A DNA stretch of 64,000 nt, taken from IMG/VR virus record IMGVR_UViG_3300005535_000017, positions 82,331 through 146,330 of that record; one strand, written 5' to 3'. The notes beneath the pieces were generated by a model. That model worked only from the letters and a program-made list of their open reading frames with translations. It ran no database searches and had not been told where the DNA came from. Shown in pieces: positions 1 through 64,000 of the stretch (positions are counted from its first letter, which is position 1; the number at the start of each line of letters is the position of its first letter). This stretch comes from a virus (lineage: Duplodnaviria; Heunggongvirae; Uroviricota; Caudoviricetes). The translations under genes were made by a program, and so were the position numbers.

Positions 1-213
1 GTAGTCGGAGACTTTGAGAAACTCCCGTGGCACGCCGATGTGGTGAGGTGAGTCCTCCCACAGGCGAACGCGCACCGGATCTCGATCTTCGACATCCCAG
101 AATTCGAGAGTGTCGGTGATCGCCTGCTGCCGGATTCCCCACTTGGGTAGCCACAGCAGGCGATCGATATACGCCTTATCCGGTGCCCGCACCGGCAGCA
201 GAAGCTTTGACAT
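1..213 (-). CDS. hypothetical protein, N-terminal fragment (gene continues past window start)
   Basis: Minus-strand ATG at 211-213 (rc) opens a frame that runs off the window: MSKLLLPVRAPDKAYIDRLLWLPKWGIRQQ... Not in ORF track because it is truncated. No motif recognised. Confidence 0.3.
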   Translation of the reverse strand, partial: MSKLLLPVRAPDKAYIDRLLWLPKWGIRQQAITDTLEFWDVEDRDPVRVRLWEDSPHHIGVPREFLKVSDY

Positions 214-239
214 TGTCTCCTTCCAGCCCGAAGAAGATC

Positions 240-881
240 CTACGTTGTACCTAAACTAACGGGCCAAGTCCAGTTCGCGAAGAACCTCCACAGCTCCTCG
301 AAAATGGCCTTGAGTGCAGACAGGATCACGTTCTTTGCCAGGCGAGATCTCGTTGATTCTCCAGAGTACTGCCACACCCCCGGGTTGTTGGGATTCGGCC
401 TCTGCAGATACACGATCGGAGCATTCCAGCCGGCCGGAGCGTTCTGCTGATAGGCCAGAGGTGCGTACCCCACAGAAGGTTGCTGGGGAGCCTGCATCGG
501 CGCTGGCATCGCGGGTCGAGGATAGTTCGTCGGTGGCGGCTGAGGCATTGCCGATCCCGAGTTGTACCCAAACCGCTGTGAGAAGGTCTGTGGCGGCTGC
601 TGCGGTTGTTGCGGGAACATCGGTAGTGAGTAGCGAGGTTGAGGCAGCATCGACCCTCCCTGCCGCCGGTACGAGTCGAGCATCGATCGGTGATTGATCG
701 ACTCGGTCCGGCATGTCGTCCTGTCGAACAGGCAGTTCTTGCATTCATCGTCTTCTTCGCCGAATTGCTTCCCCCAGCAATGCGGTGCTCCGGCTGGTTC
801 GTTGCCCACTTTGTCCTCCTTCAGTGAAAGAAAATGGCATCCTCTCCAAGCCCTTATCCCGGGGATTTGGAGTTTTTGCAT
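240..881 (-). CDS. hypothetical Pro/Gln-rich protein with N-terminal Cys cluster
   Basis: 213-aa ORF. CxxxxxC...CxxC near N-terminus, long P/Q-rich low-complexity centre, hydrophobic C-terminus. Several overlapping alternative frames. Could be a GC-driven artefact. Confidence 0.35.
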   Translation of the reverse strand: MQKLQIPGIRAWRGCHFLSLKEDKVGNEPAGAPHCWGKQFGEEDDECKNCLFDRTTCRTESINHRSMLDSYRRQGGSMLPQPRYSLPMFPQQPQQPPQTFSQRFGYNSGSAMPQPPPTNYPRPAMPAPMQAPQQPSVGYAPLAYQQNAPAGWNAPIVYLQRPNPNNPGVWQYSGESTRSRLAKNVILSALKAIFEELWRFFANWTWPVSLGTT

Positions 882-956
882 TCGGAGGTTTTGCTTTGCA
901 CCCGACAGTCAGTCCTCGTAGGATGAGACCCAGGCTCTCCTCGAGAGGTGTGAAAG

Positions 957-2375
957 ATGCGCGGAATCGCAGGCTTCGTGGTGGATCAGTACGATGATGT
1001 TCGAGGCGAGGTGCTGGTCTCGCGATTCCCCACGGCAGAGACAATGCCGGAGTTCGTGAAGACGGCGCATCGCATGACGGCGGACGAGAAGGAGACGATG
1101 CCGGACGACGCCTTCGCTCTCGTCCTCTTCGACCAGGGCACCAAGATGAAGAAGTTCGCCATGGTCGACAAGGGCAACACTGCCCTCTCCGTCGTCTACC
1201 TGCTCGAGCAGGGGCACCTTCTTCCTCCCGATGCCGTGAAGGTCGCGGCTTCGAACTTGATCGATGCCTGCGAGCACTACGAGCTCGAGATCCCAGAGAA
1301 GCTGAAGGAGGCGGCCAAGAACGGCGTCTCAGGCATTCCTGGGAAGGGCCAGACACCGTACGCTCGAGGAGCGAAGGTCAACAAGATCCAGTTCAATTCG
1401 CCCAAGACGGACAACGGGGCGTATCACGACAACCCAGAGCTCGGCAAGGACGAGGAGGATCACGACCTCAAGTCCCGAGTCAACTACGACTCTCCGCAGG
1501 GGACGAACTTCATCCAGATCCCCCACTTCTCCACCAAGGAGACCATCAAGGACGACCACGCCGGCTCGACCGACAACATGAAGCAGGCGATGGTCAAGAC
1601 CGCTGGCGCCTTCGGTGATGCCCCCGGCCAGGTGGTCGCCAAGCAGAAGGGCTGGCGCGAGGCCCCGCACATGGACATCTCTGGATGGGATCCTCGCCAG
1701 GCCTTCACCAACGTCGAGCCGGAGGCGGTCGAGACGCTCCTCCGAGGTCACTACCCGGTCGATACCTACGACCAGGTGAAGACCGCATCGGCCTACTTCG
1801 ACGAGAACTGGCAGCAGTTCGCAGCGCGCGATCGTCACACCTACTGCGTGAAGCTGGCGCAGAAGCTCGCCTCTCTGGGCCTGCCGATCTCGGAGGACAT
1901 CGAGCGGTACGGCTCCACCACCTATGCGGCCGACGTCGACGAGATGACGAATGTCCGTCGCAACCTCGTCCCGGAGGAGTTCCGCTCGTCTCTCGACATG
2001 CTGCTCGAGAAGCGGGCCAGCGTGACGCCGGAGACCTTCGCCGAGGCTCTCAGCGACTTCGACCACATGACCAACCTCCACTTCCACTGGGGCACCAACC
2101 TCATGGACCCGTGGTACACCACCTTCGGCCCATCGAAGGAGAAGCTCGCCTCCGCGACCTGGACTTACGATGAGCTGGGAGCCAGGACCGACGAGGCCGA
2201 GCTCAAGAATCTGGCCATGAACGGCCACCATCTCGTCACCAAGACTTTCGGCGCCAAGTTCGCCGATGAGTTCTCCAAGTCGCCCAAGGCTTTCTTCGAG
2301 GCGCTACCCAAGCCGCAGAAGCTCGTCCTCGCTCGCATGGCGAGTGATCGTCGTTCCGCTACTGGCACGGAGTAA
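957..2375 (+). CDS. hypothetical protein (472 aa)
   Basis: Long ORF with GAAAG-like RBS context upstream. First of a co-directional block coupled to following genes (stop 2375 / next start 2379). No recognisable motif. Confidence 0.6.
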   Translation: MRGIAGFVVDQYDDVRGEVLVSRFPTAETMPEFVKTAHRMTADEKETMPDDAFALVLFDQGTKMKKFAMVDKGNTALSVVYLLEQGHLLPPDAVKVAASNLIDACEHYELEIPEKLKEAAKNGVSGIPGKGQTPYARGAKVNKIQFNSPKTDNGAYHDNPELGKDEEDHDLKSRVNYDSPQGTNFIQIPHFSTKETIKDDHAGSTDNMKQAMVKTAGAFGDAPGQVVAKQKGWREAPHMDISGWDPRQAFTNVEPEAVETLLRGHYPVDTYDQVKTASAYFDENWQQFAARDRHTYCVKLAQKLASLGLPISEDIERYGSTTYAADVDEMTNVRRNLVPEEFRSSLDMLLEKRASVTPETFAEALSDFDHMTNLHFHWGTNLMDPWYTTFGPSKEKLASATWTYDELGARTDEAELKNLAMNGHHLVTKTFGAKFADEFSKSPKAFFEALPKPQKLVLARMASDRRSATGTE

Positions 2376-2378
2376 TCA

Positions 2379-2930
2379 ATGGACATCGAGACCTTCAAGG
2401 CGTTCGTTCGGCACTCCGCCGAGCGAGACGATGTGCCGGGGGACTATGTCGCCGTGAAGATGGCGGCGATGAAGATGTTCCCCAAGCTGGCGGCTGGGCT
2501 CGACTCGCATGCTCAGCTCGCACAGAGCGTCTACCACAACAACGGAGCCAATGCTCTCGGGCACTTAGCTCAGGCAAACCCGACCCATCGGGGAGGGCTG
2601 CTTGGAGCCGTGAAGAAGCTGGCGCCCGCCGTTGGTGGAGTTCGGTCATCCGGGACCAACCCGCTTCGGGCCGCGGCTTCGGGCATCATCCACACCAAGC
2701 TGGCGAACCTTGGAGTTGCCGGAGCGGAGCTGGCAGGGCTTGGTGTCCTTGCTCGCCCAAGTGTGAAGGATCTCCGAAACCCAGCGATGGACCAGACGCA
2801 CAAGTCACACGCCAAGTACGAACTCGCCGGATTGGGTATACTCGGAGCTCATCCTGCGTACGAGATCGGATCTCACTTCGCTGGTAAGCTGAGGCCGCTC
2901 GCAGCCCAGGCGACTCACATCATCCGCTAG
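2379..2930 (+). CDS. glycine-zipper (GxxxG-repeat) protein
   Basis: 183 aa. Segments GGLLGAVKKLAPAVGG and LANLGVAGAELAGLGVLA, LAGLGILGA. Member of the recurrent Gly-zipper family in this window. Confidence 0.55.
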   Translation: MDIETFKAFVRHSAERDDVPGDYVAVKMAAMKMFPKLAAGLDSHAQLAQSVYHNNGANALGHLAQANPTHRGGLLGAVKKLAPAVGGVRSSGTNPLRAAASGIIHTKLANLGVAGAELAGLGVLARPSVKDLRNPAMDQTHKSHAKYELAGLGILGAHPAYEIGSHFAGKLRPLAAQATHIIR

Positions 2931-2938
2931 GAGAGCTC

Positions 2939-3874
2939 GTGAATAAGAGGCCGGACGAGGCGTTCTTCGAGAGCCTGCAAGAGACGAAGAAGCAGAAGAT
3001 CGCGGCCCCAGTAGGGGCAGTCCTCGACACGTCCGGTGTCTTCTCTCCACCAACACCGGTGTCTTCGAAGAACCTCTTCAGCCACCCGGACGCTCATCCG
3101 GTTGTCTTGGATATGGCGCTGCTCAAGGTCTTCCAGGTTGAGTGGTTCGACTGGCTGTCCGATACGCTCTTCGCCGAAATCGAGCGGGAGTTCGATACGC
3201 ACATCAACGCCGGCAACCGTCTCAAGATCATGGCGGCGAAGACGCTGCATGTGATCGATGCGTTCTGGGACCACTGGGAGGTCTTCGAGAAAGTCATTGC
3301 TGGGCTCAATGGCATCGTGCCGCAGGTGGCCCTTCTGCAGCCGCCCGATCTCGCCGCTCTCTATGCTGGGGTCGATATCGCCAGCGGCATCCGCCAAGAG
3401 ACGTACAGCGACGAGGTGAAGCGCTATTGCGCCGCAGTCTTCCTGCATGAAGGCGTGACCTACGCCGCCCCTCCTCTCGACTTCTGCCAAGAGTACATCT
3501 CTCAGCCGATCTATCGCTGCCGCGACTGTGAGCAGACCGGCTCGGCACTTCCGCCGTTCGATGGTCACTGCCCGACCTGCACTCAGAAGTACGAACAGGA
3601 CAAGGCCTTCTCCCTCAAGCCCGACCCGGACATGAAGGACAAGACCAAGGGCGTGAACCTCGAGTACCACCTCACCTACGAGTCTCAGCCGACCAAGAAG
3701 CGGTTCGAAGAGCTGAGCAAGCTTCCCGCTGAGCAGGCGGCAGACGCGATCCAGGAGACGGCCGAAGATGTCGAGTCGGCTCGCCTCATCATCGCCACCG
3801 ACTTCATGAAGTACCGCTCGATGCAGCTCAAGACCCAGCTCGAGAGCCTCAAGGGCTGGTTGGAGGCATCATGA
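2939..3874 (+). CDS. hypothetical protein with C4 zinc-ribbon (CRDCEQTG...CPTC)
   Basis: 311-aa ORF. Paired CxxC motifs about 20 aa apart in the C-terminal third. ATGA overlap with next gene. Confidence 0.55.
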   Translation: MNKRPDEAFFESLQETKKQKIAAPVGAVLDTSGVFSPPTPVSSKNLFSHPDAHPVVLDMALLKVFQVEWFDWLSDTLFAEIEREFDTHINAGNRLKIMAAKTLHVIDAFWDHWEVFEKVIAGLNGIVPQVALLQPPDLAALYAGVDIASGIRQETYSDEVKRYCAAVFLHEGVTYAAPPLDFCQEYISQPIYRCRDCEQTGSALPPFDGHCPTCTQKYEQDKAFSLKPDPDMKDKTKGVNLEYHLTYESQPTKKRFEELSKLPAEQAADAIQETAEDVESARLIIATDFMKYRSMQLKTQLESLKGWLEAS

Positions 3875-4479
3875 TCGACGAGGTCACCAGAGCAGCCTTC
3901 GCTGATGAGCTCGCCAAGATCGCAGGGCTCAAGACTGAGGTTGGCAACGTCATCTCCGCCGGCTGGCACGGCACGCCGCAGAATCCTCAGAAGTGGATGG
4001 GCGAGGGCCTGAAGATCGCGCCGAAGATGGGACGGCTCGGCAAGGCAATGGAGTACGCGTCTTCTCTCGGCGGCGCGACGAAGTATCTCCCAGTCGGCGG
4101 AAAGTCGATGGCGCTTCTCGGCACCGCGGCTATGGCTCCAATGGCTCTGGCGAAGGAAGACCCGACTGGTCACGGCAAGTCCAGGTTCGAACGCACTACT
4201 GGCCTTGTCGGCAATACTCTCGGCGGTCTGGCGGCCTCCGGTGCGATGATTCGACACGGCATCAAGAACCCCTTCGCTTTGGCTGCTGGGGGGCTCCTTG
4301 GGAGCGTGGGCGGCGAGCGTCTCATCACCTCGCCATTCGCCCTCATCCGGCGCGGCTTCCGTCGTCATCCTCCGGCTGTTCTCCCGCAGCAATCGAATGA
4401 TGGCGGCTGGCAGAACACGGCTCCAGGCGGCCTCAATACCACGCCCGACGCAGTCGTCGGCCAAGCACAGGCGATGTAA
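3871..4479 (+). CDS. glycine-zipper protein
   Basis: 202 aa. GGATKYLPVGG, LGGLAASGAM, LAAGGLLGSVGG. Start overlaps the previous stop (ATGA). Confidence 0.55.
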   Translation: MIDEVTRAAFADELAKIAGLKTEVGNVISAGWHGTPQNPQKWMGEGLKIAPKMGRLGKAMEYASSLGGATKYLPVGGKSMALLGTAAMAPMALAKEDPTGHGKSRFERTTGLVGNTLGGLAASGAMIRHGIKNPFALAAGGLLGSVGGERLITSPFALIRRGFRRHPPAVLPQQSNDGGWQNTAPGGLNTTPDAVVGQAQAM

Positions 4480-6528
4480 ATGAGCGACCTCGGTCTCGCT
4501 GGCGGCATTGCCAGATTCGATTCGTTTCACGGTCGCCAAGAGGGCGGCGGAGGCGCTCTTCGTTACCCGTCTCCGTTCTTCGACATCGGCCACACGTATC
4601 TGCCCACCAGCATCAAGCAGATGTTCCGGTGGTGCCGGTACTACTTCCTCACCAACCCGCTGATCAACGCCGTCACTTACAAGATGGCGGAGTACCCGAT
4701 CACGGACATCATCGTCGACGAGGAAGACTCTGAGCAGCGGGCGAAGTGGATCGAGATGATCGAGCACCAGTTCAAGGTGCGTACGGTCGAGATCGAAGCC
4801 GGCCTGGACTATTACTGCTACGGCATCGCATTCATTTCGCTGCACTTCCCATTCGACAAGTACCTCGTCTGCCCGCACTGCAAGACGGAGTACAAGGCCA
4901 AGGACAAGCGGACCGAGTTCAAGTTCCGCAACCTCAACTACTTCTTGTCCTGCAAGAAGTGCGAGATGGTCGTCCAGGCCAAGATCGTCGACAACTACAC
5001 GAAGAACTATCGGGACATCAAGGTCATCCGGTGGAACCCGGAGTACGTCACCGCTGAGCACAACGACATCACCGGTGAGACGGCCTACTTCTTCGACATC
5101 CCCATGGCGACGAGGAACGACATCCTCATGGGGAAGCGTCACGTAATCGAGTCGATCCCGGACGTCTACATCGAGTCGCTTCGCTCCAACAAGAGCCTGC
5201 GCCTCACCTCGGACAACATGTTCGTGCTGAAGCGACCAACCATCGCTCAGAAGGACATGGGCTGGGGCATGCCCCTCATCCTGCCTGTCCTCAAGGACAC
5301 CTTCTACCTGCAGATCTTGCGGAAGGGGCAGGAGGCGATTGCCCAGCAGCACATCGTTCCGCTCCGCATCCTCTTCCCGCAGGCTGGTGGCGCCGACGCG
5401 AGCCCTTACTCGACGACGGACCTCGGCAATTGGCGCAAGAGGATCGAGCAAGAGCTCGCCAAGCAGCGAGTCGACCCGAACTACATCCCCATCATGCCGC
5501 TACCGGTGGGCAACGAGACGATCGGAGGCGAGGGCAAGGCACTCATGCTTCACCAGGAGATGCGCGCCTGGTCGGAGCAGATCGTCGCCGGCATGCACGT
5601 TCCCATCGAATTCGTCTTCGGCGGCCTGCAGTACTCTGGCTCCAACGTCTCGATGCGCATGCTCGAGAACCAGTTCCTCGGCTACCGCACCAACCTCCTC
5701 ATCATGGTCCGCGACTTCATTCTCGGGAAGATCGCCGACTACATGGAGTGGAACCGCCCGAAGCTGCACTTCAAGCGCTTCAAGATGGCGGACGATCTGC
5801 AGCGTCTCCAGCTCACCTTCCAGATGAACCAGGCGCAGAAGGTCTCGGACACCACGCTCCTCGACGAGGCCGATCTGGACATCGTTCAGGAAGAGAAGCA
5901 CAAGAGCGCCGAGATGGCGAAGCAGATGGACAACCAGCGCAAGCAGATGATGGCCTCCGCCGAGCTCCAAGGCGAGACGCTCCTTGTCCAGACGCGCTAC
6001 CAGATCCAGGCCCAGAAGCTCATGCAGGCCGCTGGAATGCCTCCGCCAGACCAAGGCGGTGGTGCCCAGAACCAACAGCTTGGCGACGCCATGAAGCAGT
6101 TCGCCGAGGGCCAGCAATTGGGAGGCCCCGGCGGGCCTGGTGGCGGTGGCGACATGCAGCCCAAGGAAGGTGACGACGCCGCCCCGGGCTTCCCAGAGGG
6201 TGTGAAGGCCTACCCGGAGAAGGGCGGGACCATGCCGAACGAGGGCATCCCGATGGAGATGCAGTCGCCGCTCACCCAGGCGGCTGGCCAAGGTGCTCTA
6301 TTCAGTCCGCTCTACCTCGCTCGTCGTGCGGCTACGCACTTCGAGAAGATGGATGAGATGACGAAGAACATCGAGCTCATCAAGATGAAGGGCAAGAACC
6401 CGCAACTCTACGGGCTCACCGTTCAGCTCCTCCAAGACGCGAAGGGCTCTCAGACTGATCCGCTTGACCCCGGTCAGTCGCCCATGCCAGACATCAAGCC
6501 GCCTCGTCGCAAGAACGCTCTCATCTGA
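4480..6528 (+). CDS. putative portal protein (682 aa)
   Basis: Size, acidic composition and Q/G/P-rich C-terminal tail (QMMASAELQGETLLVQTRYQIQAQKLMQAAGMPPPDQGGGAQNQQ) resemble podo/myovirus portal crown regions. Start TAAATG coupled to upstream gene. Assignment is by resemblance only. Confidence 0.4.
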   Translation: MSDLGLAGGIARFDSFHGRQEGGGGALRYPSPFFDIGHTYLPTSIKQMFRWCRYYFLTNPLINAVTYKMAEYPITDIIVDEEDSEQRAKWIEMIEHQFKVRTVEIEAGLDYYCYGIAFISLHFPFDKYLVCPHCKTEYKAKDKRTEFKFRNLNYFLSCKKCEMVVQAKIVDNYTKNYRDIKVIRWNPEYVTAEHNDITGETAYFFDIPMATRNDILMGKRHVIESIPDVYIESLRSNKSLRLTSDNMFVLKRPTIAQKDMGWGMPLILPVLKDTFYLQILRKGQEAIAQQHIVPLRILFPQAGGADASPYSTTDLGNWRKRIEQELAKQRVDPNYIPIMPLPVGNETIGGEGKALMLHQEMRAWSEQIVAGMHVPIEFVFGGLQYSGSNVSMRMLENQFLGYRTNLLIMVRDFILGKIADYMEWNRPKLHFKRFKMADDLQRLQLTFQMNQAQKVSDTTLLDEADLDIVQEEKHKSAEMAKQMDNQRKQMMASAELQGETLLVQTRYQIQAQKLMQAAGMPPPDQGGGAQNQQLGDAMKQFAEGQQLGGPGGPGGGGDMQPKEGDDAAPGFPEGVKAYPEKGGTMPNEGIPMEMQSPLTQAAGQGALFSPLYLARRAATHFEKMDEMTKNIELIKMKGKNPQLYGLTVQLLQDAKGSQTDPLDPGQSPMPDIKPPRRKNALI

Positions 6529-6533
6529 GGCAT

Positions 6534-6584
6534 AAGCGCGAGCGCTGTGCGTTAGCCAGCATAGAAGGCTTGCGCTCTTTTTTC
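6534..6584 (+). terminator. putative rho-independent terminator after the 682-aa gene
   Basis: GC-rich imperfect hairpin (gagcgc ... gcgctc, plus self-complementary agcgcgagcgct) followed by TTTTTT at 6578-6583. Next gene has GGAGG RBS at 6591-6595. Confidence 0.4.
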
Positions 6585-6601
6585 ACCTTTGGAGGTCGCA
6601 C

Positions 6602-9337
6602 ATGCAGACGGCAGCAGAGGACAAGAAGGTGGTGCGCCGAAACGCATCACCGAAGAGGATCCGATTCCAGCGGGTCTTCACCACCGAGGGCGTTCATCCG
6701 TTCAACACCGTCGAGTGGGTCAGGAAAGATGCAGTAATCTACGGCAGCAAGGGGGACGTGAAGTTCCGTCAAGACGGTGTCGAAGTCCCCGGGTTCTGGA
6801 ACGACACCACAGTCAACATCGTCGCTGAGAAGTACTTCCGCACCATCAATGGCGTGAAGGAAGTCTCCGCGAAGCAGATGTTCGATCGCGTCGCCTATTG
6901 GATGGCGCGTCAGGCGATCGACCAAGGGATCTTCGAGCCGGGGCATCTTCACACCTACGGCGCCCCTCCGTCGCCGCCCGATACGATGATGTCCGTCGAC
7001 GGCCAGGTGTTCTACGAGGAGCTTCTCTTCATGCTCCTTCATGGCATGTTCGCCTTCAACTCTCCGGTCTGGTTCAATGTCGGCGCGGTGGAAGTTCCGC
7101 AGTGCTCGGCCTGCTTCATCCAGCAGGTCACCGACGACATGGGCGACATCATGGACCTGGCCAAGAAGGAGGCCATGCTCTTCAAGGGCGGCTCGGGCAC
7201 GGGCGGTAACCTCTCGCCCATCCGCGGCAGCATGGAGAAGCTGTCGAACGGTGGCACGGCATCTGGCCCGGTCTCGTTCATGAAGGGCTTCGACGCCTTC
7301 GCCGGCGCCATGAAGTCTGGTGGTGGTACTCGACGTGCCGCCAAGATGGTCGTTCTCAACGTTGACCACCCGGACATCGAGGAGTTCATCACCTGCAAGT
7401 CGAACGCGGAGCAGGTGGCTCACGATCTCTACTCGACGGGGAAGTACACCGCCGAGTTCAACGTTCCGGGCAATGTCTACGAGTACGTTGGCTTCCAGAA
7501 CGCCAACAACTCGGTTCGTGTGACCGATGAGTTCATGAAGCTCGTCGAGAGCGACGGTGAGTTCTCGACGAAGTTCGTGAGCACGGGCAAGCCGCACAAG
7601 AAGTACAAGGCCCGTCATCTTTGGAAGGAGATCGCCAAGGCCGCCTGGATGTGCGGCGATCCGGGTCTGCAGTTCGACACGACCACGAACAACTGGCACA
7701 CCAGCCCTGCTTCGGGCCGCATCAACGCCTCGAATCCGTGCTCGGAGTATCTCTACCTCGACAACACGGCCTGCAATCTCGGATCACTGAACCTGCGCAA
7801 GTTCGTCAAGCTCGACAACACCTTCGACATCGAAGGCTTCGAGCACGCCTGCTCGATCGCCATCACCGCGATGGAGGCGGTCGTCGACGCCAGTTCCTAC
7901 CCGTCGCCGGTCATCACGGAGAACAGCCACAGGTACCGTACACTGGGGCTCGGCTACACGAATCTGGGCGATCTTCTTACCGTGTGGGGTCTTCCGTACG
8001 ACTCCAATGACGGTCGGAGTGTCGCCGGCGGCATCACTGCCATCATGGGTGGCGCAGCCCAGAGGCAGTCTGCTCTGCTTGCCGAAGTCCGCGGTCCGTT
8101 CGAGGCGTTCGAGGCCAACCGCGAGCCGATGCTCAACGTGGTCAAGATGCACCTCAATGCGGCCAAACGGATTCCGACGCCGATGGCGAAGCAGTATCAC
8201 GCCATCATCGATCGGGCGCCCGAAGTCTGGACGGAGGCGCTGCAGGCCGGAAAGAAGTTCGGCTACCGCAACGGCCAGGTCACAGTGCTCGCCCCGACTG
8301 GAACCATCAGCTTCCTCATGTGCGCCGATACTACCGGCGTCGAGCCCAACACGGCTATCGTCCGGTACAAGAAGCTTGTCGGTGGTGGCATGGAGCGGCT
8401 GGCGACTCCCAGTGTCGAGCTCGCTCTCAAAAACCTCGGGTACTCGCCGGAAGTCATCGACGGGATCCTCGAGTACGTCGCTGAGAACGAGAAGCTTCAG
8501 GGCGCGCCGGAGTTCGACTACGAGAAGCACGGTGGCGTCTTCCCGGAAGCTATCGGACCGAACGCCCTGCGTCCAGAAGCTCACATCCTCATGATGGCTG
8601 CGGTCCAGCCCTTCCTCTCGGGCGGCATCTCGAAGACCGTCAACATGCCAGAGAACTGCACGGTGGAGGACATCGAGAAGATCTACATGCTGTCCTGGAA
8701 GTCTGGTCTGAAGTGCGTGGCCATCTACCGGGACAAGTGCAAGCTCTCTCAGCCCATCTCCACCGAGAACAACACGCTCGAGGGCCGAGTCAAGTCGCTG
8801 GCGTGGGGTGAACGCCGTCGCCTACCGGACGAGCGCGACGCCAAGACGGCGAAAGTCAGCATCGGCGGCACGGAGGTGTACATCACTCCGGGCTTCTTCG
8901 GGGATGGCTCTCTGGGCGAGATCTTCGTCCGCGTCTCGAAGCAGGGCTCCACGCTGAACGGCATCATGGATGCGTGGGCGACCGCCTTCAGCATCGGCCT
9001 CCAGCACGGCGTTCCGCTGGAGACGTTCATCGAGAAGTTCAGCGACCAGGAGTTCGAACCCAAGGGCTGGACGAGTCACCCGATCATCCGCCGCGCTCGG
9101 TCCATCCCGGACTTCCTGGCGCAGTGGCTCGCTCTCAACTTCGCACCAAATGCGCAGCATCTTCTCCGACTGCGTGAGGCGCCGGCTGACGTCAAGCTGC
9201 TCACGCCGAAGGAAGAGGAGGCGAAGGCAGAGAAGGCGCCGTCTGGTCCTCCCTGCACTCGCTGCGGCAGTCTCACGAAGCGGGCAGGCTCGTGCCACCT
9301 CTGCCCGAACTGCGGTACCTCGACCGGCTGCGGATAG
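6602..9337 (+). CDS. nrdJ: ribonucleotide reductase, class II (adenosylcobalamin-dependent), monomeric type
   Basis: 911 aa. Active-site region NPCSEYLYLDNTACNLGSLNL matches the class II RNR consensus (NPCGE...ACNLGS.NL). C-terminal CTRCGSL...CHLCPNCG zinc-ribbon is typical of NrdJ C-termini. RBS GGAGG before ATG. Confidence 0.85.
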   Translation: MQTAAEDKKVVRRNASPKRIRFQRVFTTEGVHPFNTVEWVRKDAVIYGSKGDVKFRQDGVEVPGFWNDTTVNIVAEKYFRTINGVKEVSAKQMFDRVAYWMARQAIDQGIFEPGHLHTYGAPPSPPDTMMSVDGQVFYEELLFMLLHGMFAFNSPVWFNVGAVEVPQCSACFIQQVTDDMGDIMDLAKKEAMLFKGGSGTGGNLSPIRGSMEKLSNGGTASGPVSFMKGFDAFAGAMKSGGGTRRAAKMVVLNVDHPDIEEFITCKSNAEQVAHDLYSTGKYTAEFNVPGNVYEYVGFQNANNSVRVTDEFMKLVESDGEFSTKFVSTGKPHKKYKARHLWKEIAKAAWMCGDPGLQFDTTTNNWHTSPASGRINASNPCSEYLYLDNTACNLGSLNLRKFVKLDNTFDIEGFEHACSIAITAMEAVVDASSYPSPVITENSHRYRTLGLGYTNLGDLLTVWGLPYDSNDGRSVAGGITAIMGGAAQRQSALLAEVRGPFEAFEANREPMLNVVKMHLNAAKRIPTPMAKQYHAIIDRAPEVWTEALQAGKKFGYRNGQVTVLAPTGTISFLMCADTTGVEPNTAIVRYKKLVGGGMERLATPSVELALKNLGYSPEVIDGILEYVAENEKLQGAPEFDYEKHGGVFPEAIGPNALRPEAHILMMAAVQPFLSGGISKTVNMPENCTVEDIEKIYMLSWKSGLKCVAIYRDKCKLSQPISTENNTLEGRVKSLAWGERRRLPDERDAKTAKVSIGGTEVYITPGFFGDGSLGEIFVRVSKQGSTLNGIMDAWATAFSIGLQHGVPLETFIEKFSDQEFEPKGWTSHPIIRRARSIPDFLAQWLALNFAPNAQHLLRLREAPADVKLLTPKEEEAKAEKAPSGPPCTRCGSLTKRAGSCHLCPNCGTSTGCG

Positions 9338-9340
9338 CTA

Positions 9341-9386
9341 AAAAACAAAGGCGGGAAGGAATGCGCAACCTTCCCGCCTTTTCTTT
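9341..9386. terminator. bidirectional rho-independent terminator
   Basis: Perfect 12-bp stem aaggcgggaagg / ccttcccgcctt with 9-nt loop. A-run on the left (aaaaa) and T-run on the right (ttttcttt). Lies between convergent nrdJ (+) and the minus-strand Cys-rich genes. Confidence 0.75.
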
Positions 9387-9395
9387 AGCTTGCTC

Positions 9396-9845
9396 CTACG
9401 CTGCGCTCTCTTCGAGTATCGCATCCACCATCGCGTCGGCCACCTCTCCGCAGTCAGGGCAGACTGGCATTGCCCCACTTCTGCACTTGAGGTTCGAGCA
9501 CTCGTACTCTGCAGGCGGGTCGTCGGGCCGCATCTTATGTTTCGCGCACGCCGCACACAGGTACTGGAGCTCTTCCGCAGCCTCTGATAGTGCGATCTGC
9601 TTCAGGTCGTCGATCTCATCACGTCGAACCTCCAGGAGCACTTCGTTCCTGATGACGTCTCTGAGTTCCTGGTTCTTATAGACCCACGATGGAAGGCATG
9701 AAAGGTGGATCGTCTCCGGCTTTTCCATGTCGGAGCTGTGGTACATCTGACCTGACTTTTGACCCATCTTGGATGTTCCTGTCGACCCCTGAAAGGTTGG
9801 CTGGTCGATGTAGATGGGGAATCTGCAGTAGTCGCAAAGCATCAA
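9396..9845 (-). CDS. hypothetical Cys-rich protein (149 aa)
   Basis: Multiple CxxC pairs (CDYC, CAAC, CPDC). Coupled to the upstream gene (overlap 9842-9845). Confidence 0.5.
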   Translation of the reverse strand: MMLCDYCRFPIYIDQPTFQGSTGTSKMGQKSGQMYHSSDMEKPETIHLSCLPSWVYKNQELRDVIRNEVLLEVRRDEIDDLKQIALSEAAEELQYLCAACAKHKMRPDDPPAEYECSNLKCRSGAMPVCPDCGEVADAMVDAILEESAA

Positions 9846-10228
9846 CCGCCCTCCAGCGTGATGTCACCGAGTACGAGTTGGAGGTGGCTCGCTGGGCGAT
9901 CCTCCTCATCTCGACGGCAGGCAGGGTTTTGACAGTATCCGTCGGTGTAGTACCCAGGAAGGCGTAGATGCCGACCCACCCCTTTGGATCGGCTCTTCAG
10001 CCTTGCGACGCAGCTCGTACAACACCACCACACTGTTCCTGCAGGGTGGTACGAGAGCTCGTGCTGCATGAGACTGCAGGTGTCGCAGTCGTACGCTCTG
10101 GTGCAGTTCCCGCGAACATGATCATTCCCGAGAACGTTGAAGCGGGGTGATCCGTCGGCGGTGAATGTGCCTCCGTTCGCCCTCCACAGCAACGGACAGA
10201 AAGCCTGCGGCACTCCATCGCCATCCAT
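9842..10228 (-). CDS. hypothetical Cys-rich protein (128 aa)
   Basis: Cys cluster CDTC...WWCCTSC...C. Transcribed divergently from the RNAP gene. Confidence 0.5.
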   Translation of the reverse strand: MDGDGVPQAFCPLLWRANGGTFTADGSPRFNVLGNDHVRGNCTRAYDCDTCSLMQHELSYHPAGTVWWCCTSCVARLKSRSKGVGRHLRLPGYYTDGYCQNPACRRDEEDRPASHLQLVLGDITLEGG

Positions 10229-10319
10229 GAGTCACCCCATGCCATACAACAGCCAAAGCATCCACTGCACGCGGATCAGAAAGAACAGACAGAATGCGAG
10301 GCGGACGGCGGTGAGCATG

Positions 10320-10445
10320 TCACTCGTCGCCTTCCGGTGTGATTACCCCCGAGATTAGGTCGTCGACAGCCTCCTCGTAATCGTTGTTCTCGTCCTCCGG
10401 TTGGTTCGAGTCGTTGTCACCTGGTTCGAAACTCTCTCGGCCCAT
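10320..10445 (-). CDS. possible small acidic protein (41 aa)
   Basis: Minus-strand ATG (rc of 10443-10445) preceded by AGAGGGAAG. Product MGRESFEPGDNDSNQPEDENNDYEEAVDDLISGVITPEGDE. Not in ORF track (<60 aa). Confidence 0.2.
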   Translation of the reverse strand: MGRESFEPGDNDSNQPEDENNDYEEAVDDLISGVITPEGDE

Positions 10446-10513
10446 GGCTTCCCTCTCTGCGAAAATAAAGCCTGCCTACGAAACTCTTATCTCCGGCAAT
10501 CTCTAGGTTTTAT

Positions 10514-13500
10514 TTGACGTCGGATCGTCTTCTGCCTACGCTGGAGGCACTTGGTCGGCCCGGAGATTGCCGTCAGGCAGAGGGCTGCAAGGAGATTATC
10601 GTGGCCGGTACCCCAGCAGAGACCTGGAAGTCCCTCCAAGAGCGTGTCGAGTCAGCAGTGAAGAGCTACTTCCCCTTCGAAGGAAGAGCGAAGAAGTTGG
10701 TTCTTCACAATCTCTCCTTCGATGATAGTGGCGCACCGAGAGATGACATCCGCTCTCAGGAGCAAGCGAAGGATCAGAAGAAGACCTGGGGCGCGAACGT
10801 CTTCGCCGACGTGAGCCTGATCGACAAAGCCACGGGACATGAGCTCGATCGAACCAAGATCAAGGTCATGACTCTCCCCAAGCCCACCAACCGCTACAGC
10901 TACATCGTCGACGGATCCGAGTGGCAGGTGGATAGCCTCTGGCGCCTGCGTTCGGGCGTCTACGCCCACATCAAGCAGAACGGCGAAATGGAGACCGAGT
11001 TCAACCTCGCCAAGCCGTTCGCGGGTAAGCCTCGTATCAAGATCCCGTTCGATCCAGAGTCTCGCAAGTTTCAGTTCCAGTGGGGCACCTATCACCCTCC
11101 GCTCTACTCCGTTCTCAAGGTTCTCGGCGTTCAAGACGAGGATATGAAGAAGGCGTGGGGCGAGGACATCTACAAGGCCAATGTCCCGAAGCACCCGGAG
11201 AAGGACATTGAAGAGCTCTACGCGAAGATCACCAAGAACTCGAAGCAGCAACTGCAAGGCCTAACCTACGACCAGAAGGCCTCTGCCGTTGTTGCCGAGT
11301 TCCACAAGACGGGTTTGTTGCCAGAGATGACGAAGCTCGTCTTCGGCAAGCCGTTCGACCACGTCAACGGGGAAGCTTTGCTGCTGGGCTCGCAGCGGAT
11401 TCTTGGAGTGACCAAGGGCGATATCCCACAGGACGATCGCAACTCACTCGTCTTCAAGACACTGCACGGAACGGACGACTTCCTGCACGAGCAGCTCACC
11501 AAGTCCAAGATGAAGCGGACCCTTGCTGGAAAAGTCGGCAACAACATCGACCGGCAGGATAAGGTTCGCGACATCATCTCCGGCGACCTCTTCAATCGCC
11601 CCATCAAGGAGTTCTTCACGAGCTCCATGCTCTCGAAGAACCCGGAGCAGGTGAACCCGCTCGAGATGATCTCGAATCATCGAGCGACGACGATCATGGC
11701 CGAGGAGGGCGGTATCAAGAAGGAGCAGTCGGTTACGCCCGACATGAAGCTCATCAACCCCTCGCACTTCGGCTATCTCGATCCGATCCACACGCCGGAG
11801 TCGGAGCGCACCGGTATCACTCTGCACTTGCCCATCGGCGTCAAGAAGAGGGGCAACGACCCCATCATGCAGGTCTATGATCTGAAGGCGAAGCAGTTCG
11901 CCAAGGTCACGCCGGCCGAGCTACACCGAGAGAACGTGCTGCTGCCAGATCAGGTCGTCATCAGGGACGGGCGCCCGCATCCGATTGCGGACCTCGTGAA
12001 GATGAAGGACCCGATAACACACGAGATGCTGGAGAAGCCTTTCTCCGAGGCTCGCTACCTCGTTGTTCAGCCCTCGCAGCTCTACGATGAGGCGACCAAC
12101 CTCATCCCGTTCCTGCAGAACAACCAGGGCAACCGCACGATGACCGCGTCCCGCCAGGGCACGCAGGCCGTCTCTCTGCACAATCGCGAGCAGCCTCTCG
12201 TTCAGGTTTTGGCAGGCGGGTCTCAGACCTGGGAGAAGCTCACCGGTCTCGACTGGTCCCACAATGCTCATCACGACGGCAAGGTGGTGGAGATCAAGAC
12301 CAGCAAGGAGAACGGCCACGCTGAGGCTATCGTCATTCAGGACGCGGCCGGCAAGCGACACGAGGAGCAGATCTACAACCACTTCCCGCTCAACGACTCG
12401 AAGACCTTCATCCACTCGACGCCGCTTGTGAAGGTCGGCGATTCGGTGAAGAAGGGGCAGACCCTCGCCGACACCAACTTCACACGGCAGGGCTCTCTGT
12501 CCCTTGGAACGAACCTTCGCGTCGCGTATTTACCGTACAAGGGGTACAACTTCGAGGACGGCATCGTCATCTCCGACTCAGCAGCAAAGAAGCTGACGTC
12601 GGAGCACTTGCACCGTCGGACGCTCGAGACAGATCCCGAGAGGGACGAGATCTCGAAGTCGAGGTTCATCGCCTTCGCCAGCACGATGTCAAAGAAGCTG
12701 ACGAAGGACCAGATGTCCAAGATCGGGACGGACGGTCTGATTCGAGTCGGTCAGCGGGTCGAGCCGGGAGACATCCTCGTTGCAGCAGTGGGCAAGAAGG
12801 ACTACGCCGGCGAGACTGGTCGGTTGATGAGTCGTCTGTCGAAGAAGGCCTTCAATCTCCAAGACCGAAGCGTGGTCTGGGATTCCGACCACCCGGGTGA
12901 GGTGGTGAAGGTCGTCAAGCTCCCGAACAACAAGGGAGCCGTCGTTCACGTCAAGACGCTCGAGTCCGCCGAGGTCGGTGACAAGATCGTCGGCCGACAC
13001 GGCAACAAGGCCATCATCACCCGCATCCTGCCCGACCACGAGATGCCTCGCATCGGTGGCGCAGATGGCCAGCACGTCCAGGTCCTCATGAACCCATCCG
13101 GCGTCCCGACCCGCATCAACCTCGGTCAGATGCTCGAGACAGCCGCCTCGAAGGTCGCCGAGAAGACGGGCAAGCCCTATGTCGTCACCAACTTCGCCGG
13201 GCCGCACGTCGACTACACCAGCAAGGTGAAAGAAGACTTGGCGAAGAATGGCATCAGCGATCAAGAAACGCTCTTCGATCCGACCAACGGCAAGAAGCTC
13301 GGAGACGTACTGACGGGCAATCAGTACATCTTCAAGCTCAAGCACCAGGTCGAGAAGAAGCTCGCCGTCCGAAGCGGAGGTCGACAGGGCGGTGGTTCCT
13401 ACACCGTCGACCACGCTCCCAAGGGCACAGGTGCGGAGCACCCCGGCCAGGGCCTGGGGCAGCTCGAGTTCTACGCTCTGCTCGCTCACGGAGCGCGCCA

Positions 13501-16500
13501 CAACCTTCGCGAGATGGCCACCTACAAGGCCGACCAGCACCTCGGGGACAATCTCGACGACATGAATCACACCGACTTCTGGGATCGCGTCCGCACGGGC
13601 CAGCCGCTGCCGGCTCCTCGCCCGACGTTCGCGTACAAGAAGTTCGAGAACCTGCTCACCGGCCTCGGCGTCAACATCCAGAAGCAAGGCAACGAGCTCC
13701 AGCTCATGCCGTTGACTGACAAGGGCGTGCTCGCTCTCTCGCACGGCGAGATCAAAGACGCTGGTCGCATGCTCCGTGGCAAAGATGCCAAGGAGCTGGA
13801 GAAGGGCCTCTTCGACCCGAAGATCACCGGCGGCCTGCCGGATGACAAGGGCAAGGGACTCTTCTGGTCTCACATCAAGATGGCCGAGCCGGTTCCCAAT
13901 CCGGTGTTCGTCGGCTCGAGCAAGTCGCAGCTCGGCCCGGCCGTCATCCTATCCGGTCTTCGGTATGAAGACTTCGAAGCGGTTGCGAAGGGCAAGAAGG
14001 CCCTGCCCAACGGCGAGACAGGTGGTATCGCAATCAACAATCTTCTCAAGAAGATCGACGTCAAGGCCGAGCTGAAGAAGACGCTCGCTGAGCTCCCGAA
14101 GCTGAAGAAGGACGCGCTCAACAAGGCCAACAAGAAGGCGCGCTACCTCATCGCTCTCGACAAGCTCAACATGAAGCCGCACGAAGCGTACATGATGAAC
14201 TACCTGCCGGTGCTGCCGCCGGCGTTCCGGCCCATTGTTCCGATGCCGGATGGTTCACTGCGCTACGACGACATCAACCAGTACTACCACGCCATCGGTC
14301 TCCTCAACGATCGTCTGAAGAACCCGGTCAAGGAGCTCGGCGGTGCCTCGGAGAGGAACGTCCGCGAGCAGCTCTACGACGCCATGAGGGCCTACGCTGG
14401 CCTCGGTGGGCGTCCGGTCTACGAGTCGAACCGCCCGATGAAGGGCATCCTCGACGTCGTTGCTGGCGATCAGCCGAAGCAAGGCTACTTCCAGAAGCGG
14501 CTCATGAAGCGCCGGCAGGAGCTCTCCATGCGCTCCACCATCATCCCGGAGCCGGCCATGCACCTCGACTACGTGGGCCTACCGAAGGAAGCGGCGATGG
14601 AGCTCTACAAGCCTTTCGTCGTGCGAGAGCTGGGTCAGGTCGGCCTCAACCCGGTCAATGCGCTGAAGGCGGTGAAGGAGAATAGGGACATCGCCTGGAA
14701 GGCGCTCGAGAAGGCGATGGACAAGCGCCCGGTCCTCCTCAAGCGAGACCCGGCTCTGCACAAGTTCTCGATCATGGCCTTCAAGCCGAAGATGGTCGAG
14801 GGCAAGGCCATCCAGATCCACCCGCTGGTCACCGCTGGCTACAACGCTGACTTCGACGGCGACACCATGTCCGTCTTCGTCCCGCTCACGGACGAGGCAG
14901 TCAAGGAGTCCCACAAGATGTTCCCGTCGAACAACCTCTTCAGCTCGACCAGCGGCGACATCATGTACCAGCCGACGCAGGAGTCACTGCTCGGTCTTCA
15001 CCTTCTGACGAAGTGGGGCAAGGAGACTGGTAAGACATTTCCCAACTTCCTCGAAGCACAGAAGGCGAAGGACAGAGGTGCTCTTGGCATGAACGACGTC
15101 TTCACCATCGGTGGCAAGAAGACGACGCTCGGCCGCATGACAATCAATAGCTACTTCCCAGACGGCTTCAAGGCCAACGAGGAACTTCTGCACGACTCGA
15201 AGTTCACGCTCAAGAAGAAGAACGTGAAGCAGCTCCTGGGTAACCTGGCCCGCCAGGACCCGAAGAGCTTCGCCCTCACCGTCGACAAGCTGAAGGACTT
15301 GGGTAACAACTACTCCTACGAAGCGGGGTTCTCCTTCGGTCTGAAGGACCTTGATGTTCAGAAGGGGCTGCGTGATCACATCCTCCACCCCTACGATGTC
15401 GAGGCGGGAAAGATCAGGTCCAGCAAGCTCTCGAAGGAAGAGAAGGACGCCAAGCTGGTGAAGATCTACTCGATGGCGACCGATGAGCTCGAGAAGGAGC
15501 TCCTGCCGCACTTCGAGAAGACGGACAACAAGATCTACACGATGGTGTACTCCGGTGCTCGCGGCTCGACGCCGCAGTTCCGCCAGATCACCATGGCTCC
15601 GATGCTCATGAAGGACGGCGCTGGCGGCACCATCCCCACTCCGGTCAAGAAGAGCTATGCGGAGGGTCTCGACGTCGGTGACTACTGGACGTCTCTCCAC
15701 GGCGCCCGCATGGGTACCCTGCAGAAGGTCGAAGGTACCTCTGAGCCTGGAGCTCTCACCAAAGACGTTGCTAACGTCATGATGCCGACGCTGATCGTCT
15801 CGAACGATTGCGGTACCAAGAACGGCATCACGATGAATGTGGCCGACGTGGAGATCCAGGATCGAGTTCTGGCCAAGGAAGCGAAAGTGGGTAAGCACAC
15901 GCTCGCTCCTGGCACGATCATCACTCCAGAGGTGACGGCAACTCTGCAGAAGCACGGCGTCGACAAGATCATCGTGCGGTCTCCTCTGAAGTGCGCCCAC
16001 GGGCAGGGCCTGTGCGCCAAGTGCTACGGACTCAGTGAGAACGGACACTTCCACGAAGTCGGCACCAACATCGGCGTGATCGCCGGACACGCTCTTGGTG
16101 AGCCAGCGACGCAGCTCGCCATGGACTCGTTCCACACCGGTGGCGTCGCGGCGTCTCGAGGCGCCGGTGCGGTCGACAAGTTCACTCGACTGAACCAGCT
16201 TCTCAATGTCCCCAAGATCCTGTCGCACTCTGCTACCCTATCCACCATGGAAGGGACCGTGTCTCGGATCGAGCACGACAAGGCGACGAACGGTCACTAC
16301 ATCCACATCGGCGGGGAACGGCACTACGTCCCGGCCGTCAACAAGGTCACCGTCGCTGTGGGCGACAAAGTCTTCCCGGGCCACGCGCTGTCGGACGGCC
16401 CCATCAATCCCCGCGAGCTCTTGCCGCTGACCGACATCCACAATGTGCAGAACTACGTCACGAACAGCCTACACAACGATGTGTACAAGGACGAGCACGT

Positions 16501-16870
16501 CAAGCGCCGCAACATCGAGACAGTAGTGCGCTCTCTGACCAACCTCGCTCGCGTCGAGGATCCGGGCGATTCGGCACACCTGCACGGAGACCTCGTCCTT
16601 CGCACTGTGGTGGATGAGCACAACCGCAGCCTGAAGCCCGATGAGAAGCCGATCATCGCAAAGCCAGTTATTCGCTCGGCGGAGCAGGTCGCCCTCGACC
16701 AGCACGAAGACTGGATGGCGCGTCTCAACTTCGAGCGTTTGCGGCAGACCATTCTCGAGGGTGCGTCTCGAGGCTGGAAGAGCAACATCCACGGGCCCAA
16801 CCCCGTTCCCGCCTATGTCTTCGGTGCGGAGTTCGGCAAGGGCACCAAAGAGAATCCGCACCACTACTAA
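10514..16870 (+). CDS. rpoBC: multisubunit DNA-directed RNA polymerase, fused beta / beta-prime subunits in one polypeptide
   Basis: 2118-aa ORF. Beta motifs GDKIVGRHGNKAIITRILP (GRHGNKG) and GQLEFYALLAHGA..LREM (GEMEVWALEAYGAA). Beta C-terminus KKFENLLTGLGVNIQ runs directly into beta-prime. Beta-prime motifs NYLPVLPPAFRPIVP, KRDPALHKFSIMAFKP, NADFDGDTMSVFVPL (catalytic Asp triad) and a bridge-helix-like LHGARMGTLQK. The likely true start is the GTG at 10601, preceded by AAGGAG at 10589-10594; the track start at 10514 has no RBS. Confidence 0.9.
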   Translation: MTSDRLLPTLEALGRPGDCRQAEGCKEIIVAGTPAETWKSLQERVESAVKSYFPFEGRAKKLVLHNLSFDDSGAPRDDIRSQEQAKDQKKTWGANVFADVSLIDKATGHELDRTKIKVMTLPKPTNRYSYIVDGSEWQVDSLWRLRSGVYAHIKQNGEMETEFNLAKPFAGKPRIKIPFDPESRKFQFQWGTYHPPLYSVLKVLGVQDEDMKKAWGEDIYKANVPKHPEKDIEELYAKITKNSKQQLQGLTYDQKASAVVAEFHKTGLLPEMTKLVFGKPFDHVNGEALLLGSQRILGVTKGDIPQDDRNSLVFKTLHGTDDFLHEQLTKSKMKRTLAGKVGNNIDRQDKVRDIISGDLFNRPIKEFFTSSMLSKNPEQVNPLEMISNHRATTIMAEEGGIKKEQSVTPDMKLINPSHFGYLDPIHTPESERTGITLHLPIGVKKRGNDPIMQVYDLKAKQFAKVTPAELHRENVLLPDQVVIRDGRPHPIADLVKMKDPITHEMLEKPFSEARYLVVQPSQLYDEATNLIPFLQNNQGNRTMTASRQGTQAVSLHNREQPLVQVLAGGSQTWEKLTGLDWSHNAHHDGKVVEIKTSKENGHAEAIVIQDAAGKRHEEQIYNHFPLNDSKTFIHSTPLVKVGDSVKKGQTLADTNFTRQGSLSLGTNLRVAYLPYKGYNFEDGIVISDSAAKKLTSEHLHRRTLETDPERDEISKSRFIAFASTMSKKLTKDQMSKIGTDGLIRVGQRVEPGDILVAAVGKKDYAGETGRLMSRLSKKAFNLQDRSVVWDSDHPGEVVKVVKLPNNKGAVVHVKTLESAEVGDKIVGRHGNKAIITRILPDHEMPRIGGADGQHVQVLMNPSGVPTRINLGQMLETAASKVAEKTGKPYVVTNFAGPHVDYTSKVKEDLAKNGISDQETLFDPTNGKKLGDVLTGNQYIFKLKHQVEKKLAVRSGGRQGGGSYTVDHAPKGTGAEHPGQGLGQLEFYALLAHGARHNLREMATYKADQHLGDNLDDMNHTDFWDRVRTGQPLPAPRPTFAYKKFENLLTGLGVNIQKQGNELQLMPLTDKGVLALSHGEIKDAGRMLRGKDAKELEKGLFDPKITGGLPDDKGKGLFWSHIKMAEPVPNPVFVGSSKSQLGPAVILSGLRYEDFEAVAKGKKALPNGETGGIAINNLLKKIDVKAELKKTLAELPKLKKDALNKANKKARYLIALDKLNMKPHEAYMMNYLPVLPPAFRPIVPMPDGSLRYDDINQYYHAIGLLNDRLKNPVKELGGASERNVREQLYDAMRAYAGLGGRPVYESNRPMKGILDVVAGDQPKQGYFQKRLMKRRQELSMRSTIIPEPAMHLDYVGLPKEAAMELYKPFVVRELGQVGLNPVNALKAVKENRDIAWKALEKAMDKRPVLLKRDPALHKFSIMAFKPKMVEGKAIQIHPLVTAGYNADFDGDTMSVFVPLTDEAVKESHKMFPSNNLFSSTSGDIMYQPTQESLLGLHLLTKWGKETGKTFPNFLEAQKAKDRGALGMNDVFTIGGKKTTLGRMTINSYFPDGFKANEELLHDSKFTLKKKNVKQLLGNLARQDPKSFALTVDKLKDLGNNYSYEAGFSFGLKDLDVQKGLRDHILHPYDVEAGKIRSSKLSKEEKDAKLVKIYSMATDELEKELLPHFEKTDNKIYTMVYSGARGSTPQFRQITMAPMLMKDGAGGTIPTPVKKSYAEGLDVGDYWTSLHGARMGTLQKVEGTSEPGALTKDVANVMMPTLIVSNDCGTKNGITMNVADVEIQDRVLAKEAKVGKHTLAPGTIITPEVTATLQKHGVDKIIVRSPLKCAHGQGLCAKCYGLSENGHFHEVGTNIGVIAGHALGEPATQLAMDSFHTGGVAASRGAGAVDKFTRLNQLLNVPKILSHSATLSTMEGTVSRIEHDKATNGHYIHIGGERHYVPAVNKVTVAVGDKVFPGHALSDGPINPRELLPLTDIHNVQNYVTNSLHNDVYKDEHVKRRNIETVVRSLTNLARVEDPGDSAHLHGDLVLRTVVDEHNRSLKPDEKPIIAKPVIRSAEQVALDQHEDWMARLNFERLRQTILEGASRGWKSNIHGPNPVPAYVFGAEFGKGTKENPHHY
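10515..10543 (+). promoter_or_regulatory. possible sigma70-like promoter upstream of the RNAP gene
   Basis: TTGACG (10515-10520), 17-nt spacer, TACGCT (10538-10543), in an AT-richer divergent intergenic region. Weak -10. Speculative. Confidence 0.2.
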
Positions 16871-16872
16871 TC

Positions 16873-18021
16873 ATGAGCAGACGCGCTGTAGACGCCTTCC
16901 CCAAGAAGCGCTCGTCCTCCACGGCGACGACGGATCTTCGCGACGTTTCCGTTTATCGGGGCCGTGTCGTCAACGTCAACATTCGGGACTACACGGTGGA
17001 CACCCGAATGGAGGCTGCGCCCTATACGGTGAAGTTCGACATCCCCTTCATCTCTCCCTACGTGAATCAGAACCAGGGAGAGGGCATCAACTGGATGCCG
17101 GAAGTCGGGTCGGTTTGCTGGGTCTGTGAGCCTTCAGAAGACGGACGAGAGAGCTTCGTTCTTGGCTGGTCTGTGGTGGATGAGGGCGGCAGCTATCGTG
17201 GTGGGCGCTCTCTTCTCAATCCTGGAGACATCGAGCTCAAGACAAGAGACCTGAACTTCGTCACTCTCCGTCGAGGAGGGATCGTTCAGATCGGCTCTAC
17301 TCCCATCTGCCAGCGCATCTTCCTACCCATTCGAAACGTGATGCAGGACTTCGCCGAGAACTACGAGCTCCACACCCCGGCTGGTGACCTCACATGGCAG
17401 GTGCAGAGGAAGGATGAAGATTCCGACGGGCACCAGAAGTGTCTGTACCAAATCGCCGCCAAAGAGTTCGCGGACGACTCCAATGACAAGACGGTCGCCC
17501 TCCTCAAAATCGGTTCCCATGGCGACGGTGACAAGACTATCCTGACGCTGCAAACCCGCGATAAAGGTGGAGGAGACGTCAAGATAGGGCTCACCTTCGA
17601 CAAGGACGGCAACGTCAACTGGACCATGGAAAAGAACTACTCCTTGGTGCTCAACTCAGGTGACCTGACGCTCCAAGCGAAGCAGGGCAAAGTCTCGGTC
17701 TCGTCGAACAAGGCGATGTCGCTCGATAGCCAAGACTCGATGGATCTCCACAGCACAAAGGCGATGGGAATCAAGACGGACGACGCGATGACGATCCAGG
17801 CCATGCAGAAGCTGGTGCTCAAGGGCACAGCGGGGATCGATATCGACTTGGCGCAATGGCCCGTCTTGCGCAACTCTCCTGACTTCATCCAGTTCATCGC
17901 TGCAGTCGCTGCTCAGCTTGGAACTCCAGTGACGACGCCCTTCGGCACTCTCGTCGCTGCGAACCCTGGCATCCTCTCGATGATTCCCAAAAACCACCAG
18001 AACCCGAAGGTGAAGGTCTAA
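16873..18021 (+). CDS. baseplate central spike/hub protein (gpV / gp5-like OB-fold plus beta-helix)
   Basis: 382 aa. N-terminal PYVNQNQGEGINWMPEVGSVCWVCEPSEDGRESFVLGW resembles the P2 gpV OB-fold (VGEQVLILAVGGELDTAFVLPG). C-terminal repetitive beta-strand segment rich in short T/S/D/K units. Start 2 nt after the RNAP stop, no own SD. Confidence 0.5.
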   Translation: MSRRAVDAFPKKRSSSTATTDLRDVSVYRGRVVNVNIRDYTVDTRMEAAPYTVKFDIPFISPYVNQNQGEGINWMPEVGSVCWVCEPSEDGRESFVLGWSVVDEGGSYRGGRSLLNPGDIELKTRDLNFVTLRRGGIVQIGSTPICQRIFLPIRNVMQDFAENYELHTPAGDLTWQVQRKDEDSDGHQKCLYQIAAKEFADDSNDKTVALLKIGSHGDGDKTILTLQTRDKGGGDVKIGLTFDKDGNVNWTMEKNYSLVLNSGDLTLQAKQGKVSVSSNKAMSLDSQDSMDLHSTKAMGIKTDDAMTIQAMQKLVLKGTAGIDIDLAQWPVLRNSPDFIQFIAAVAAQLGTPVTTPFGTLVAANPGILSMIPKNHQNPKVKV

Positions 18022-18022
18022 C

Positions 18023-20041
18023 ATGAATCTCTTCCTCGATCAGGACTTCAAGCCGACCTTCGAGAAGGTGGCCATGCCGGTGAAGCTCGGTGACAACACC
18101 GAGAACTGGCAGCGGGAGATCGCATCGGAGATCTACAAGCAGCTCCCCTACCTGGCGGACTACTCGGTCAACGTGATGCTCGATCGCGTGGATGCCCAGC
18201 GGGGCTACGCCTTCGGAGCTGCCGAAGTCACCAATCAGACGGATTCTCCTCTGCCTGATCAGCCGGAGAACTCGGTCAAGATCCCCATCATCGTCAAGGA
18301 CCGGCTCATGCAGCCACTGGACGTGATGCTCGATGGCAACGAGGCTCTTCCTCTCAACGAACGCCGCCTGCGGGAGAAGCTCTTCCGCACGGCCGCCGTC
18401 GAGACGTCAACCCGCAAGCCCACCGATCAGGGCATGGTCGACCAGCTCTATCCGCCGATGCGTACCAATTACGGCTACGGCAATGCCGTGGCGACTGGCG
18501 TTGGTGTTGGCGGCTTCGGCAAGCAGGCGTCAGCGAAGAAGCCCCTGTGCGAGGTGATTGCCTCGACCATCTCTGATCAACAGTACGAAGCCTTCCTCGA
18601 GAAGATCGCCTCCGACGAGGAGACCCGTCTTCTCTTCCTGAAGAACGCGTCGGTTCGGAAGATCTCGAACCGGATGGCGATGGTTCAGCACATGAGCGTC
18701 GAGAAGACGGCTTCGGCGCTGATCCACAGCATCAAGCCGACGGTCGTGCAGATCACCAAGCTCGCCTCGGGCAACTTCAAGGTGAAGTGGGCCAACGCCG
18801 GCGCCTTCGCTCCGCAGGAGATGCAGGCCTCGCCGGACCAGGCTGCCGCCATGGCTGGGCAGGACATGTCGAAAATGCAGCCAGGTCAGACCATGACGGT
18901 CACCACCCAGCGTGCTCAGAAGCAGGGCCTGGACGAGCCGGATGGGGCGCTCATCACTGAGTTCGGTGATTACGCTGTGAAGAACGCGGACAGTGGCGAG
19001 ACTCTGATGGGCACCGTGCTGCCTGTGGTCGACTTCCAGATGCAGCCACTTGAGTTCTTCGTCTTCACTGATGGCCACGGCGCCTATGGTGCTCAGGACG
19101 AGATCATCGGTGTGCGTCAGGAGGGACCTGGCGGCATGGCTCTCGAGGCGGCTCAAGGACAGCAGCCGCAGGGCGACGGCATTTTCGTCTACCACCCACA
19201 GGGTGGTGCCAAGCCATTCTCGACTCTTCCTCTCACCATCGAATCGACCTCGCAGGGCCCGGACGGGATGCTGCAGTACATGGTCAGCGACGTCTTCGGG
19301 GCGCAGATGACCCTCGTCCCCACTCCTGGTATCTCTGCATTCGAGCCGATGGGAGAGGGCGATATGTTCGCCATCCCGGACGACATGCAGTGGGTGCCCC
19401 TGAGCGGAGAGCCGGTTCACCTGGCCAAGGGTGACACCCCGGACTCGGCGGCCGATGCCAAGAGCTTGCCGAACGAAGTGGCCGTCAAGTCGACGGGCCC
19501 AGGAGAGACGTCTCTCGAGGGCATGCCGGTCATGAAGGTTGCCCGAGACAACCGCTGGTTCTTGAAGACGGCGGAGGCAACGTTCCTGCTCTGCGCCATG
19601 GGCCTTACCCAGGACGAAGCGCAGGAGGTTATCAAGGAAGCGGAGCGTCGCCCCAATAAGCTGGTGAAGCTTGCAGGCCTGAACCCCATCGTGCCGCTCG
19701 GCGACATCCACGCGAATGCAGAGAAGAAGGCTGCGGCGCTGCTCGAGCAATTCGATTACAGCTTCTGGCGCCGGGACTTGGTGAAGGAGGCGGCTGCGCT
19801 CGAGGACACCGAGACGGCCGACAAGATTCTCGCCATGAACTTCATCAACCCGGAGAACATCTCCATCTTCGCCAGCTACCTCCCCGACCTCGACACGACA
19901 TCGACCAAGCTCGCCGAGATGCTGATCGCCTCACGTCTCGGCCTCAACCAGGTCCCGACTGGTGCCGCCGAGCGTGCCATGAAGAACATGGAAGAGGTGA
20001 TCGGCGGCCTTCGCTCGCTCCAGCAGAAGGAGCTCGTCTAA
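18023..20041 (+). CDS. hypothetical protein, probably structural (672 aa)
   Basis: Start 1 nt after the spike stop (translational coupling). No motif recognised. Confidence 0.5.
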   Translation: MNLFLDQDFKPTFEKVAMPVKLGDNTENWQREIASEIYKQLPYLADYSVNVMLDRVDAQRGYAFGAAEVTNQTDSPLPDQPENSVKIPIIVKDRLMQPLDVMLDGNEALPLNERRLREKLFRTAAVETSTRKPTDQGMVDQLYPPMRTNYGYGNAVATGVGVGGFGKQASAKKPLCEVIASTISDQQYEAFLEKIASDEETRLLFLKNASVRKISNRMAMVQHMSVEKTASALIHSIKPTVVQITKLASGNFKVKWANAGAFAPQEMQASPDQAAAMAGQDMSKMQPGQTMTVTTQRAQKQGLDEPDGALITEFGDYAVKNADSGETLMGTVLPVVDFQMQPLEFFVFTDGHGAYGAQDEIIGVRQEGPGGMALEAAQGQQPQGDGIFVYHPQGGAKPFSTLPLTIESTSQGPDGMLQYMVSDVFGAQMTLVPTPGISAFEPMGEGDMFAIPDDMQWVPLSGEPVHLAKGDTPDSAADAKSLPNEVAVKSTGPGETSLEGMPVMKVARDNRWFLKTAEATFLLCAMGLTQDEAQEVIKEAERRPNKLVKLAGLNPIVPLGDIHANAEKKAAALLEQFDYSFWRRDLVKEAAALEDTETADKILAMNFINPENISIFASYLPDLDTTSTKLAEMLIASRLGLNQVPTGAAERAMKNMEEVIGGLRSLQQKELV

Positions 20042-20166
20042 CCCAGGAGGTCTCTCATGAGTAAGCCGGATGCCGATCGTACGAAGGAAATGGACGACAT
20101 CCAAGCAGAGATCCGAAAGGTCGTCGAGCGCATCGACGCTTCATCGAAGAAGAAGACCAAGGAGCC

Positions 20167-21000
20167 GTGACGACACCTCTCTTCACCGCCTTCTCCGACG
20201 AGTTCCAGCAGATCCAGCGACTGAAGCTCGCGAGTCCGCTTGGTGTCGCAAAGTCGTGGTTGAAGGGGCAGTACGCACAGCTCGGCAACGCCGCGGCCCA
20301 GGCATCCCAAGGACACCAGTCCTTCAGCCCGATGCTTGGTCAGCCCGCTCCACCGATCGTCGGAACGATCACCAACTTCCTCGCCAACAAGCTGCCGACC
20401 CCAAAGAAGCCACCGGGGCCGGTCATCGAGGGAGCCAAGCGCCTTCTTAGCTCTAAGCCGGCGAAGACGATCATCCCCCTCATCGATCAAACCAGCGAGT
20501 TCTTGAAGCTCGCACAGGTCGAGCCCTACCAACAGAAGACACAATACTCATGCTCAGCGGCGTGTCTGAAGGCCGTGCTCGAGCACTGGGGAGCCGATCG
20601 CTTTGCCGAGCACGAGATCATGTACGCCATCGGCGTGCGCGATCGCGGCGGTGCGGAGGTGGACGAGATCACCCGTGGAGCTCAGAAGCTCGGCTTCGAC
20701 GCGTACGACAAGTGCTTCTCGTCCCTCGATGAGGCGAAGGCAATCACCGATCAGGGCATCCCGATCATTGCCGACTTCCAAAGCTTCAACAACCCTGGCA
20801 AGGGGCACTACGTCGTCATCACTCAGATCGACGACAATGTGGTCCATCTGATGGACCCCAACACCGATGGCAACCAGCGTGTTATTACACGCGCTGAGTG
20901 TGAGCAGCGGTGGTGGGACAAGACCATGGCCCCGCCACACAACCTGATGGTGAAGTGGGGAGTGGTGGTCACCCCAAGGAGTGGCGATGGGACTCGGTGA
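20167..21000 (+). CDS. putative papain-like cysteine peptidase (C39-like domain)
   Basis: 277 aa. C-terminal half has Cys in QYSCSAACLKAVLEHWG and His in GKGHYVVITQID, then N/D, arranged as in C39 / transglutaminase-like cysteine peptidases. Motif-level only. Confidence 0.4.
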   Translation: MTTPLFTAFSDEFQQIQRLKLASPLGVAKSWLKGQYAQLGNAAAQASQGHQSFSPMLGQPAPPIVGTITNFLANKLPTPKKPPGPVIEGAKRLLSSKPAKTIIPLIDQTSEFLKLAQVEPYQQKTQYSCSAACLKAVLEHWGADRFAEHEIMYAIGVRDRGGAEVDEITRGAQKLGFDAYDKCFSSLDEAKAITDQGIPIIADFQSFNNPGKGHYVVITQIDDNVVHLMDPNTDGNQRVITRAECEQRWWDKTMAPPHNLMVKWGVVVTPRSGDGTR

Positions 21001-21463
21001 CTTCATCAAGACTAACCCACGTGCCTTCCTCACCGGCGTTGGGGCAGTTGCTGGCGGTGCTGGCGGAGCCGTCCGTGGATTGACGATGAAGTCCTGGCAT
21101 GACCAGTGGCGAGATGTAACGCACCACTATGATGCCGAGCAGAGAAAGAAAAACGCGTGGAAGATGGGGCTCGCTGGCGGAATCGCTGGCGGTCTCGTCG
21201 GGTACACAACTCCCGTTCATACAGTGCCGGCCTCAGCACTCCCCAAAGCAGTCCCGTCGGCCTTCAAAGGCGTAAAGTCGCAGAAGGACGTGAAGAAGCT
21301 CGTCCGCGAGTTCTCGCTCAAGCACCATCCAGATCGCGGCGGTGATGCCAAGAAGTATCGAGAGTTCATCGACGCCTACAACGCGTTCAAGAAGCATCCC
21401 AAGTTCCCGAAGACGGCCATGGTGGCCTTTGTGGACGAGATGCTCCACATCCTCAATCGATGA
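20981..21463 (+). CDS. membrane-anchored J-domain (DnaJ-like) protein
   Basis: 160 aa. N-terminal Gly-zipper hydrophobic segments (GVGAVAGGAGGAV; LAGGIAGGLVGY). C-terminal J-domain signature LKHHPDRGGDAKKYREFIDAYNAF with the HPD tripeptide. Confidence 0.65.
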   Translation: MAMGLGDFIKTNPRAFLTGVGAVAGGAGGAVRGLTMKSWHDQWRDVTHHYDAEQRKKNAWKMGLAGGIAGGLVGYTTPVHTVPASALPKAVPSAFKGVKSQKDVKKLVREFSLKHHPDRGGDAKKYREFIDAYNAFKKHPKFPKTAMVAFVDEMLHILNR

Positions 21464-22917
21464 GTCGTCTCGCTACCAACCTCGGGAAGATCGCGGGCGT
21501 GGCAGGGCTACAGCCCCATCAGCAGCGTGTTGTCGATCGTATCCAGCAGCCTGACCAGCCGGGCTTGGTGGTGGCGCACGGTCTCGGTTCTGGAAAGACG
21601 AGAACTGCGATCGAGGCTCAGAAGGCTCTCAAGATGCCGTCGGACGTCATCGTTCCGGCAGCACTCCAGGCGAATTACCGCAAGGAGCAGAAGAAGTGGT
21701 TGGGCGGAGCCAAGCAGAAGGCTCATGTCCAGTCGATGCAGAACATCACGAGGAAGCGTCAGGCTCCGACGCAGCCCCTGATGATCGTCGACGAGGCTCA
21801 CCGTGCTCGTGAGCCTCAGACGCAGACCTACAAGACGCTGGCGAAGAACGAGGCCGAGAAGCGCCTGCTTCTGACCGGCAGTCCATTCTACAACCGCCCG
21901 TCTGACATTGCGCCACTCGTAGACCTCGCCTCTGGAGCGCCGTTGCTTCCGACGGACCCGGAGCGGTTCAATCAGAGGTTCATTCGTCAGAAGAAGATTA
22001 GCCCTGGCATCATCAATCGACTCCGCGGCCTCAAGCCGGGTGTCGTTGAAGAGCTGAACCCCAAGCGCCAGGAAGAGCTTCAAGGCATCTTCGACAAGTG
22101 GGTCGACTATCACCCGTCTGCGAAGGAAGACTTCCCCGAGGTCAATCGTGAGGACGTCAAGGTGCCGATGGACCCGAAGCAGCTCGAGGTCTACGACACC
22201 ATCCTGAAGAAGGCGCCACCTTGGGTGTCGGCCAAGATCCGCTCTCGTCTGCCTCCCAGCAAGCGGGAATCCCAGCAGCTCAACGCCTTCTTGGGGGCCA
22301 GTCGGCAAATCGCCAACTCCACTGCTCCCTTTCAGGAGGACGTGAAGAAGGTCTATGAGCCCAAGCTGGACGAAGCCTTCTCTCGGTTGCAGCAAGAGCT
22401 TGCCGCGAACGAGAGGGCAAAGGCTGTCGTCTACTCCAACTACCTCGGCGCAGGCATCAATCCCTACGCCCAGAGGCTTCAAGAAGCTGGCATCCCCTAC
22501 GGCGAGTTCACCGGTGAGATGCCGAAGTCGAAGAGGGACGAGCTCGTCAGGCAGTACAACGAGAACAAAATTCGCGCCCTCTTGCTCTCTTCGGCCGGTG
22601 GAGAAGGTCTCGATCTGCAGGGCACTCGACTCATCCAGATGCTAGAGCCTCACTGGAATGATGAGAAGTTGAAGCAGGTTGAGGGTCGTGGCATCCGTTA
22701 CAAGAGCCACGCGATGCTTCCCCCAGAAGAGCGGAATGTGAAGGTCCAGCGGTTCTTGGCGACTCGCCGTCCAACCGGCGTTCTCGAGAAGCTGCGCCTC
22801 AAGAAGCCAGGTGGATCGGTCGACGAGTACCTTGCCGCCAGGGCCCAGGAAAAGGAAAACTTGATCCAACAATTCCGGGCCCTACTTGAACAACAGCAGC
22901 AGCCTGCAGCACAATAG
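21460..22917 (+). CDS. SNF2-like superfamily-2 helicase/ATPase
   Basis: 485 aa. Walker A GLGSGKT, DEAH box MIVDEAHRARE, motif III LLTGSP, helicase-C motifs SAGGEGLDLQG and QVEGRGIRYKS. Confidence 0.75.
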   Translation: MSRLATNLGKIAGVAGLQPHQQRVVDRIQQPDQPGLVVAHGLGSGKTRTAIEAQKALKMPSDVIVPAALQANYRKEQKKWLGGAKQKAHVQSMQNITRKRQAPTQPLMIVDEAHRAREPQTQTYKTLAKNEAEKRLLLTGSPFYNRPSDIAPLVDLASGAPLLPTDPERFNQRFIRQKKISPGIINRLRGLKPGVVEELNPKRQEELQGIFDKWVDYHPSAKEDFPEVNREDVKVPMDPKQLEVYDTILKKAPPWVSAKIRSRLPPSKRESQQLNAFLGASRQIANSTAPFQEDVKKVYEPKLDEAFSRLQQELAANERAKAVVYSNYLGAGINPYAQRLQEAGIPYGEFTGEMPKSKRDELVRQYNENKIRALLLSSAGGEGLDLQGTRLIQMLEPHWNDEKLKQVEGRGIRYKSHAMLPPEERNVKVQRFLATRRPTGVLEKLRLKKPGGSVDEYLAARAQEKENLIQQFRALLEQQQQPAAQ

Positions 22918-22922
22918 GCTCC

Positions 22923-23810
22923 ATGCCGATCCGTCATCCTTCAGAGAACTTCATCAAGTTCCTCATCACGACGACTGACCCGCGAATGCAGGATGACGCC
23001 ATGGTCAACATGTGGGTGACCATGCTTGGGTTCCCTGAGACGCAGCCGAACTACCTTCAGTGGCTCAGGAACGAAGTCAACCAGAAGCTCCCGGCTCAGT
23101 TCACACCGCACAATCGGTTCCACCGCCCCAGTGTTCGCTTCATGCGACAGGAGGGGATCTACGGCCTCCACAACCCCGACGAAGCCAGCCATGAGGCGAG
23201 CAAGATCACCGTCCACCTTCGCGCCAGGCCACTGGTCGAAGAGCTGCTCCTCGGCCACCACCACTCCGTCACGATAGCTAAAAAAGTGAATGCCCGCCTC
23301 GAGGAGCACTTCACTGCTGATGGGATCGAGGCCTATCGTCACTACTACTGGAACGTGGATCTTCTCCGAGTCGACGAGTGGGCCATCCTCCTGCAGAACA
23401 GAGATGCGCAGCGCTCCAAGACGATGGCCATTCTGCAGGTGGGCCCGGCGATGGCGATGCATCAAGCCGGCTTCTCACAGGAGATCGAGGCGAAGGCCAT
23501 CATGCAGGAGATGCTCGAGGCCAGCTACTTCGACTTCCTCGAGTGGAAGGCCAAGCCGCAGTCGGAGGCGCGGACCAAGATGATGGCGACCATCGTCAAG
23601 GCTACCGCCCTCCTCGACGAGCGCATGCAAGAAGGTACCTCGTTGGTCAAGGATTCACTCAAGAACTTCGAGAAGTTCCGCATGGAGCATGCTCGCAAGA
23701 AGGTTCTGGATATGCGGTCTCTGGCTCCAGATGGTAACTTCACAGGGTCAGGGGCGAAGCTGCTCGAAGCACCGGATGAAGAGAAGGTTGAGAAGAAGGG
23801 GAACAAATGA
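22923..23810 (+). CDS. hypothetical protein (295 aa)
   Basis: Long ORF coupled to its neighbours. No motif recognised. Confidence 0.55.
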   Translation: MPIRHPSENFIKFLITTTDPRMQDDAMVNMWVTMLGFPETQPNYLQWLRNEVNQKLPAQFTPHNRFHRPSVRFMRQEGIYGLHNPDEASHEASKITVHLRARPLVEELLLGHHHSVTIAKKVNARLEEHFTADGIEAYRHYYWNVDLLRVDEWAILLQNRDAQRSKTMAILQVGPAMAMHQAGFSQEIEAKAIMQEMLEASYFDFLEWKAKPQSEARTKMMATIVKATALLDERMQEGTSLVKDSLKNFEKFRMEHARKKVLDMRSLAPDGNFTGSGAKLLEAPDEEKVEKKGNK

Positions 23811-24364
23811 CGACTCGTGCGGCGTTCGACGAGGCAAAGGACGCCATGGCTTCCATGGACGCCCTCCTCAAGAAGGGGCTCGGTAAGCCCGGAGTTCAAC
23901 CACTCGCCGAATTTGTCGGCGGCGGATATGAGCAGGCGATCGAGTACACCCGCGTTGAGCGACCAAAGTACGTCGCCGAAGTCGGCAAGAGAGATGGGTG
24001 CTACATCTACCATTTCTGGCCCCGAACGACTGATCTCTTGCCGACCTTCGGCGACAAGCTGGGCGATGCGATGCTCGCCAGCTTCAAGTACCCGGAGCGG
24101 ATAGCCGCGAAGCACGATGAGGTGTGGCGCTGCTTCCAAGGCGACGTAGGCACAACGACAGCTTCGACTCAGCCCCTGTGCCGCTACTGGGGGGAGGCTG
24201 GGGACTTCGCATCAGGGCAGTGCCCAGAGTGCGGCAGCGGCAACGTGGGAGTCTCGATGAGCTCCTGGGCAGTCCGCGTGACGGGCTATGCAGACAACCC
24301 GCTCGCTGACGATCTCGCCGCCAGCGTCTTCGACACCCTAGACCGACTTCTGGAGACCCCATGA
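23807..24364 (+). CDS. hypothetical protein with C-terminal CPECGSG Cys motif (185 aa)
   Basis: ATGA-coupled ORF. Cys residues C..C...CPEC. Confidence 0.55.
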   Translation: MTTRAAFDEAKDAMASMDALLKKGLGKPGVQPLAEFVGGGYEQAIEYTRVERPKYVAEVGKRDGCYIYHFWPRTTDLLPTFGDKLGDAMLASFKYPERIAAKHDEVWRCFQGDVGTTTASTQPLCRYWGEAGDFASGQCPECGSGNVGVSMSSWAVRVTGYADNPLADDLAASVFDTLDRLLETP

Positions 24365-24909
24365 GCTACCTCGAGCCGCGCATGGATGGGTTCTACGACG
24401 AGTTTGAGAAGATCTCAGCTTATTCGAATAAGCGGCTGTTTCGGGATATCGCTCCTCTTATTGGAGGGGCTGGAGCTCTTACCGGTGCCCTGAGTACTCC
24501 ATTTGGAAAAAAGACCGACGAGAAGAGCTATGCACTCCGTGCGGGGAAACGAGCACTCGTCGGAGGCGCTATCGGTACTGGTCTGTCTTTGGGAGGGTCA
24601 GCACTCGCAAAGATGGCGCACGAGCTCACCCAGAGCGAGCGCACCGACTTCGCTCAGCCCAAGAAAGAAGAAGAGGGTCACAAGGGCAAGTACCCCATTC
24701 CCGACAAGAAGCACTACGGGATCGCCCTGGGCTTCGCGAAGATGCACCACGATTCTGGCGCCCTGAAGGCCATCCATGCGAAGGGCAAGGCGATGGGCTA
24801 CACAAAAGAGGCCGAGGGGTTCGGCTCGCCCAACATCTCCGACGCCGATGAGATGGCGAAGATGGCAGGCCGCAGCCGGCAGAGGGTCAGCCAGCTTTTT
24901 GGGAGATGA
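24361..24909 (+). CDS. glycine-zipper protein
   Basis: 182 aa. LIGGAGALTGALS and LVGGAIGTGLSLGGSALA. Its 3-prime end overlaps convergent rnhB by about 23 nt. Confidence 0.55.
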   Translation: MSYLEPRMDGFYDEFEKISAYSNKRLFRDIAPLIGGAGALTGALSTPFGKKTDEKSYALRAGKRALVGGAIGTGLSLGGSALAKMAHELTQSERTDFAQPKKEEEGHKGKYPIPDKKHYGIALGFAKMHHDSGALKAIHAKGKAMGYTKEAEGFGSPNISDADEMAKMAGRSRQRVSQLFGR

Positions 24910-25492
24910 TCTTCGAGATGAACTGAGTGCGGTGGTGCGGAGTCGCCCCATTCATCTTGAGTCTGGCCTGGTGTAGCGTCGAGCCGTAGCCCTTGTTCGT
25001 CCCCCACACGTAGTTCGGGAACTCCTTGTCGAGCTCGTTCATGAGCCGATCGCGAATGACCTTGGCGAGGATGCTGGCTGCTGAGACGGGCCAGTACTTC
25101 GAATCTGCCTTGGGCTCCACTCTCTGACGGTCGATTGGCCAGCCCCTGATAGAGTACTCGCCGTCCACATAGATCAGGTCGGGAGGCTGCTTGAGGCAGG
25201 CGATGGCCCTCTGGAAGACAACGTCGTTGCACCAGTTGATGCCCTTCTCGTTGATCTCTTCCACCGAGCACTCGCCCAACCCGAAATCGAGGAGGAACGG
25301 CGACGTGAGGATGCGCTTCCACACCTCCTCTCGTTTCCTCTCGGTCGCGAATGACTTCGAGTCGGCCAGGCCCTCGATGGGAGGGTTGGACATCGTCACC
25401 TGACCGTCGAACTTGAAGAGAGCGCACGCGGCCACCAGAGGACCGGCAAGAGCACCACGACCCACTTCATCCACACCTGCGATCAGCATCAC
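24887..25492 (-). CDS. rnhB: ribonuclease HII
   Basis: 201 aa. N-terminal GVDEVGRGALAGPLVAAC matches the RNase HII catalytic motif (G[IV]DE[AV]GRG.L.GP.V.A). Conserved downstream acidic residues. Confidence 0.8.
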   Translation of the reverse strand: MMLIAGVDEVGRGALAGPLVAACALFKFDGQVTMSNPPIEGLADSKSFATERKREEVWKRILTSPFLLDFGLGECSVEEINEKGINWCNDVVFQRAIACLKQPPDLIYVDGEYSIRGWPIDRQRVEPKADSKYWPVSAASILAKVIRDRLMNELDKEFPNYVWGTNKGYGSTLHQARLKMNGATPHHRTQFISKIISQKAG

Positions 25493-25725
25493 TTCACCTC
25501 GGTGATCTTTCCGACGACGTGAGGAGGAATGAAGAGATCTCGGACGGCCTTCTCCGGGATGTTGATGATCAGCTCGCGATTGGCGGTGTTCGCAAGAGCC
25601 TTCTGGTAGTCTTCGGGTAGCTCGCCGCCTAGTGTGTCGACGGTGTACTCATCGACGGCAGCTTTCAACCACGGCACATCGCCATCTTCGCAGCCCTCAT
25701 TGGACCAAACTGTTCGAACTTGCAT
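25489..25725 (-). CDS. hypothetical protein (78 aa)
   Basis: Coupled to rnhB (overlap 25489-25492). Confidence 0.4.
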   Translation of the reverse strand: MQVRTVWSNEGCEDGDVPWLKAAVDEYTVDTLGGELPEDYQKALANTANRELIINIPEKAVRDLFIPPHVVGKITEVK

Positions 25726-25728
25726 TGG

Positions 25729-26061
25729 CTAACCTCTGTTGGTGAACGGTCCTCGCTTATCGCTCAGCAGCGGATTCTTTTGCTGAACAGGTCCGAGGCG
25801 CCGTTTCGTTCCAACGACGAGGATTAGTTTGTCTGGCTGGTTGTATATGCGCTGCAAGACGCAGTCATTCGCGTTGGCGAAGCCGTGCGCCAGATTCTGG
25901 AAGGGGCGGTAGTTCTCGCCAGTGAGTGGCTCTCTGAGATGGAAGATGACGTTCTTGATGAGTGGGTTGACAGTATCTTCGATGGTGTACGTCGAGGAGA
26001 TGTCAGCCGCTCTGTTGAACGACGCATGGAACTCTCGGACCCAGGCGAGGGAGGGTTGCAT
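25729..26061 (-). CDS. hypothetical protein (110 aa)
   Basis: First gene of a short minus-strand unit ending with rnhB. Confidence 0.45.
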   Translation of the reverse strand: MQPSLAWVREFHASFNRAADISSTYTIEDTVNPLIKNVIFHLREPLTGENYRPFQNLAHGFANANDCVLQRIYNQPDKLILVVGTKRRLGPVQQKNPLLSDKRGPFTNRG

Positions 26062-26105
26062 GGCAAAATCCTAGTGACTTTGTTAGGATCCTGGTAGAGG
26101 AATCG

Positions 26106-26540
26106 GTGAACAAGATCCGCTACCCACGAAGAACTAAGACTTGTCCACGGTGCAAGAAAGACAAGCCGGCTACGGCTAAGTTCTTCTGTCCAGACAAGCG
26201 AGGCTATATTTGCTGGTGCAGGCGCTGCTCGGCCGACCGAGCGACTGAGTGGGGAAAGACCAATCATCGTCGACAAACGGATACTCGATTCAAGAGACGC
26301 TACGGCCTCTCCATAGAAGAGTTTGATGCACTAGTCCTACAGCAGAACGGCAAATGCGCCATCTGCGGAGAGGCCCCAAAGGCCGTGAAGAGCAAACTTC
26401 AGGGATTCAACGTGGACCACGACCACAAGACGAAGAAAGTCCGGGGGCTGCTTTGCTTCGGGTGCAACACTGGAATCGGCTGCCTGAGGGATAACCCTTC
26501 CCGGCTGCGGTCTGCTGCCGACTACCTCGAGAGGATGTAA
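26106..26540 (+). CDS. recombination endonuclease VII-like nuclease (His-Me finger) with N-terminal zinc ribbon
   Basis: 144 aa. NGKCAICGEAP...FNVDHDHKTKKVRGLLCFGCNTGIG aligns with T4 endonuclease VII (GKCLICQ...HLDHDHELNG..GKVRGLLCNLCN). N-terminal CPRC...CWCRRC. Immediately upstream of the terminase gene. Confidence 0.8.
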   Translation: MNKIRYPRRTKTCPRCKKDKPATAKFFCPDKRGYICWCRRCSADRATEWGKTNHRRQTDTRFKRRYGLSIEEFDALVLQQNGKCAICGEAPKAVKSKLQGFNVDHDHKTKKVRGLLCFGCNTGIGCLRDNPSRLRSAADYLERM

Positions 26541-28381
26541 TGGCTTACGAGATCGTGGAGGATCTCCACTCCTACCAACGCGACCGAGAGCGTCGCGTAA
26601 TGCTGCTGGATCATGAGGGTCTCTACTCTGGTCCCGAGTTCCCGGAAGAGTGGGATTACGAGCCGGATCCTGGCAACGAGTACGGAGCACAGGACTTCAA
26701 GGACCTCCAGGATCTCGTCTCGGTGCTCCCTTCGGAGTTCACCGAATTCGCGATCATGATGCCGGACAAAGAGCATCAGACCTACAAGAACTACTCCTTT
26801 GCCGAGCGCGAGTACCTCCGCCAGATCTACGACACCTCATCGAAGCGGACCCTGCTGAAGTGCGGTCGACAGGTCGAGAAGTCGACCATGCTCGGCAACA
26901 AGCTCCTTTCCTACTCCTGCATCGTCACTGCCCTCAACAGCCTCTACGTCTCGCCGACCAACCAACAATCGAAGGTTTTCTCGCAGGACCGTCTGAAGGA
27001 GCCGATCGAGACCAGTCCATTCTTGAAGAGCTGGACGACCACCAAGCTCTCGGACAACGTCTTCCTCAAGAAGTTCATCAACCGCTCCCAGATCACTCTC
27101 CGCTACGCCTTCATGAACGCCGACCGCTGCCGCGGCATCCCGGCGGACATCATCTGCATCGACGAGCTCCAGGACATCCTCACCGACAACATCCCCGTTA
27201 TCGAGCAGTGTGCTTCGCACTCCGTCATCAATATCGGCGGTGAGTCGCACAAGGGCGGTGTCTTCATCTTCTCTGGCACCCCCAAGAGCCTCGACAACAC
27301 AATCGAGGCCTATTGGCAGCAGTACTCCACCCAGAACGAATGGGTGGTCCCCTGCCACGCCCACTCTATGTTTACGGGCGACGGCAAGATCACCAAGGTC
27401 CACTGGAACATCCTCACCGAGGACCACATCGGGGCAAAGAGCCTCATCTGCGACAAGTGCGGCGGCCCCATCGACGCCAAGGATCCGATGGCGCAGTGGG
27501 CGTCTCTGAACCCAGACATCATCAATCAGATCCCCAAGCCCTATGAGGGCTTCCGCATCCCGCAGCTCATGGTGCCGTGGATTTCGCACGACGACATCAT
27601 CCAGAACCTCAAGACCTACCCGCGCGATCGTTTCTACAATGAGGTGCTCGGCCTCTCGTACGATTCGGGCACTCGACCCCTCACTCAGCAGGACTTGATC
27701 GACAACTGCTCGCAGTACCTCTCACTTGATCCAGCCTCTCTCGAGAAGTACAGGAACCACTTTGGCGGTTCGACACCCATCTACGGCGGCATCGACTGGA
27801 TGGGTGGCGGTGAGCACTCCTTCACCGTCTTCACGATGGGCGCCTATCTGGACGGCAAGTTCCAGGTCTTCTACTACCGTCGATTTGAGGGGCGCGAGGC
27901 TGAGCCTCAGACGCAGATGGATGAGATCATCGAGACCATCCTCAAGTGGAACGTGCGTAGGATCGGGGTCGACTACGGCGGCGGCTTCTGGCCGAACGAC
28001 AAGCTCACCAACCGCTTCGGCCTCAACCGCATCGTTAAGTACCAGTACTCGAATCCGGGCGAGAAGATTCGCTGGGAGGACGGACTCAAGCGATTCCTCG
28101 TCAACCGTAGCGAAGTGATGAGCGACATCTTCAACGCCATCAAGCGGCGCAACGTCTTCCGCTTCCCGCAGTGGGACCAGTTCAAAGCGCCATTCGGCGG
28201 CGACTTCCTGAACATCTTCGCTGAGTACAACGAGCAGCGGCGCATGATCGAGTACAAGAAGTCGCCCAACGCCAGCGACGACTCGTTCCACTCCACCCTC
28301 TTGTGCTTCATCGTCTCGATGCTGGACTTCCCTCGTCCAGATATCGTGGCGCCGGCTATCACTCCCAGGGCGAATAGCTAA
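26540..28381 (+). CDS. terL: terminase large subunit
   Basis: 613 aa. Deviant Walker A CGRQVEKST (cf. T4 gp17 SRQLGKT). Walker B ADIICIDELQD. C-terminal RNase-H-like nuclease region with IYGGIDWMGGG and IGVDYGGGF acidic motifs. Confidence 0.75.
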   Translation: MAYEIVEDLHSYQRDRERRVMLLDHEGLYSGPEFPEEWDYEPDPGNEYGAQDFKDLQDLVSVLPSEFTEFAIMMPDKEHQTYKNYSFAEREYLRQIYDTSSKRTLLKCGRQVEKSTMLGNKLLSYSCIVTALNSLYVSPTNQQSKVFSQDRLKEPIETSPFLKSWTTTKLSDNVFLKKFINRSQITLRYAFMNADRCRGIPADIICIDELQDILTDNIPVIEQCASHSVINIGGESHKGGVFIFSGTPKSLDNTIEAYWQQYSTQNEWVVPCHAHSMFTGDGKITKVHWNILTEDHIGAKSLICDKCGGPIDAKDPMAQWASLNPDIINQIPKPYEGFRIPQLMVPWISHDDIIQNLKTYPRDRFYNEVLGLSYDSGTRPLTQQDLIDNCSQYLSLDPASLEKYRNHFGGSTPIYGGIDWMGGGEHSFTVFTMGAYLDGKFQVFYYRRFEGREAEPQTQMDEIIETILKWNVRRIGVDYGGGFWPNDKLTNRFGLNRIVKYQYSNPGEKIRWEDGLKRFLVNRSEVMSDIFNAIKRRNVFRFPQWDQFKAPFGGDFLNIFAEYNEQRRMIEYKKSPNASDDSFHSTLLCFIVSMLDFPRPDIVAPAITPRANS

Positions 28382-28410
28382 AAGAACCAGGCGCAATTGC
28401 CTGGTTCTGT
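28379..28410. terminator. hairpin terminator between convergent genes
   Basis: Stem agaaccagg / cctggttct around the palindromic loop gcaattgc. A-run on the left gives a U-run for the minus-strand transcript. Confidence 0.5.
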
Positions 28411-28424
28411 GCTGCCCCTTGAAA

Positions 28425-28796
28425 CTACGAAACGCGTGCCCCCACAGCCCGCAGCTTCGTCGAACCCGAGAACTCCTTCTCCATCTCCTCGTTGACCTTC
28501 GCGGTGTCCTTGCGCTGCTTGCGGTCCGTCAGCCGCTTGTAGGCCAGGCCACCCACGATGCCTCCCACGACGGCCACCGCAGCATAGCTGCCGATGACTG
28601 CCACCCGCTGCCGAGTCGTGAGTACCGGCTTGATGGAGAACTGTCGGATGGCCTCCGGGATGGTGTCCAGAGCGCCTTCCACCATCTCGTCGATGTGCTC
28701 CTTGCAGAAGTTCTGGAGAGTCTCCATGTCCTGCTTGTTGAGGCCGTGGCGGGGTGGCTGCGGAAGCGAGGACATCTCTTGCTGCTGGTTTCCCAT
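28425..28796 (-). CDS. small single-pass membrane protein (123 aa)
   Basis: One strong TM segment VAVIGSYAAVAVVGGIVGGLAY followed by a basic stretch. Confidence 0.5.
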   Translation of the reverse strand: MGNQQQEMSSLPQPPRHGLNKQDMETLQNFCKEHIDEMVEGALDTIPEAIRQFSIKPVLTTRQRVAVIGSYAAVAVVGGIVGGLAYKRLTDRKQRKDTAKVNEEMEKEFSGSTKLRAVGARVS

Positions 28797-28867
28797 CTGT
28801 CGTCTCCATGTGAGGGGTACGAACGAAAAAACGTTCGTTCACGTCACACCTCTTATCCCGAGACGTT

Positions 28868-29569
28868 TCAGTTTTTTGCAGCGTATTCTTTCTGCCTTCT
28901 CTCGAGCTTATTGAGCAAACGCTTGCTGGGGCGGGCTTCTCGATTGAGCATTGCGTCGAGCTGACGAGGAGAGATTTGCTTTATCTCGAACCACACACTC
29001 GTCATCATCTGCATGTGCTCTCTGGCAGACGAGAGTTGGATAGAGAGCTCAGTGTTGTAAGGGCGCAGTGCCATTGTCGAGGCAAGTCGAAGGAAGGGGC
29101 GCCAGGGATGTGAGTCCTTGGTCATCCTCTCGATCTGACCGAAGTGCTGCGCATCGATGCGTTGGAGGTACCCGGCCCAAGTCTCCTCGACATGAGGCGG
29201 CCAACCATCACTGGCGTATGTATTGGCCATCTGGTACAACGAGGTAATCTCCAAGTCCGTGAACCTCAGCGGGTCCTTTCGGATGTTGAGTACTCGGAGG
29301 ATCTGATCGACGTCACGCCGGAGGATGCTATTCTCGGTGTGAAGTCGCATCAGCGTCTGGCGGTTGATAGCGAATGGAAGAGCTTTCTCTCCGTCGCTCT
29401 TCCGTTGAGAATCACGGAGAGCGATGACGTCCTCCTCGAGGATGTCTACCCGGTGGCCGTTCTTCACCGTGCGCAACTCCCCTCGCTGAACCTTGTAGAA
29501 GATGGTTCGCTCGCTGCAGCCAAGTACCTTTGCCGCCTCCTTCTTTGTCAAGAATCGGCTTCCCACCAA
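28868..29569 (-). CDS. helix-turn-helix DNA-binding protein (putative transcriptional regulator)
   Basis: 233 aa. N-terminal LTKKEAAKVLGCSERTIFYKVQRGEL is a classic excisionase/MerR-like HTH. Diverges from the head-gene block. Confidence 0.6.
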   Translation of the reverse strand: MVGSRFLTKKEAAKVLGCSERTIFYKVQRGELRTVKNGHRVDILEEDVIALRDSQRKSDGEKALPFAINRQTLMRLHTENSILRRDVDQILRVLNIRKDPLRFTDLEITSLYQMANTYASDGWPPHVEETWAGYLQRIDAQHFGQIERMTKDSHPWRPFLRLASTMALRPYNTELSIQLSSAREHMQMMTSVWFEIKQISPRQLDAMLNREARPSKRLLNKLERRQKEYAAKN

Positions 29570-29616
29570 GGTCTTCCTCCTATGAATATGATGCTAACTC
29601 AGAAGCCGGAGAACTC

Positions 29617-30594
29617 ATGGACGTTTTCGAGCAACTTCTGACGTCGGGATCCAGCAAGGGCGTCAGCCCCGAGACGTTGGAATACATCGGTCAGAAGGCC
29701 TCGGCTGAGTTCCTGGACAAGAAGACGCCGCTGAACGAGTCGATCGTGAAGCTCGCCTCCCAGCATCCAGAGCTCAACAACGAGCACATCCACCGCATCG
29801 TCGAATTCGCCAACAACTCCACCTTCCAACATCTCTTCGAGAAGAACAAGGACAAGAACGTCCACTTCCCGATTGCAGATCCGGGAGTGGTGATTCGGGA
29901 TCTCCGGGATGGCGGATCTCCGGCTCACAGCGGCAAGGTCTTGCACAACAAGGCCGACTACCATCGAGCGCCGATCCGGGAAGAGAAGGACGGCTCAATG
30001 GGGATGGACGGGTCGGGGGCTGGTGATCCCGAATCTGGTCTCGCCGACCTCTTCAACCGCAACAACTCTTCTGGGCAGTTCGGCCAGGGAGAGCCTGTCG
30101 AGAAGGTCGCGAGTGCTGCCGGGCTCGATCCGTCTTGGGAGGGCTCGGCCAATCCGGTCAACGACGTCTATGCCGAGCACCTCAAGCTCAAGCGCTCCTA
30201 CGATGAGCTCGCTGCGGCCCACGAAGGTGCGGACCTGATGTACAAGCAGGCCTCGGCCGACTTCTACAAAGCCGCTCGGGAAGAGGTGCTCAACCCGGAG
30301 GGCGCTGGCTTCCGTGGTGTGGTGGAGGCTGTCTCGGTCGTTGCCGCTCTCGGCCGTGAAGACATCACGAAGCTGGCAGAGAGTCTCCTGCGAGCCGGCG
30401 TCTCGGAAGAGCAGCTCAAGAGCCGCACGAAGACTGCCGGCAAGCTGGTCAACCCCAATCACCCACTCGTCGCTTCGGCGTCGGCGATGATGAAGTGCGC
30501 CCATGAGCGTTCGATCGCACATGAGGCACTTCTCGATGTAAAGAAGGGTCTCGATCAGACGACTCAGTTCCTCAAGACGGCGGCACGGAAGTGA
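29617..30594 (+). CDS. hypothetical protein (325 aa)
   Basis: Start moved to the ATG at 29617 (GGAG at 29606-29609), because the track start 29530 overlaps the divergent HTH gene. Confidence 0.5.
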   Translation: MDVFEQLLTSGSSKGVSPETLEYIGQKASAEFLDKKTPLNESIVKLASQHPELNNEHIHRIVEFANNSTFQHLFEKNKDKNVHFPIADPGVVIRDLRDGGSPAHSGKVLHNKADYHRAPIREEKDGSMGMDGSGAGDPESGLADLFNRNNSSGQFGQGEPVEKVASAAGLDPSWEGSANPVNDVYAEHLKLKRSYDELAAAHEGADLMYKQASADFYKAAREEVLNPEGAGFRGVVEAVSVVAALGREDITKLAESLLRAGVSEEQLKSRTKTAGKLVNPNHPLVASASAMMKCAHERSIAHEALLDVKKGLDQTTQFLKTAARK

Positions 30595-30884
30595 CCTTCC
30601 GCCAAGCTGCATATTCCCGTGCTGTCCTCCGCGGGCTCGCCGGCGAGAAGGTCGCGGGTGTGCTCGGCGTAGTGGGAGGAGCAGCGAAGGGGATCGGCCG
30701 TGGTGCCAATTGGGCCTGGCAGAAGTCGATGAAGCAGAACGGCCCGGTGATGGGCACGATCGGTCTTGGTCTGGGTGCCGCCGGTCTCTACGCTCTCGGC
30801 AAGAGAGCAGTCAATCAGACTCAGGCTGCGTACCAGGGATTCAATCCCGAGGTTCAGGCCTACACCCGCCAGTCGCCCTACTAG
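30591..30884 (+). CDS. glycine-zipper protein (97 aa)
   Basis: VAGVLGVVGGAAKGIGRG and MGTIGLGLGAAGLYALG. Confidence 0.5.
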   Translation: MTFRQAAYSRAVLRGLAGEKVAGVLGVVGGAAKGIGRGANWAWQKSMKQNGPVMGTIGLGLGAAGLYALGKRAVNQTQAAYQGFNPEVQAYTRQSPY

Positions 30885-30893
30885 GAGCTCAAG

Positions 30894-31523
30894 ATGAACA
30901 GCACGCAGCTCATGGAGAAGGTCGCGGAAGTCGCGCCCGAGACGTACGACTTCATCATGCAGACCCGCGGCGAGATCAGCGAGAGCCCGTGGAAGGACGA
31001 GTTCCTCGAGGAGTTCGACGGCATCCTGAAGAAGGCTGCCATGGACTGGAAGTCGATCGGCTCGTCTGTCGGGCAAGGAGGTCTTGCCATGGCCAAGGGT
31101 CTGGGTGCCACGGCACTCGGCGGCATCGGCCTGGCGCTCGCTGGTGACGCCTATGATGCCACTCGTCGAGCCATCACCAAGACCCGCAACTACAAGCGGA
31201 TGATGGCGTCGAACCCAGATCTGAAGGACAAGCCGGCGCACCAGGTCCAGGCAATCTTCTCCACCCTTCACCGCTTCAACCCGGACTTCTCGGGAGACCC
31301 GGTCGTCTCTGGAAGCTTCGTCCGTCAGCATGTCGACATGGCCCAGAGCGAAGAAGGTGTGGGTGCGGTCGGTCTCGACGCCATGAAGGCCATCGTCGAA
31401 GGGCGCAAGGGTATCAATGAGAGCCGCCGGTTGCCCAAGCCGGAGATGCTCAGGATGCCCGATCGCGAGATGGAGATGCTCCAGAAGTCCAAGCTTCGCC
31501 ACGACCTGGGCGCCAAGAAGTAA
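30894..31523 (+). CDS. glycine-zipper protein (209 aa)
   Basis: GQGGLAMAKGLGATALGGIGLALAG. Confidence 0.5.
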   Translation: MNSTQLMEKVAEVAPETYDFIMQTRGEISESPWKDEFLEEFDGILKKAAMDWKSIGSSVGQGGLAMAKGLGATALGGIGLALAGDAYDATRRAITKTRNYKRMMASNPDLKDKPAHQVQAIFSTLHRFNPDFSGDPVVSGSFVRQHVDMAQSEEGVGAVGLDAMKAIVEGRKGINESRRLPKPEMLRMPDREMEMLQKSKLRHDLGAKK

Positions 31524-31526
31524 GCG

Positions 31527-33932
31527 ATGCTCGTCAAGCAGGTTCAGTTCTTCGGCAAGAACGATGAGGGGCAGATCTTCTGCCAGCCCTTGCTCGATGA
31601 CGGCTTGGTAAAGACTGCCTCTGCCTCATCGCGAGCGAACCTGCATCCTCAGATCGCCGACTTCGTCAGGACTGTTCGCCCCAGCAAGCACGGCATCTAC
31701 GTCCTGGTGAACGCCATGGGCGCCGGCGAGATCTGGGGCTCCAACATCAATGGCGACCACTTCCCTGAGAAGGAGCTGATCCACTCTCCGAAGGACTGGG
31801 AGAAGCTTCCCGCCACGCGGATGAAGGAGATCGGCAAGAGCTGGGAGTACGGCTTCCCCACCTTCATGGGGGCGCATCCGTACAAGCACCACGTCAACAA
31901 GGACTCGTCGCGGGCATTCGGCTCGGTCGAGCTCGCCGCGTGGAACCCAAAGATGCATCGCGTGGAGCTGGTGGTCTATCTTGACCGCGAGCTCTGCAAG
32001 CGTTTCGACGCTCAGGATGTGATCGAGAAGATCGAGCGGGGAGAGTTCCCGGACGTCTCAATGGGCTGCAAGGTGCCCTACGACGTCTGCTCGATCTGTC
32101 AGCACCGGTCGAAGACTCCGAAGGACTACTGCCACCACGCGAAGAGCATGATGAATGTCATCCTGCCAGATGGCAGGAAGGTGTTCGTCTACAACCCTCG
32201 CCCTCGCTTCTTCGACATCTCCTTCGTCTTCATCGGAGCCGACAAGACGGCCAAGGTCATGGCCAAGCTTGCGTCAAAGGGCAATCAGGTCTGCATGGGT
32301 GAGTACTGCACCATTCCTCGACTCAGCGTCGATGTTGGTGAGCAGTTCTCGAAGTTCGCCGGTGAGCAAGACCCTACGGCCCCGCTTCGTGAGGAGCATC
32401 CTACCTGGCTCGGCAATCACCAGGACGGGATGTACGACCCGACCTTCAACGACTTCATCGGCAACAAGTCTCGTACTCAGATCATTCAAGAGACGAAAGC
32501 TGCCAAGCCGGCATTCGAGGCGCGGCTCTATCCTCCGGCTCAGCTCGAGGCAAATGAGTCGTATGACGCGCTCGTCAACCTCGACGCTGCTCGTGAGAAG
32601 ACAGCTTCAGTCAAGACGGCCAATGACCCAATTCAGAAGTTCATCCACGTCCAAGGCATCCCGATCATGCTGGAGTGGTTGAAGGGTCAGACGCGTAAGT
32701 ACTACTCAAAGGCCGATCCTTCAAAGGTGACCTACCAGAAGCTGATGAAGGCCGATTACGGCTACATCCCAGCGACCGTAGATGCCGATGGCGAGCAGCT
32801 CGATGTCTATGTGGGGCCGAGCCGCGATTCAGAGTTCGTCTTCATGATCAATCAGCTCAAGGACGACGGCTCGTTCGATGAGCGAAAGGTCATGATCGGC
32901 TATCGCGATGAGGCGGCGGCAAAGAAGAGCTATCTCGACCATATGCCTGAAAGGCGTCTTGGGCAGGTGTCGAGGACGACAATGGGTGAGTTCAAGAAGA
33001 CCCACCTTGTCAGTGCTCGAAAGGCACGCAAGACCCGCGATGCCGAGGCAGTGAAGATCGCGTCAGCGACGTGCGGATGCCACGGACTTGGAGATGATTG
33101 CGGCGGTACGGCTGAGAAAGTCGCGCACGCCGTCTTTCCAGGTACGCGTAATTCTGAAAAATCCGCTTCCCATAGGAAGCTGAGTGAGATCATAAAAACA
33201 ATACCGGCAGGTCCTTTTTCGAAAGAGACATTGCCAAGACTGGAGAAAGGGGAGAGCTCGATCCCAAACAAGGCGCTGGACGAGATGGGCAAAATGGATC
33301 TTACCGAAGCCCTCTCAACCCCCGCTATGATGGGCATCGTTCTTAAGCCCCATGAGTTTCAGAGGGTGATGCTGGTGCGAATCGGAGAGAAGCCGCTGGC
33401 GGATGAACTCGACAGGAAGGGGGAGGTCTTCGGGCCTTCTTCGGACGTCGACGAGTCCCTGCAGGTGAATCCCGATCGCATCGATCGTGCTCTCAAAGAC
33501 CTCCTTCAGGCTCTGGGCATGGTGGGTGAGCGGTCAGTAGCCGCCACTCCTCTTGCTCGTCGAATGGAGCGTCTTGAAGCACGCCGTGCCGATCCGCGGA
33601 AGAGCGTCGAGAAGACCGCCTCCGCCGATCCCCTCATGAAGAAGCTGTCAGCCGCCTACAACGGCTACCGGCGCAGCATCGTGAAGAAGGCCACCGCCAT
33701 CCAGAAGTTCCTCGTCTCCGACCCCCAGCTCGCTCCCGAGTCATTCGGTAGCAGCATGGTGCAGGCCTTCGCCGGTGGGGTCGACAAGACGGCCAGCTCG
33801 AGCGTGTTCAGCCCCGACTCGCTCGCATACCTGACCGGGGCGCACCACACGGACCGGGCCATCCATATCGCCGATCAAGGCGTTCGGGTGTCCCTCGCCC
33901 AGACGGGCGCACTCGCAGAGGCGCTGTACTAG
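31527..33932 (+). CDS. putative prohead maturation protease-domain protein (HK97 S78-like N-terminal domain) with long C-terminal extension
   Basis: 801 aa. The N-terminal 230 aa carry S78-like landmarks in order: GIYVLVNAMGAG...NGDHF, HPYKHHVNKDSSRAFG (HxD...G), and VSMGCKV (cf. lSiGf catalytic Ser motif). Positioned upstream of scaffold-like and capsid genes. Confidence 0.4.
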   Translation: MLVKQVQFFGKNDEGQIFCQPLLDDGLVKTASASSRANLHPQIADFVRTVRPSKHGIYVLVNAMGAGEIWGSNINGDHFPEKELIHSPKDWEKLPATRMKEIGKSWEYGFPTFMGAHPYKHHVNKDSSRAFGSVELAAWNPKMHRVELVVYLDRELCKRFDAQDVIEKIERGEFPDVSMGCKVPYDVCSICQHRSKTPKDYCHHAKSMMNVILPDGRKVFVYNPRPRFFDISFVFIGADKTAKVMAKLASKGNQVCMGEYCTIPRLSVDVGEQFSKFAGEQDPTAPLREEHPTWLGNHQDGMYDPTFNDFIGNKSRTQIIQETKAAKPAFEARLYPPAQLEANESYDALVNLDAAREKTASVKTANDPIQKFIHVQGIPIMLEWLKGQTRKYYSKADPSKVTYQKLMKADYGYIPATVDADGEQLDVYVGPSRDSEFVFMINQLKDDGSFDERKVMIGYRDEAAAKKSYLDHMPERRLGQVSRTTMGEFKKTHLVSARKARKTRDAEAVKIASATCGCHGLGDDCGGTAEKVAHAVFPGTRNSEKSASHRKLSEIIKTIPAGPFSKETLPRLEKGESSIPNKALDEMGKMDLTEALSTPAMMGIVLKPHEFQRVMLVRIGEKPLADELDRKGEVFGPSSDVDESLQVNPDRIDRALKDLLQALGMVGERSVAATPLARRMERLEARRADPRKSVEKTASADPLMKKLSAAYNGYRRSIVKKATAIQKFLVSDPQLAPESFGSSMVQAFAGGVDKTASSSVFSPDSLAYLTGAHHTDRAIHIADQGVRVSLAQTGALAEALY

Positions 33933-33984
33933 AGATGGAGTCCATCTCGGAGACGACACGCTTTTGTCGAGAAGGAGAAATTAC

Positions 33985-34977
33985 ATGAGCATGGATACGT
34001 GGCTGGCCCAGGCGTACAACACCAACGGCGCGAGCGAGGACCTCGAGAAGATCGCTCAGGCCGAGATGGCGCAGAACATGGCCCAGCAGGAGGGCCTGGA
34101 TCTGTCGAACCTCTCGCCCGAGCAGATCGAGGCTCTTGGCCAGGAAGTTCTCGGGCCGCAGGGCCAGGGACAGCAGCCGCAGGGTGCCGCTCCGGGCGCT
34201 CCTCAGCAGCCCGGCGTTCCCCAGCAGGGAATGCAGCCCCAGCAGCCGCAGGCTCCTGGTGCCGAGGGCGGTGGTGAGCTGACCGAAGAGCACGTGCAGG
34301 AAGCCCAGCAGGTGCTGGCCAACCCGCAGGCCTACGACCCGGCGATCGTCCAGGAAGCCCAGGCGATCATGCAGGTCGTCGAGCAGATGCAGGCTCAGCA
34401 AGCCGGTCAGCCAGGTCCCGAGATGGCCAAGGTCGCCGAGGCCCAGGCCAAGTTCGAGGAGGCCGACTTCCTCGGTCGCGTCATGGCGCACGCCTTCAAT
34501 CAGGAGTCGGAGAAGATCGCCGCCTCCAAGCAGGCGAACATGATGGGCGCCGCAGGTGGCCACCTGAAGCACCTCGGCCAGCAGGCTGCTCACCACATGG
34601 GCGCTGCCGCCGGCGCCGCCAAGCACCACGCTGGCAAGGCGATGGGAGCCGCGGGCGGTCACTTCGCCAAGCACCCGGGTCATGCTGCTGCCGCCGGCGC
34701 GGTCGGTGGTGCGGCGGCCATGCACGGCGCTCATCACATGATGAACAAGGAAGCCACCGTCGCCGCGATCGAGAAGGCGGCGATGCAGCAGGCCGCCAAC
34801 ATCCTGCAGGCCAACGGCATCGACCCGGCGACTGGTCAGCCGGCCCAGCAGGCCGCTCCGCAGATCGCTCCGGCGGGCGCGGTCCCGGCTCCCCAGCAGA
34901 ACTCGCAGCAGGCGCTCGGTGAGCTCGTGGAGAAGCGCGCTCATCAGATCCTGCGGGGGCTCGGCTACAACATCTGA
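33985..34977 (+). CDS. low-complexity Gln/Ala/Gly/His-rich protein (scaffold-like?)
   Basis: Start set at the ATG at 33985 (AAGGAG at 33972-33977); the track uses the TTG at 33964. QQPQG repeats, then GAAGGHLKHLG...GAAKHHAGKAMGAAGGHF. Confidence 0.45.
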   Translation: MSMDTWLAQAYNTNGASEDLEKIAQAEMAQNMAQQEGLDLSNLSPEQIEALGQEVLGPQGQGQQPQGAAPGAPQQPGVPQQGMQPQQPQAPGAEGGGELTEEHVQEAQQVLANPQAYDPAIVQEAQAIMQVVEQMQAQQAGQPGPEMAKVAEAQAKFEEADFLGRVMAHAFNQESEKIAASKQANMMGAAGGHLKHLGQQAAHHMGAAAGAAKHHAGKAMGAAGGHFAKHPGHAAAAGAVGGAAAMHGAHHMMNKEATVAAIEKAAMQQAANILQANGIDPATGQPAQQAAPQIAPAGAVPAPQQNSQQALGELVEKRAHQILRGLGYNI

Positions 34978-35042
34978 GGTCTCAGGGTGCCCGAGGCGGG
35001 AGGGGATGGTCCTTCCCGCCTCGGTTCCTCTCAGGAGAGAAG

Positions 35043-35513
35043 ATGCCGAAGTGGATCCACGATCGTGCGGCACACATCAGGGCGGAGAACCCCTCCATGC
35101 CTGAGAGTGAGTCGTGGGCGATCGCCACTCAGCAGTCCCATGCGACGGGACACTCTCCAAAGGGGTACGGAACGGCGAAGGGGCGGCACGAGGCTCATCA
35201 GAAGTATCCGACGCCCGGTGATGACGAACAGAAGGCGAGTCCCAAATCCAAGACGGCTGGCATTTCGGTGCCCTTCAGCTCGGATTTGGTAAGCGGCTTC
35301 TGTGAGGAACTGTCTTCGATCTTCCGTGAGAAGACAGCCGGTCTCCTGCCCATGCCGGAGAACGGTCTCACACAGATGAAGCTGACGAGCCCGAAGCCGA
35401 CCATGGGCGCGAAGAAGAACATCGCGGCGTACTCGCAGCCGAAGAATCTCCCCTCGACTTCGCCGTCGCAGGGAACTCAACCGACCGCGGGCGCGCCCCA
35501 GGTCAGAACCTGA
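35043..35513 (+). CDS. hypothetical protein (156 aa)
   Basis: AGGAGAG RBS upstream. Basic N-terminus, Ser/Pro-rich C-terminus. Confidence 0.45.
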   Translation: MPKWIHDRAAHIRAENPSMPESESWAIATQQSHATGHSPKGYGTAKGRHEAHQKYPTPGDDEQKASPKSKTAGISVPFSSDLVSGFCEELSSIFREKTAGLLPMPENGLTQMKLTSPKPTMGAKKNIAAYSQPKNLPSTSPSQGTQPTAGAPQVRT

Positions 35514-35526
35514 CAGGAGCAAGAGA

Positions 35527-37080
35527 ATGAGCGTTCTGCCACTCCAGGACATGATCGCGGGCGCCATCAAGACGGCGAGCGCCAAGATCGCCTCCGAGGC
35601 CCACAAGGAGCCCGAGAAGGTCAAGAAGCTCCTGGCGTACGAGAAGAAGGAGCACGGGCACATCCCCTCCCCGCACGAGGAAGAAGTCGAGTGCGAGTCG
35701 AAGGAGAAGATGGCCTACGCTGCTCTCATCTCTGACGACCACGTCGAGAAGCTGGCGTCGGCAGTCGACTTCCTCGCGACCCACCTCGGCGACATTGCCG
35801 CTCCGGGCCCGATCGCTCAGGCGCTGGCCAAGACCGCTATGAAGCCGGGTGCAGGCGGTGGTACCGCCGGCGGCAAGTCGGTGCCGAATCCGGCTTCGGC
35901 TGCTGGAGCTCTCGAGACCACGCAAGCGATCGGCGGCTCGCAGAAGTACACCAAGAACAAGGCGAAGGGCGAGCAGGCCGAGGACGAGCACAACAAGGGG
36001 CTCGAGCGGAACGAAGGCAATCCGCACGGCGCCAAGACGCACCTCGAGACCAACTACCATGAGGCGCCAGGCAACAACCACGGTTCGGTTCCGCACCACG
36101 AGTACCCCGCCAAGGGTCCTCTGGTGGCCGGTCCGTCGGGCGCTCACAACAAGGGCACCAACGCCGCGTCCCTGAAGACCGCCAGCTTCGCTGGCAAGGC
36201 GACGGAGTTCGTCGCTCACCATGCGGCACAGCATCCTCGTGCGACCGCGGCGGCTGGTGGAGCTCTGCTCGGCGCCATCCCTGGTGCAGTCGGCGGCGCC
36301 GCGGCCGGTGGCGAAGGTCACCGCGCCTCGGGCGCTCTGAAGGGTGGCCTCGCCGGCGCCGCCATGGGCGGTGCAATGGGCGGTGGTGCCATGCACAAGC
36401 ACCTGGGCAACATGGCGAAGGCCGCTTCAGCGCAGGAAATCGCGCGTCAGCACATCCTCATGAAGCTCGCCGGCGAGGACGTGATGAAGGCAAACATCGA
36501 TGGCGGCGGCACGACATCGCCTCTGGCTGGCAAGGGCCAGCTCAAGACGATGAAGGCCGGCGAGGAGTCGCCCACGCAGGGCGGCACGGCGGCCAACAGC
36601 CAGGACGGGAACTCGGGCACCAAGCTCGTGGACTCGAACAAGGCGGCCATCGACTACACGAAGCGTGATGCCAAGAAGCTGGTGGTCAATCCTCTCAAGG
36701 AGGTCCTCGACCAGCCGGCATTCTCGGAGAAGCACGACAACAAGCTCCAAGAGAACCTGCGGAATACTGGCAAGGCCGGTGTGAAGATCGCGGGTGCCGC
36801 AGTGCAGTCTCAGCTCCAGAAGATCGCGAGCGGTGGCTGCACCTGCAACTCGAAGGGCGAATGCCAGTTCTGCACCATGAAGGCGAAGTTGGCCAACATG
36901 GGCGGGATGGGCGGCACGGGTGGCGGCATGAACCCGATGGCTGGAGCAGGGGAAGGCCACGACGGCTGCACCTGCGGCCACACGGGTGAATGCCGAGTGT
37001 GCAAGCTCGGCGCAGCTATTAGCGACGCCAAGGGCAAGCACCCGGGTGAGGTCAAGGAAGGCAACGCAGGCTGCTACTGA
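35527..37080 (+). CDS. Gly/Ala-rich glycine-zipper protein with duplicated C-terminal Cys4 knuckle motifs
   Basis: 517 aa. GGALLGAIPGAVGGAAAGG...GGLAGAAMGGAMGGGAM. C-terminus has two copies of GCTC-x4-GEC-x-(F/V)C: GGCTCNSKGECQFC and DGCTCGHTGECRVC. Confidence 0.5.
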   Translation: MSVLPLQDMIAGAIKTASAKIASEAHKEPEKVKKLLAYEKKEHGHIPSPHEEEVECESKEKMAYAALISDDHVEKLASAVDFLATHLGDIAAPGPIAQALAKTAMKPGAGGGTAGGKSVPNPASAAGALETTQAIGGSQKYTKNKAKGEQAEDEHNKGLERNEGNPHGAKTHLETNYHEAPGNNHGSVPHHEYPAKGPLVAGPSGAHNKGTNAASLKTASFAGKATEFVAHHAAQHPRATAAAGGALLGAIPGAVGGAAAGGEGHRASGALKGGLAGAAMGGAMGGGAMHKHLGNMAKAASAQEIARQHILMKLAGEDVMKANIDGGGTTSPLAGKGQLKTMKAGEESPTQGGTAANSQDGNSGTKLVDSNKAAIDYTKRDAKKLVVNPLKEVLDQPAFSEKHDNKLQENLRNTGKAGVKIAGAAVQSQLQKIASGGCTCNSKGECQFCTMKAKLANMGGMGGTGGGMNPMAGAGEGHDGCTCGHTGECRVCKLGAAISDAKGKHPGEVKEGNAGCY

Positions 37081-37102
37081 GACGACGGATCAGGAGACGA
37101 CC

Positions 37103-37477
37103 ATGAGCATGCAGAAGATTTCCAGCGAGCAGGCGGCCCAGATCCTGGGGCAGGTCGGTCCGACCCTCCGCGCTCAGCAGCAGAAGATCCAGTCCCAAGA
37201 GGCGACGATCGGAGAGCAGCAGGAGAAGCTGGCTTTCTATCAGCGCCGCGAAAGGGCGGAGAAGATCGCCATGCGTCTGGAGGCCAAGGGGCTCGACCCC
37301 GAGACCAACTTCCAGCAGAAGGTGGATGGTCTGATGGACCCCGCCCAAGACCTCGACGTCATCGAGAAGGCCGTCGACATGTCCGCACCGCAGATCAAGC
37401 TGGCTTCGCTCTCCGACAACCCGGGGAATCCCTCGGACGCGAAGAGCGCCCTCGAGGCAGCGATCCTCGGCGACTAA
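37103..37477 (+). CDS. hypothetical coiled-coil protein (scaffolding-like?)
   Basis: 124 aa from the ATG at 37103 (AGGAGA RBS). Gln/Glu-rich predicted helix. Sits just upstream of the capsid region. The track ORF 36986-37477 starts inside the previous gene. Confidence 0.4.
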   Translation: MSMQKISSEQAAQILGQVGPTLRAQQQKIQSQEATIGEQQEKLAFYQRRERAEKIAMRLEAKGLDPETNFQQKVDGLMDPAQDLDVIEKAVDMSAPQIKLASLSDNPGNPSDAKSALEAAILGD

Positions 37478-37504
37478 CCCGATCGACACGCAAGGAGAAC
37501 GAAG

Positions 37505-37981
37505 ATGAGCCTGGCTCCAAACCTGACCCTGATCTCCGAGGTTCTTCCGGTCCAGCGCCGCGACTTCACGCTGACGGACCCGACGATCCTCAACCCGAAC
37601 GCCACCAATCCGCTCGTCGATGGCGAGTGGCTCGAGATGGATACCACGACGTACACCGTCAAGCGCGGCACCGGTGAGGCGGCTTCGGCCTCCTGGCAGG
37701 TGTTCTCGCTCCGCGGCCAGTACGACACGCAGGCCATCAGCAAGTCGACCTTGCTGTGGGCCGGTGCCTACGAAGCGGACACGACGATCGTCAACACGGC
37801 GGGTCTCGCGGTGGGCAACTTCCTGGTGGTCGCCGACTGCACCATCGGCGGTCTGACGAAGCGCGGCGTCATCAAGGCCGCCGGCACCGGTCAGCACATG
37901 GTGGTCGGCATCGTCACGCGCCTGACGGCGACCGGAAAGATCCGGTTCCTCCACCAGGGCTTCTTCCAGATCACCATCTGA
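37505..37981 (+). CDS. hypothetical protein (158 aa), possibly head decoration/accessory
   Basis: AAGGAGA RBS. Immediately upstream of the putative capsid gene. No motif. Confidence 0.4.
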   Translation: MSLAPNLTLISEVLPVQRRDFTLTDPTILNPNATNPLVDGEWLEMDTTTYTVKRGTGEAASASWQVFSLRGQYDTQAISKSTLLWAGAYEADTTIVNTAGLAVGNFLVVADCTIGGLTKRGVIKAAGTGQHMVVGIVTRLTATGKIRFLHQGFFQITI

Positions 37982-38026
37982 ACTGGGACGCGAAAGCGAA
38001 CCCGTAGAACGGAAGGGAGAGATAGC

Positions 38027-39145
38027 ATGAGCGTTCCAGCGCAGGTTCTGAATGAGATGTTCAGCGGTAAGCTGAACTCGTCGGAGGGCAAGGAGAAGAT
38101 CGCCGAAGTCGGGTCGGTCTACATCCGTGACCGTCTCCGTGAAGTGTGCTTCGTGGACAAGATCCAGCCGCCGGAGCCGGTGACTCGCACCGACTGCCAG
38201 CGCTCGGTCAACCACGACACCCTGGTGAAGATCGTCGACATCGAGCCGCAGTCTCGCGCGCTGTCGATCACCTTCCGCGGCCAGCCGACCGCGCGCTTCA
38301 TCCGCGCGCCTCGTGCCGAGGTCCCCTTCTTCACGATCTCCTCGGAGAAGTTCGAGAAGACCGAGCAGGAGCTCCTCGCCTACGAGATGCCGATCACCAA
38401 GATCATCGAGGACAACTCGGTGAAGGACCTCCAGGAGGTCAAGGATCGGACGTGGCTGCTGTTCGTCGAGGCCGGCATCCAGGCGATGCAGACCGACGGC
38501 AACGGCGGCGTGCAGCCGATGAACGTCACCAGTGTGGTGGCGGGCACGACGAAGCAGATCCGCGTCGTGAAGGGCCAGGGCGCCATCGCGGCGGGTGCGA
38601 ACGACTTCATCATCCACCCGATCCTCCGCCCGGACCTGGTGAACCTGTTCAAGCTGATCGACGGCAACCGCCTGCGTGCGGAGCGGCTCCTGATGACGGA
38701 GCCCGACTACGACGACATCCTGTCGTGGACGCTGCAGGACTTCGGCGACAAGATGCAGTCGGAGACCGCGGTCGACGGCTACAAGTACAACACCCTGCTG
38801 GGTCGCAAGCTGATCCGCACGGTGAAGACCGACATCCTCCGCGTCGGTAACGTGTACTGCTTCACGGCGCCGGAGTTCCTCGGCAAGAACTACGTGCTCA
38901 ACAACACGAAGTTCTACATCGACAAGATCGCGAACATGATCACCTGGCAGTCCTGGATGGACGTCGCCGTGGCGGTCATCAACATCGCGTCGATGGCCAA
39001 GCTCGAGCTGTACGGCGGGTCGGTGACCCCGACCTCCACCGACACGGGCTTCGCGGCCCTGCTGCCGGTCGACGAGGACCAGCTCGGTGCGGTCAACAAC
39101 AAGGTGGACTCCGGTCTGAAGTTCCCGAACGTCTCGCAGTTCTAA
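38027..39145 (+). CDS. putative major capsid protein
   Basis: 372 aa. Strong RBS GGAAGGGAGAG. Followed by the strongest terminator in the window. Preceded by protease and scaffold-like genes. Size fits HK97-fold major capsid proteins. No sequence motif verified. Confidence 0.5.
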   Translation: MSVPAQVLNEMFSGKLNSSEGKEKIAEVGSVYIRDRLREVCFVDKIQPPEPVTRTDCQRSVNHDTLVKIVDIEPQSRALSITFRGQPTARFIRAPRAEVPFFTISSEKFEKTEQELLAYEMPITKIIEDNSVKDLQEVKDRTWLLFVEAGIQAMQTDGNGGVQPMNVTSVVAGTTKQIRVVKGQGAIAAGANDFIIHPILRPDLVNLFKLIDGNRLRAERLLMTEPDYDDILSWTLQDFGDKMQSETAVDGYKYNTLLGRKLIRTVKTDILRVGNVYCFTAPEFLGKNYVLNNTKFYIDKIANMITWQSWMDVAVAVINIASMAKLELYGGSVTPTSTDTGFAALLPVDEDQLGAVNNKVDSGLKFPNVSQF

Positions 39146-39180
39146 TCGAGACGGCGCGGGGCGCCGCGCAATCGTAGTTC

Positions 39181-39228
39181 AGCGCCCAGAGGAGGGAGGA
39201 TCCCTTCAGCCTCTGGGCGCTTTTTTCT
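39181..39228 (+). terminator. rho-independent terminator after capsid gene
   Basis: Perfect 12-bp stem agcgcccagagg / cctctgggcgct followed by TTTTTT. Preceded by a second GC-rich near-palindrome at 39150-39178. Confidence 0.8.
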
Positions 39229-39260
39229 GCCACCTCCAATCGGAGGTAGGAAGCGAGAGG

Positions 39261-40037
39261 TTGGAGATGTCGTACAAGCTGAAGAACACGGCACTCGACC
39301 ACGACAAGCGCTTCCTTCACCGCAAGGCTTCCAAGATGCAAATGGAGCCAGTCATTGGCGGCCGTCGTCTGCGCATTCGCCAGTCGATGGTCATCAGTGA
39401 CGAGCTCTTCGAGCACAACAGGGCCAACCTCGAGCTGTGGAACAAGTGGGGTGTGGTCTCTTGGGAGAAGGTCGGTGGGGAAGGCGGTCGGAGGGTCCCG
39501 ACGAAGGAAGAAGTCATGGCGGCTGGCTACTCGGAAGAGGCCGCCGAGTCGATCATCGAGCGGGAGAAGCGGCTTGCCGCCGAAGAGGCTGCTGCTCCCA
39601 AGGAGACTCTGTCCGAAGGCGGGCTCCTCTCGCCGCAGCCGGGCGAGTTCGATGTCTGGGTGGGCGAAGTGGGCACCAACCAGATCGGCGTGGTGAAGGC
39701 TCTTCGTGAGAGCACTCAGCTCTCAATCAAGGAGGCAAGCGACCTTCTCGGCATGGCTCCTGTGATCGTGCTGGGAGGTGTCGACGAAGCTGCGGCCACC
39801 AAGCTCGCCCAGTCCTTGGTCGATGCCGGAGCCAAGGCCAGCGTGCAGAAGAGCGGGACAGCGCCGCAGCCCTCGCTGATCCCCGAGACGCTCGTGCCCG
39901 AGAACTACACTCCGACGCCGGAATCGAAGCCGTCCGAGGATGCCTCGAGCCTCTTCTCAGAGCCGTCGCAAGCGGAGACGACTCGCGTCGAGACCAAGCC
40001 GCAGGCGCAGCCCAAGAACCCGAAGAGCAAGAAGTAA
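39261..40037 (+). CDS. protein containing a ribosomal bL12 (L7/L12) C-terminal domain fused to novel N- and C-terminal regions
   Basis: 258 aa. Residues about 128-200 GEFDVWVGEVGTNQIGVVKALRESTQLSIKEASDLLGMAPVIVLGGVDEAAATKLAQSLVDAGAKASVQK align with E. coli L7/L12 CTD [69 protein letters not shown]. No L10-binding NTD. Pro/Ser/Glu-rich tail. Confidence 0.8.
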   Translation: MEMSYKLKNTALDHDKRFLHRKASKMQMEPVIGGRRLRIRQSMVISDELFEHNRANLELWNKWGVVSWEKVGGEGGRRVPTKEEVMAAGYSEEAAESIIEREKRLAAEEAAAPKETLSEGGLLSPQPGEFDVWVGEVGTNQIGVVKALRESTQLSIKEASDLLGMAPVIVLGGVDEAAATKLAQSLVDAGAKASVQKSGTAPQPSLIPETLVPENYTPTPESKPSEDASSLFSEPSQAETTRVETKPQAQPKNPKSKK

Positions 40038-40049
40038 GGGAGGCTGAAC

Positions 40050-40472
40050 ATGGGCATGGTCGTCAGCATCACGAACATCACCGACGCGCCGGAGTCCAAG
40101 CAGACTCCGACCCGTCTTGCCATCTACACCGCTCTCCTCGACCCCGGCGAGACCCTCACTCTCCCGGCATCGATGGTGGATGCGCGTCTTCGCAAGCTCG
40201 AGAAGGATGGGCTCGTCGTCATCGGCCAGCTCCCTTCGTGGTACGAGGCCTCGAAGATGCGGAAGGTTGGCCGCTCTCGGCTCACGCAGGAAGAGCTCGA
40301 GCAGAGGCTCACCACCAAGCCGAAGGCGAAGGAAGAGCCCAAGGCCGAGGCAGCGCCCACCGAGGCTCCCAAGGAGGAGTCCGCCCCCGTCGACGTGTTC
40401 TCGATGGAGGTCACCAAGAAGAAGACCTACAAGCTCGACGAGCTGGACGTTCCGAAGACCGACAAGAAGTGA
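40050..40472 (+). CDS. hypothetical protein (140 aa), Lys/Glu/Pro-rich C-terminus
   Basis: AAGGGAGG RBS before the ATG. Confidence 0.5.
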   Translation: MGMVVSITNITDAPESKQTPTRLAIYTALLDPGETLTLPASMVDARLRKLEKDGLVVIGQLPSWYEASKMRKVGRSRLTQEELEQRLTTKPKAKEEPKAEAAPTEAPKEESAPVDVFSMEVTKKKTYKLDELDVPKTDKK

Positions 40473-40480
40473 GGTAGTCC

Positions 40481-40996
40481 ATGCCGTTCTTCGACGACGT
40501 GGACGGGGATATTGTTGGCAACAATGTCCCCAGTATCCCCGTTCCACTCCAACAACTCATCAACACGGTACGCCTGTACCTTCGGGACTACCCGGAGCTC
40601 AACAGGCTCATTCGTGGCCAAGAGCATTCGGACCGGATGATCATGTGGGCCGTCGCCGATGCAATCGACGATTGGAACTCTACGCCTCCGCTCATCCCTC
40701 GAGTTGATCTGCAAAACTTCCCTTCGAAGAGCCTTCTTCTTCGGGGCATCGTCATTTCTCTTCTCGAGTCGATCGGTCTCCTGATGACGAGAAACCACCT
40801 CACCTTCTCGGATGGTGGTATTCAGGTGGGGGTGAGCGACAAAACGCCGCTCATCCAATCCTGGCTGCAGCTCATCGGGAACCGGTACGAGGAGAAGAAG
40901 CAGAAGCTCAAGATCGCGATCAACATCGAGCTCGGTTGGGGTCAGGGCATGCACTCGGAATATCTCTGGACCAACGGCTTCTACGGGGGCTGGTAG
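40481..40996 (+). CDS. hypothetical protein (171 aa)
   Basis: ORF in the structural block. No motif. Confidence 0.5.
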   Translation: MPFFDDVDGDIVGNNVPSIPVPLQQLINTVRLYLRDYPELNRLIRGQEHSDRMIMWAVADAIDDWNSTPPLIPRVDLQNFPSKSLLLRGIVISLLESIGLLMTRNHLTFSDGGIQVGVSDKTPLIQSWLQLIGNRYEEKKQKLKIAINIELGWGQGMHSEYLWTNGFYGGW

Positions 40997-41038
40997 ACTC
41001 GGGTTCCCACTTAGTGGGACCGAGAGGAGAATCACAGC

Positions 41039-41176
41039 ATGGCCTTCATCACCGGCGCAAAGTGCCAGATCTTCATCGATCCGAACGCACTGACCAAGTT
41101 CCTGACCACCAATGTCACGACGGTCATTGCGATCGTTGCGACCAACAGTGGTCAGCTCATTCTCTTCTACACCTGA
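41039..41176 (+). CDS. possible small hydrophobic protein (45 aa)
   Basis: ATG at 41039 preceded by GAGAGGAGAA. MAFITGAKCQIFIDPNALTKFLTTNVTTVIAIVATNSGQLILFYT. Not in track (<60 aa). Confidence 0.3.
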   Translation: MAFITGAKCQIFIDPNALTKFLTTNVTTVIAIVATNSGQLILFYT

Positions 41177-41186
41177 GAGGTGACTC

Positions 41187-41720
41187 GTGGCTTCAGATGA
41201 CGACTTCCTCGATGGGATGAAGAACAAGGAGGACGAGGCGAAGGAGTGGGCCGATGCGGCTCGCTTCTTCATCGACGTTCGCCAGCCGAAGGAACATCAG
41301 CAGGAGCAGACGAAGGAAGCCATGGACCTTCGAGCTCTGGGCCACAGCGCGCTGGAAGCAGCTCGCCGGTTCGAGCCCACAGGAACCATCCGAGCCGTCA
41401 CCGAGTCGAAGCCTGCTGCGATCGCAGGTCTCGCCGGCGCCGCGGCATTCGGGCTGGGAATGGGGCTGAGCTCTCGCGGCAAGAAGGAGCTGGGCGGGCA
41501 GAGCAAGCTCGAGCACTCTCTTCAGACCGCGAAACACGAAAGAGAAAGTCGGCCAGAGCCGAAGGGCTTCGCCGGGAAGATCACCAACAATATCGCCGAC
41601 TTCAATGCCAACCTCGCATCGACCGCGAGGAAGCATCCGGTTAAGGCTGGCCTGCTGGCTGGTGTCGGCGGTATCCATGCTGGCACCAAGCTGCTGCACA
41701 CCCTGACGGGGAAGGGCTGA
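41187..41720 (+). CDS. glycine-zipper protein (177 aa)
   Basis: GTG start after GAGAGG. AAIAGLAGAAAFGLGMGL and LLAGVGGIHAG. Confidence 0.5.
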   Translation: MASDDDFLDGMKNKEDEAKEWADAARFFIDVRQPKEHQQEQTKEAMDLRALGHSALEAARRFEPTGTIRAVTESKPAAIAGLAGAAAFGLGMGLSSRGKKELGGQSKLEHSLQTAKHERESRPEPKGFAGKITNNIADFNANLASTARKHPVKAGLLAGVGGIHAGTKLLHTLTGKG

Positions 41721-41721
41721 G

Positions 41722-42966
41722 ATGAACATCGTCACCGCTGCAGCACTGCTCGAGAAGAGCAAGCTCGAGGAGTTCGAGGACGCGATCGTCAAGACCGCGC
41801 AGGCCGAGATCCAGAACCACGCTGGCGAGCTCACCGAGTCGCTCAATAGCCTGTTGGATCAGAAGGACAGCACTCCTCGCCTCGATCGGCTGGTCCAGCA
41901 AACCAAGCTCGCAGCCCGGATGGGTCGCGACATGGCGAAGGAAGCAGGGATCGCCGGCACGATCATGGGCGCCGTGAAGCCTCTCGCCGGCAAGGCTCTG
42001 GGCTATGCGGCGATGCGTCCTCAGCGTGCAATGGCCGCCGGTGGTGCTGCACTCGGAGCTCTAGGTGGCGCAGCCACTGCTCAGCCTGGCCACCGGATGT
42101 CCGGGGCGCTTGGTGGAGCAGCTCTTGGTGGCGCTGCTGGCTACGGCCTCTCTCGCATCCCGAATGGACCGACGCTGCAGAAGGGCGTGGCCGACTACGC
42201 CGCCCGTGGCTACCAGGCTCTGGGCTCGCCGAAGCTCGCATTCGCTCCCATGGGTAAGGCAATGGGAGCCGGAGCTCTTCTTGGTGCAGTTGGAGGGGCG
42301 CTTCATAAGTCGCCCGGAGAGGCGCAGGGTCTCGCCGCAGGCCACCATCTTCGCAATGCTCTCGTTGGTGCAGCCGGTGGTGCGGCTCTCGGAGCAGGTG
42401 CTACGAAGATGCCGACGATGATGGGCAAGGCGGAGGGTGCGATCGCGCACGCTCCCCGCGGGCCGATGCAGTCCTTCCACAACCCGCACGCCATGCCGGC
42501 TGCCGCTCCCTACTCGGCAACCGAGATGCAGCAGATGAGCCGGGTCAAAGCGATGGCCAATTCGCCCGAGGCAGAAGCAGCGAGGAAGGCCCGCGCCATG
42601 GATGCCATGCGCCAGAATATGCAGGCCAACCCGACGATGTATGGCCGCTCAGTGGCGAAGCCGACAACCCCGCCGGGTGCGACGATGGCGGCGAGACGGC
42701 CCGCTGCTTCGGTCGATCCGACTGGTGCCACGCTGGCGAAGATGGCGCAGCGTGGGGGACGCGAGTTCCTCAAGCTGGCCTTTTCGATGAGTGCTCAGGC
42801 TGAGCCGGGCGATCCCACCGGAGCTCAAGAGCCGGAAGCGGAGGCGCAGTTCCAGGCGGAACCGCAGCGCCCGCCTTCGAAGCCTGCTGCCGACCTCTTT
42901 CAGGCTCTTCGTCACCTCACGCCCAAGATGATGAGGAACCTCCAGGTCGCCCAGCCAGGCTCGTAA
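41722..42966 (+). CDS. glycine-zipper protein (414 aa), Ala/Gly/Met-rich
   Basis: AAGGAALGALGGAATA, GALGGAALGGAAGYG, LLGAVGGAL, GAAGGAALGAGA. Confidence 0.5.
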   Translation: MNIVTAAALLEKSKLEEFEDAIVKTAQAEIQNHAGELTESLNSLLDQKDSTPRLDRLVQQTKLAARMGRDMAKEAGIAGTIMGAVKPLAGKALGYAAMRPQRAMAAGGAALGALGGAATAQPGHRMSGALGGAALGGAAGYGLSRIPNGPTLQKGVADYAARGYQALGSPKLAFAPMGKAMGAGALLGAVGGALHKSPGEAQGLAAGHHLRNALVGAAGGAALGAGATKMPTMMGKAEGAIAHAPRGPMQSFHNPHAMPAAAPYSATEMQQMSRVKAMANSPEAEAARKARAMDAMRQNMQANPTMYGRSVAKPTTPPGATMAARRPAASVDPTGATLAKMAQRGGREFLKLAFSMSAQAEPGDPTGAQEPEAEAQFQAEPQRPPSKPAADLFQALRHLTPKMMRNLQVAQPGS

Positions 42967-42975
42967 GGAGGATCC

Positions 42976-43884
42976 GTGAATCTCCAGATCCTCGAGTTCC
43001 GCGCGCAGTCATTCGATCTCGATCACGTCGACCTGTTCTGGAAGACAACAGACTTCTGGACGGGTCAGCCGACAGACGAGAACATCCTCGCGTACACCTT
43101 TCAGGTGCTGCGGTCGGAATCGCCTGCGGGTCCATGGGATCCCCTGACGAAGCCTTTTCAAGACCAGTACTACTTCCGAGATGTCTCTCCAGCCATCCTT
43201 CACAAATGGCGAGAGCTCTACTACCTCCTACGCGTCACTGATCAGCGCACTGGGGAAGTGAAGGACTTCGGCCCGACAGGGCAGATTGCCGAACCTGATC
43301 TCATTGCGCTCGAGATCATGCGGCAAGAGGATGTCCTGTTTCGCGAGTACGCCGGCAGGAAGTGCTGGTACTTCCCGATCAAGACGTTCGGTCCCAAGTG
43401 CATCTGCTACGACCGAGTGAAAGGCAAGAGGACCAAGAGCAACTGCGTCACGTGCTACGACACAGGCTACCTGGGCGGCTACCTCTCACCGATCGAGTGC
43501 TACGTGCAGATCGATCCCAGCTCGAACAACAACCAGGAGACTCCTCTCGGTAAGCAGCAAGCCAACAACACGACTGCCCGGCTCATCTCCTTCCCACCTA
43601 TGATGCCCGACTCCATACTGGTCGAGGCTGAGAACAGGCGATGGAAGATAGTGACAGTGGCAATGACAGCACGGCTTCGAGCAGTCGTGCATCAGGAGCT
43701 GACGATCCACGAAGTGCCTCGCGGCGACGTGGAATACAAGCTGCCCGTCAACTTCGCCGATCTGACGAATGTCCAGGCGTCGGCCGAGAGAAACTTTACC
43801 AACCCAACCCACGTGGACGATGACTCCCAGCGACTCGACTTCTTGGCTGTTTACGGGTACAACCCCCGAGGAACCGTCCGCTGA
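42976..43884 (+). CDS. hypothetical virion-module protein with Cys cluster (302 aa)
   Basis: GTG start after AAGGAGG. CWYF..C.C....C..C cluster (KCWYFPIKTFGPKCICYD...SNCVTCYD). Confidence 0.5.
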   Translation: MNLQILEFRAQSFDLDHVDLFWKTTDFWTGQPTDENILAYTFQVLRSESPAGPWDPLTKPFQDQYYFRDVSPAILHKWRELYYLLRVTDQRTGEVKDFGPTGQIAEPDLIALEIMRQEDVLFREYAGRKCWYFPIKTFGPKCICYDRVKGKRTKSNCVTCYDTGYLGGYLSPIECYVQIDPSSNNNQETPLGKQQANNTTARLISFPPMMPDSILVEAENRRWKIVTVAMTARLRAVVHQELTIHEVPRGDVEYKLPVNFADLTNVQASAERNFTNPTHVDDDSQRLDFLAVYGYNPRGTVR

Positions 43885-44347
43885 GAAGCACTGTCGCTAC
43901 TGCGATCGGACACTTCTTCGCTCGGCATTCAGAGAAATAAGGCCCAAGACGGGCCGAGGCGCAGGTAAGGTCTATCGCTCTTCCTGCTGCCTGGAGTGCG
44001 AACCGAAGCGAACAAAGGCCGAACGGGAAGAGAAGAAGCGCAAAGATCCTGCTGGTCTCTATCGCCGTGAACTTGATCGCAAGTTGCGTTACATGTACAA
44101 CATCTCGCTCGCCGATTACGAGCAGTTGTTCGCTGAGCAGCGAGGCCTTTGCATCGGATGTCTAGCCCCTCCAGAGGAAGGAGTCCGATTCGACGTCGAC
44201 CATGATCATGCGACGGGAGAAGTCAGAGGACTCCTCTGCAACCGTTGCAACAACGTCTTGAGCAAGGCCAAAGACAATCCAGAGATACTTCGCCGTCTGG
44301 CTTCCTACCTCGATGAGCATCAGGCTAAGCTACGAGTGGTCGCATGA
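43769..44347 (+). CDS. recombination endonuclease VII-like nuclease, second paralog, with N-terminal zinc ribbon
   Basis: LCIGCLAPPEEGVRFDVDHDHATGEVRGLLCNRCNN matches the Endo VII core. Upstream CRYC...CCLEC ribbon. The start is uncertain: the track ATG 43769 overlaps the previous gene by 116 nt; the alternative ATG is at 43820. Confidence 0.7.
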   Translation: MSRRRPRETLPTQPTWTMTPSDSTSWLFTGTTPEEPSAEKHCRYCDRTLLRSAFREIRPKTGRGAGKVYRSSCCLECEPKRTKAEREEKKRKDPAGLYRRELDRKLRYMYNISLADYEQLFAEQRGLCIGCLAPPEEGVRFDVDHDHATGEVRGLLCNRCNNVLSKAKDNPEILRRLASYLDEHQAKLRVVA

Positions 44348-44658
44348 ACAAGATCACTCAGCAGGCACTGTTCGATGAGCTGACCAAGATCGCTGAGGAC
44401 AAAGAGCGGTCTTGGAAGAAGGACGTCGCAAAGGGCGTTCTCGGCGTGGGCCTCGGAGCGGGTCTCGGAACCGGCGCAGCAATGCTTGTTGAGAAAGCTC
44501 TTCCTCAAGTCTTCAAACAGCGCCATCCAAACGTGGCTCCAGCGATGAAGATCGTTCTTCCCATATTGGGCGCCTCGACGTCTTATGTAGAGCAGAGACT
44601 GCGGCGCCATATGAGCGAGACGTATAAGAAGGCGCCTGGGTATCACGAAGAAGAATAA
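44344..44658 (+). CDS. small glycine-zipper membrane protein (104 aa)
   Basis: GVLGVGLGAGLGTGAAML and a second hydrophobic segment IVLPILGAS. Confidence 0.5.
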   Translation: MNKITQQALFDELTKIAEDKERSWKKDVAKGVLGVGLGAGLGTGAAMLVEKALPQVFKQRHPNVAPAMKIVLPILGASTSYVEQRLRRHMSETYKKAPGYHEEE

Positions 44659-45425
44659 TGGCGACCGACTTCACTACACCATCAACACCGGACCCCACTG
44701 CATACGGGGATGAGCCGCTCGATTTCCACATTCGAGCGTACCTCGTCTTCCTGCAGGGGTTGTTCGCGCAGATGCCGATGGGGTCGTGGAAGTGGTCCCA
44801 GGACGAGAAGCTTACCGAGATCACCATTACCGATCAGGCGCCCTTTCCGCGCGATCGGCTCGAGCAGCGCCCCGCAATCATCACCATGCGCGGGCAGGCG
44901 CAGTACGCCAATCTCTCGCTCGACAACATGCGGTCTCGAGACTGGAGAACGGGAGACAAAGAGCGCACCGATCTGGTGGCCTGCACAATGTCTCTCGTTG
45001 TAGTCGCCAAGCTCGACGCTGAAGCGCAGAAGATTGCGTGGTACCTCATGCGGCATCTCCGCACCTTCAAAGAGATGCTCCAGCGGTACGGCCGCTTTCA
45101 CAAGATCGGTGACGAGATCAGTATCTCGCCAGTGTCTCCTCCTACCGGCGCTGTCATCTCCGGCGAAGGTACTCAGGAGTTCACGATGGTGACGGTGCTG
45201 AGCCCGTTCTTCTTTCAGTGGACAGAGCGCACCACGCCCACTGACATGCATCTGGCTCGCGAAATCGACGCCTACCTCTCTGCAGCACTTGCCCCGCCGG
45301 ACTCCACGGGCGTGAGGCAACAGACGGTCCTGCGTCGACCCACGGTGAGGGGAATGCCGATCGGGCAGACTCAGGTTCCGACAAACCCGGCAGAGCCACT
45401 CGCCATCATCAAGGTCGAAGAGTAA
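44658..45425 (+). CDS. hypothetical protein (255 aa), possibly neck/tail-terminator given position upstream of sheath
   Basis: Position only. Confidence 0.45.
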   Translation: MATDFTTPSTPDPTAYGDEPLDFHIRAYLVFLQGLFAQMPMGSWKWSQDEKLTEITITDQAPFPRDRLEQRPAIITMRGQAQYANLSLDNMRSRDWRTGDKERTDLVACTMSLVVVAKLDAEAQKIAWYLMRHLRTFKEMLQRYGRFHKIGDEISISPVSPPTGAVISGEGTQEFTMVTVLSPFFFQWTERTTPTDMHLAREIDAYLSAALAPPDSTGVRQQTVLRRPTVRGMPIGQTQVPTNPAEPLAIIKVEE

Positions 45426-45437
45426 GAGGAGAACGCC

Positions 45438-48400
45438 ATGGCCGCTGAGCTTCCCCGCCCCGGTGTAGAGGTCGTCCAGGAGTTCCAGAGTGCGGCGCCG
45501 ACGATTGTCCGCCCGACTCTGGTCCCCTTCGTCACCGGCCCGGCGAAGGAGATCATCGACGTCCTGAACACCGATGGTACGCTGAACGCGAATGCCAAGC
45601 AGGGGCAGTACAACCAGCTCCCGCTCTTGGTCTCGCAGTCTGCGTTCCCGTCGCCGCGTGGCAACATCGCGCAGGTCAACGTCGAGGAAGATTCGATTCA
45701 GGCCTTCTTCAACTTCGGCGGTTCGCTGCTGAAGCTGAAGAGGAACCCTGGCGAGAGCTTCCTGACCGATTGGAACAACGCATCCGCTGCGGCCATCCAG
45801 ACGCTGCCCGATCCAGTGGGCGACTTCGTGGTCGATGGCCTCACGCTCGTTCTCGCGATCGACGTGCCGGCGCGCCTCAATACCACCGAGGACGTAGCCA
45901 TCACCTTCGCTGGTGCGACCGCTGGCGCTCACCTCACTCCTGCCCAGATCGCTGCTCAGATCAACTCGGCAGTGGGTGAGACCGTGGCGACGGTAACCAC
46001 CGACAACCGCGTCCAGATCACCTCGACCAAGTTCGGCGCCATCAGCTCAGTGACCGTTCGCGCCGGCGGATCGGCGAACACCGCCCTCGGCTTCACGGTC
46101 ACGAACGAGTACCGCGTCGAGGGCTCGGGCTTCCGTGCTCAGGACCAGAGCAACAACACGGTCCTGTCGCCCTGGGTGGAGTGGAGCCGCGGCGGCTACC
46201 TGGTCAACGGAACCGCCACCACGTTCCCGGCGATCACCAGCGTCACTCCAGGGTTCGGCCTGGTGACGGCGGCGGGCACGTTCGCCAACTCGCAGGCAGC
46301 GGCCGTGACCTTCACCGGGAACGGCTCGATCCAGCTCCAGGTGGGCGACATCTTCTACGCCGACGGCACGACTCCGGTTGCCAGCGCGTTCGTCAAGAAG
46401 GTGGAGGCGAGCCGCTTCAAGATGGGCACGCTGAATGCCCGTCTCTCGATATTCGATGCTGACGGCAACGTCGTGACCCCGGTCTACGACGACGCCAACC
46501 TCAACACCATCTTCTCGTCGGTTCCCTTCGCTCCTCAGTTCGCCTGGTTCAAGGCCGAGAACCTCTCGGTCTCGTCAGTTCCCCAGGCTGCCGCGGTCAC
46601 GGGCACCATCGAAGGTACGGCCGCGACTCCGGCGGTGGTCGAGGGCACCGGCGCTCCCGCCGGTCCGTTCAACCTCACTGGTCTCACGCTGATTGTGAGT
46701 GTGACCTACAACGGCGTGGTCCAGGACGACTTCACTTTCACGTTCACCGGCGGTCCGTTCGCGGACATGACGGCCGTGGCTGCGGCAATCGGCTCCAACA
46801 TCCCGCACGTCGGCGCAGTCAACGACACCGGCAACCTGAAGCTGGCCACCCTGCTGACTGGTGCCAATCAGTCGCTGACTCTCCGCAAGACGTCGACTGC
46901 GGGAGCCACTCTGGGCTTCACCTTCGGTGGAAACGACATCACTGGCAACGGCCAAGATGTCACGTTCGTGGCGGCTGGTCCCGTGCTGCTCTCGGGCGAC
47001 AACCCGAGCTTCAGCGCGCTGCCGACGACCAATCTCGTCCTCAAGCTGTCGACCGATGCGGGGGCCACCTTCCCCACCACGAGGACGCACACCTTCGGTG
47101 CTGGCCCCTTCGCCAACATCGCGGCGGTCATCGCAGACATCACGGCTGACGGTACGTTCATGACGAACCTCACCGTCACCTCGGTCGGAACGAAGCTGAA
47201 GATCCAGTGGAACCCTGCCAGCCCGACCGACCAGAACGTGATGAAGGTCGATGCGACTTCGACTGCCCTCGGGTCGAACAAGCTGCAGTACACGTCAGGT
47301 CAGCAGGCGGCAGGTGTCGACAATCTGTCTGGTCTCACGTTCCAGCTCAAGATCAACAACCGTCCGCACGTCTACCAGGTGCTCTTCACCAGCAACTCTC
47401 TGGTGGATGCGGTCACGGCGATCAATACGATCGTGGGTTGGCCGGTGGCGAGCATCGGCGGCACCAATTCTGACGAGCTGACCATCACCTCCGACCTCAA
47501 GGGCATCGGCTCCAAGGTCGAGGTGCTGAACAACAATACGACCGCACAGGCAAACATCGCCCTCGGCTTCCCGGGTGGTGCGACTGGCGTGGGCTCTGGA
47601 CGTCCGAACCCGGACTTCTACCTCGACATCTCGGGCAACGTGAACATCGGTGCGGACATCCTCCGCAACCAGGTCACCGGCGCACCATACGATCCGGGCC
47701 AGTCCGATCTCTACATCCAGTACAAGGGCCTGCGCCTCGATGTCTCGCCAAAGTCGACTGGAAAGCCGGCTCTCATCAGCGTCTCGGACACGGCGACCCT
47801 GACCACGGTCCTCGGGCCGCTGACGCCGGACAACCCGCTCGGCCTCGGCATGTTCTTCGCCGTCATCAATGCCCCCGGCATCTTGGTGACTGGCATGGGC
47901 GTCTCGGACGCTCCGGCGGCGGCACCAGATGGCACGCTGGCGGCCTACTCCGAGGTGGCGAACTTCATCGAGGCGCAGGAAGTCTACGCCATCGCCCCGC
48001 TGACCCACGATGAGACGGTGGCCCAGATGTTCAAGGCCCACCTCCAGCTCATGGAGTCGCCGGAGCAGAAGGGCGAGCGCATCCTCTTCTTCAACCCGCT
48101 CGTCCCGAGCCGCGGCAATGACGTCGTGGTGGCATCGGGCTCCAACGGCTCGACGACCCTCACGCAGAACCAGTTCGTCACCGACGTGAACCCGACGGCG
48201 GCTCTGGTCGCCAATGGCGTCAACCCGGCGAACCCGATTCCGGTCTCTGCGGGCGTCTACCTGCAGCTCACCGTGGACGGCGAAGTCCGCAACTACAACG
48301 TCTCTGGCGTCAACGGTGTCGTGCAGACGCTCAACACGACGTTCGCCACCGGCGAGAACACCGACGGCTTCTTCACCACGACTCCGCTCACTACGCAGCT

Positions 48401-49109
48401 CGTGGCCGAAGCCTACTCGATGGAGATCCGTGGCCAGCCGCTGGTGCTGCCCGGCTCGTCCCTGCCGGACAAGGATGCGATCGCCTCGACTGTGGCGGCG
48501 AAGGCAGCGGCCTACAGGTACCGCCGCATGTTCTACGTCTTCCCCGACAAGGTGACGGCGAGCGTGAACGGCGTTCAGAGCCTGCTCGAGGCCTACCACG
48601 CCTGCGCCGGCATCGCCGGCATGTGCGCGAGCTTCCCGCCACAGCAGGGCTTCACCAACATGCCCATGGTCGGCTACAACGGCGTCCAGGGCTCGCAGGA
48701 CACTTTCTCGCAGCGGCAGCAGAACGTCATCGCCGCGGGTGGCGTCTACATCCTCGTTCAGGATGTGGCTGGAGCGCCAGTCATCTCCCGCATGCAGTGC
48801 TCGACGGACACCACGTCGGTCGAGAAGCGGGAGCTGTCGATCACGAAGATCGTGGACTTCACCGCCAAGTTCCTCCGGGCGGGTCTCCGCAACTTCATCG
48901 GCACGTTCAACATCACGCAACCATTCCTGGATACCGTCTCGACGGTCATCCACGGCATGCTCAAGTTCCTCGAGGAGAACGGGGTCCTCATCTCGGGCGA
49001 TCTGAACAACATCATTCAGTCGACCGACCAGCCGGATACCGTGCTGGTGGACATCACCCTCGATGTCCCCTTCCCCTGCAACTACATTCGCTTGACGCTG
49101 GTCATCTGA
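45438..49109 (+). CDS. putative tail sheath protein with large repetitive insertion domains
   Basis: 1223 aa. Strong RBS AGGAGAA. T/G/A/V/N-rich beta-type repeats in the middle. Conserved-looking N- and C-terminal regions. Followed directly by a tube-like gene. Confidence 0.45.
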   Translation: MAAELPRPGVEVVQEFQSAAPTIVRPTLVPFVTGPAKEIIDVLNTDGTLNANAKQGQYNQLPLLVSQSAFPSPRGNIAQVNVEEDSIQAFFNFGGSLLKLKRNPGESFLTDWNNASAAAIQTLPDPVGDFVVDGLTLVLAIDVPARLNTTEDVAITFAGATAGAHLTPAQIAAQINSAVGETVATVTTDNRVQITSTKFGAISSVTVRAGGSANTALGFTVTNEYRVEGSGFRAQDQSNNTVLSPWVEWSRGGYLVNGTATTFPAITSVTPGFGLVTAAGTFANSQAAAVTFTGNGSIQLQVGDIFYADGTTPVASAFVKKVEASRFKMGTLNARLSIFDADGNVVTPVYDDANLNTIFSSVPFAPQFAWFKAENLSVSSVPQAAAVTGTIEGTAATPAVVEGTGAPAGPFNLTGLTLIVSVTYNGVVQDDFTFTFTGGPFADMTAVAAAIGSNIPHVGAVNDTGNLKLATLLTGANQSLTLRKTSTAGATLGFTFGGNDITGNGQDVTFVAAGPVLLSGDNPSFSALPTTNLVLKLSTDAGATFPTTRTHTFGAGPFANIAAVIADITADGTFMTNLTVTSVGTKLKIQWNPASPTDQNVMKVDATSTALGSNKLQYTSGQQAAGVDNLSGLTFQLKINNRPHVYQVLFTSNSLVDAVTAINTIVGWPVASIGGTNSDELTITSDLKGIGSKVEVLNNNTTAQANIALGFPGGATGVGSGRPNPDFYLDISGNVNIGADILRNQVTGAPYDPGQSDLYIQYKGLRLDVSPKSTGKPALISVSDTATLTTVLGPLTPDNPLGLGMFFAVINAPGILVTGMGVSDAPAAAPDGTLAAYSEVANFIEAQEVYAIAPLTHDETVAQMFKAHLQLMESPEQKGERILFFNPLVPSRGNDVVVASGSNGSTTLTQNQFVTDVNPTAALVANGVNPANPIPVSAGVYLQLTVDGEVRNYNVSGVNGVVQTLNTTFATGENTDGFFTTTPLTTQLVAEAYSMEIRGQPLVLPGSSLPDKDAIASTVAAKAAAYRYRRMFYVFPDKVTASVNGVQSLLEAYHACAGIAGMCASFPPQQGFTNMPMVGYNGVQGSQDTFSQRQQNVIAAGGVYILVQDVAGAPVISRMQCSTDTTSVEKRELSITKIVDFTAKFLRAGLRNFIGTFNITQPFLDTVSTVIHGMLKFLEENGVLISGDLNNIIQSTDQPDTVLVDITLDVPFPCNYIRLTLVI

Positions 49110-49159
49110 CCCGAGTCGAGGGACAATAGGCCTGACGAGGACCCAAAGGGAGACGCAAG

Positions 49160-49876
49160 ATGGCGCAGCTCACCGAGTGGCAACCATATCAGCGGTACGT
49201 TCAGGGTGGCCTGGTCGATGGCCAGTTCCTGAGCGCCGCCTTCACGCTCCTCGCCGCTGGTCCTCCGCGTCTGGCGAACGTCGGCGGAGCGGCTGGTGTT
49301 GCCGCCACTCTCGGCACCACCGGAGCGAACAACTTCGCCATGCCGATCGGCGTGGTGCAGAACATGAGCCTCGGCCACAACCGGAACTTCAACCGGTTCT
49401 GGGAGCTCGGGTCGGAGCGGTCCTACTTCATCTCGGGACGCACCGTCGGACAGCTCGCGCTGAGCCGCATCATGTACCACGGGCCTTCGCTCTTGCGAAT
49501 GCTCTACGCCTACTACCAGGACCTGCTGCCTCCGACGATCGTGCCCTTCGTTTTCAACAACGTGGGCCCGGCGACAGTGGCCAATCCGCACAACGTCAAG
49601 ATCCCGCCGGGCTACGAGAACATCTTCTTGAACCTGGCGTCAGATCTCTTCTCGCAGCCGGTGGGCCTCCTGGCCTACTTCCGCGATTCGAACGAGGACA
49701 CTGTCGGCGCGATCTACCTCGAGAGCGCCTACGTTCCCTCGCATCAGATCGCGACCGACGCGGGCGGCGTGGTGATCCAGGAGCAGGCTTCCATGCAGTT
49801 CGAGCGCGCGGTGCCCGTTGCCGTCGCCTCGCTGGCGCTCATCACCGGCGCCTTCAATCCGGCCACGGGCTTCTGA
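49160..49876 (+). CDS. putative tail tube protein
   Basis: 238 aa. AAGGGAGA RBS. Immediately downstream of the sheath-like gene. Assignment by synteny only. Confidence 0.4.
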   Translation: MAQLTEWQPYQRYVQGGLVDGQFLSAAFTLLAAGPPRLANVGGAAGVAATLGTTGANNFAMPIGVVQNMSLGHNRNFNRFWELGSERSYFISGRTVGQLALSRIMYHGPSLLRMLYAYYQDLLPPTIVPFVFNNVGPATVANPHNVKIPPGYENIFLNLASDLFSQPVGLLAYFRDSNEDTVGAIYLESAYVPSHQIATDAGGVVIQEQASMQFERAVPVAVASLALITGAFNPATGF

Positions 49877-49894
49877 TCGTCGGAGGGCTGACCG

Positions 49895-50959
49895 ATGGAT
49901 CGCGAACTCGCTGAGGCTGTCTTCTCGCGCTGGGAGCAAGGACTCCCAGTGTATGAAGGCACGCTCTACAAGGCGGCTGCAGCGCTGGGGGCGGATCCGT
50001 CCGCAGTCCTCACCGAGGCCCGCTTCTACCACCACCTCGATCGCGCTCTCGAGCGTGGTACGGGCTTCACGGCACCAGAGAGAGACTACTTCTCGGTGGC
50101 GTGTGGCTACGACCCAACCGAGATGGAGAAGACCGCAGAGGCCTACGGACTCGACTCGTCCGACGGTATGATCATGCGGGCTCTCACGCGTCGTCACTTC
50201 CAACCGGATCTGGAGAAGCTCGCCTTCCTCGGCATGCAGGGCGGCCCGACCGATGGCGGTCCTGCTGCGGCTACAGAGCCGATGCCGATGGAGGGTGGCG
50301 AGGAGATGGGACAGCCAGCAGCTCCTGTCCCTGGCGCCCAGCTCCAACAGAACCCTGGTGTTCGTCCGAGCCCGACCTCGCCCACGCAGGTTCCTGCCAG
50401 TGAAGGAGGAAACCTCGCAGATCTTCTGGGTGCGGCTGGAGAGACGCCAGGAGCCGAGCAGAACGGCGGGTTGCCTCCTGCTGGTGCTGGCGCCGATGGA
50501 GCACCGCCGCAGCCTCCGACCGCTGCAGAGCGTCTTCAACAGGCGATGCCGGGCATTCCGCCGGACGCCGTCGAGCGCTATGGGCCGAAGCTGGAGGAGT
50601 TCGAACAGCAGATCGGCATGACGGTGAACGATCCGAAGCAGGTGGAGAAGTTCATCAAGGAAATGCAGAAGTCCGAGAAGAAGCTCGTCGACGAGGCCAT
50701 GAAGCAGTACGCAGAGCAGCAGGCCGAAGCGATGGGCGTTGGAACCGGACCCGCGTGGGACGAAACTGCACCCATCCCGAACGGGTCTGGAGGCTCGCCT
50801 CAGAACATGATGGCGGCCGCAAAGTCAGGGCGTGGGGGTGGAGGCTCCGCCCCGCCACCGAAAGCAGGTGCCGGCGGTCCGCAGCCACCAGCCGGCCCAG
50901 ACGCTATGGCCAAGGCGGCTGCAGCGGGGGCGGCTCTTGCGCGGCGTCTTCGCAGGTAG
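49895..50959 (+). CDS. hypothetical Pro/Gly/Ala-rich protein (354 aa)
   Basis: GGAGGG RBS. Long P/A/G low-complexity centre. Possible tail assembly or tape-measure-associated protein. Confidence 0.45.
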   Translation: MDRELAEAVFSRWEQGLPVYEGTLYKAAAALGADPSAVLTEARFYHHLDRALERGTGFTAPERDYFSVACGYDPTEMEKTAEAYGLDSSDGMIMRALTRRHFQPDLEKLAFLGMQGGPTDGGPAAATEPMPMEGGEEMGQPAAPVPGAQLQQNPGVRPSPTSPTQVPASEGGNLADLLGAAGETPGAEQNGGLPPAGAGADGAPPQPPTAAERLQQAMPGIPPDAVERYGPKLEEFEQQIGMTVNDPKQVEKFIKEMQKSEKKLVDEAMKQYAEQQAEAMGVGTGPAWDETAPIPNGSGGSPQNMMAAAKSGRGGGGSAPPPKAGAGGPQPPAGPDAMAKAAAAGAALARRLRR

Positions 50960-51177
50960 TCTCTCCGCGGCGGTAGGCCTCCAGCCCGGAGAGATGGCGC
51001 CTCGTCCGGCCAGCCCGTCGGACGAGGCCCCTCTTTTGCAGAGGGAAGCAGGTAAGGAAGGTGCAGGGATGCCTACCCAGCAGAGCAGTGTGAAGGACGA
51101 GGAGGCGGTGTCGGAGCTGGTGTCCTACGTGGAAAGCGTTCACCGGCGCGTCAAGGAACGCAGGCAGAAGGTGAAGG

Positions 51178-51729
51178 ATGGCCCCGACGAGCAACGAGCA
51201 GTTCATGGAGCTGGTCTACGCGAGCAAGCTACTCGCAAAGACCATTGATGAGGTAGACGAGAAGCTCGCCAACGCCATCGACAAGATCGAAGGTCATCAA
51301 GAGCAGCTCGCAATCCTCAAAGACCTCGTCTCCACTGTCGACAAGAAGCTCGAGCTCCTTCCACTAGTCCTCGCTGGGAAGCTGGAAGACCTGGTCGATA
51401 AACGCGCTCGCCAGGCGTTCGAAGACATCCGCACTACTCTCGACGAGCTCCGCAACAAGCTCTACGCCATCAGGAAGGAGCAGAAGCAGATCCGCGAGCA
51501 AACGGGTCAGCACCTGCTTCCTCCTAAGCCTGCGGTTGAGAAACCGGATGATGAAGTGCTGTCTGTGCGGAAGGGCAAGTTCCGGTTCGATCTTCCTTGG
51601 GATGAGAAGACGAACAAGGTAATCAGAACCATCATCTACGCTCTGCTGAGCGTGGCGGGTGTTGGAACGGCGACAGGGGGTATCTGGGCGCTGGTCGATC
51701 GCCTGAAGCATCTCTTCCATGGGGGATAG
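51178..51729 (+). CDS. coiled-coil protein with C-terminal transmembrane anchor (183 aa)
   Basis: Heptad-like helix (KLANAIDKIEGHQEQLAILKDLVSTVDKKLELL). C-terminal TM IIYALLSVAGVGTATGGIWALV. An alternative small ORF 51070-51248 in another frame has a better RBS. Confidence 0.45.
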   Translation: MAPTSNEQFMELVYASKLLAKTIDEVDEKLANAIDKIEGHQEQLAILKDLVSTVDKKLELLPLVLAGKLEDLVDKRARQAFEDIRTTLDELRNKLYAIRKEQKQIREQTGQHLLPPKPAVEKPDDEVLSVRKGKFRFDLPWDEKTNKVIRTIIYALLSVAGVGTATGGIWALVDRLKHLFHGG

Positions 51730-51731
51730 AT

Positions 51732-52034
51732 GTGGATCCAGTGCTCCTCATCGGCCTCCTCCTCGCTGGATGCGTCATTGCCGCACTTGTCGTGACCTGG
51801 AAGCTCGATAGTACAGTCCGAGAAGTCTCCGCCCATGTGACTTTCCTGCTGGCGAAGGTCGAGGGGCAGGACCAACATGTCGGCTGCAACGCCGACAACT
51901 TCCGCAAGCTCCTCAGCCCGATTCATCAGCTCGCAGAAGACGTCGCCGAGCTTGATGAAGATCTCCTTCGCCTGCAGAAGCTCTTCGAAGAGCTAAAAAA
52001 GCGGATAGACCAGTTAGGCCCATCCGCTCCGTAG
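51732..52034 (+). CDS. small N-terminal-TM coiled-coil protein (100 aa)
   Basis: TM LLIGLLLAGCVIAALVV, then a coiled coil. Its stop abuts the stop of the convergent gene at 52035. Confidence 0.45.
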   Translation: MDPVLLIGLLLAGCVIAALVVTWKLDSTVREVSAHVTFLLAKVEGQDQHVGCNADNFRKLLSPIHQLAEDVAELDEDLLRLQKLFEELKKRIDQLGPSAP

Positions 52035-53630
52035 TTACTCGGTTGCGGGGTAGATGCACATCACGAAGTCGCCGGGATGGCTGTCGATCTTGACCGTCTG
52101 TATGTTGCCATCGTTGAACTGCAGGAGGTCCTGGTAGCGGCCTTCGGGGTCGTTGGTCGGCTGCTGCTCTCCATTCACATTCTGCACTTTGATGAGGACG
52201 GCGTAGAAGGTGATTCCGTCGAGATAGACGACACCGTGGAAGTTGTCCTCGCCCTCCATCGGATGCAGCTCTCCGAAGCGGAAGCCGCCCGCGGTCGGGA
52301 GATGCCGGCGATGGAAGTTGGCCTGCCGGTCGTGCCCGACGCTGGTGCTGTTCAGGTACTGCAGGTAGCCAGGCGACTCGGACCGCTTGAGCTCGTCGAG
52401 CTGCTCGAGCAGGCCGCGTTGGCGAGACTTCAGCCGCAGCGCCTCCTCCTTAGGATGGTCTTGGAAGTTCATCTCATTGAGCTGTCCGATGAGGGCCATT
52501 GCAGCTCGGGCGAGCCCAGTGATTGCGGCTTCTTGTAGTCGATGCTTGCCGAGATCGAGCTCCGACAACTCCTTGGAGATGGGGCACATCAACTTGCCTC
52601 GAGGAAAGCCGTTCTCGTCGGTGACGACACTGTCGAGAACCTTGTCGGGTTCGAAATTGGAGCGCTTCATCTCCTCTTCGCTGAAGAGACAGGGAACAGC
52701 CGTGATCTTCTTTCTGGTGCTCGTCTCGTTCTGAGAGTACTGACGCTTGAGTGGGCGAAGGTCTTCGGCGAAGCCCGGCGTCTTGGCCGCCTTGCGGAAC
52801 CCGTTGCGGTCTGGGTCGTGGTCTGGGTGAGGGCAGGTCATGGTGTCTCCGTTCTTCTCTGCAGCGCTCATGTAGTACCTCGCTTGTGGGAATGCGTCGT
52901 CGAATTGCTTGAGGAGACGAGTCGCCTGCTCGATCGGTCTACGCTTCCTCTCCTCTTCCATCGCCGCATAGGTGTTGTCGAGCACCTGGATGAAGAGCGC
53001 GGCTTTGCCCTCTTCGATGTAGACCTCGAAGTCTTCTTGATCCGGCTCGTCTGAGACGTGGAAGCCAGCGCCGTGCATGGCGCGCCACACCTCGTTGTTG
53101 GCCCCGCGATAGCCGATCCAAGTATAGGCGTCGTCATTCTTGGGCAGGCCGTGCCCGCAGCCGCACTCTCGTCGGTGAGCGAGCTCGGCGTCGATCGACC
53201 CTTGGAATCGATAGTGGCCGCAGTCTGAGCACATGTCGATGTGCATGCCGCAGGGAATGCCGAGGACAGCCTCGTTGTGCGGGTTATCCCCGCCTTCGTG
53301 GCGATTGTCCATGTGGAGCCAGCCGACACTGCCGCATTCGCAGAGCTCGAAGGATTGGGAAAGCTCATCCTTCCTGCAACGCCAGAAGAACTTCGGCCTG
53401 CCACCGAGGTGTCGAGTGACTCTTTGAAGAGCCATGCTGTCACCACAGACGTTGCAACTGGGGCGAGGAACAGCGACGGTGGCATTGCACTCATCACACT
53501 TGAGCGCGGTGACCTGGCAGTAACCACCACCCATCAAAACCGTATACGATGAGTAGTGCTTCATGGGTCCGTGTCGACGGCACACGGGTCCATCCTTGGC
53601 GGGCATGAAAGCCCGCTGCTCCTCAACCAT
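52035..53630 (-). CDS. hypothetical Cys-rich protein with N-terminal zinc-ribbon-like motifs (531 aa)
   Basis: C..C pairs CDEC, CNVC, CECG, CSDCGH, CGCGH. Last gene of the minus-strand block. Confidence 0.55.
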   Translation of the reverse strand: MVEEQRAFMPAKDGPVCRRHGPMKHYSSYTVLMGGGYCQVTALKCDECNATVAVPRPSCNVCGDSMALQRVTRHLGGRPKFFWRCRKDELSQSFELCECGSVGWLHMDNRHEGGDNPHNEAVLGIPCGMHIDMCSDCGHYRFQGSIDAELAHRRECGCGHGLPKNDDAYTWIGYRGANNEVWRAMHGAGFHVSDEPDQEDFEVYIEEGKAALFIQVLDNTYAAMEEERKRRPIEQATRLLKQFDDAFPQARYYMSAAEKNGDTMTCPHPDHDPDRNGFRKAAKTPGFAEDLRPLKRQYSQNETSTRKKITAVPCLFSEEEMKRSNFEPDKVLDSVVTDENGFPRGKLMCPISKELSELDLGKHRLQEAAITGLARAAMALIGQLNEMNFQDHPKEEALRLKSRQRGLLEQLDELKRSESPGYLQYLNSTSVGHDRQANFHRRHLPTAGGFRFGELHPMEGEDNFHGVVYLDGITFYAVLIKVQNVNGEQQPTNDPEGRYQDLLQFNDGNIQTVKIDSHPGDFVMCIYPATE

Positions 53631-53644
53631 GTTGTCCTCCTGAT

Positions 53645-54007
53645 TTAGGCGGCGGGTGCTACGCAGTACTTCTCGACGAAGGGCATGACCTGAGATACGA
53701 ACGGCTTCTGCACATAGCCGTCTGCGCTCTTGTTGCTGACGAGATCGACTGAGCCGGTGAAGACGATTACGGGGATGGCTTTGAGGCGGGGATCGATGTC
53801 GCGGAAGATCAGGAACTCTTCTCCGTTCATCACCGGCATCGAGTAGTCGAGAAGGATGAGCTCTGGTCTCTCGTTCTCGTCATCGGTGAGATAGGCCAGG
53901 GCGTCTCTTCCATTCTGTTCGCCCCATGCCTCGTAGCCAGAACTGCGGAGCATGTCGATCAGGACCTGGCGGACGGAGTCGTCATCATCAACGACCAGGA
54001 TCATCAC
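53645..54007 (-). CDS. stand-alone response-regulator receiver (CheY-like REC) domain protein
   Basis: 120 aa. ILVVDDDDSVR (acidic pocket), LILLDYSMPVMNG (phospho-acceptor Asp), VIVFTG (Thr/Ser), YVQKPF (Lys). No output domain. Confidence 0.8.
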   Translation of the reverse strand: MMILVVDDDDSVRQVLIDMLRSSGYEAWGEQNGRDALAYLTDDENERPELILLDYSMPVMNGEEFLIFRDIDPRLKAIPVIVFTGSVDLVSNKSADGYVQKPFVSQVMPFVEKYCVAPAA

Positions 54008-54072
54008 GTACCCCCAGTAGGGATGTTGCGCTAGTCAAAGACTGTATCACGTCGGTTTTCGCGTGTCGACGA

Positions 54073-54507
54073 TTACCCTATTTTCGCCTCCGGCAGCCAA
54101 GTGTTCCGTGACCACAGGTAGTTGCGGTACTCGGTCAAACTCTGCACTGGTCGCTGAACGCTTGGTGACACTGGGATCATTGGTGGCCGGAGATGGCGCT
54201 TCCACCGCTTGAAGTCCCGGACTCGCTTCCTGATGTAGCCTCGCAGCGTCTTGGACCAGCAGACGTCGCACCAGCCGCGGTCCGGCGTGTAGCCGCGTCC
54301 CATGTCCTCGTACTCGGCTTCGCCGATGAGGTGCTTCATCTCGTCGCAGTCATCGCAGCCCCTGCACCAGGGAGTGCGGCGAGATCCTCGATGATGGGAG
54401 CTGATGCAGATGAAAGTGAGGCAGGGTACTTCGTGTCTGCAGCCGCGTGCGCGGATGCGGTTCTCAGTTAGCTCAACGCCGTACACGTCCCTTCCTGGTA
54501 GCAACAC
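54073..54507 (-). CDS. hypothetical Cys/His-rich protein (144 aa)
   Basis: CRHEVPC, HH, CRGCDDCDE, CDVC. Possibly a zinc-finger or HNH-like nuclease. Unresolved. Confidence 0.45.
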   Translation of the reverse strand: MLLPGRDVYGVELTENRIRARGCRHEVPCLTFICISSHHRGSRRTPWCRGCDDCDEMKHLIGEAEYEDMGRGYTPDRGWCDVCWSKTLRGYIRKRVRDFKRWKRHLRPPMIPVSPSVQRPVQSLTEYRNYLWSRNTWLPEAKIG

Positions 54508-54736
54508 GTTTCACCCCCTTGGCTGCGACACGCTTGCGAATGAGGATGTAGCGGCACGTCGGTCCGCGGCTCGGCTCCGTCGTGATGACGTAGCCGTCTT
54601 TCCGCAGGTCGTAGATCCTCGCCGGGGATCGCCTCCCGCACTTCTTGATCAACGCCTGCACAGGCACTCCTTTTGCTCCGCCCTTCTCGAGCAGAGACAA
54701 AACAGAGGCCTTCTTGGACAACGTATCTTTGCTCAT
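54473..54736 (-). CDS. small basic protein, possible winged-helix DNA-binding protein (87 aa)
   Basis: LSLLEKGGAKGVPVQALIKKCG...IYDLRKDGYVI pattern with an Arg/Lys-rich tail. Confidence 0.4.
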   Translation of the reverse strand: MSKDTLSKKASVLSLLEKGGAKGVPVQALIKKCGRRSPARIYDLRKDGYVITTEPSRGPTCRYILIRKRVAAKGVKRVATRKGRVRR

Positions 54737-54769
54737 CCTCCACTCCCTCTTATCTCACGATGATGGTCA

Positions 54770-56959
54770 CTATCCTCTCGACCGCAAATACTTCTCAAAA
54801 TTCTGAATCACCAGATTCTGAAGTACGCGGTCGACAGAATTCTCGTCATCTCGAGAAGAGGCATTACGCCAGAAGCGAGGAGGTCCGAACATCTTCCTGC
54901 ATTCCTGATCGTCGATGCCGCCGTCGATAACCAAGGTGTACACGTTCACACCTCTCTGCCGCGCCCATTGGATCTCCTTCATTACATACTGCTGAAGGAC
55001 CCAGGTGGGGAGGCCTTGTCCACTGCTCTTCGCGCTGCACGGCGATCCATCTGTCAGCAGGAAGAGGTATTTCGCCATTCCAGGGGACATCTGAGTCAGC
55101 AGGTATCGAGAAGCGACGCGGATCGCCGAGTGCATTGGGGTCAGGCCACCACACTCGACTGGGATTGAGTAATTCTTGCCGGCCGGCTTTGCAGAGCCCA
55201 AGTAGCCCTCGCATTCGCGGTCCCAGCGGTAGATCCAGACCTGACCACTTCTGTCGTATTTTCCACCCTCTCCGCCTCTGAATCCCCAGCGCCGGCCATC
55301 AACGAAGGGGAAGCGAAGAGAGCGTCGGAGCATCTCTCCCGCATGCATTACTTGGTAAAGCCGCTCACCGTCCATCGAGCCGGACATATCGCAAAGGGTG
55401 AGATATCCGAACCCTTGGTTGTTCATATCCTGCTCGAAGATCGAACTGTCATTCGGCTCGATAGCGAACTGAATCGCTGAGTCGACGTCGATGCTGACCC
55501 CGCTCTCGTTGCGCTGCATCTTCTGCCTACCGAGAGTCCTGAAGAAGACGCTGCGCATTCTCTCGACCGCTTCGAGCTCTTTCTCCTTCAGTGCGACCTT
55601 CGAGCGGATGTTCTCCGGCTTCACGTCGATGAAGAGAATCTTCGCCTTGGCGTCGGCCATGAGCTGGCTATCGGGAGAGACTTGCGTCATCCCATCGCGG
55701 AAGCTGTCGATTGCCTGTTGCATGTCCCCATCGATTTGACCGATGTCCTCATCGGTCGGGATAGCGCCGTCGACGTCCTGGAAGACCTGGGCGATTGCCG
55801 ACCGCACGGCGTCGGGCACCGTGGTCATGTCGACTTTGTCGGGAAGGGGATGGTTCTCTTGCTCGTCGAACTGAGTCGAGTGGCGGATCAGAGAGCTGAG
55901 AGCATTGCTCACCTGTGACGCGTCGGGGACGGGTACATCGCCTGTCCCCTGGTCGTGTGGCTCGGAAGCACTGGCTGATTGCGACGCTCCATCGGGAACG
56001 CTGCCTCCAGCTTGTCCCTGATCACTTGCTCCTCCGGCATCTCCTGGGGTGCCAGACGAAGCTCCGGCTCCGGCACTGCCCGCTTGGGCCTGCTGCGCAT
56101 CTTGTCCTCCTTGTTGTGGCTGTTGTGGTGCCTGCGAAGGAGGGGGAGGATGCATCTCTTCGAGCAGTTTGTCTAGACACTGATTCAGGGCAAGGCGGGC
56201 GACGACGAGGGATCGCTGGTATCCCTTGTACCGGATGTGGTGCATGCCCCATTCGATGCAAGGCCGAAGAGGCTCAAAAGGTCCATCTGATACGGTAGGA
56301 GTTCCAAGCGCAACGGCGAAGAGAAAGGCGATGAAGTTCTCGCTGTTGGCTTCTGCTCCTCGACTATTAGAAATACGCGTCCATCGTCTCCAAATTCGAT
56401 CCGCAGAGCCGGGGTAGAGAAGCTCCCAAAGAGAATTGCAGCGAATATCATCGAAGGCGTTGAGGACGTAGAAAAGGAATCTTTCGAGTTGCGCAGGATC
56501 AACATGTGGCGCCTTCTGCTTGAGTTCGTGGACCCAAGGCGCGAGGAAGAGCTTCGCAGTCTTGGGGTCCGTCTTGAAGAGAATGTGCTGCCATTCGTGC
56601 TCGAACCCAAGGTAACCCTGCTCAGCTCCGCAAGTCATGCACGAGAGTGTATCGCCGGGCAGTACGTCGAGCTTGCCCTCCCACTCGTGTCCGCAGGCGA
56701 GTCGGTAGGTATGCCGTCCTCGTGATTCGCCGAGCAGCTCCACCACCTCTTGGTCGATCGGATCGGCGAACTTCACCCAGATGGTGGAGGTGCAGTCCGT
56801 CTGATTCTGATGACCCTCCTGCACCCTGATGTCCTTCTTGTAGGCCCGCTTGAATGTATCGTTGGTGCGATAGATCGGGTTCTTGTCGATCGGAGCCTCA
56901 TAGTGTCGATTTGGTGGAGGAGACTTGCCACCAGAAACATAGTAAGAGCTGTTCGCCAC
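54770..56959 (-). CDS. von Willebrand factor A (vWA) domain protein, CobT-like
   Basis: 729 aa. MIDAS motif LTLCDMSGSMDGER (DxSxS) in the C-terminal third. Long acidic, Gln-rich middle. Sits three genes downstream of an AAA+ ATPase gene. Confidence 0.7.
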   Translation of the reverse strand: MANSSYYVSGGKSPPPNRHYEAPIDKNPIYRTNDTFKRAYKKDIRVQEGHQNQTDCTSTIWVKFADPIDQEVVELLGESRGRHTYRLACGHEWEGKLDVLPGDTLSCMTCGAEQGYLGFEHEWQHILFKTDPKTAKLFLAPWVHELKQKAPHVDPAQLERFLFYVLNAFDDIRCNSLWELLYPGSADRIWRRWTRISNSRGAEANSENFIAFLFAVALGTPTVSDGPFEPLRPCIEWGMHHIRYKGYQRSLVVARLALNQCLDKLLEEMHPPPPSQAPQQPQQGGQDAQQAQAGSAGAGASSGTPGDAGGASDQGQAGGSVPDGASQSASASEPHDQGTGDVPVPDASQVSNALSSLIRHSTQFDEQENHPLPDKVDMTTVPDAVRSAIAQVFQDVDGAIPTDEDIGQIDGDMQQAIDSFRDGMTQVSPDSQLMADAKAKILFIDVKPENIRSKVALKEKELEAVERMRSVFFRTLGRQKMQRNESGVSIDVDSAIQFAIEPNDSSIFEQDMNNQGFGYLTLCDMSGSMDGERLYQVMHAGEMLRRSLRFPFVDGRRWGFRGGEGGKYDRSGQVWIYRWDRECEGYLGSAKPAGKNYSIPVECGGLTPMHSAIRVASRYLLTQMSPGMAKYLFLLTDGSPCSAKSSGQGLPTWVLQQYVMKEIQWARQRGVNVYTLVIDGGIDDQECRKMFGPPRFWRNASSRDDENSVDRVLQNLVIQNFEKYLRSRG

Positions 56960-56968
56960 GGGATACTC

Positions 56969-57469
56969 CTACTTGACGACTGGACCATAAACATGAAACG
57001 CCACCGCTCCCATTTCCAGTAGGAAGCTGCCGAGATATGGGAGAGCGTAGGAGAACTTCTTTCCAACAACGTTCGTGTCCTCCTCTTCCGGCACCGTGCC
57101 TCCCGTCGGGATGACGTGATAGGTGTATGGCACGAGATTTCTATCGTTGGCGTCCACTTCTGCCCAGATCGAGACGTGCTCCTTCGGCACGGCGTAATTG
57201 CCCATGATCTTCGTCTGTGGATGAATGCCGCGGACGACGACGGTCTTGATGCGCCCGCTAATTCTGCGCACCACCGCGCCTCTCGGCATCTTGACGATGG
57301 CGGTGTAGGCCTTGAGCTCTCCAGTGAGCTCGCGGCGCTGCATCTCTTCTTCAGAACCGCCGAGCGGGAAATCGAACTCCTCGATCGTTTTCATTCTTCC
57401 TCTCCCTTTCTGAAGTCCGAATACGTGCCGTCGCAGTAGCGCCAGCCGCTGATCTTGCATCGAACGCAC
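56969..57469 (-). CDS. hypothetical protein (166 aa; may start at internal Met)
   Basis: Between the AAA+ and vWA genes. Overlaps the upstream 77-aa ORF. Confidence 0.4.
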   Translation of the reverse strand: MRSMQDQRLALLRRHVFGLQKGRGRMKTIEEFDFPLGGSEEEMQRRELTGELKAYTAIVKMPRGAVVRRISGRIKTVVVRGIHPQTKIMGNYAVPKEHVSIWAEVDANDRNLVPYTYHVIPTGGTVPEEEDTNVVGKKFSYALPYLGSFLLEMGAVAFHVYGPVVK

Positions 57470-57624
57470 TTCACGAAGGCAGCGGCATCATCAGGGCCAG
57501 CACCGCCGCGGAGTATCTTCTCTCTGAAGCTGTGCCAGCCGTTGTCGCAGAACCACAGACCAATGCGCTGCCATCTCGTGAGACGCGTCTGAGCAGAGGC
57601 GGCGCTCTCACGATAGGGGTTCAC
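57391..57624 (-). CDS. hypothetical small Cys-containing protein (77 aa)
   Basis: Coupled to the AAA+ gene (overlap 57621-57624). Confidence 0.3.
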   Translation of the reverse strand: MNPYRESAASAQTRLTRWQRIGLWFCDNGWHSFREKILRGGAGPDDAAAFVKCVRCKISGWRYCDGTYSDFRKGEEE

Positions 57625-58601
57625 TTGCCGTCCCAGAACTCAGTGACCGTGGCGCCCTTGAAGATGGAGCCCACCCGGGCCAGGGCGGTCTTCCTCTCCT
57701 CGCCCTCGTATTTGCACACCAGCATTTGAAGCGCAGGCTTCAGTCCGTTGGTGCGAACCGTCTGCAGCGTACGGACGATGTCTCGAGTGGAGAGGGCGTA
57801 GCCGATCGCCTTCTGCCTCGACTCCTTGGCGAATCGAAGCATCAGATCGGTGATGTCTTCCATCGCCGCATCCATCTGACCGAGATTGGCGCGGATGATC
57901 TGCTTCTCGTATTCGGTGGGCGGGTAGTCCGTCTCGATCTCGCTCATGCGAGACTTCAGATCCTCGTTGAGATCGTAGGTGCCTCCGTACACCGACGGAT
58001 TCATCGTCCCGGTGAACCACACCGTGCAGCCCTGGTTGAGTCGGAAGGTCTGCCCAAGAGAGTCCACTTCCACCGCGCGCTCTTGCAGGACGCCGTTGAG
58101 CATCTTCTGCGACTGCGGAGTGAGGGCATTGAACTCCTCGAAGAGCAGGATGCACCTGCCGACTTCATTGGCGATGCGGATTGCCTTCGGCAGACCAGAG
58201 AGCACGAACTTCGTCTCTCGCCCCACCAGGACATATCGCCCGATGAGCTGCAAGTCCTTGGTGTTCTCTGAGCACTCCACCACGACGAGTGGGATGCGCC
58301 AGGCGAAGGCTGCGGCTCGAATCGAGAGAGACTTCCCGTTGCCCTTCGGTCCCTTCAGCAAGAGATTGCCGTGGTCCTGAAAAGCGAGAGCTTGATACTG
58401 CGGCATCAACCCGAAGACGTCGACGAAGGGGACGGTCTGGTTGACCAAGAGCTCTGATGCAGGTGTGCAGATGATGGGGATGTGTTTCTCGTCGGCATGA
58501 GCCGACCGTTGGATCTCTCCTCGTGAGTAAAGGGATTCGATCAGCGCAGTCTTCTGATCAGCCGGCAGTCCATCGAGCCATTGGTTCCACGGATTCGACA
58601 T
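57621..58601 (-). CDS. AAA+ ATPase, MoxR/CobS-like (AAA_5 type)
   Basis: 326 aa. Walker A LLLKGPKGNGKS. Walker B CILLFEEFNAL. Arginine-finger region downstream. Confidence 0.7.
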   Translation of the reverse strand: MSNPWNQWLDGLPADQKTALIESLYSRGEIQRSAHADEKHIPIICTPASELLVNQTVPFVDVFGLMPQYQALAFQDHGNLLLKGPKGNGKSLSIRAAAFAWRIPLVVVECSENTKDLQLIGRYVLVGRETKFVLSGLPKAIRIANEVGRCILLFEEFNALTPQSQKMLNGVLQERAVEVDSLGQTFRLNQGCTVWFTGTMNPSVYGGTYDLNEDLKSRMSEIETDYPPTEYEKQIIRANLGQMDAAMEDITDLMLRFAKESRQKAIGYALSTRDIVRTLQTVRTNGLKPALQMLVCKYEGEERKTALARVGSIFKGATVTEFWDGK

Positions 58602-58727
58602 TCATCGCTCCTTGATAAGAAACGGATCTGGGATCACCGCGCTTATCCCGGAGGAGTTGTAGCGTTTTCCGTCGGTGCTGTCAGCTAAGAAAATGCCGGA
58701 GAAGATCCGGCGAGGAGTACTGGGGAA

Positions 58728-59588
58728 CTACTGGAGAGAGACGGTCCAGGGCATTGAAGCCGACACGTCGAAGGAGAACGAGGTCTGCGTCAGCGAGTAG
58801 GAGGAGAGACCCGTCGCCGCAACACTCATGCACCCCATCTGGTTCGGTCCCCCGGAATAGGACTGGTAGTTGATGAACGTCTGGGGCCAGTTCTGCCAGT
58901 AGAGCTTGGTGCCTTGGAAGGCCTGCCAGAAGAGCTGGTTCGAGAAGGTGAAGATGCCTTCATCCGACGAGACGTACGGAGTGCCAGTGCAGTTGTTCGT
59001 GGGGTAGTAGAACTTCGTCGGCTTCTGCGTGATGATGTAGTTGTACGGATAGTTGGCCACCGGGTTCGAGGTGTTGTTGGTCATAGCGTAGAGGCCGACG
59101 CCGCCGTTGCCGAGAGGCGCGAGCATGCCGATGTACTGCGTCGTGCCGGCGAGCACACCAGTGACCTGCAGAGCTCTGCCGTCCTTGCCGGCCGCTCCAG
59201 CAACGCCCTGCGGTCCTTGAGCTCCCTGCGCACCGGTGTCGCCCTTCGGCCCCTGGATGCCCTGCGGGCCCTGAGCGCCCGTGTCGCCCTTGGGTCCCTG
59301 CATGCCCATCGGACCCTGGACACCTTGCACGCCTTGCGGACCCTGCACGCCCTGATCGCCCTTCGGGCCTTGGAGACCCTGGGCGCCGGTCATTCCAACA
59401 TCACCCTTGTCGCCCTTCGCACCAGCAAGCCCTTGCGGGCCAGCGGGGCCAGGGACGCCCGAGCACACGCCGCCGTCAGCGGACATGCACATCGGGATTT
59501 CGGCGGGCTTCTGCGCCCCGGCCGCGGAACCCGAATCGCAGCCAGCACTACCGATTGCCAGGAGAGACACCGCGAGGATGTAGCGCAT
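58728..59588 (-). CDS. collagen triple-helix repeat protein with lipoprotein-type signal peptide
   Basis: 286 aa. N-terminal MRYILAVSLLAIGSAGC (lipobox-like LAIGSAGC). About 31 uninterrupted G-X-Y triplets, then a 150-aa C-terminal beta-rich domain. Confidence 0.8.
   Translation of the reverse strand: MRYILAVSLLAIGSAGCDSGSAAGAQKPAEIPMCMSADGGVCSGVPGPAGPQGLAGAKGDKGDVGMTGAQGLQGPKGDQGVQGPQGVQGVQGPMGMQGPKGDTGAQGPQGIQGPKGDTGAQGAQGPQGVAGAAGKDGRALQVTGVLAGTTQYIGMLAPLGNGGVGLYAMTNNTSNPVANYPYNYIITQKPTKFYYPTNNCTGTPYVSSDEGIFTFSNQLFWQAFQGTKLYWQNWPQTFINYQSYSGGPNQMGCMSVAATGLSSYSLTQTSFSFDVSASMPWTVSLQ
59178..59459 (-). repeat. collagen-like G-X-Y tandem triplet repeat (coding)
   Basis: Nucleotide 9-mer periodicity ggn ccn nnn, encoding GPAGPQGLAGAKGDKGDVG... 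through AGKDG. Confidence 0.75.
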
Positions 59589-60040
59589 CAGTTGCCCCCT
59601 TTCTCAGCCAGATGGAACCGGCTATTGATGTGAATGACATCGTTCGTTTCCGAGCATTGAGCTTCACCATGAAGCACTGCTGGAGCGAACACTTCCTTGA
59701 ACTTTGCCTTCAGGTCTTCCCACTTCTTGTCATCGATTCCAGGCCACACGAATCCCATCGATACCGCACAGGTCTTCTCGTGGCGATCGACCACTTTCTT
59801 GCTCAGATGAACCCTGATTCCGTACTCCTCGAAATCGATGCCGGCGACTCCCTGAACCTTGTGAAGGTCCACCCCGAACATCGACTGCAGCACCTTGCAT
59901 CGAGTCATGAGGAAGTCCCTGCGGAATGCCTCACTCAGCGAGTGGTCCAGATGCCAGACCATGAGAGTGCAGAGCTCGGAGCCCTCTCGCACCAGAGCGC
60001 CTCGAACCACACACTCGCCTGCTTCTTCCTCTCGCTGCAT
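59588..60040 (-). CDS. hypothetical protein (150 aa)
   Basis: Between the spanin-like and collagen-like genes. Confidence 0.45.
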   Translation of the reverse strand: MQREEEAGECVVRGALVREGSELCTLMVWHLDHSLSEAFRRDFLMTRCKVLQSMFGVDLHKVQGVAGIDFEEYGIRVHLSKKVVDRHEKTCAVSMGFVWPGIDDKKWEDLKAKFKEVFAPAVLHGEAQCSETNDVIHINSRFHLAEKGGN

Positions 60041-60134
60041 TGCTTCTCCTCCCCCACAGAGGTCAATAGAAGGGTGTGCCCTGGATCTACTGCTTTCCAG
60101 GCTAAGAGCTTATCTCAGATCTGAGAGGGTGGTT

Positions 60135-60782
60135 TTACTTTGAGAGGGCTTCGGAGCTGGCTGGGGCGGTCATGGCACCCCTAGTCCAGTCTGGAGAGTC
60201 TTCTTCAGGCCCCTCATACACCTTCCCGATCTTGTAGACCTTTCCACTATTCACATCGATGAGAGCCGACTTGAGGTCCATCGGCATTTCGACTCGTGTG
60301 GCGGCCGCCTGCTGCACAGCCTGTGTGTGCATCGCTGGTGGAAGGTGAAGCTTCGATGGCGCCCGAGAGTGTTCTTCGCGTGCGTGAATGGTCAGGAAGC
60401 TTTCAACAGCGCGGACGTGTCCCGACAGCTCAGCGATCGCCTTGCTGTATTCCTTGTCGTTCTTCTGCAGCTCTTCGACTGCGACCTTCGTTGCCGCGTA
60501 GCCGGCCTCCGCTTCCGCCTTGGTCTCATTGGCCTTCATCTGGGCCTCTACCTTGGCCGCCCGATACGAGAAGTAGCTAGTGATGAGAGGTGGGATGGCC
60601 ACCACCAGCAAGACCAGCCACCAGGGGCTCTTGCGGTACTTCTTGAGTATGCCTTCGGGTGAGGTGTGGGACTCGTCCTCGTGCTGCTCTGCTGCGTTGT
60701 GCATGAGCGAAGTTTGGATCGGAACCTCGTCGCTGGGAAGGACAGCTAAGAAGAAGCGAGAGTACATCCTCGCTTCTTCCAA
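60135..60782 (-). CDS. N-terminal-TM coiled-coil protein (i-spanin-like?)
   Basis: 215 aa. TM WWLVLLVVAIPPLITSYFSY, then a long Ala/Glu/Lys-rich helix. Track start is TTG; the ATG is at 60767. Confidence 0.45.
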   Translation of the reverse strand: MEEARMYSRFFLAVLPSDEVPIQTSLMHNAAEQHEDESHTSPEGILKKYRKSPWWLVLLVVAIPPLITSYFSYRAAKVEAQMKANETKAEAEAGYAATKVAVEELQKNDKEYSKAIAELSGHVRAVESFLTIHAREEHSRAPSKLHLPPAMHTQAVQQAAATRVEMPMDLKSALIDVNSGKVYKIGKVYEGPEEDSPDWTRGAMTAPASSEALSK

Positions 60783-60784
60783 GG

Positions 60785-60937
60785 CTAGCGGCCGGGCGCC
60801 ACGACCTCGACCTTCTTCTTCCCGGCGTTGTAGGCGATCGGAGCCGCGATCGCGGTCCCGGCCACCACACCACCGACGATGGCGAGAGTGAGAGTAGCGG
60901 TGGAGCTGAGGCCGAGAGCGACGAGAGACTTGAACAT
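60785..60937 (-). CDS. small hydrophobic membrane peptide (50 aa), holin-like
   Basis: AGGAGG RBS then ATG (rc of 60935-60937). MFKSLVALGLSSTATLTLAIVGGVVAGTAIAAPIAYNAGKKKVEVVAPGR: one or two TM segments plus a charged tail. Not in ORF track (<60 aa). Confidence 0.35.
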   Translation of the reverse strand: MFKSLVALGLSSTATLTLAIVGGVVAGTAIAAPIAYNAGKKKVEVVAPGR

Positions 60938-61027
60938 GTGGATCTCCTCCTGAAAAGGTTTGCTAGATCATCTGTCTAGCTTCATAGGCCTTATAACCGG
61001 CTGTACGGGGGATTTGCAGAACTGAGG

Positions 61028-61474
61028 CTAGGCGGGGGTCTTATTGAGCGTTTCGAAGGGTATCAGAGCCTCTCGGAAGAGGTCTTCCACCATGCCACTG
61101 TTCTGGCTCTGGTAGTACTCGCGCACAACGACTCGGACGATGCCTGCGTTGATGATTCTCTTGGCGCATTCGTAGCACGGCGACACGGTGCAGTAGAGCG
61201 TGCAGCCCTCCGCCATGATCCCAGCTTGATCGATGGCATTCGACTCGGCATGGAGGGTGCGGATGCAGCTCTGTCGGCCGTCGATCTCCTTCATGAGATG
61301 CCCCACGTCGTCGCAGTGAGGCATCCCACGGGGAGATCCATTGTAGCCTGTGGAGACAATCGTCTTGGTCGCGTTGTTCACGAGAACCGCCCCCACATGC
61401 TTGCGATCGCACGTGGCTCTGGTTGCAGCATGATCTGCGATCCCCAGGAAGTACTCATCGACTGTCGGTCTCAT
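61028..61474 (-). CDS. deoxycytidylate (dCMP) deaminase
   Basis: 148 aa. Zinc-binding HAESNAI and PCYECAK motifs of the cytidine/dCMP deaminase family. Confidence 0.8.
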   Translation of the reverse strand: MRPTVDEYFLGIADHAATRATCDRKHVGAVLVNNATKTIVSTGYNGSPRGMPHCDDVGHLMKEIDGRQSCIRTLHAESNAIDQAGIMAEGCTLYCTVSPCYECAKRIINAGIVRVVVREYYQSQNSGMVEDLFREALIPFETLNKTPA

Positions 61475-61484
61475 TGTCTCTCCA

Positions 61485-61811
61485 TCAGGTGGTCGGTGGC
61501 GGGAGCATACCTGAGATCATTTGGTATGTCTGGTAGAGCTCGTACTGGGCCCAGCGAAGCATACCTTCGGCAGCCTGATTGATGTCGGGCCAGGCATGGT
61601 GATCCCGCTTCGTGTAGCACTTGCCCTGGAGCGTCCCAACGAAGGGAAGCGGCTCCCGGGGCCGATACTCGATGATGAGGAAGAAGGGGAAGAGATGCAT
61701 GGACCACGCGGTGTTAGTCTTGTTGGGAATCCACGCGTTCTCGTATGCCATCACCCCTGCCCCAGCCGCCGCATCAGCTTCTCTTTGCACTGGTGCCTGT
61801 ATCTGTGGCAT
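61485..61811 (-). CDS. hypothetical protein (108 aa)
   Basis: ORF in the minus block. No motif. Confidence 0.45.
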   Translation of the reverse strand: MPQIQAPVQREADAAAGAGVMAYENAWIPNKTNTAWSMHLFPFFLIIEYRPREPLPFVGTLQGKCYTKRDHHAWPDINQAAEGMLRWAQYELYQTYQMISGMLPPPTT

Positions 61812-61820
61812 GGCCCTACT

Positions 61821-62297
61821 TTACTTGGTGGGTGTGTTCTTGGGATCGATCCTACTGGGAGGGCGACCTTTCCCTGAACTTCTCTTCTTCGAGGCCTCCT
61901 TGTTTTGCCTCGCCTCCTCCTTCCGCCTCTTCCGCTCCTCGGCCTTGTCCTTCTGGCGCTGGAGGTAGCGGGCCTTGTCTTTCGCGGACTCTTCTCGCAG
62001 ATCCCTGTTGATGTCTCCCTCGAGAGCGGTCAGCGCCTCGATGATGAAGCGGATCGGGTTGAAGTCTGCGATGTCGTGCTGGAAGTTCGGCATGATGCGC
62101 CCGTGCCGCGTGATATAGCCGCCGCGGGAGTGCTCGAAGCCGATGCTTGGGCTGTAGGTGCTGCCACTCTTGTCGAAGGAGATATGAACTCCGCTCTCCT
62201 TGTGGTGGTAGTCCTTGAAGCGCTTCCAGTGAGTCTCGCTATCCTCGGTTCTTTCCGGGCGGGAGCTGTTTTGGCCCTCGCCCTTCCCGTCGGTCAT
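61821..62297 (-). CDS. hypothetical protein with strongly basic Lys/Arg-rich C-terminus (158 aa)
   Basis: KDKAEERKRRKEEARQNKEASKKRSSGKGRPPSR tail, consistent with nucleic-acid binding. Confidence 0.45.
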   Translation of the reverse strand: MTDGKGEGQNSSRPERTEDSETHWKRFKDYHHKESGVHISFDKSGSTYSPSIGFEHSRGGYITRHGRIMPNFQHDIADFNPIRFIIEALTALEGDINRDLREESAKDKARYLQRQKDKAEERKRRKEEARQNKEASKKRSSGKGRPPSRIDPKNTPTK

Positions 62298-62949
62298 TTG
62301 AACCCTCCTTGGAGCCCAGCGCCGGTACTTCCAATCGTACGTGCTTTCCGAACTTGGGATCTTTCTGAACGCCCTGTGCGATGCGGGCGTTTTGCCACTC
62401 GCGGCCCTCGCTGTCGATCGCCGTCAGCCGCACGTAGAACTTGTAGATGGGATCCTTCTCGATGATCGACTTTGGGATGCCCGGATGGAGATACTCCAGC
62501 GCGGCGATGACGGTCTCGCGCATGGACTTGTCGGTATTGGGCGTCCCGAACTTCTTCTCCAGCAGGCCCCGCAGGCGGTGCTTCACCTGCTCGACTTGGT
62601 TGGGGTCCTGCTGAATGTAGCCGTAGCCCTGCTCCAGCTCTTGAGTCCTGGGAAGCAGGAAGGACTCAATCTCGGCTATTTCATCCAACAGCTTGTTGTG
62701 GTTCTTGGCTTGCGCCAGGCTTCCCCACTCGGTGCGGTCTCTCGCGATGAAGTTCTGTGTGATCTCGATGCCGCGCTTCTTGGCTTCCTCCACCTCGTAG
62801 TCGCGAGGGTAAGACGCGATGATCCGCACCAGCAGCTTATCACCGCACTTGCACTCATACCACTCCGTGTCCGGGGGTTTGAGTCCCTCCACCTTTATAC
62901 GCCGAAGACTTTGGTGATTGTCGCCGGTACAAGACATCTTATTTGACAC
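62239..62949 (-). CDS. hypothetical protein (236 aa)
   Basis: ORF with N-terminal C..C.C cluster. Confidence 0.5.
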   Translation of the reverse strand: MSNKMSCTGDNHQSLRRIKVEGLKPPDTEWYECKCGDKLLVRIIASYPRDYEVEEAKKRGIEITQNFIARDRTEWGSLAQAKNHNKLLDEIAEIESFLLPRTQELEQGYGYIQQDPNQVEQVKHRLRGLLEKKFGTPNTDKSMRETVIAALEYLHPGIPKSIIEKDPIYKFYVRLTAIDSEGREWQNARIAQGVQKDPKFGKHVRLEVPALGSKEGSNDRREGRGPKQLPPGKNRG

Positions 62950-63037
62950 CTCAATTTGAAAGGGTTTGGGGTACCCTTTCTTATCTCCCAGGGGGAGTTG
63001 AGGTTGCTAAAAGAGAGGAAGAATCCTCTCTAGAAGC

Positions 63038-63673
63038 TCACGCAGCGGCGTGAACTGGGGTGGCGGGGAAGATCTTGGAGTTGAATTGGAACTGCGTGGC
63101 GGTCTCTTCATCGAGGAAGAGCTCAGGATGGCGTCGTACTTCTCTCTCGATCTTCTCGAACTCGTAGGCTACAGCCTTCGTCAGGAGCCCCACGTCGTGA
63201 TAGAGCGGGCCGCCCTGTACCATGAAGACGTGCTCCTTCGCCTCGTTCCAGTAGACGAGCCCAGCGTAGGCGCTCACGATGCGATTGAACCGCTGCATGG
63301 CGTCACGGAAGCGGGCGTGTGACTCCGCTGTTTCGTCGACCGACGGGGTGTAGAAGTCGACGGCTTCTCGCATCAGCGAGTGCGAGGCCCGTCGGGCCAG
63401 GACGAAGGTGAGATGCATCAGAGCTCGCCTGAGGAGCTCTCCGCGCCGCTGCTCGAGCCCTTCCGACTTCGGGGCCCGCACGATGTTGCCGATCGCCTCG
63501 AGCACTAGGTACACGACGCCACTGCTTTGGTGCTTCTGCACGAGCTCCAGCGCCAGCTCGAGGGTTTCCTCGATGCTCCCCTTGTTCACCAATTCCATCC
63601 TGACCTCCTTTCCTTCCCCATACTTTGCCCGCGCCGCCACCGGAGGGTAGTTGCTCTGCAGTAGCGTCCGCAT
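63038..63673 (-). CDS. hypothetical protein (211 aa)
   Basis: ORF coupled to the upstream gene (stop 63675 / start 63673). Confidence 0.5.
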   Translation of the reverse strand: MRTLLQSNYPPVAARAKYGEGKEVRMELVNKGSIEETLELALELVQKHQSSGVVYLVLEAIGNIVRAPKSEGLEQRRGELLRRALMHLTFVLARRASHSLMREAVDFYTPSVDETAESHARFRDAMQRFNRIVSAYAGLVYWNEAKEHVFMVQGGPLYHDVGLLTKAVAYEFEKIEREVRRHPELFLDEETATQFQFNSKIFPATPVHAAA

Positions 63674-63674
63674 C

Positions 63675-63998
63675 CTACGACCCCGTCAGCTTGTCACGAG
63701 CTGCCTGCGCCTTGGTATGTAGAGCGACCATCGTCGCTGCCAAGACCCCGCCATCTGCTTCGATGAGCTCCATGGCCTTCGTCATGACTTGCATTTGGCC
63801 CGAGACCAGGTTGTCGTTGAACATGGACGGAACGACGATCTCGTCCGTCTTCACTTCGTAGATGCTCAGAGTCCACGATTTGTCCTGCGGCAGCTTCGAC
63901 ACTTCCAACCGAACCAGCTTGAGGTTGAGCGTGTACTTCTCTTCGTGCAACACTGATGACTTCTTGCTCCGAACCCAGTGGTCCATCTGATCCTCCAA
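63675..63998 (-). CDS. hypothetical protein (107 aa)
   Basis: ORF with GAGGA-like RBS context. Confidence 0.5.
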   Translation of the reverse strand: MEDQMDHWVRSKKSSVLHEEKYTLNLKLVRLEVSKLPQDKSWTLSIYEVKTDEIVVPSMFNDNLVSGQMQVMTKAMELIEADGGVLAATMVALHTKAQAARDKLTGS

Positions 63999-64000
63999 AA

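Follow-up and report, generated by a model that had tools for sequence, protein, structure and literature searches.

In the head, portal, and neck modules of an uncultivated, soil-type phage of ~200 kb, most of a set of 11 open reading frames (ORFs) carry Ala/Gly-rich helical segments with GxxxG-like periodicity, in many cases paired as a hairpin. Are these copies of one membrane-active protein, the by-product of a genome of 60% GC, or unrelated proteins that share a signal? A preliminary description of the window, the 64,000-nucleotide stretch analyzed here, favored an expanded family of paralog-like glycine-zipper proteins, possibly internal virion or ejection proteins forming a trans-envelope channel, or a membrane-remodeling set. 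All 11 ORFs are present with the starts given in Table 1, that of ORF 33985 being an ATG within a TTG ORF beginning at 33964, and they are indeed interspersed with terminase, protease-like, and capsid genes. On other metagenome contigs, independent gene callers gave identical calls for the 97-aa and 209-aa ORFs. The distant cultured relative Arash is a contractile-tailed myovirus bearing a PAAR spike, and the phage itself is taken to be contractile-tailed.

Table 1. Zipper ORFs and neighboring genes, with positions in the window
Gene	Position (nt)	Strand	Length (aa)	Motif or leader	Zipper segments (nt)	Other features
ORF 2379	2379..2930	+	183	K-φ-A at residues 27 and 36		Ala/His-rich; upstream of portal gene
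ORF 3871	3871..4479	+	202	AAFADELAKIAG (K16)	4195-4248, 4267-4332	Start overlaps end of preceding gene; portal gene directly downstream
ORF 20981	20981..21463	+	160		21017-21094, 21155-21217	Two zipper helices, then probable J-domain
ORF 24361	24361..24909	+	182	GFYDEFEKISA (K17)	24460-24510, 24541-24612	
ORF 30591	30591..30884	+	97	GEKVAG (K20)	30633-30707, 30738-30803	Two-zipper-helix hairpin immediately after GEKVAG
ORF 30894	30894..31523	+	209	LMEKVAE	31053-31151 (single)	Homolog of Arash gp221; segment at turn of long predicted helical hairpin
ORF 33985	33985..34977	+	330	DLEKIAQ (K22)	One strict segment, PGHAAAAGAVGGAAAMHGAH	Gln/Ala-rich; His/Gly/Ala block
ORF 35527	35527..37080	+	517	Seven K-φ-A sites, five of them strict K[TLIV]AS	36247-36399 (variable central Gly/Ala block)	Orthologs in 72 loci; conserved C-terminal CxC...CxxC motif pair
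ORF 41187	41187..41720	+	177		41418-41483, 41640-41696	
ORF 41722	41722..42966	+	414	IVKTAQ (K24)	At least four in 42022-42414	Pro/Ala/Met-rich tail
ORF 44344	44344..44658	+	104	ALFDELTKIAE	44422-44496 (GxGxGxG/GxxxG helix)	Second Gly-containing helix follows; basic tail
Protease-like polyprotein	31527..33932	+	801	K[TLIV]AS at residues 29, 247, 358, 510, 696, 754		phrog_18299 (head maturation protease) match over residues ~30-247; InPase domain, residues 371-492
Major capsid protein	38027..39145	+		N-terminal EGKEKIAE (K24), conserved in related loci		
Stand-alone Peptidase_C39	20167..21000	+	277	N-terminal FSDEFQQIQRLKLAS		
SNF2-type helicase	21460..22917	+		N-terminal NLGKIAG		
Terminase	26540-28381					Among zipper genes
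Portal gene	4480-6528					31% identity to Arash gp204

Zipper-like helices are far commoner in these ORFs than chance predicts. A loose test (a 16-aa window in which 5 or more residues are Gly and 14 or more are small or hydrophobic) found 24 segments in 14 of the window's 57 proteins, against 3.0 expected from global and 5.7 ± 2.1 from per-protein shuffles; this test is unspecific, and also flagged Gly-rich β-structure in the tail fibers of Ralstonia phage RSL1. Nine of the 11 ORFs pass it; ORFs 2379 and 33985 fail. A strict, helix-type test (only G/A/L/I/V/M/F, containing [GA]xxxGxxx[GA]) found 12 segments, spread over 7 of the 11 ORFs, compared with 0.73 ± 0.89 (maximum 3) in per-protein shuffles and none in a 50-kb, 58% GC stretch of RSL1 used as a control; the whole 181-kb Arash genome has 11, in five proteins. 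The 11 ORFs contain GxxxGxxxG 24 times, their shuffled versions 4.9 ± 2.4 times. The weakest member is ORF 2379, in which no segment passes either test; its positional ortholog in one related locus (L089) has three zipper segments. None of the 11 ORFs contains the literal motif first proposed, (L/A)xGxxGGxxxG(A/L)xxG, though four have its core, GxxGGxxxG.

These counts bear on the idea that the resemblance is purely compositional, functionless Ala/Gly low-complexity sequence from a GC-rich genome, which is largely refuted and which we regard as very improbable. To its credit, the literal motif is unmatched, similarity between the ORFs is lost once composition is corrected for (see below), and the Gly/Ala blocks of the larger proteins are poorly conserved in position, a segment occurring in 15 of 30 orthologs of ORF 35527 and 17 of 28 of ORF 33985. 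Against it stand not only the shuffled and control-phage comparisons but also the other-frame, non-gene ORFs, which yield 7 loose segments in 30,287 aa; because alternative frames are poor in segments, GC-driven composition is ruled out as their cause. Moreover, the Gly positions are conserved within the families of ORFs 3871 and 44344. The latter typifies a family of ~100- to 130-aa proteins that, at ~30% identity, has invariant leader residues E12, K15, and I16 and an invariant G38, with L13 and G42 at 90% or above. The zipper helices of the small proteins are kept in positional orthologs, and a lack of common ancestry among the 11 does not make the feature an artefact.

Common ancestry is not supported by sequence comparison. 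In an 11-sequence database, BLASTP without composition correction gives E values down to 1e-10, which vanish with composition-based statistics (no pair below E = 0.07), so the pairwise similarity is compositional. When ortholog profiles were compared by hhalign, real targets scored no better than reversed ones, save for ORFs 3871 and 44344 (89% over 16 columns, the N-terminal leader) and ORFs 24361 and 44344 (39%). What aligns among these three is the leader FxDELxKIA, not the zipper; the likeness elsewhere is largely compositional, and the description of the ORFs as paralog-like copies is not supported. We read them as a heterogeneous set of small, fast-evolving proteins. One could still suppose a single zipper gene that duplicated repeatedly and diverged past the range of alignment, since similarity of short helical modules fades fast and three members have a leader-plus-zipper architecture in common. 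ORFs 41187 and 41722 also occupy a variable slot, flanked by the conserved genes 40481 and 42976, in which the number of zipper proteins differs among relatives, suggesting local turnover; the proteins that relatives encode there are 280-690 aa long and have two to six zipper segments. Yet the zipper regions lack any profile-profile signal, the proteins differ in architecture and in length (97 to 517 aa), each family has its own conserved motifs outside the zipper, and zipper modules are fused to unrelated enzymes too, which leaves a single ancestor improbable.

The link between the ORFs is instead a short shared sequence, hydrophobic-x-K-(T/L/I/V)-A-(S/A/G/E), termed the K-φ-A motif here, which lies within the first 40 residues in 9 of the 11 (it was not found N-terminally in ORFs 20981 and 41187) and is extended to AFxDELxKIA in ORFs 3871, 24361, and 44344. 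Across the window, K[TLIV]AS occurs 21 times against 1.56 ± 1.24 expected (maximum 7 in 1000 shuffles) and EK[ILVT]A 20 times against 1.8, and an unbiased scan of 4-mers places KTAS, KLAS, and EKIA-type words among those most in excess. An N-terminal motif is present in 15 of 57 proteins (2.2 ± 1.5 expected), comprising 9 of 11 zipper ORFs versus 6 of 46 others (Fisher p = 2.4e-5). All 37 sites lie in plus-strand genes; the minus-strand genes, which encode 3,809 aa, have none (p ~3e-4). Leader and zipper also go together in related loci, with an odds ratio of 3.3 (p = 3.6e-6). In Arash, K[TLIV]AS is not enriched (7 vs 4.3), so this signal is not transferable to that phage. Within families the motif is retained: K9 and A11 are invariant across 54 homologs of ORF 30894, and the leader of ORF 33985 is kept in its orthologs. 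In 35043 the sole invariant columns (F86, E89, and I93) form an internal leader, which is N-terminal in split versions, and the motif is likewise found at gene-fusion junctions in relatives.

The placement of the motif suggests a signal for head targeting or cleavage. In the protease-like polyprotein, six K[TLIV]AS sites bracket the domains: those at ~29-32 and 245-249 flank the protease-like domain in many orthologs, and those at 358 and 510 flank the InPase domain. The protease assignment comes from a single PHROG match (E = 2.4e-6), with no sequence match in Pfam or PDB. ORFs 33985, 35527, and 37100, lying between the protease-like and capsid genes in a scaffold-like position, have three to seven motif sites each. 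In the capsid protein the N-terminal motif could be structural; the surrounding region is conserved throughout.

We tentatively favor, ahead of the alternatives considered here, a model in which the non-paralogous zipper ORFs encode head core or cargo proteins packaged by means of this shared targeting or cleavage motif. In this the motif would parallel the capsid-targeting sequence of T4 and the propeptide sites in phiKZ and SPN3US. As in those phages, unrelated head-module proteins have a common short N-terminal peptide; the motif recurs at domain boundaries of protease-like and scaffold-position proteins, and the head appears to hold many accessory proteins. The cleavage sites are (L/I)-x-E in T4 and (S/A/G)-x-E in phiKZ, whereas of the motif described here only the KIAE and KVAE subset fits I/V-x-E. 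Gly-zipper cargo is not known to us from T4, phiKZ, or SPN3US, and none turned up in a literature search. Encapsulins offer a looser parallel, in that a short peptide on unrelated proteins may direct entry into an HK97-fold shell. Encapsulin cargo-loading peptides, however, are usually C-terminal and of different sequence, and binding of the phage motif to the shell is putative.

A different use of the leaders is conceivable, given the C39 peptidase encoded nearby. Its domain is genuine: PF03412 scores 53.7 bits (cut-off 22), and Gln, Cys, His, and Asp stand where they should. It also matches the NCBIfam bacteriocin ABC-transporter peptidase and FapD models below cut-off, and the enzyme is a candidate second processing enzyme. 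In one relative (L101) a single gene encodes, in order, the C39 peptidase, AEKTAS, two zipper helices, and a J-domain; in the window the two separate ORFs, 20167 and 20981, meet at the corresponding junction. A bacteriocin-like system, in which the peptidase would remove amphipathic leaders from GxxxG-rich membrane-active peptides, could draw on this fusion through a KTAS linker and on the likeness to class II bacteriocins, which have an amphipathic N-terminal leader with conserved Glu-Leu...Ile and GxxxG-rich helical cargo. Cleavage two residues past the Ala of K-φ-A would even put the leader Glu, Leu, and Ile at -8, -7, and -4, in keeping with the double-glycine leader consensus. The predicted site, however, is Ala-Ser, Ala-Gly, or Ala-Glu rather than Gly-Gly, the peptidase is unfused to an ABC transporter and no ABC exporter was seen, an NCBIfam scan to E 1 matched no bacteriocin or leader-peptide model, the C39 gene is present in few relatives, and the motif, occurring in structural proteins such as the capsid and around the protease-like domain, points to a prohead protease. 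We therefore give this system little credence.

The other alternatives turn on membranes. Zipper segments are marginally hydrophobic, with summed Hessa-scale values of +2.6 to more than +6 kcal/mol, whereas the canonical TM helix in 51732 has -3.5 kcal/mol; by standard criteria, therefore, membrane insertion is not predicted. With segments of this kind, and a contractile-tailed, PAAR-spiked cultured relative, the trans-envelope channel is not favored. The zipper proteins might instead act in the infected-cell membrane outside the virion, as assembly anchors or in superinfection exclusion, lysis regulation, or chaperone recruitment. T4 prohead assembly begins at the inner membrane, and ORFs 20981 and 41722 match the glycine zipper 2TM domain PF05433 (Rick_17kDa_Anti), below threshold (18.4 and 16.6 bits vs 24.2). 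Like the SlyB/OsmB-type lipoproteins of that family, the phage ORFs have adjacent Gly-rich helix pairs, GxxxG periodicity, and marginal hydrophobicity; unlike them, they are phage-encoded in a head module and have acidic amphipathic leaders instead of a lipoprotein signal peptide. ORF 20981, moreover, couples its zipper helices to what had been called a J-domain, which is probable: the HPD motif (KHHPDRGG) is present and the top PDB matches are all J-domains (E ~0.005), but the Pfam score is below threshold. We take this layout to resemble that of membrane-anchored E. coli DjlA. The same ORF has a weak tape-measure PHROG match (E = 0.074). Such a membrane role outside the virion is nonetheless unlikely, considering that signal peptides and strongly hydrophobic TM segments were not found in any zipper ORF, canonical TM proteins are encoded separately (51178-52034), the N-terminal motif is common to the capsid and protease-like proteins, and homologous or analogous Arash proteins are detected in virions. 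Rather unlikely too, while retaining some appeal, is a membrane-free, soluble prohead core or scaffold in which GxxxG/AxxxA packs helices and which is degraded or expelled at maturation. It would suit the three multisite proteins in scaffold position, the His/Lys-rich Gly/Ala blocks, too polar for membrane, and the AlphaFold model of ORF 30894, a soluble-looking helical bundle (pLDDT 80) for which a structural-neighbor search gave nothing informative; the model of ORF 44344 is of low confidence (pLDDT 48). It leaves unexplained the zipper fusions to helicase, J-domain, and C39 peptidase, the small hairpin proteins by the portal and neck genes, and the invariant GxxxG of the 100-aa family. Tightly packing Gly-rich helices also occur as hydrophobic segments in tape measure proteins and in the c-subunit hairpins of ATP synthase, where they insert into or line membranes, and GxGxGxG stands in the first hairpin helix of the 44344 family. 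The zipper proteins, by contrast, lack sequence homology to these, are much shorter, and are encoded outside the tail module.

Of the earlier interpretation, then, the single paralogous family is not supported, and membrane remodeling, or a role as internal or ejected virion proteins, is a plausible, unproven reading. The virion reading is supported by the head/portal placement, by the N-terminal motif in common with the capsid and protease-like proteins, and by Arash. LC-MS of Arash sucrose-gradient virions detected gp221 along with gp220 and gp222, which are syntenic, and four zipper-bearing proteins, gp4, gp97, gp213, and gp224 (PMC10585845). This hints at a virion location, in a proteome that is unspecific (116 of 272 proteins detected, many enzymes included) and in which detection of four of the five strict-zipper proteins is not significant (p = 0.11). 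Arash RNA polymerase subunits and helicase are abundant in virion preparations, and giant phages provide a precedent of many protease-trimmed head and ejection proteins (PMC5694885, PMC7411985, PMC10052503). Under the packaged core/cargo model, the zipper proteins would co-assemble into the prohead and be trimmed inside it, their helices packing tightly against one another and oligomerizing within the head. Alternatively, once ejected, the helices may insert conditionally, and independently of Sec, into the inner membrane of the host, and could then tether co-delivered enzymes of the kind seen in relatives' fusions: the C39 peptidase with its J-domain, and the SNF2 helicase, which in one relative (L100) shares a 753-aa ORF with three or more zipper segments and, at the N-terminus, the leader FRDELEKIS.

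The eleven ORFs singled out in the preliminary description (named by their start positions: 2379, 3871, 20981, 24361, 30591, 30894, 33985, 35527, 41187, 41722, and 44344) all exist, and Gly/Ala-rich helices with GxxxG periodicity, or glycine zippers, are enriched in them. By a loose test, in which 16 consecutive residues must include five or more Gly and 14 or more residues that are small or hydrophobic, such a segment is present in nine of the eleven, the exceptions being 2379 and 33985; the window as a whole holds 24 segments, compared with 3.0 in global and 5.7 in per-protein shuffles. This test is unspecific, as Gly-rich β-structure in tail fibers gives a similarly high score to a region of Ralstonia phage RSL1 with 58% GC, and it was replaced by a strict helix-type test (G/A/L/I/V/M/F only, plus [GA]xxxGxxx[GA]). 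The strict test recovered 12 segments in the window, in 7 of the 11 ORFs, against 0.73 ± 0.89 in per-protein shuffles; the RSL1 region yielded none, and the whole genome of Arash, a distant cultured phage relative, yielded 11 segments in five proteins. Moreover, GxxxGxxxG occurs 24 times in the eleven ORFs (4.9 expected; present in seven), and alternative-frame ORFs contain few such Gly/Ala segments. From these strict-test, GxxxGxxxG, and alternative-frame counts, the zipper enrichment is real and no by-product of GC content. Two consecutive zipper helices are paired in 3871, 20981, 24361, 30591, and 41187, and 41722 has several segments.

The further claim that the eleven are paralogs of one family is not supported. 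With composition-based statistics, the best BLASTP pair in a database of the 11 sequences had an E value of 0.07, and values of 1e-10 were obtained only with the composition correction off. Profile alignment by hhalign, in which ortholog alignments from related loci were compared for all 55 pairs and each pair also against a reversed target, placed only 3871–44344 (89%) and 24361–44344 (39%) above the reversed controls. The first of these matches comprises 16 columns, all within an N-terminal leader (AFxDELxKIA), and the second the leader and the start of the zipper; a leader HMM derived from the 44344 family and run on the window finds exactly 3871, 24361, and 44344. The motif (L/A)xGxxGGxxxG(A/L)xxG, put forward as the shared register, is found literally in none of the eleven, and its core GxxGGxxxG in four. 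Each of the proteins does have a conserved positional ortholog in related genomes. Glycines are conserved in orthologs of the small proteins, whereas in the larger 35527, 33985, and 30894 the Gly/Ala block is variable and often missing from orthologs. For the 44344 family itself, a library clustered at 50% identity gave 69 matches, nearly all of 90–135 aa and representing at least 65 clusters. Members are about 30% identical, and the columns that do not vary among them are E12, K15, and I16, which belong to the leader, and G38; L13 and G42 are conserved at 90% or more, and G38 and G42 form a GxxxG. There is no Pfam or NCBIfam model for this Gly-zipper hairpin family, and scans of the zipper ORFs against Pfam, PHROGs, and NCBIfam gave sub-threshold matches only. 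The eleven should thus not be annotated as one gene family.

An unbiased 4-mer scan against per-protein shuffles ranked KTAS, KLAS, EKIA, EKTA, EKVA, and EKLA at the top, beside Gly words. These words fit a K-Φ-A motif, hydrophobic-x-K-(T/L/I/V)-A-(S/A/G/E), of which the leader is an extended N-terminal form and ALFDELTKIAEDKER and SVEKTASADP are examples. K[TLIV]AS occurs 21 times versus 1.56 expected (maximum 7 in 1000 shuffles) and EK[ILVT]A 20 times versus 1.8. Of 57 proteins, 15 carry the wider motif in their 40 N-terminal residues (2.2 ± 1.5 expected); nine of these belong to the 11 zipper ORFs and six to the remaining 46 proteins (p = 2.4e-5). The six are the capsid protein, whose N-terminal EGKEKIAE is kept in relatives, the protease-like protein, the scaffold-position protein 37100, the helicase, the C39 peptidase, and ORF 2939. 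No strict K[TLIV]AS occurs in the RNA polymerase, reductase, terminase, or 1223-aa tail protein; the RNA polymerase and reductase have three internal matches to the looser pattern. K[TLIV]A[SAG] has 37 plus-strand sites versus 0 in all minus-strand genes (p about 3e-4). The motif is strongly over-represented and largely confined to head-module proteins, with plus-strand sites in, for example, 31527–33932, 35527–37080, 957–2375, 18023–20041, and 29614–30594. The protease-like protein has sites at residues 29, 247, 358, 510, 696, and 754, flanking its protease-like and InPase domains, and those near residues 30 and 247 recur in many orthologs. In the leader, K-Φ is followed by Ala (77%) and then by A, S, E, or G. 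In ORF 35043 the leader is internal, and its residues F86, E89, and I93 are the sole invariant columns of the ORF; in other genomes the same leader is N-terminal in a separately encoded module. Across related loci, leader and zipper segments are associated (odds ratio 3.3, p = 3.6e-6). From its placement (beside the protease-like and InPase domains, near the N-terminus of the capsid protein, and at fusion junctions), the motif appears to behave like a short linear signal at the N-termini and module boundaries of head-module proteins. K[TLIV]AS is not enriched in Arash, and literature searches for the leader strings and for glycine zippers in phage virions found nothing relevant, the leader strings occurring in no paper of the library searched. 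A more distant clade, represented by IMGVR_UViG_3300033066_002009 (about 5962–9939), has a different shared N-terminal peptide (e.g., MLRASYNDGYAASLSRLGLVKLAD, MTLVKSYERGMIVGLSRFKV), carried by several consecutive head-module proteins, the helicase included; N-terminal addressing peptides may therefore be general, with lineage-specific sequences.

Gene fusions in related loci join the same elements. In a 210-kb relative (L101, positions 1–780), one gene encodes a C39 peptidase, AEKTAS, two zipper helices, and a J-domain; in the window (20167–21463), the C39 ORF and the zipper/J ORF lie in different frames and share 20 nt, meeting at the L101 junction. In a second relative (L100, positions 4554–6815), the leader and at least three zipper segments are fused to an SNF2 helicase in one gene. 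Scanning for relatives of the C39 gene turned up a single further locus. The putative J-domain of ORF 20981 contains the HPD tripeptide, with an alignment spanning helices II–III and a PF00226 score of 17.8 bits versus a threshold of 27.8; its ten best matches in a PDB search are all J-domains (E 0.005–0.13), and the L101 ortholog has a precomputed weak DnaJ match. A profile of the protease-like domain matched no protease family among PDB sequences and Pfam. An InPase domain (PF18823) is embedded in this polyprotein at residues 371–492; as it also matches PHROGs of minor head proteins and DarB-like antirestriction proteins, it is suggested to be packaged cargo. The C-terminus of ORF 35527 (36810–37060) has two CxC-x(5,6)-C-xx-C motifs, GGCTCNSKGECQFC and DGCTCGHTGECRVC, that are conserved in many orthologs and may form zinc knuckles in a scaffold-position protein.

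These features were compared with several known systems. PF05433 (Glycine zipper 2TM) scores 18.4 bits in 20981 and 16.6 bits in 41722, both under the gathering threshold of 24.2, and matched neither the other eight ORFs scanned nor 44344, which was scanned separately. Like PF05433 proteins, several of the ORFs have two consecutive Gly-zipper helices. A lipoprotein or signal-peptide N-terminus is typical of SlyB/OsmB-type PF05433 members; in contrast, the N-termini of the zipper ORFs are, by eye, acidic or amphipathic, without a hydrophobic h-region or lipobox Cys. The presence of a short N-terminal peptide common to otherwise unrelated head-module proteins is reminiscent of the T4 IPs and the phiKZ and SPN3US head proteins, and the analogues drawn on for the motif are the capsid-targeting sequence of T4 and propeptide sites in the other two phages. 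Giant phages in which a protease trims many of the head and ejection proteins are documented in PMC5694885, PMC7411985, and PMC10052503. As in class II bacteriocin systems, a C39 peptidase domain is encoded in the window; unlike in those systems, it is stand-alone, or joined to the zipper/J module in L101, with no ABC-exporter fusion, and the leader differs from double-glycine leaders in lacking Gly-Gly (or Gly-Ala or Gly-Ser) at −2/−1. NCBIfam bacteriocin or leader-peptide models gave no match at E up to 1.

Assignment of the zipper proteins to the virion or to ejection, already raised in the preliminary description, is plausible and gains indirect support from the newly noticed shared motif. 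ORFs 29614, 30894, and 31527 have syntenic homologs in Arash (gp220, gp221, and gp222, respectively), and the published LC-MS table of Arash virions (PMC10585845) includes gp221 as well as gp4, gp97, gp213, and gp224, the first two of these four with high spectral counts. The Arash proteins with strict zipper segments are those four and gp241; since the table, from a sucrose-gradient preparation, is unspecific and lists 116 of 272 proteins, detection of four of the five is not significant (p = 0.11). The trans-envelope channel proposed with that assignment is unlikely in its podovirus-type form, because Arash is a contractile-tailed myovirus with a PAAR spike and the window has a weak, below-threshold match to DUF2345, a VgrG-associated spike domain. 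A tape measure protein was rejected, as the genes lie in the wrong module and the PHROG match is only a weak one (E = 0.074).

As for membrane insertion, Hessa-scale sums over the best 19-residue windows of the zipper segments run from +2.6 to above +6 kcal/mol, compared with −3.5 for the TM helix of 51732, a protein with a canonical TM segment; on these values, the zipper segments do not qualify as TM helices of the classical Sec type. The same sums, all at or above +2.6, together with the location of the genes among head and portal genes, led us to reject a holin or pinholin. The segments could be conditionally inserting hairpins or, alternatively, soluble helix-packing motifs. The AlphaFold model of 30894 (pLDDT 80) is an all-helical bundle in which the zipper spans a hairpin turn. 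When PDB and BFVD were searched with this model by Foldseek, no match reached E ≤ 0.001, and the top one (E = 2e-3) was an uncharacterized phage protein. The model of 44344 (16 sequences; pLDDT 48) was too low in confidence to use.

By analogy with T4, phiKZ, and SPN3US, the K-Φ-A motif would be a head-targeting and/or maturation-cleavage signal and the zipper proteins head core or cargo proteins. The default candidate for the putative cutting enzyme is a prohead-type protease; the likeness of the leader to a double-glycine leader, minus the glycines, makes the C39 peptidase an alternative of interest. These elements can be combined in a more ambitious model, which we regard as quite improbable in its entirety. 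It posits a previously undescribed system in which a cargo-addressing leader of about 15 residues (AFxDELxKIA, with the core K-Φ-A-S), present on many unrelated proteins including enzymes, would be read by a phage protease, either of the prohead type or, which would be unusual, a C39 peptidase associated with the virion, for which the leader would serve as a degenerate version of the double-glycine type. The zipper hairpins would be membrane-active cargo that, after ejection, oligomerizes as rings or pores in the host inner membrane, and these assemblies might depolarize the cell, or might tether or surround the entering DNA along with co-ejected RNA polymerase, helicase, and J-domain co-chaperone. 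Protease-processed head-internal proteins are already known; what would be new here is the different signal, the Gly-zipper cargo, and the associated C39 peptidase. If the motif is indeed a head-targeting or cleavage signal, the packaged proteome of a widespread and uncultivated clade of ~200-kb phages would bear a label that can be read in the sequence, so that candidate head cargo (the helicase, C39 peptidase, InPase domain, and zipper proteins) could be listed from sequence, and the leader would be a candidate tag for loading foreign proteins into capsids. To our knowledge, engagement of the host membrane by virion-delivered proteins is poorly understood for large myoviruses, and the Gly-zipper hairpin family is a candidate for this function.

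Principal genes and gene blocks of the window
Feature	Position (nt)	Strand or block	Remarks
Plus-strand gene block	957 to about 52000	+	
Portal	4480–6528	+	31% identical to Arash gp204
Class II ribonucleotide reductase		plus-strand block	
Fused beta-beta' RNA polymerase	10514–16870	plus-strand block	single 2118-aa ORF
C39 peptidase	20167–21000	+	PF03412, 53.7 bits vs cut-off 22
SNF2 helicase		plus-strand block	
RNase HII		−	
Large terminase	26540–28381	plus-strand block	
Protease-like protein, 801 aa	31527–33932	+	N-terminal part matches phrog_18299 'head maturation protease'; InPase domain centrally
Major capsid protein	38027–39145	+	
Neck and tail genes		plus-strand block	match Arash gp233, gp234, gp236, gp237
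Response-regulator receiver domain	53645–54007	−	
VWA protein	54770–56959	−	
MoxR-like AAA_5 ATPase	57621–58601	−	
Collagen-repeat protein	58728–59588	−	

The window, part of an uncultivated phage, has a GC content of about 60%, and a megablast search with 20 kb of it found no DNA match among INPHARED phages. With the major capsid protein as query, 132 related IMG/VR stretches were recovered (62–88% identity among those kept), many of them on contigs of 190–199 kb; homologs are also present on contigs of 207–210 kb, and the same phage occurs in several independent metagenomes. Among cultured phages, the closest relative is Arash, an "orphan" Salmonella myovirus whose capsid protein is 28% identical. 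The single-ORF RNA polymerase is the counterpart of Arash gp206 and gp216, there encoded by separate genes and among the most abundant proteins of Arash virion preparations. A search of the whole window for tRNA genes was negative, and the four minus-strand genes with tabulated coordinates (block 52035–64000) contain no K-Φ-A-S motif. On the main coding strand, 9292–10513 and 28400–29500 are without a convincing ORF, and the ORFs listed there are oddly Ser/Arg-rich. Directly downstream of the capsid gene, 39261–40037 encodes a protein with the C-terminal domain of ribosomal protein L7/L12 (PF00542, 47.6 bits). In relatives, what is shared with this protein is limited to the N-terminal ~70 residues, so the domain looks like a lineage-specific addition. 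The neck module has an inserted gene of the Endonuclease VII family (PF02945, 80 bits) at 43769–44347, and a Cys/His-rich ORF that is similar by eye lies just upstream of the terminase gene (26106–26540); both are likely homing endonucleases. Finally, 51178–52034 encodes two small proteins with canonical hydrophobic TM helices, clearly unlike the zipper set, the TM helix being N-terminal in 51732 and, in 51178, C-terminal to a coiled coil; these may be lysis or membrane proteins.

Follow-up and report, generated by a model that had tools for sequence, protein, structure and literature searches.

A 64,000-nucleotide stretch of jumbo phage DNA (hereafter, the window) encodes a genuine single-domain response-regulator receiver with an intact active site, which we call REC. 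Directly downstream, in all seven lineages examined, lies at least the C-terminal module of a second protein, which is 531 amino acids long in the window and which we call the partner. Uncultured jumbo phages from soil, forming a small clade of several lineages, retain the pair. Its most likely function, to which we assign a probability of roughly 0.4, is that of a two-gene phospho-switch that would be fed by the host and act through the zinc-finger partner; the main rival is a pure phosphoryl sink.

The original prediction, made from the sequence alone, had grouped four adjacent genes into one device that might siphon phosphoryl groups from host two-component systems or report host state. All four ORFs are present on the minus strand (Table 1), but they are not one conserved unit, the constant element being the pair of REC and the 531-aa gene. 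The 144-aa gene is carried only by the window phage and one relative (L009), and the 87-aa gene, although conserved, sits with the upstream MoxR/VWA genes.

Table 1. Features of the REC region, with positions in the window.
Feature	Coordinates	Strand	Basis
Partner protein, 531 aa	52035..53630	minus	14 nt past REC stop; own strong AGGAGG ribosome-binding site
Partner residues 445-531, beta-rich C-terminal domain, ~80 aa	52038..52298	minus	...VNGEQQP.NDP...GD[YF]V.CIYP
Partner residues 1-165, zinc-ribbon-like	53136..53630	minus	C17/H20, C45/C48, C59/C62, C85 and Cys/His cluster
REC, single-domain response-regulator receiver	53645..54007	minus	Pfam, CheY alignment, AF2, Foldseek, substitution counts
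Untranslated gap with extended -10-like motif	54008..54072	minus	TG-n-TAnnnT at 54049-54041
Cys/His-rich basic protein, 144 aa	54073..54507	minus	Homology to L009 170-aa gene, GC3, substitution counts
Very basic protein, 87 aa	54473..54736	minus	HTH_39, phrog_4973, conservation
HExxH and VWA protein, 729 aa	54770..56959	minus	H121-H125 invariant; MIDAS DxSxS 524-528 invariant
DUF7352 protein	56969..57469	minus	Pfam 37.3 bits; syntenic in all relatives
AAA_5 (MoxR/CobS-like) ATPase	57621..58601	minus	AAA_5 55.1 bits; phrog_249 4e-23

The receiver and its active site

The REC ORF encodes 120 amino acids, with D7/D8, D54, T84 and K101 as catalytic residues and Y98 as the switch residue. Translation likely begins at the ATG at 54004, which matches the start codons of relatives and is preceded at ~6 nucleotides by GGGGG; the protein would then have 119 amino acids, and the numbering used here would shift by one. 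The strings LLDYSMP, VIVFTG and QKPF, cited in the original prediction as part of a complete set of receiver residues, are found in this ORF, and an alignment with nine homologues and E. coli CheY bears out the complete set. In this alignment D7/D8, D54 and K101 are invariant, so that the conserved Asp survives careful alignment, and the position of T84 is occupied by T or S. The corresponding CheY residues are D12/D13, D57, T87 and K109, and Y98 corresponds to Y106. The Pfam profile Response_reg (PF00072), which had been proposed as a check, matches REC above threshold at 57.5 bits (E 1.8e-15, cutoff 30.2) over profile positions 1-103 of 111.

The eight phage copies of REC align without gaps. 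All of them keep the catalytic residues and Y98, with T84 replaced by Ser in L009, and the loops of the active site do not vary, nor do β3, β5 and a PxVEKxC motif at the C terminus. Since all phosphotransfer residues are retained, REC is not a pseudo-receiver. The AF2 model (pLDDT 87, pTM 0.83) has the elements β1-α1 to β5-α5 in order, and the receiver fold extends to residue 114 of 120, in agreement with the predicted lack of an output domain. With Foldseek, the model resembles RR468, DivK, PhoB and Spo0F at TM 0.8-0.86, and RR468 in particular at TM 0.84-0.86 and rmsd 1.4-1.8 Å. Approximately five residues are missing at the start of α4, and VEK[YF]C is conserved at the C-terminal end. Among phages that are 98-99% identical, REC has accumulated 17 synonymous and four non-synonymous substitutions, a ratio indicative of purifying selection. 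An intact receiver that has no output domain and no kinase in reach, and that is under purifying selection in a phage, could plausibly accept phosphoryl groups derived from the host.

REC had been described as CheY-like, which is appropriate in the generic sense. However, it is not a CheY orthologue: it scores 37.9 bits against PRK10610, for which the cutoff is 189, and 33 against NCBIfam CheY_Halo, for which the cutoff is 200. Neither the window nor related loci yielded che genes or flagellar-switch domains, and no NCBIfam equivalog cutoff is reached by REC.

The partner protein and the phage clade

The linkage between REC and the partner is strict in the lineages examined. The partner gene comes immediately after REC in the window and in L009, L011, L012, L098 and L099, at a spacing of 14 to 19 nucleotides where measured. 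For the seventh lineage, L001, absence of the gene was considered and rejected: its N-terminal part has decayed, and the C-terminal 167 amino acids are an intact ORF.

The 531-aa protein, called zinc-ribbon-rich in the original prediction, has 18 Cys and 22 His residues, and its CxxC, CxxH and CxC pairs are confined to residues 17-160. The cluster that follows C85 reads CxC-G-x-x-GWLHM ... CxxC ... AExxHRxECGCGHGLP, and its Cys/His columns, like the others, are invariant or nearly so in a 12-sequence alignment. The GWLHM/CGCG module also occurs in small free-standing proteins (P0079 and P0112). The C-terminal domain likewise has an existence of its own, matching ~90 clusters that consist mostly of 70-130-aa proteins made of that domain alone.

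Both the partner family and the free-standing 80-aa domain are new. The family has no match in Pfam, PHROG, NCBIfam or PADLOC, including a Pfam search with ten of its members, and it is rare: a search of 1.84 billion proteins yielded 14 representatives at E<=1e-30. A metagenome scan added only fragments, and a second, word-indexed search with a 12-sequence profile returned the same five proteins. No relative of the C-terminal domain was found in Pfam, PHROG or PDB, whether with 43 of the domain's proteins searched against PHROGs or with its profile searched against PDB sequences, in which nothing was significant. Kinship of this domain to the neighbouring DUF7352 protein was considered and dismissed (hhalign probability 0.3%). 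The AF2 model of the partner, built from a five-sequence alignment, is poor (pLDDT 47), and Foldseek returned nothing at E<=0.001 with it.

Divergence is much faster in the partner than in REC: relative to the window copies, identity is ~29-35% for the partner and 56-67% for REC. This pattern would suit a protein engaged in an arms race as well as, or better than, a conserved effector, and the adjacency of the two genes may reflect only co-expression. In an alternative explanation, REC would act alone, draining one or more host kinases or Hpt proteins and thereby silencing a two-component response harmful to the phage, with the downstream protein functionally unrelated. Targets of such a sink or decoy might include host programmes for stress, development or motility, as well as phosphorelay defences such as Detocs. 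We regard this explanation as possible, if somewhat unlikely. The acceptor site is intact, no phage kinase was found, REC has stayed intact in L001 despite the decay of most of the partner, and among 106 family members none joins REC to a partner domain in one polypeptide. There is also precedent, in that the stand-alone receiver DtcB can act as a phosphate buffer in Detocs (bioRxiv 10.1101/2023.01.24.525353) and in that phage proteins such as PIT4 interfere with host two-component systems (PMC10714779). However, a pure sink would not need at least the C-terminal module of the partner beside REC in seven lineages, and stoichiometric draining would demand high expression and fast dephosphorylation. 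In addition, no Dtc-named model was among the PADLOC matches to REC, which were limited to PDC-M60B and SduA (E of roughly 2e-3 to 4e-3) in a model set that may lack DtcB, and no phage-encoded interceptor of phosphotransfer, anti-Detocs proteins included, was found in the literature searched. The obligate pairing somewhat favours a switch with an output over a pure sink.

The clade itself is sparsely represented in phage collections. A near-identity search of INPHARED phages with positions 50000-62000 gave no match, and when phage records were searched with REC by tblastn, all matches were below 40% identity. Many of the phage records matched in the latter search look like bacterial contigs, with annotations such as NtrC, CheA and PhoB. 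Scans of IMG/VR with the 729-aa protein and the 87-aa family recovered no relatives, and this collection seems to lack the clade.

Upstream gap and neighbouring genes

The untranslated gap 5' to REC contains a sequence resembling an extended -10 element. A consensus scan flagged TCGACA-17-TACAGT with an upstream TG, and the TG-n-TAnnnT pattern is kept in six of six lineages while its flanking bases vary. This is the sole intergenic TGATAC of the window, and we therefore rejected the motif as a general phage promoter. From its conservation and position, it is possibly a private promoter or operator of the REC-partner pair. The conserved GTAAT is simply the stop codon of the upstream gene.

The 144-aa protein has eight Cys and five His residues and a pI of 9.5, and its gene has a GC3 of 0.74. 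The gene is real: it is 51% identical over 140 amino acids to a 170-aa gene of L009, with which it shares C23, H25, C29, C34, H38, H39, C48, C51, C80 and C83, and it shows eight synonymous and three non-synonymous substitutions. Gene calls on near-identical contigs shorten this ORF to 88 amino acids, which we rejected because the homology to the L009 gene is full-length. A resemblance of its motif to HNH has no profile support and is not claimed, and a profile of the 144/170-aa pair found nothing significant among PDB sequences. The two lineages named are the only ones in which this gene was seen; in the others the same slot holds a 99-110-aa gene that is not homologous to it.

The 87-aa protein is indeed basic (pI 11.4), and few proteins of the block are better conserved: alignment identity across lineages is 62-63% (up to 72% by local tblastn), and column identity averages 82%. 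It may be a winged helix, although this assignment is borderline: the HTH_39 score of 21.3 bits equals the cutoff of 21.3 and the alignment covers only residues 36-55 (20 residues). The protein also matches phrog_4973 (1e-6), and its family profile has no match in PDB. Its gene is constant but is grouped upstream with the MoxR/VWA genes; between it and REC lie the variable gene and 60-100 untranslated nucleotides.

Further upstream in this co-oriented block are the 729-aa protein, the DUF7352 protein and the AAA_5 ATPase. The 729-aa protein has the invariant motifs HEWQH (121-125) and DMSGS (524-528) and narrowly misses the Pfam VWA cutoff (23.7 bits, cutoff 23.8), and its L009 relative matches VWA_2. 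The AAA_5 ATPase is below every NCBIfam equivalog cutoff. Together, the ATPase and the HExxH/MIDAS protein match the MoxR AAA+/vWA-metallopeptidase pair described in jumbo phages, a chaperone pair for which a role in virion assembly was proposed (PMC7824862).

Membership in this block raises the question of whether REC functions independently of phosphorylation, as an adaptor or assembly factor similar to CpdR or RssB, or as a regulator of the MoxR/VWA proteins, with an acidic pocket that binds only metal. The shortening of α4 hints that the output face is atypical, and REC has weak NCBIfam similarity to the RssB and CpdR receivers. However, those scores are far under the cutoffs, the variable gene and the untranslated gap lie between REC and the MoxR/VWA genes, and the residues of phosphoryl chemistry, including the T84, K101 and Y98 positions, are kept in all eight phage copies, a pattern not anticipated for a protein in which phosphorylation plays no part. 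Some of these residues are usually lost from pseudo-receivers (PMC12632262). We consider a phosphorylation-independent role improbable.

Kinase searches and the ancestry of REC

The prediction that no histidine kinase is nearby was confirmed in the DNA examined. HisKA, HATPase_c and Hpt domains are absent from 40 window proteins scanned with Pfam, which included nearly every gene of at least 200 amino acids, and there is no kinase or Hpt among precomputed Pfam matches of genes in the 10 kb past each window edge. A home-made kinase HMM had no matches in 215 kb of phage DNA, related loci included; as a control, the same HMM detected a kinase within 6 kb in 52 of 80 loci of cellular relatives. 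Thus, in the ~84 kb searched of a genome of more than 200 kb, REC does not show the classical pairing of a receiver with a nearby kinase or Hpt protein, and a kinase may be encoded elsewhere in the genome.

A self-contained phage phosphorelay would require a non-canonical phosphodonor, either the partner or some other phage protein encoded beyond the examined sequence. More than 100 kb of the phage genome lies beyond the sequence examined, and the partner offers a candidate donor in His152, which is in a predicted helix and in the invariant context AExxHRxEC. However, H152 is inside the Cys/His cluster, where a zinc ligand is the simpler reading, and the N-terminal region that bears it is lost in L001, in which REC persists. 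Neither the partner nor any other examined gene has a match to an ATP-binding kinase domain or Hpt. This arrangement is the least probable of those we considered, and we think it very unlikely.

REC has only 35-43% identity to any cellular protein found. Myxococcota and Acidobacteriota are weak candidates for the host. Its closest cellular relatives are single-domain receivers encoded directly after PAS or phytochrome kinases, which fits an ancestor of REC that was fed by a kinase.

Proposed mechanism

We infer the phosphorylation of REC, the phosphoryl source, the physical interaction of REC with the partner, and the output. In the host-fed switch that we favour, the promoter-like element in the 5' gap would drive transcription of REC and the partner. 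Asp54 would then be phosphorylated by a host histidine kinase, a host Hpt protein or acetyl-phosphate, these being the sources that the lack of a detected phage kinase would leave. Phosphorylation would flip the T84/Y98 switch and remodel the α4-β5-α5 face, and the remodelled REC would bind the partner differently, most likely at its C-terminal module. The partner would deliver the output, perhaps through binding of nucleic acid or protein by its zinc fingers. Such a design would amount to a response regulator split over two polypeptides, through which a phage function would be tied to the signalling or metabolic state of the host.

A more ambitious proposal is that the phage eavesdrops on host two-component signalling, with phosphoryl groups passing directly from host kinases to REC, and that REC, via the partner and its new 80-aa domain, gates phage development, for example transcription by the fused β-β′ RNA polymerase that the phage encodes. 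We believe that this is unlikely. If true, it would be the first split response regulator across the virus-host boundary.

Phages sense their hosts via quorum-sensing receptors and peptide systems, and small phage inhibitors block host two-component systems. In the literature searched there is no demonstrated case of a phage protein that accepts phosphoryl groups from a host kinase. A catalytically complete orphan receiver, under selection and with a fixed, uncharacterised partner, is a clean test case; if host kinases feed it, phages would have a direct biochemical channel for reading or draining host signalling. The finding would be ordinary if REC is one more annotated phage receiver without a phenotype. 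The analysis also provides two protein modules for domain databases: the GWLHM/CGCGHGLP zinc cluster, and the 80-aa domain that stands alone in ~90 clusters.

Comparison with known systems

REC shares its fold (TM 0.8-0.86, rmsd 1.4-2.6 Å), its catalytic residues and the absence of an output domain with bacterial single-domain regulators such as RR468 of Thermotoga, DivK, Spo0F and Rcp1/RcpA/RcpB, and it has profile matches to RR468 (1e-26) and RcpA (6e-24). Unlike these proteins, REC is a phage protein without a kinase in reach, and the gene after it always encodes a novel zinc-finger protein. The α4 shortened by ~5 residues and the conserved C-terminal end also set it apart.

DtcB of the Detocs system is, like REC, a stand-alone receiver, and was proposed to absorb phosphoryl groups without an output. 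However, DtcB is encoded by the host in an operon with the kinase DtcA and the effector DtcC, whereas REC lacks a kinase and has a different conserved neighbour; no kinase/effector operon of this type was found around REC.

The cREC domain is a divergent receiver of jumbo phages that is linked to NAD+/ADP-ribose enzymes (Iyer et al. 2021). REC resembles cREC in having a receiver fold and in being found in a jumbo phage without a histidine kinase, but REC is a classical receiver, with 57.5 bits to PF00072, and is not a cREC. The similarity of REC to cREC entries in BFVD is weak (E 1e-2 to 7e-2, TM 0.4-0.6), and there are no NAD/ADPr genes beside it.

Other viral receivers include those of PHROGs 731, 5982, 20458 and 8810, those of BFVD, such as A0A6C0R1B8 of Alteromonas phage vB_AmeM_PT11-V22, and those in hybrid kinases of phaeoviruses and giant viruses. 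They have the same canonical fold, and some are stand-alone like REC. The best profile relationship is to phrog_731 (6e-16), and all four of the PHROG families are labelled "unknown function". Foldseek matches of REC to viral receivers have E values of 7e-7 to 1e-5 and TM ~0.8 at only 17-27% identity, so we regard REC as an independent lineage. Most receivers of eukaryotic viruses, unlike REC, carry annotations as histidine kinases or hybrid kinase-regulators. No experimentally characterised phage receiver or single-domain regulator was found in the literature searched. Phage REC proteins as such are already annotated elsewhere, but the pairing of REC with the partner is seen only in this phage clade and not with other viral receivers.

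A stand-alone receiver with a complete active site

The product of the single-domain receiver ORF, REC, scores 57.5 bits against the Pfam Response_reg profile (cutoff 30.2). An alignment with CheY and nine homologues from databases bears out the original prediction of a complete catalytic site: D7/D8, K101 and the conserved aspartate, D54, never vary, position 84 is always T or S, and Y98 occupies the switch position of CheY Y106. The catalytic residues are retained in all eight phage copies, whose alignment is gap-free and shows no variation in the active-site loops, in β3 and β5, or in a C-terminal PxVEKxC motif. Because every catalytic residue is present, REC is not a pseudo-receiver. An AlphaFold model (pLDDT 87, pTM 0.83) has the complete (βα)5 order and superimposes on the bacterial receiver RR468 (TM 0.84-0.86, rmsd 1.4-1.8 Å), and also on DivK, Spo0F, PhoB and FrzS. 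Helix α4 is short, comprising residues 87-91 only. RR468 and CheY carry about five residues that are absent from the phage family, and likewise from its closest bacterial homologues.

Within REC, 17 synonymous versus 4 non-synonymous substitutions separate contigs that share 98-99.5% identity with the window, so selection preserves the encoded protein. Translation likely starts at the ATG at 54004, giving 119 aa, since relatives start at the matching codon and its distance from a G-rich ribosome-binding site is more favourable.

Close homologues of REC are found only in related phages (56-67% identity), whereas the best cellular matches (35-43%) are mostly from Myxococcota, then Acidobacteriota and Chloroflexota. 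The two cellular homologues whose context was inspected are single-domain receivers encoded directly after a PAS kinase/hybrid kinase or a bacteriophytochrome kinase. On these identities and gene contexts, REC is a long-standing phage branch of single-domain regulators that were coupled to kinases, and we reject a recent capture. REC is also not an orthologue of CheY, DivK, CpdR or RssB, as every NCBIfam equivalog score is far under its cutoff (for CheY, 38 bits versus 189).

Gene block and phage

The four ORFs originally proposed to form a receiver device are all present on the minus strand at the predicted coordinates. Upstream of them, in the same orientation, lie the AAA_5, DUF7352 and VWA genes with which the block starts, and plus-strand genes ending at 52034 meet the downstream end of this block head-on.

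Coordinates of features in the window
Feature	Position	Strand	Remarks
Fused β-β′ RNA polymerase	10514-16870	+	2118 aa
InPase-domain protein	31527-33932	+	801 aa
L7/L12-domain protein	39261-40037	+	258 aa
Partner ORF	52035-53630	-	531 aa
Partner C-terminal domain	52038-52298	-	~80 aa, β-rich
Partner Cys/His module	53136-53350	-	
REC ORF	53645-54007	-	120 aa
Cys/His ORF	54073-54507	-	144 aa
Basic-protein ORF	54473-54736	-	87 aa
VWA protein	54770-56959	-	729 aa; VWA domain and invariant HExxH motif
DUF7352 protein	56969-57469	-	between AAA_5 and VWA genes
AAA_5 ATPase	57621-58601	-	first gene of co-oriented block
Collagen-repeat protein	58728-59588	-	286 aa

In the VWA protein, HEWQH (121-125) and the MIDAS motif DMSGS (524-528) are invariant across five lineages. 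A MoxR/vWA-metallopeptidase pair is predicted to act in jumbo-phage virion assembly (PMC7824862), and the VWA and AAA_5 genes fit this pair, which DUF7352 seems to accompany constantly as a third component. REC could conceivably be a phosphorylation-independent adaptor tied to these chaperone genes, with which it shares a block, but for a receiver with an intact catalytic site we regard this as improbable. Just upstream of the AAA_5 gene, a protein with collagen triple-helix repeats (60.6 bits) is encoded, and its gene is kept in relatives.

The window also has genes for a large terminase (phrog_675, 1e-60), a class II ribonucleotide reductase, an SNF2 helicase, RNase HII and a C39 peptidase, which, with a fused RNA polymerase, identify it as phage. 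The same genes are found on contigs up to 0.2-1 Mb, and one relative is on a 210-kb contig; this is therefore a jumbo phage. Contig and sample names point to soil or rhizosphere metagenomes as its probable source. A near-identity search of INPHARED with window positions 50000-62000 gave no near match, and scans of IMG/VR with the 729-aa protein and the 87-aa family gave no members of the clade. The polymerase, of the multisubunit type, is a single ORF in which β (residues 378-1009; Pfam Rpb2 domains 3, 6 and 7, with Rpb2_6 at 208 bits) precedes β′ (residues 1177-1992; Rpb1 domains 1-5); it is called at 2089 aa on a JGI contig. Elsewhere, a protein in the structural-gene region carries a ribosomal protein L7/L12 C-terminal domain (47.6 bits, residues 130-195), and another carries a PF18823 'InPase' domain (105 bits, residues 371-492) and has PHROG matches to minor head, virion structural and DarB-like proteins.

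A conserved pair of genes

We compared seven lineages of near-identical or related phages: the window (with L002-L004 and L093), L009/L010, L011, L012, L098, L099 and L001. The partner gene lies directly downstream of REC in every one, at a spacing of 14-19 nt where measured, and has its own ribosome-binding site (AGGAGG-N5-ATG). L001, the 210-kb relative, was considered as an exception, but tblastn and translation locate the gene at 10380-11780. There it has two in-frame stops and its N-terminal two-thirds lack the conserved Cys ligands, while the C-terminal 167 aa form an intact, well-conserved ORF; either the gene has been naturally cut down to its C-terminal module, or the assembly is faulty at this spot.

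The predicted four-gene set does not hold as a conserved unit, as the 144-aa gene occurs in two lineages only, the window phage and L009. Elsewhere its slot contains an unrelated gene of 99-110 aa, and L009 carries both. The 144-aa ORF is nonetheless a real gene: its GC3 is 0.74, synonymous substitutions outnumber non-synonymous ones by 8 to 3, and a 170-aa gene of L009 matches it along its whole length at 51% identity, with Cys/His clusters kept. The 87-aa protein is very basic (pI 11.4), with 62-63% alignment identity across lineages (tblastn up to 72%) and 82% mean column identity; a threshold-level, 20-residue HTH_39 match makes it a possible winged helix. An untranslated gap of 60-100 nt precedes REC in every lineage, unlike the other genes of the block, which abut or overlap. 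The gap contains a TG-n-TAnnnT motif (6/6 lineages) and then a Shine-Dalgarno site; no other intergenic region of the window contains this motif. The lineage comparison and the gap together point to REC and its zinc-finger partner, not four genes, as the conserved functional unit, which probably has its own promoter or operator.

The partner has four parts: N-terminal zinc-ribbon-like pairs; a Cys/His cluster (CxC/CxxC-GxxGWLHM … CxxC … AExxHRxECGCGHGLP); a variable, helical middle with a coiled-coil-like segment (QLNEMxFxD…SRRR); and a β-rich C-terminal domain (consensus …G.HH..FI.V.d.dG.Q.AV.DP..R..D…TV.vPG..G.YV…P). The Cys/His module (C.C.G.GWLHM … C..C … F … A…H…C.CG) belongs to no known family and also occurs as stand-alone proteins of 87-125 aa (P0079, P0112). 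The partner family is rare: a word-indexed search gave five clusters, and when 1.84 billion proteins were searched exhaustively with a profile, 14 representatives reached E <=1e-30. The C-terminal domain, a candidate new domain family, matches ~90 further clusters (clustering at 50% identity), mostly of 70-130 aa and consisting of the domain alone (P0026-P0115). No part of the partner matches Pfam, PHROGs, NCBIfam, PADLOC or PDB sequences, and its structure model is too poor for use. A receiver fusion was found in none of the 106 family members examined.

Kinases and possible mechanism

In agreement with the prediction that no histidine kinase is nearby, HisKA, HATPase_c and Hpt domains are missing from 40 Pfam-scanned window proteins (nearly every gene of >=200 aa), and from precomputed Pfam annotations for 10 kb past each window edge. 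One flank encodes primase, DnaB, UDG and a helicase, the other ~25 small unannotated genes. The latter (L100/L101, 1-10000, ~10 kb past the right edge) are co-oriented, encode 48-187 aa and have zero Pfam matches, a run typical of an early or host-takeover region. An HMM built from four bacterial kinases and run against all six-frame ORFs detected kinase-like ORFs in 52 of 80 cellular REC-relative loci, a positive control, and had 0 matches in 215 kb of phage DNA; this partly redundant set combines five related lineages with the window and its flanks, which cover less than half of the phage genome. A self-contained phage phosphorelay with a non-canonical donor is, we think, very improbable.

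The best-supported reading, to which we assign a probability of roughly 0.4, is that REC and its partner are a response regulator split into two polypeptides. A host kinase, Hpt protein or acetyl-phosphate would phosphorylate D54, the T84/Y98 switch would alter the α4-β5-α5 face, and the altered face would modulate binding to the partner, which would perform the output. The C-terminal module is the most likely contact, because that part always stays with REC. Of this reading, the chemically competent site, the selection on REC, the lack of a kinase in the DNA covered and the gene linkage are established, whereas phosphorylation and its donor, the contact with the partner and the output are inferences. 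In the main rival reading, REC is purely a phosphate sink, shutting down a host two-component pathway or a phosphorelay defence. A stand-alone receiver acting as a buffer has a precedent in DtcB of Detocs (bioRxiv 10.1101/2023.01.24.525353), and the phage protein PIT4 targets host two-component systems (PMC10714779); however, a pure sink does not need a fixed neighbour, and we consider this rival unlikely.

Comparison with known viral receivers

Jumbo phages encode a divergent receiver, cREC, that is linked to NAD+/ADP-ribose enzymes (PMC7824862). REC does not belong to this group: cREC structures match it only at E 1e-2 or worse. NAD/ADP-ribose genes were not found near REC, and PADLOC makes no defence-system assignment at its locus. 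Receivers of viruses are already catalogued: four PHROG families, labelled 'unknown function', match REC, and BFVD contains several phage stand-alone receivers and giant-virus hybrid kinases. The literature searched yielded no functionally characterised phage receiver, and host-to-phage phosphotransfer, if demonstrated, would make REC clearly interesting. Three things are new here: REC is strictly paired with an uncharacterised protein bearing several zinc fingers, the partner family and its free-standing C-terminal domain are defined, and phage REC copies lack a nearby kinase, whereas 65% of cellular relatives have one.

Follow-up and report, generated by a model that had tools for sequence, protein, structure and literature searches.

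Viral copies of the gene pair encoding a MoxR-class ATPase and a MIDAS vWA protein are common, and their role has not been established (PMC8651126, PMC7824862), a view that the original prediction shared. Viral "cobST-like" two-gene clusters have been described in pLF82/SSU5-type phage-plasmids, Gordonia phages GMA3 and GMA7, haloviruses HVTV-1 and HCTV-2, and Thermus phage P74-26 (gp49/gp48), with the proposal that they boost cobalamin in archaeal and bacterial tailed viruses (Liu et al. 2021, PMC8651126). A different proposal assigns MoxR-vWA pairs to virion assembly, with p618/p892 of the archaeal virus ATV as precedent (Iyer et al. 2021, PMC7824862). Among cellular systems, the solved CobT begins with an M48C-like N-domain, which is followed by a disordered linker, then a shaft, and finally a vWA domain (structures 9UKA etc., bioRxiv 10.64898/2026.07.21.739949).

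The pair described here comes from an uncultivated jumbo phage of roughly 210 kb, of which a stretch of 64,000 nucleotides (the window) was analyzed, and it is a divergent member of the viral "cobST-like" or MoxR-metallopeptidase-vWA class already in the literature. Judged by sequence, it is CobS/CobT-like in architecture and not a set of cobaltochelatase orthologues, because neither protein reaches the curated thresholds: the ATPase scored 21 bits on the CobS equivalog model, whose cut-off is 558, and the vWA protein was not matched by the CobT equivalog model, whereas Rhizobium controls scored 652 and 1111 bits. Profile comparison thus bore out the similarity to MoxR-class ATPases and CobS but not orthology to CobS or CobT. 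The region is probably one operon encoding a motor and its adaptor, a two-component machine like CobS/CobT, NorQ/NorD, and CbbQ/CbbO.

Organization of the locus

An ORF check of the window recovered the four predicted ORFs at their predicted coordinates, all on the minus strand, in the 5′-3′ order AAA+ ATPase, 77-aa ORF, DUF7352, and vWA protein (Table 1). The ATPase stop codon shares a 4-nt GTGA overlap with the start of the 77-aa ORF, which in turn overlaps the DUF7352 start by 4 nt (ATGA), the DUF7352 and vWA genes are 9 nt apart, and each start in the cassette has its own Shine-Dalgarno sequence. With junctions this tight, the four genes fit a single phage operon. The AAA+ then vWA order recurs in 10/10 distinct related loci and in P74-26. 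Homologues (40 for the vWA protein, 128 for the ATPase), E-values down to 0, and GC3 of 0.66-0.78 versus GC2 of 0.40-0.44 in the cassette genes put these reading frames far beyond a chance origin. A promoter and terminator scan of the region returned nothing above chance; one terminator-like hairpin is a possible 5′ limit of the operon, although the number of such hairpins in the region is not above shuffle expectation.

Table 1. Features of the cassette and its surroundings, with positions in the window
Feature	Residues	Position	Strand	Remarks
NrdJ, class II adenosylcobalamin-dependent ribonucleotide reductase		6602-9337	+	
vWA protein		54770-56959	-	729 aa, CobT-architecture adaptor (by analogy)
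vWA domain	515-729	54773-55417	-	
MIDAS D637		within 55040-55060	-	
MIDAS T607		within 55133-55150	-	
MIDAS DMSGS	D524-x-S526-x-S528	55376-55390	-	
Helical pre-vWA region	346-514	55418-55924	-	basic helix and low-confidence loops (480-514)
Inter-domain linker	~275-345	55925-56137	-	disordered, Q/G/A/S/P/D-rich
Zincin-like N-domain	27-270	56150-56881	-	
FDDIRCNS motif	acidic residue 170, R173	56432-56455	-	
HExxH	H121, E122, H125	56585-56599	-	
Zn-ribbon insert		56627-56695	-	CxH...CxxC
DUF7352 gene		56969-57394	-	141 aa; maximal ORF (166 aa) to 57469
77-aa ORF		57391-57624	-	
AAA+ ATPase		57621-58601	-	326 aa
Sensor-2	R273	within 57780-57794	-	
Arg finger	R218	within 57945-57959	-	
Sensor-1	N201	within 57993-58007	-	
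Walker B ILLFEE	151-156	58134-58151	-	
Walker A GPKGNGKS	84-91	58329-58352	-	
Terminator-like hairpin		58695-58711	-	between collagen gene and ATPase gene
Collagen-repeat protein		58728-59588	-	lipoprotein signal (lipobox ...SAG|C); Pfam Collagen 1.2e-16

The AAA+ ATPase

The 326-aa protein is a MoxR-class (AAA_5) ATPase, with matches to Pfam AAA_5 (55 bits, 1.1e-14) and to PHROG 249, a phage "CobS-like" family (4.3e-23). Walker A, Walker B with its EE, sensor-1, the Arg finger, and sensor-2 are invariant in an alignment of 23 homologues. Against the PDB, the family profile matched midasin, CbbQ, NorQ, and CobS, with CbbQ (80.6 bits) and NorQ (61 bits) scoring above CobS. In hhalign, the ATPase matched CobS at 96% probability, in alignments of 244-254 columns that take in the H2 insert and the C-terminal helices. 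The original prediction of a CobS/CobT-type AAA+ and MIDAS vWA pair is upheld by these matches and by the domain order of the partner protein, and the Walker A/B and MIDAS motifs on which it drew are present both in the sequence and in the alignments of homologues.

The vWA protein

The AlphaFold2 (AF2) model of the 729-aa protein has a pLDDT of 79.7 and aligned over its full length with viral CobT-like/VWFA proteins in BFVD (E 4.5e-12), and the C-terminal half matches a CobT_C profile (E 8e-5); the protein had no PHROG match. Its domains follow the order seen in CobT: the zincin-like N-domain comes first, a disordered linker and a putative shaft follow, and the vWA domain is last.

The N-domain has a zincin fold, and its HExxH motif is intact in 35/37 and 59/76 family members, while the acidic residue at 170 and R173 are present in 76/76. 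The motif is degenerate in the other 17/76 (e.g., ERQLAH, EHQLAH), and catalysis would therefore be dispensable in some lineages. The Zn-ribbon insert occurs in 19/76 members. On sequence grounds, the main difference from cellular CobT is this conserved HExxH zincin-like domain, in which a protease-type zinc site, lost from bacterial CobT, is kept. The original prediction named MIDAS and Walker motifs only and did not include the N-terminal HExxH domain.

The linker (G15 Q13 A13 S10 P7 D6 of 71 residues) has a pLDDT <50 across residues 282-340, differs in length and sequence among homologues, and occupies the position of the ~90-aa disordered linker in CobT. The low-complexity stretch first read as a Gln/Gly/Asp-rich insert is real, but it joins two domains rather than interrupting the vWA domain. 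The helical region that follows contains conserved residues (R467, R469, F472, G477, K480, R483, G487, and D491), with low pLDDT at 480-490 and 504-514, and the hhalign match to CobT starts just upstream of the MIDAS; we propose that this region corresponds to the CobT "shaft". The vWA domain carries a complete MIDAS (D524, S526, S528, T607, D637) that is strictly conserved in 37 sequences and strictly or almost strictly conserved in 76. Pfam VWA is matched by 29/37 family members, and among PDB structures Foldseek ranked the vWA domain of NorD, from the NorQD complex, first (9qh6_G, 6e-7). If the parallel with CobST and NorQD holds, the protein would be the adaptor of the motor; of the predicted chaperone-substrate pair, the pairing stands but the label "substrate" would not.

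Intervening genes

Two small ORFs of 77 and 166 aa had been predicted between the pair, and the 77-aa ORF was retained. The 166-aa ORF is only a maximal frame: its 25-codon extension has an atypical GC3 of 0.52, and the real gene encodes the 141-aa DUF7352 protein, starting at ATG 57394 behind the Shine-Dalgarno sequence GGGAGAGGA, the length also called in public assemblies (P0161). The protein matches Pfam PF24043 (3.3e-9) and PHROG 3848. DUF7352 homologues lie between the ATPase and vWA genes at loci L002, L003, L007, L009, L096, and L097 and are absent from this position at L098, L008, L005, L010, and P74-26, making DUF7352 a frequent yet dispensable third gene of the cassette.

With DUF7352 starting at 57394, the 77-aa ORF fits exactly between its neighbors. 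It looks coding, with a GC3 of 0.70 that is seen in no other frame and gene calls on 6 contigs of the same phage, and it contains a possible C-x4-H...C-x2-C zinc site. It had no homologue in the related loci examined and no Pfam or PHROG match. Found in this phage only, it is a lineage-specific ORF inserted after the ATPase and before DUF7352. The cassette has a variable insertion slot.

Genomic neighborhood

A collagen-repeat lipobox gene lies upstream of the ATPase here and at L002, L096, L097, L098, L003, L007, and L008, and is absent at L009 and L005. As all eight versions (8/8) carry a lipoprotein signal, the product is probably an exported protein and not a virion component. The REC gene predicted downstream of the pair was confirmed, and a Pfam search of the upstream genes, the putative "lysis-like cassette", gave no matches. 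The pair had no tblastn match in 50,697 deposited phage genomes.

Genes for DNA and nucleotide metabolism surround the pair in four distant lineages: dCMP deaminase in the window; UDG, ThyX, dNMP kinase, and MazG at L005; DnaB in P74-26; and ligase, primase, and helicase in pLF82. The window also encodes NrdJ (NCBIfam NF005122, 1129.6 bits, cut-off 859; TIGR02504, 583.7 bits, cut-off 400), and P74-26 combines the pair with an AdoCbl RTPR in one genome.

Possible function

We infer a complex in which the 326-aa ATPase would form a hexameric ring and, by analogy with CobST, the 729-aa adaptor would insert its pre-vWA "shaft" into the ring pore and place its N-domain on the ATPase lid. The zincin-like N-domain would join the MIDAS face of the vWA domain in holding a client protein, which ATP hydrolysis would then remodel; with the HExxH and acidic-residue site kept, the adaptor may also cleave the client or itself. 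It is possible, and we suggest it only tentatively, that the client step belongs to the phase of DNA and nucleotide metabolism rather than to late virion assembly, and that the client is an enzyme dependent on a metal or cofactor, for which a link to the B12-dependent ribonucleotide reductase (RNR) of this phage would be the most plausible. The link to RNR draws on two genomes, those of this phage and P74-26, and one literature statement, and it is weakened by T4-like cyanophages, which carry cobS alongside class I RNRs. An intein at Walker B of the L005 ATPase was counted among the evidence on timing and client, with the DNA-metabolism neighborhoods and AdoCbl RNRs.

The same reductases would suit true cobaltochelatase subunits, with phage CobS and CobT joining host CobN to raise cobalamin and feed a B12-dependent RNR. 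That hypothesis is already in print for tailed viruses, and the architecture and the cobS-cobT gene order agree with it, but it appears quite improbable given the scores on the curated models, the rank of CbbQ and NorQ above CobS, and the HExxH, which the adaptor keeps and 0/70 cellular CobT sequences have. The adaptor N-domain, moreover, is without sequence similarity to CobT_N, the CobN-contacting part of the solved holoenzyme, and the 64-kb window yielded no cobN. Homologous pairs also occur in phage-plasmids of E. coli, which is not known to have CobN or de novo B12 synthesis. Rather doubtful, too, is a role as a chaperone of virion assembly that brings its own maturation protease, in which the MoxR-vWA pair would fold or assemble structural proteins, fibres or tails for example, and the HExxH domain would trim them. 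The architecture described for group 2.2 jumbo phages and the ATV precedent (PMC7824862) favor this, and ATV ORF892 is among the structural matches (E 4.5e-4). The conserved HExxH in a zincin fold also fits, as does the conserved upstream collagen-repeat gene, of a type filed by PHROGs under tail fibres. Collagen binding by vWA domains is classically mediated by the MIDAS, which counts for the assembly role. However, the cassette lies outside the structural module, in the metabolic surroundings described above; the collagen-repeat neighbor, with its lipoprotein signal, is probably exported and is missing from two loci; and the HExxH is degenerate in some members.

It is very unlikely that the phage carries the pair as a module for defence or counter-defence, akin to bacterial vWA-MoxR ternary systems or to IetAS-type ATPase-protease systems. 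Such vWA-MoxR conflict systems are known in bacteria (PMC7159879), the cassette's insertion slot would be in keeping with one, and in PADLOC the ATPase matched IetA weakly (E 4.5e-5 at best, 21 bits), but the vWA protein, DUF7352, and the 77-aa ORF had no match. Effector domains and a large VMAP-like partner are lacking, and the pair belongs to the conserved core gene set of the phage lineage, with the same order in distant phages. That the genes are mere neighbors acting independently, adjacent through the shared ancestry of related phages, can be given hardly any weight: most loci do come from related ~100-210-kb phages, in which synteny is expected anyway, yet adjacency and order persist despite different flanks (L002, L003, L008, L005) and in the unrelated P74-26, stop and start codons overlap, and characterized MoxR-class ATPases with an adjacent vWA gene all work with its product.

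Comparison with known systems

The preferred reading, a motor-adaptor pair, has several counterparts. ATV p618 (MoxR) and p892 (vWA) form a viral pair described as experimentally supported, for tail development (PMC7824862), but ATV is an archaeal virus, its vWA protein is without a peptidase domain, and the similarity is very remote, the structural match of ORF892 being weak.

CobS and CobT resemble the present proteins in gene order, domain order, and size (326 vs ~330 aa; 729 vs ~633 aa), and the ATPase aligned to residue 316/330 of CobS. They differ in the curated models, which the phage proteins fail, in having a CobN partner, with none known here, in the HExxH, absent from 70/70 CobT sequences, and in the fourth MIDAS ligand, which is Asn in CobT and Thr in the adaptor; N-domain similarity to cellular CobT was not significant (E 0.03-0.4). 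NorQ/NorD and CbbQ/CbbO share the same 6:1 motor-adaptor logic. Among single-domain PDB sequences, the ATPase profile matched CbbQ and NorQ best, and among solved structures the vWA domain came closest to NorD. However, NorQ and CbbQ (~270 aa) are without the C-terminal extension common to CobS and the present ATPase, NorD and CbbO are not described with a zincin-like HExxH N-domain, and nor or cbb genes are absent here.

Group 2.2 jumbo phages, exemplified by ASV44729.1 and ASV44728.2, have by description, the sole basis of this comparison, the same architecture, in which a MoxR ATPase accompanies a vWA co-chaperone that carries a metallopeptidase domain at its N-terminus (PMC7824862). The present phage is likewise jumbo, but its gene neighborhood does not support the virion-assembly role proposed for them. 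In the viral cobST-like clusters, a MoxR-class ATPase likewise adjoins a 560-860-aa protein with an N-domain, an acidic or low-complexity linker, and a MIDAS vWA domain, structural alignments are full-length (up to E 4.5e-12), and the pairs lie in DNA-metabolism neighborhoods. The "CobT" of pLF82-type phage-plasmids has a homologous N-domain (E 1.3e-5) with HExxH and NxLED motifs in register, although gene order in pLF82 is reversed, and P74-26 gp48 is without HExxH. Sequence identity with these clusters is just 11-14%, and the present clade adds the Zn-ribbon insert, seen in 19/76 members of the family, and, often, DUF7352 between the pair.

Genome setting and coding potential of the cassette

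All four open reading frames (ORFs) of the cassette lie on the same, minus strand in the six-frame ORF list, at the coordinates of the original prediction. Their codon-position GC content is typical of coding sequence, with GC3 of 0.66-0.78 and GC2 of 0.38-0.44 in a window of 60% GC. Homologs were recovered for both the vWA protein (n = 40) and the ATPase (n = 128), with E-values down to 0 and on contigs of up to ~212 kb, and the identical sequence is present on a contig of 210,361 bp. The window is phage DNA, with genes for the large subunit of terminase, for a helicase and a ribonucleotide reductase, and for a protein of minor-head or protease-like type. DNA and tblastn searches of 50,697 deposited phages returned no match for the region, the ATPase, the vWA protein, the DUF7352 protein, or the distant family members P0308 and P0200, so the family is known only from metagenomes.

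Positions of the cassette genes, their neighbors, and features of related loci (L numbers) discussed in the text
Feature	Record	Position	Strand	Length
AAA+ ATPase ORF	window	57621-58601	-	326 aa
Small ORF	window	57391-57624	-	77 aa
DUF7352, maximal ORF	window	56969-57469	-	166 aa
vWA protein ORF	window	54770-56959	-	729 aa
Collagen-repeat protein	window	58728-59588	-	
Collagen-repeat protein	L002	4825-5670		
Collagen-repeat protein	L003	4751-5572		
Collagen-repeat protein	L007	2685-3632		
Collagen-repeat protein	L008	4150-4920		
Collagen-repeat protein	L096-L098			
Protein with N-terminal TM helix	window	60135-60937	-	215 aa
Response-regulator receiver and winged-helix protein	window	53645-54007 and 54473-54736	-	
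Protein with CxxC/CxxH pairs	window	52035-53630	-	531 aa
RNA polymerase beta/beta'-like fusion	window	10514-16870	+	2118 aa
NrdJ	window	6602-9337	+	
Acidic ORF between ATPase and vWA genes	L007	5419-5634		71 aa
ORF between ATPase and vWA genes	L097	4620-5123		167 aa
Intein-bearing ATPase homolog	L005	5867-7954		
ORF overlapping intein-bearing gene	L005	6396-7331		311 aa
CobT-like protein and adjacent AAA ATPase	NZ_CP134368.1 (L101)	15918-19357		

The ATPase

The ATPase matches Pfam AAA_5 (1.1e-14, 55.1 bits against a cut-off of 22) and PHROG 249 (4.3e-23), a phage family labeled 'porphyrin biosynthesis' or CobS-like. The Walker A and B motifs first read from the sequence were found to be invariant in an alignment of 23 homologs, down to 37% identity, as GPKGxGK[ST] at residues 84-91 and hhhFEE with E155 and E156, and so are sensor-1 N201, the Arg finger R218, and sensor-2 R273. 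The AAA_5 score and these intact motifs place the enzyme in the MoxR class. Against the PDB, the family profile scored 139.9 bits with midasin (summed over several AAA modules), 80.6 with CbbQ, 61 with NorQ, and 57 with CobS; in sequence the enzyme is thus no closer to CobS than to other MoxR-class ATPases. The equivalog model for CobS, TIGR01650, gave 21.3 bits against a cut-off of 558.55, whereas Rhizobium CobS, the positive control, reached 651.9 bits. The ATPase is thus a MoxR-class AAA_5 protein that falls outside the curated CobS family.

In size and layout, however, the ATPase resembles CobS, whose ~330 aa include a hairpin formed by the H2 insert and additional lid helices at the C-terminus. 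Alignment by hhalign (96.3-96.6% probability, E = 5e-10 to 2e-9, 244-254 columns) takes in both the hairpin region and these helices and reaches residue 316 of the 330 of CobS. The C-terminal helices are presumably the functional equivalents of the CobS lid helices that bind the CobT N-domain.

Other assignments were rejected. Mg-chelatase BchI/BchD combines a D subunit carrying an N-terminal AAA-like domain with an I subunit in clade 7 that has a pre-sensor-2 insert; it is ruled out by the N-domain of the vWA protein, which has a zincin rather than an AAA fold. The Mg_chelatase Pfam family gave no match, and the lone BchD match was a marginal vWA hit (E = 0.33). Membership in a known anti-phage defense system was likewise dismissed, as the PADLOC models gave the ATPase no more than weak IetA matches (21 bits) and did not match the remaining three proteins.

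The vWA protein and its zincin-like N-domain

The AlphaFold model of the vWA protein, the probable adaptor of the ATPase and hereafter called the adaptor, was built from 37 sequences with a mean pLDDT of 79.7 and comprises a confident N-domain (residues 27-270), a disordered stretch (282-340), a helical region with low-confidence loops (480-490 and 504-514), and the vWA domain (515-729). The MIDAS motif, as predicted, is complete: the DxSxS residues D524, S526, and S528 do not vary across the 76 family members, and 75 of the 76 have T607 and D637. Pfam VWA matches 29 of 37 members and scores 23.7 bits on the window adaptor, just below the gathering score of 23.8; with the Rossmann-like fold, DxSxS, Thr, and Asp all in place, the domain is a vWA domain with MIDAS.

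Among solved structures, the vWA domain of NorD, from the NorQ-NorD complex, ranks first (6e-7), ahead of the vWA domains of integrin I and the anthrax receptor, with a Foldseek probability of 1.00 against NorD, integrin I, and ANTXR. The top-ranking viral structure predictions align over the full length (~800 columns, E = 4.5e-12 to 1e-7) at an identity of 11-14%. In Gordonia phages GMA3 and GMA7, haloviruses HCTV-2 and HVTV-1, and Thermus phage P74-26, these are proteins of 560-860 aa that carry the annotation 'CobT-like', 'cobalamin biosynthesis protein', or 'VWFA'. PHROGs hold no family for the vWA protein, a PDB sequence search found nothing, a PDB profile search gave only a marginal CobT MIDAS match and low-complexity noise, and hhalign of the adaptor family with gp48, the vWA protein of P74-26, was not significant (E = 0.033).

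Alignment revealed a domain that the original prediction had missed, an HExxH-bearing N-domain of zincin-like fold. It is a candidate zincin (HExxH) metallopeptidase, a class marked by HExxH on the active-site helix, a third ligand farther along, the zincin fold, and peptidase activity. The nearly invariant FEHEWQH supplies HExxH at H121, E122, and H125, and the motif NAFDDIRCNSLW follows ~45 residues later, with position 170 always acidic and R173 invariant in the adaptor family alignments. Of the 37 close members, 35 have an intact HExxH, as do 59 of 76 members of the broader family, the remainder having variants such as ERQLAH and EHQLAH, and 19 of the 76 carry a CxH...CxxC zinc-ribbon-like insert (C89, H91, C107, C110) just before the HExxH helix. 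Names listed alongside this domain are PprI/IrrE, BlaR1, ArdC, jannalysin, abylysin, and selecase. No Pfam family covers it in the 37 + 10 family members scanned, and an exhaustive HMMER search of 1.84 billion representatives returned only 292 proteins, nearly all of 570-800 aa and with the architecture of the adaptor.

Probable operon structure and synteny

The genes are tightly packed. A GTGA overlap joins the ATPase stop to the start of the 77-aa ORF, and an ATGA overlap joins the stop of the latter to the ATG at 57394, which starts DUF7352 and is preceded by GGGAGAGGA; 9 nt then separate the end of DUF7352 from the GTG start of the vWA gene, where a separate AGGAG is present. The stretch from the collagen-repeat gene to the ATPase gene contains a terminator-like hairpin; such sites are no more frequent than in shuffles, and the promoter and terminator scan as a whole gave no more sites than shuffled sequence.

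The ATPase gene lies directly upstream of the vWA gene in 10 of 10 distinct related loci and in P74-26 (gp49/gp48), and the content between them varies. DUF7352 stands there alone in L002, L003, L009, and L096, together with the 77-aa ORF in the window, and with an unrelated ORF in L007 or L097; nothing intervenes in L098 (whose ATPase is 70% identical), L008, L005, L010, and P74-26. This variation points to the ATPase-vWA pair as the core and DUF7352 as a common accessory, and since the close relative L098 and all distant lineages do without DUF7352, it is not an obligatory third subunit. Insertions occur in the slot that follows the ATPase gene, which behaves like a hotspot for them. DUF7352 corresponds to Pfam PF24043 and PHROG 3848, and no literature on its function was found. 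The 77-aa ORF has no homolog in any relative; it is called on six contigs of the same phage and has coding-like GC3 in its own frame only, and the possibility that it is an artefact of the 166-aa frame was rejected on codon-position GC and the exact overlaps.

Neighboring genes

Just upstream of the ATPase gene stands the gene for a collagen-repeat protein, which keeps this place even where other flanking genes differ. The protein (256-315 aa) has a lipoprotein signal (lipobox with Cys), ~30 KGD-rich collagen G-x-y repeats, and, at the C-terminus, a conserved globular domain whose end reads PWT..LQ. Farther upstream, a 215-aa protein with one N-terminal TM helix and a coiled-coil-looking region, with no match in Pfam, is preceded by a 50-aa TM protein; these two may be the lysis-like (spanin/holin-like) cassette noted in the original prediction. 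Downstream of the cassette are a stand-alone response-regulator receiver (1.8e-15) and a small winged-helix protein, and a REC gene is also near the cassette in L002, L003, L096, and L098. The 531-aa protein has many CxxC/CxxH pairs in its N-terminal third and no Pfam, PHROG, or NCBIfam match.

Two further genes deserve mention. In L005, a locus on the 126-kb contig Ga0180438_10000202, the ATPase homolog carries an intein right after Walker B (LCLEEIN/CLYP...GTHN/SLTPQ), overlapped in another frame by an ORF with zinc-finger-like and Vsr/DUF559-like (DGDYWHP) motifs. The window also holds a single ORF that fuses multisubunit RNA polymerase beta-like and beta'-like parts, matched by rpoB models at residues ~293-1011 and by rpoC models at ~1164-2086.

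Viral relatives

Pairs of this kind have been described, both as a viral cobST cluster (Liu et al. 2021, PMC8651126) and, in jumbo phages, as a MoxR-vWA pair that includes a metallopeptidase domain at the N-terminus (Iyer et al. 2021, PMC7824862). The N-domain profile matches the 'CobT' of pLF82-type E. coli phage-plasmids (E = 1.3e-5, 80.7% probability, 131 columns), in which DHEVAHILF and NALEDVF put HExxH and NxLED in register, and the ATPase profile matches the product of the adjoining AAA gene (E = 2.2e-5). Because the motifs are in register and all 70 cellular CobT sequences compared lack HExxH, the adaptor is assigned to the viral CobT-like class (pLF82/SSU5-type), whose members are built like CobT and mostly retain the zinc-site motif that the cellular protein lacks. 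The window family is a very divergent member of the class already described: it has no match in deposited phages, neither a PHROG nor a Pfam model for the N-domain, and low identity to its structural matches, and its lineage-specific extras are the Zn ribbon, DUF7352, and the conserved collagen-lipoprotein neighbor. With the corrections made here, the reading of the genes as a CobS/CobT-like pair is supported.

The vWA half of CobT also has matches on around 1000 plasmids (~100-120 kb) of Klebsiella, E. coli, Acinetobacter, Yersinia, and others, in proteins annotated as 'porphyrin/cobalamin biosynthesis protein'. One of them, NZ_CP134368.1, encodes a CobT-like protein with intact HEVAH beside an AAA ATPase, and looks like a phage-plasmid, since phage tail and replication genes are on it.

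Possible function

Tailed viruses carry few 'auxiliary' genes as widespread as CobS/CobT-like pairs, for which no function is known to have been demonstrated. Characterized pairs of a MoxR-class ATPase and a vWA protein, such as CobST-CobN, NorQD-NorB, CbbQO-Rubisco, CoxDE, and RavA-ViaA, all work as a motor with its adaptor and serve a single dedicated client, which they remodel or metallate (10.64898/2026.07.21.739949). As all characterized pairs work in this manner, the cassette pair is probably such a machine, in which the adaptor shaft would enter the pore of the ATPase ring, the N-domain would sit on the ATPase lid, and the MIDAS and zincin face would be turned toward the client.

One proposed client is host CobN, which the pair would hijack to boost B12 (PMC8651126). 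The phage does encode a bona fide class II AdoCbl-dependent ribonucleotide reductase, NrdJ (1129.6 bits against a cut-off of 859), and P74-26 combines its pair with an AdoCbl-dependent RTPR; a viral contig scan with the window NrdJ returned only near-identical relatives. Recruitment of CobN is nevertheless quite unlikely, given that the CobS and CobT equivalog tests both failed, that the adaptor retains HExxH, and that its N-domain showed no significant similarity to CobT_N, one of the surfaces that contact CobN. Homologous pairs also occur in phage-plasmids of E. coli, which is not known to have CobN, and no large ORF of the 64-kb window (64 of ~210 kb) is CobN-like. A role in virion assembly with proteolytic processing (PMC7824862) would draw on the HExxH motif, the ATV precedent, and the collagen-repeat neighbor; it too seems improbable, because in four distant lineages the pair sits among genes of DNA and nucleotide metabolism (dCMP deaminase in the window; UDG, ThyX, dNMP kinase, and MazG in L005; DnaB next to the P74-26 pair; ligase, primase, and helicase near the pLF82 pair), and because the collagen-repeat protein, having a lipobox in all eight versions, is probably exported.

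Weighing the evidence on these two proposals, we lean tentatively toward nucleotide metabolism: the pair could act mid-infection on a metal- or cofactor-dependent enzyme of this metabolism, the most concrete candidate being the phage's own B12-dependent ribonucleotide reductase. A bolder and doubtful reading holds that the pair is no B12 device but an ATP-driven, MIDAS-targeted metalloprotease or remodeling machine, with the adaptor as the ancestral live form of the dead zincin of cellular CobT and DUF7352 as a co-factor. Its client would be either the phage AdoCbl ribonucleotide reductase, which it would load with cofactor or reactivate, or the collagen-repeat lipoprotein, in which case MIDAS would bind a collagen KGD/KGE motif as integrin I-domains do. 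Two concrete client candidates come from the B12-dependent ribonucleotide reductases that co-occur with the pair and from the collagen-lipoprotein gene conserved beside it, and the retained HExxH suggests a protease or remodeling activity that can be tested.

Comparison with cellular CobT

In the CobSTN holoenzyme, as described in a 2026 preprint, CobT has a disordered linker of ~90 residues, a 'shaft' that is ordered only once inserted in the nucleotide-bound CobS ring, and a vWA domain with MIDAS residues D422, S424, S426, N518, and D546; CobT_N sits on the CobS lid, and on its far side, near the MIDAS, CobT is bound by CobN (10.64898/2026.07.21.739949). The adaptor shares the CobT order of parts, namely an M48C/zincin-like N-domain (in CobT, one helix, a beta-sheet, and about eight helices), a disordered linker (~90 aa in CobT), a putative shaft, and a MIDAS vWA domain. 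From this shared order, its Q/G/A/S-rich stretch is the counterpart of the CobT linker; the low-complexity stretch predicted as a Gln/Gly/Asp-rich insert is therefore present, but as an inter-domain linker.

Comparison with the Rhizobium cobS-cobT locus (L015) and 70 further CobT genes showed similarity in the C-terminal half, which matches the CobT_C profile (E = 8e-5, 186 columns). For the N-domain, hhalign with single and profile CobT_N, the profile being Hyphomicrobiales-only and of low diversity, gave no significant match (E = 0.03-0.42, in inconsistent registers). The adaptor thus resembles CobT in architecture but not in the curated models: NCBIfam gave no match to CobT TIGR01651 (cut-off 759 bits; Rhizobium CobT, 1110.7 bits), and PF06213, the CobT N-domain, matched none of the 37 + 10 family members.

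For the window, the analysis chiefly confirms a known gene pair and classifies it correctly. DxSxS was present in the scanned region of 64 of the 70 Hyphomicrobiales CobT proteins, whereas the N-domain HExxH was found in none of them. Its retention in most of the viral family and in the E. coli phage-plasmid 'CobT' argues against reading the viral pair in metagenome surveys simply as cobalamin-synthesis genes, and the most useful lead is this general difference, with HExxH borne by viral CobT-like adaptors and missing from cellular CobT.
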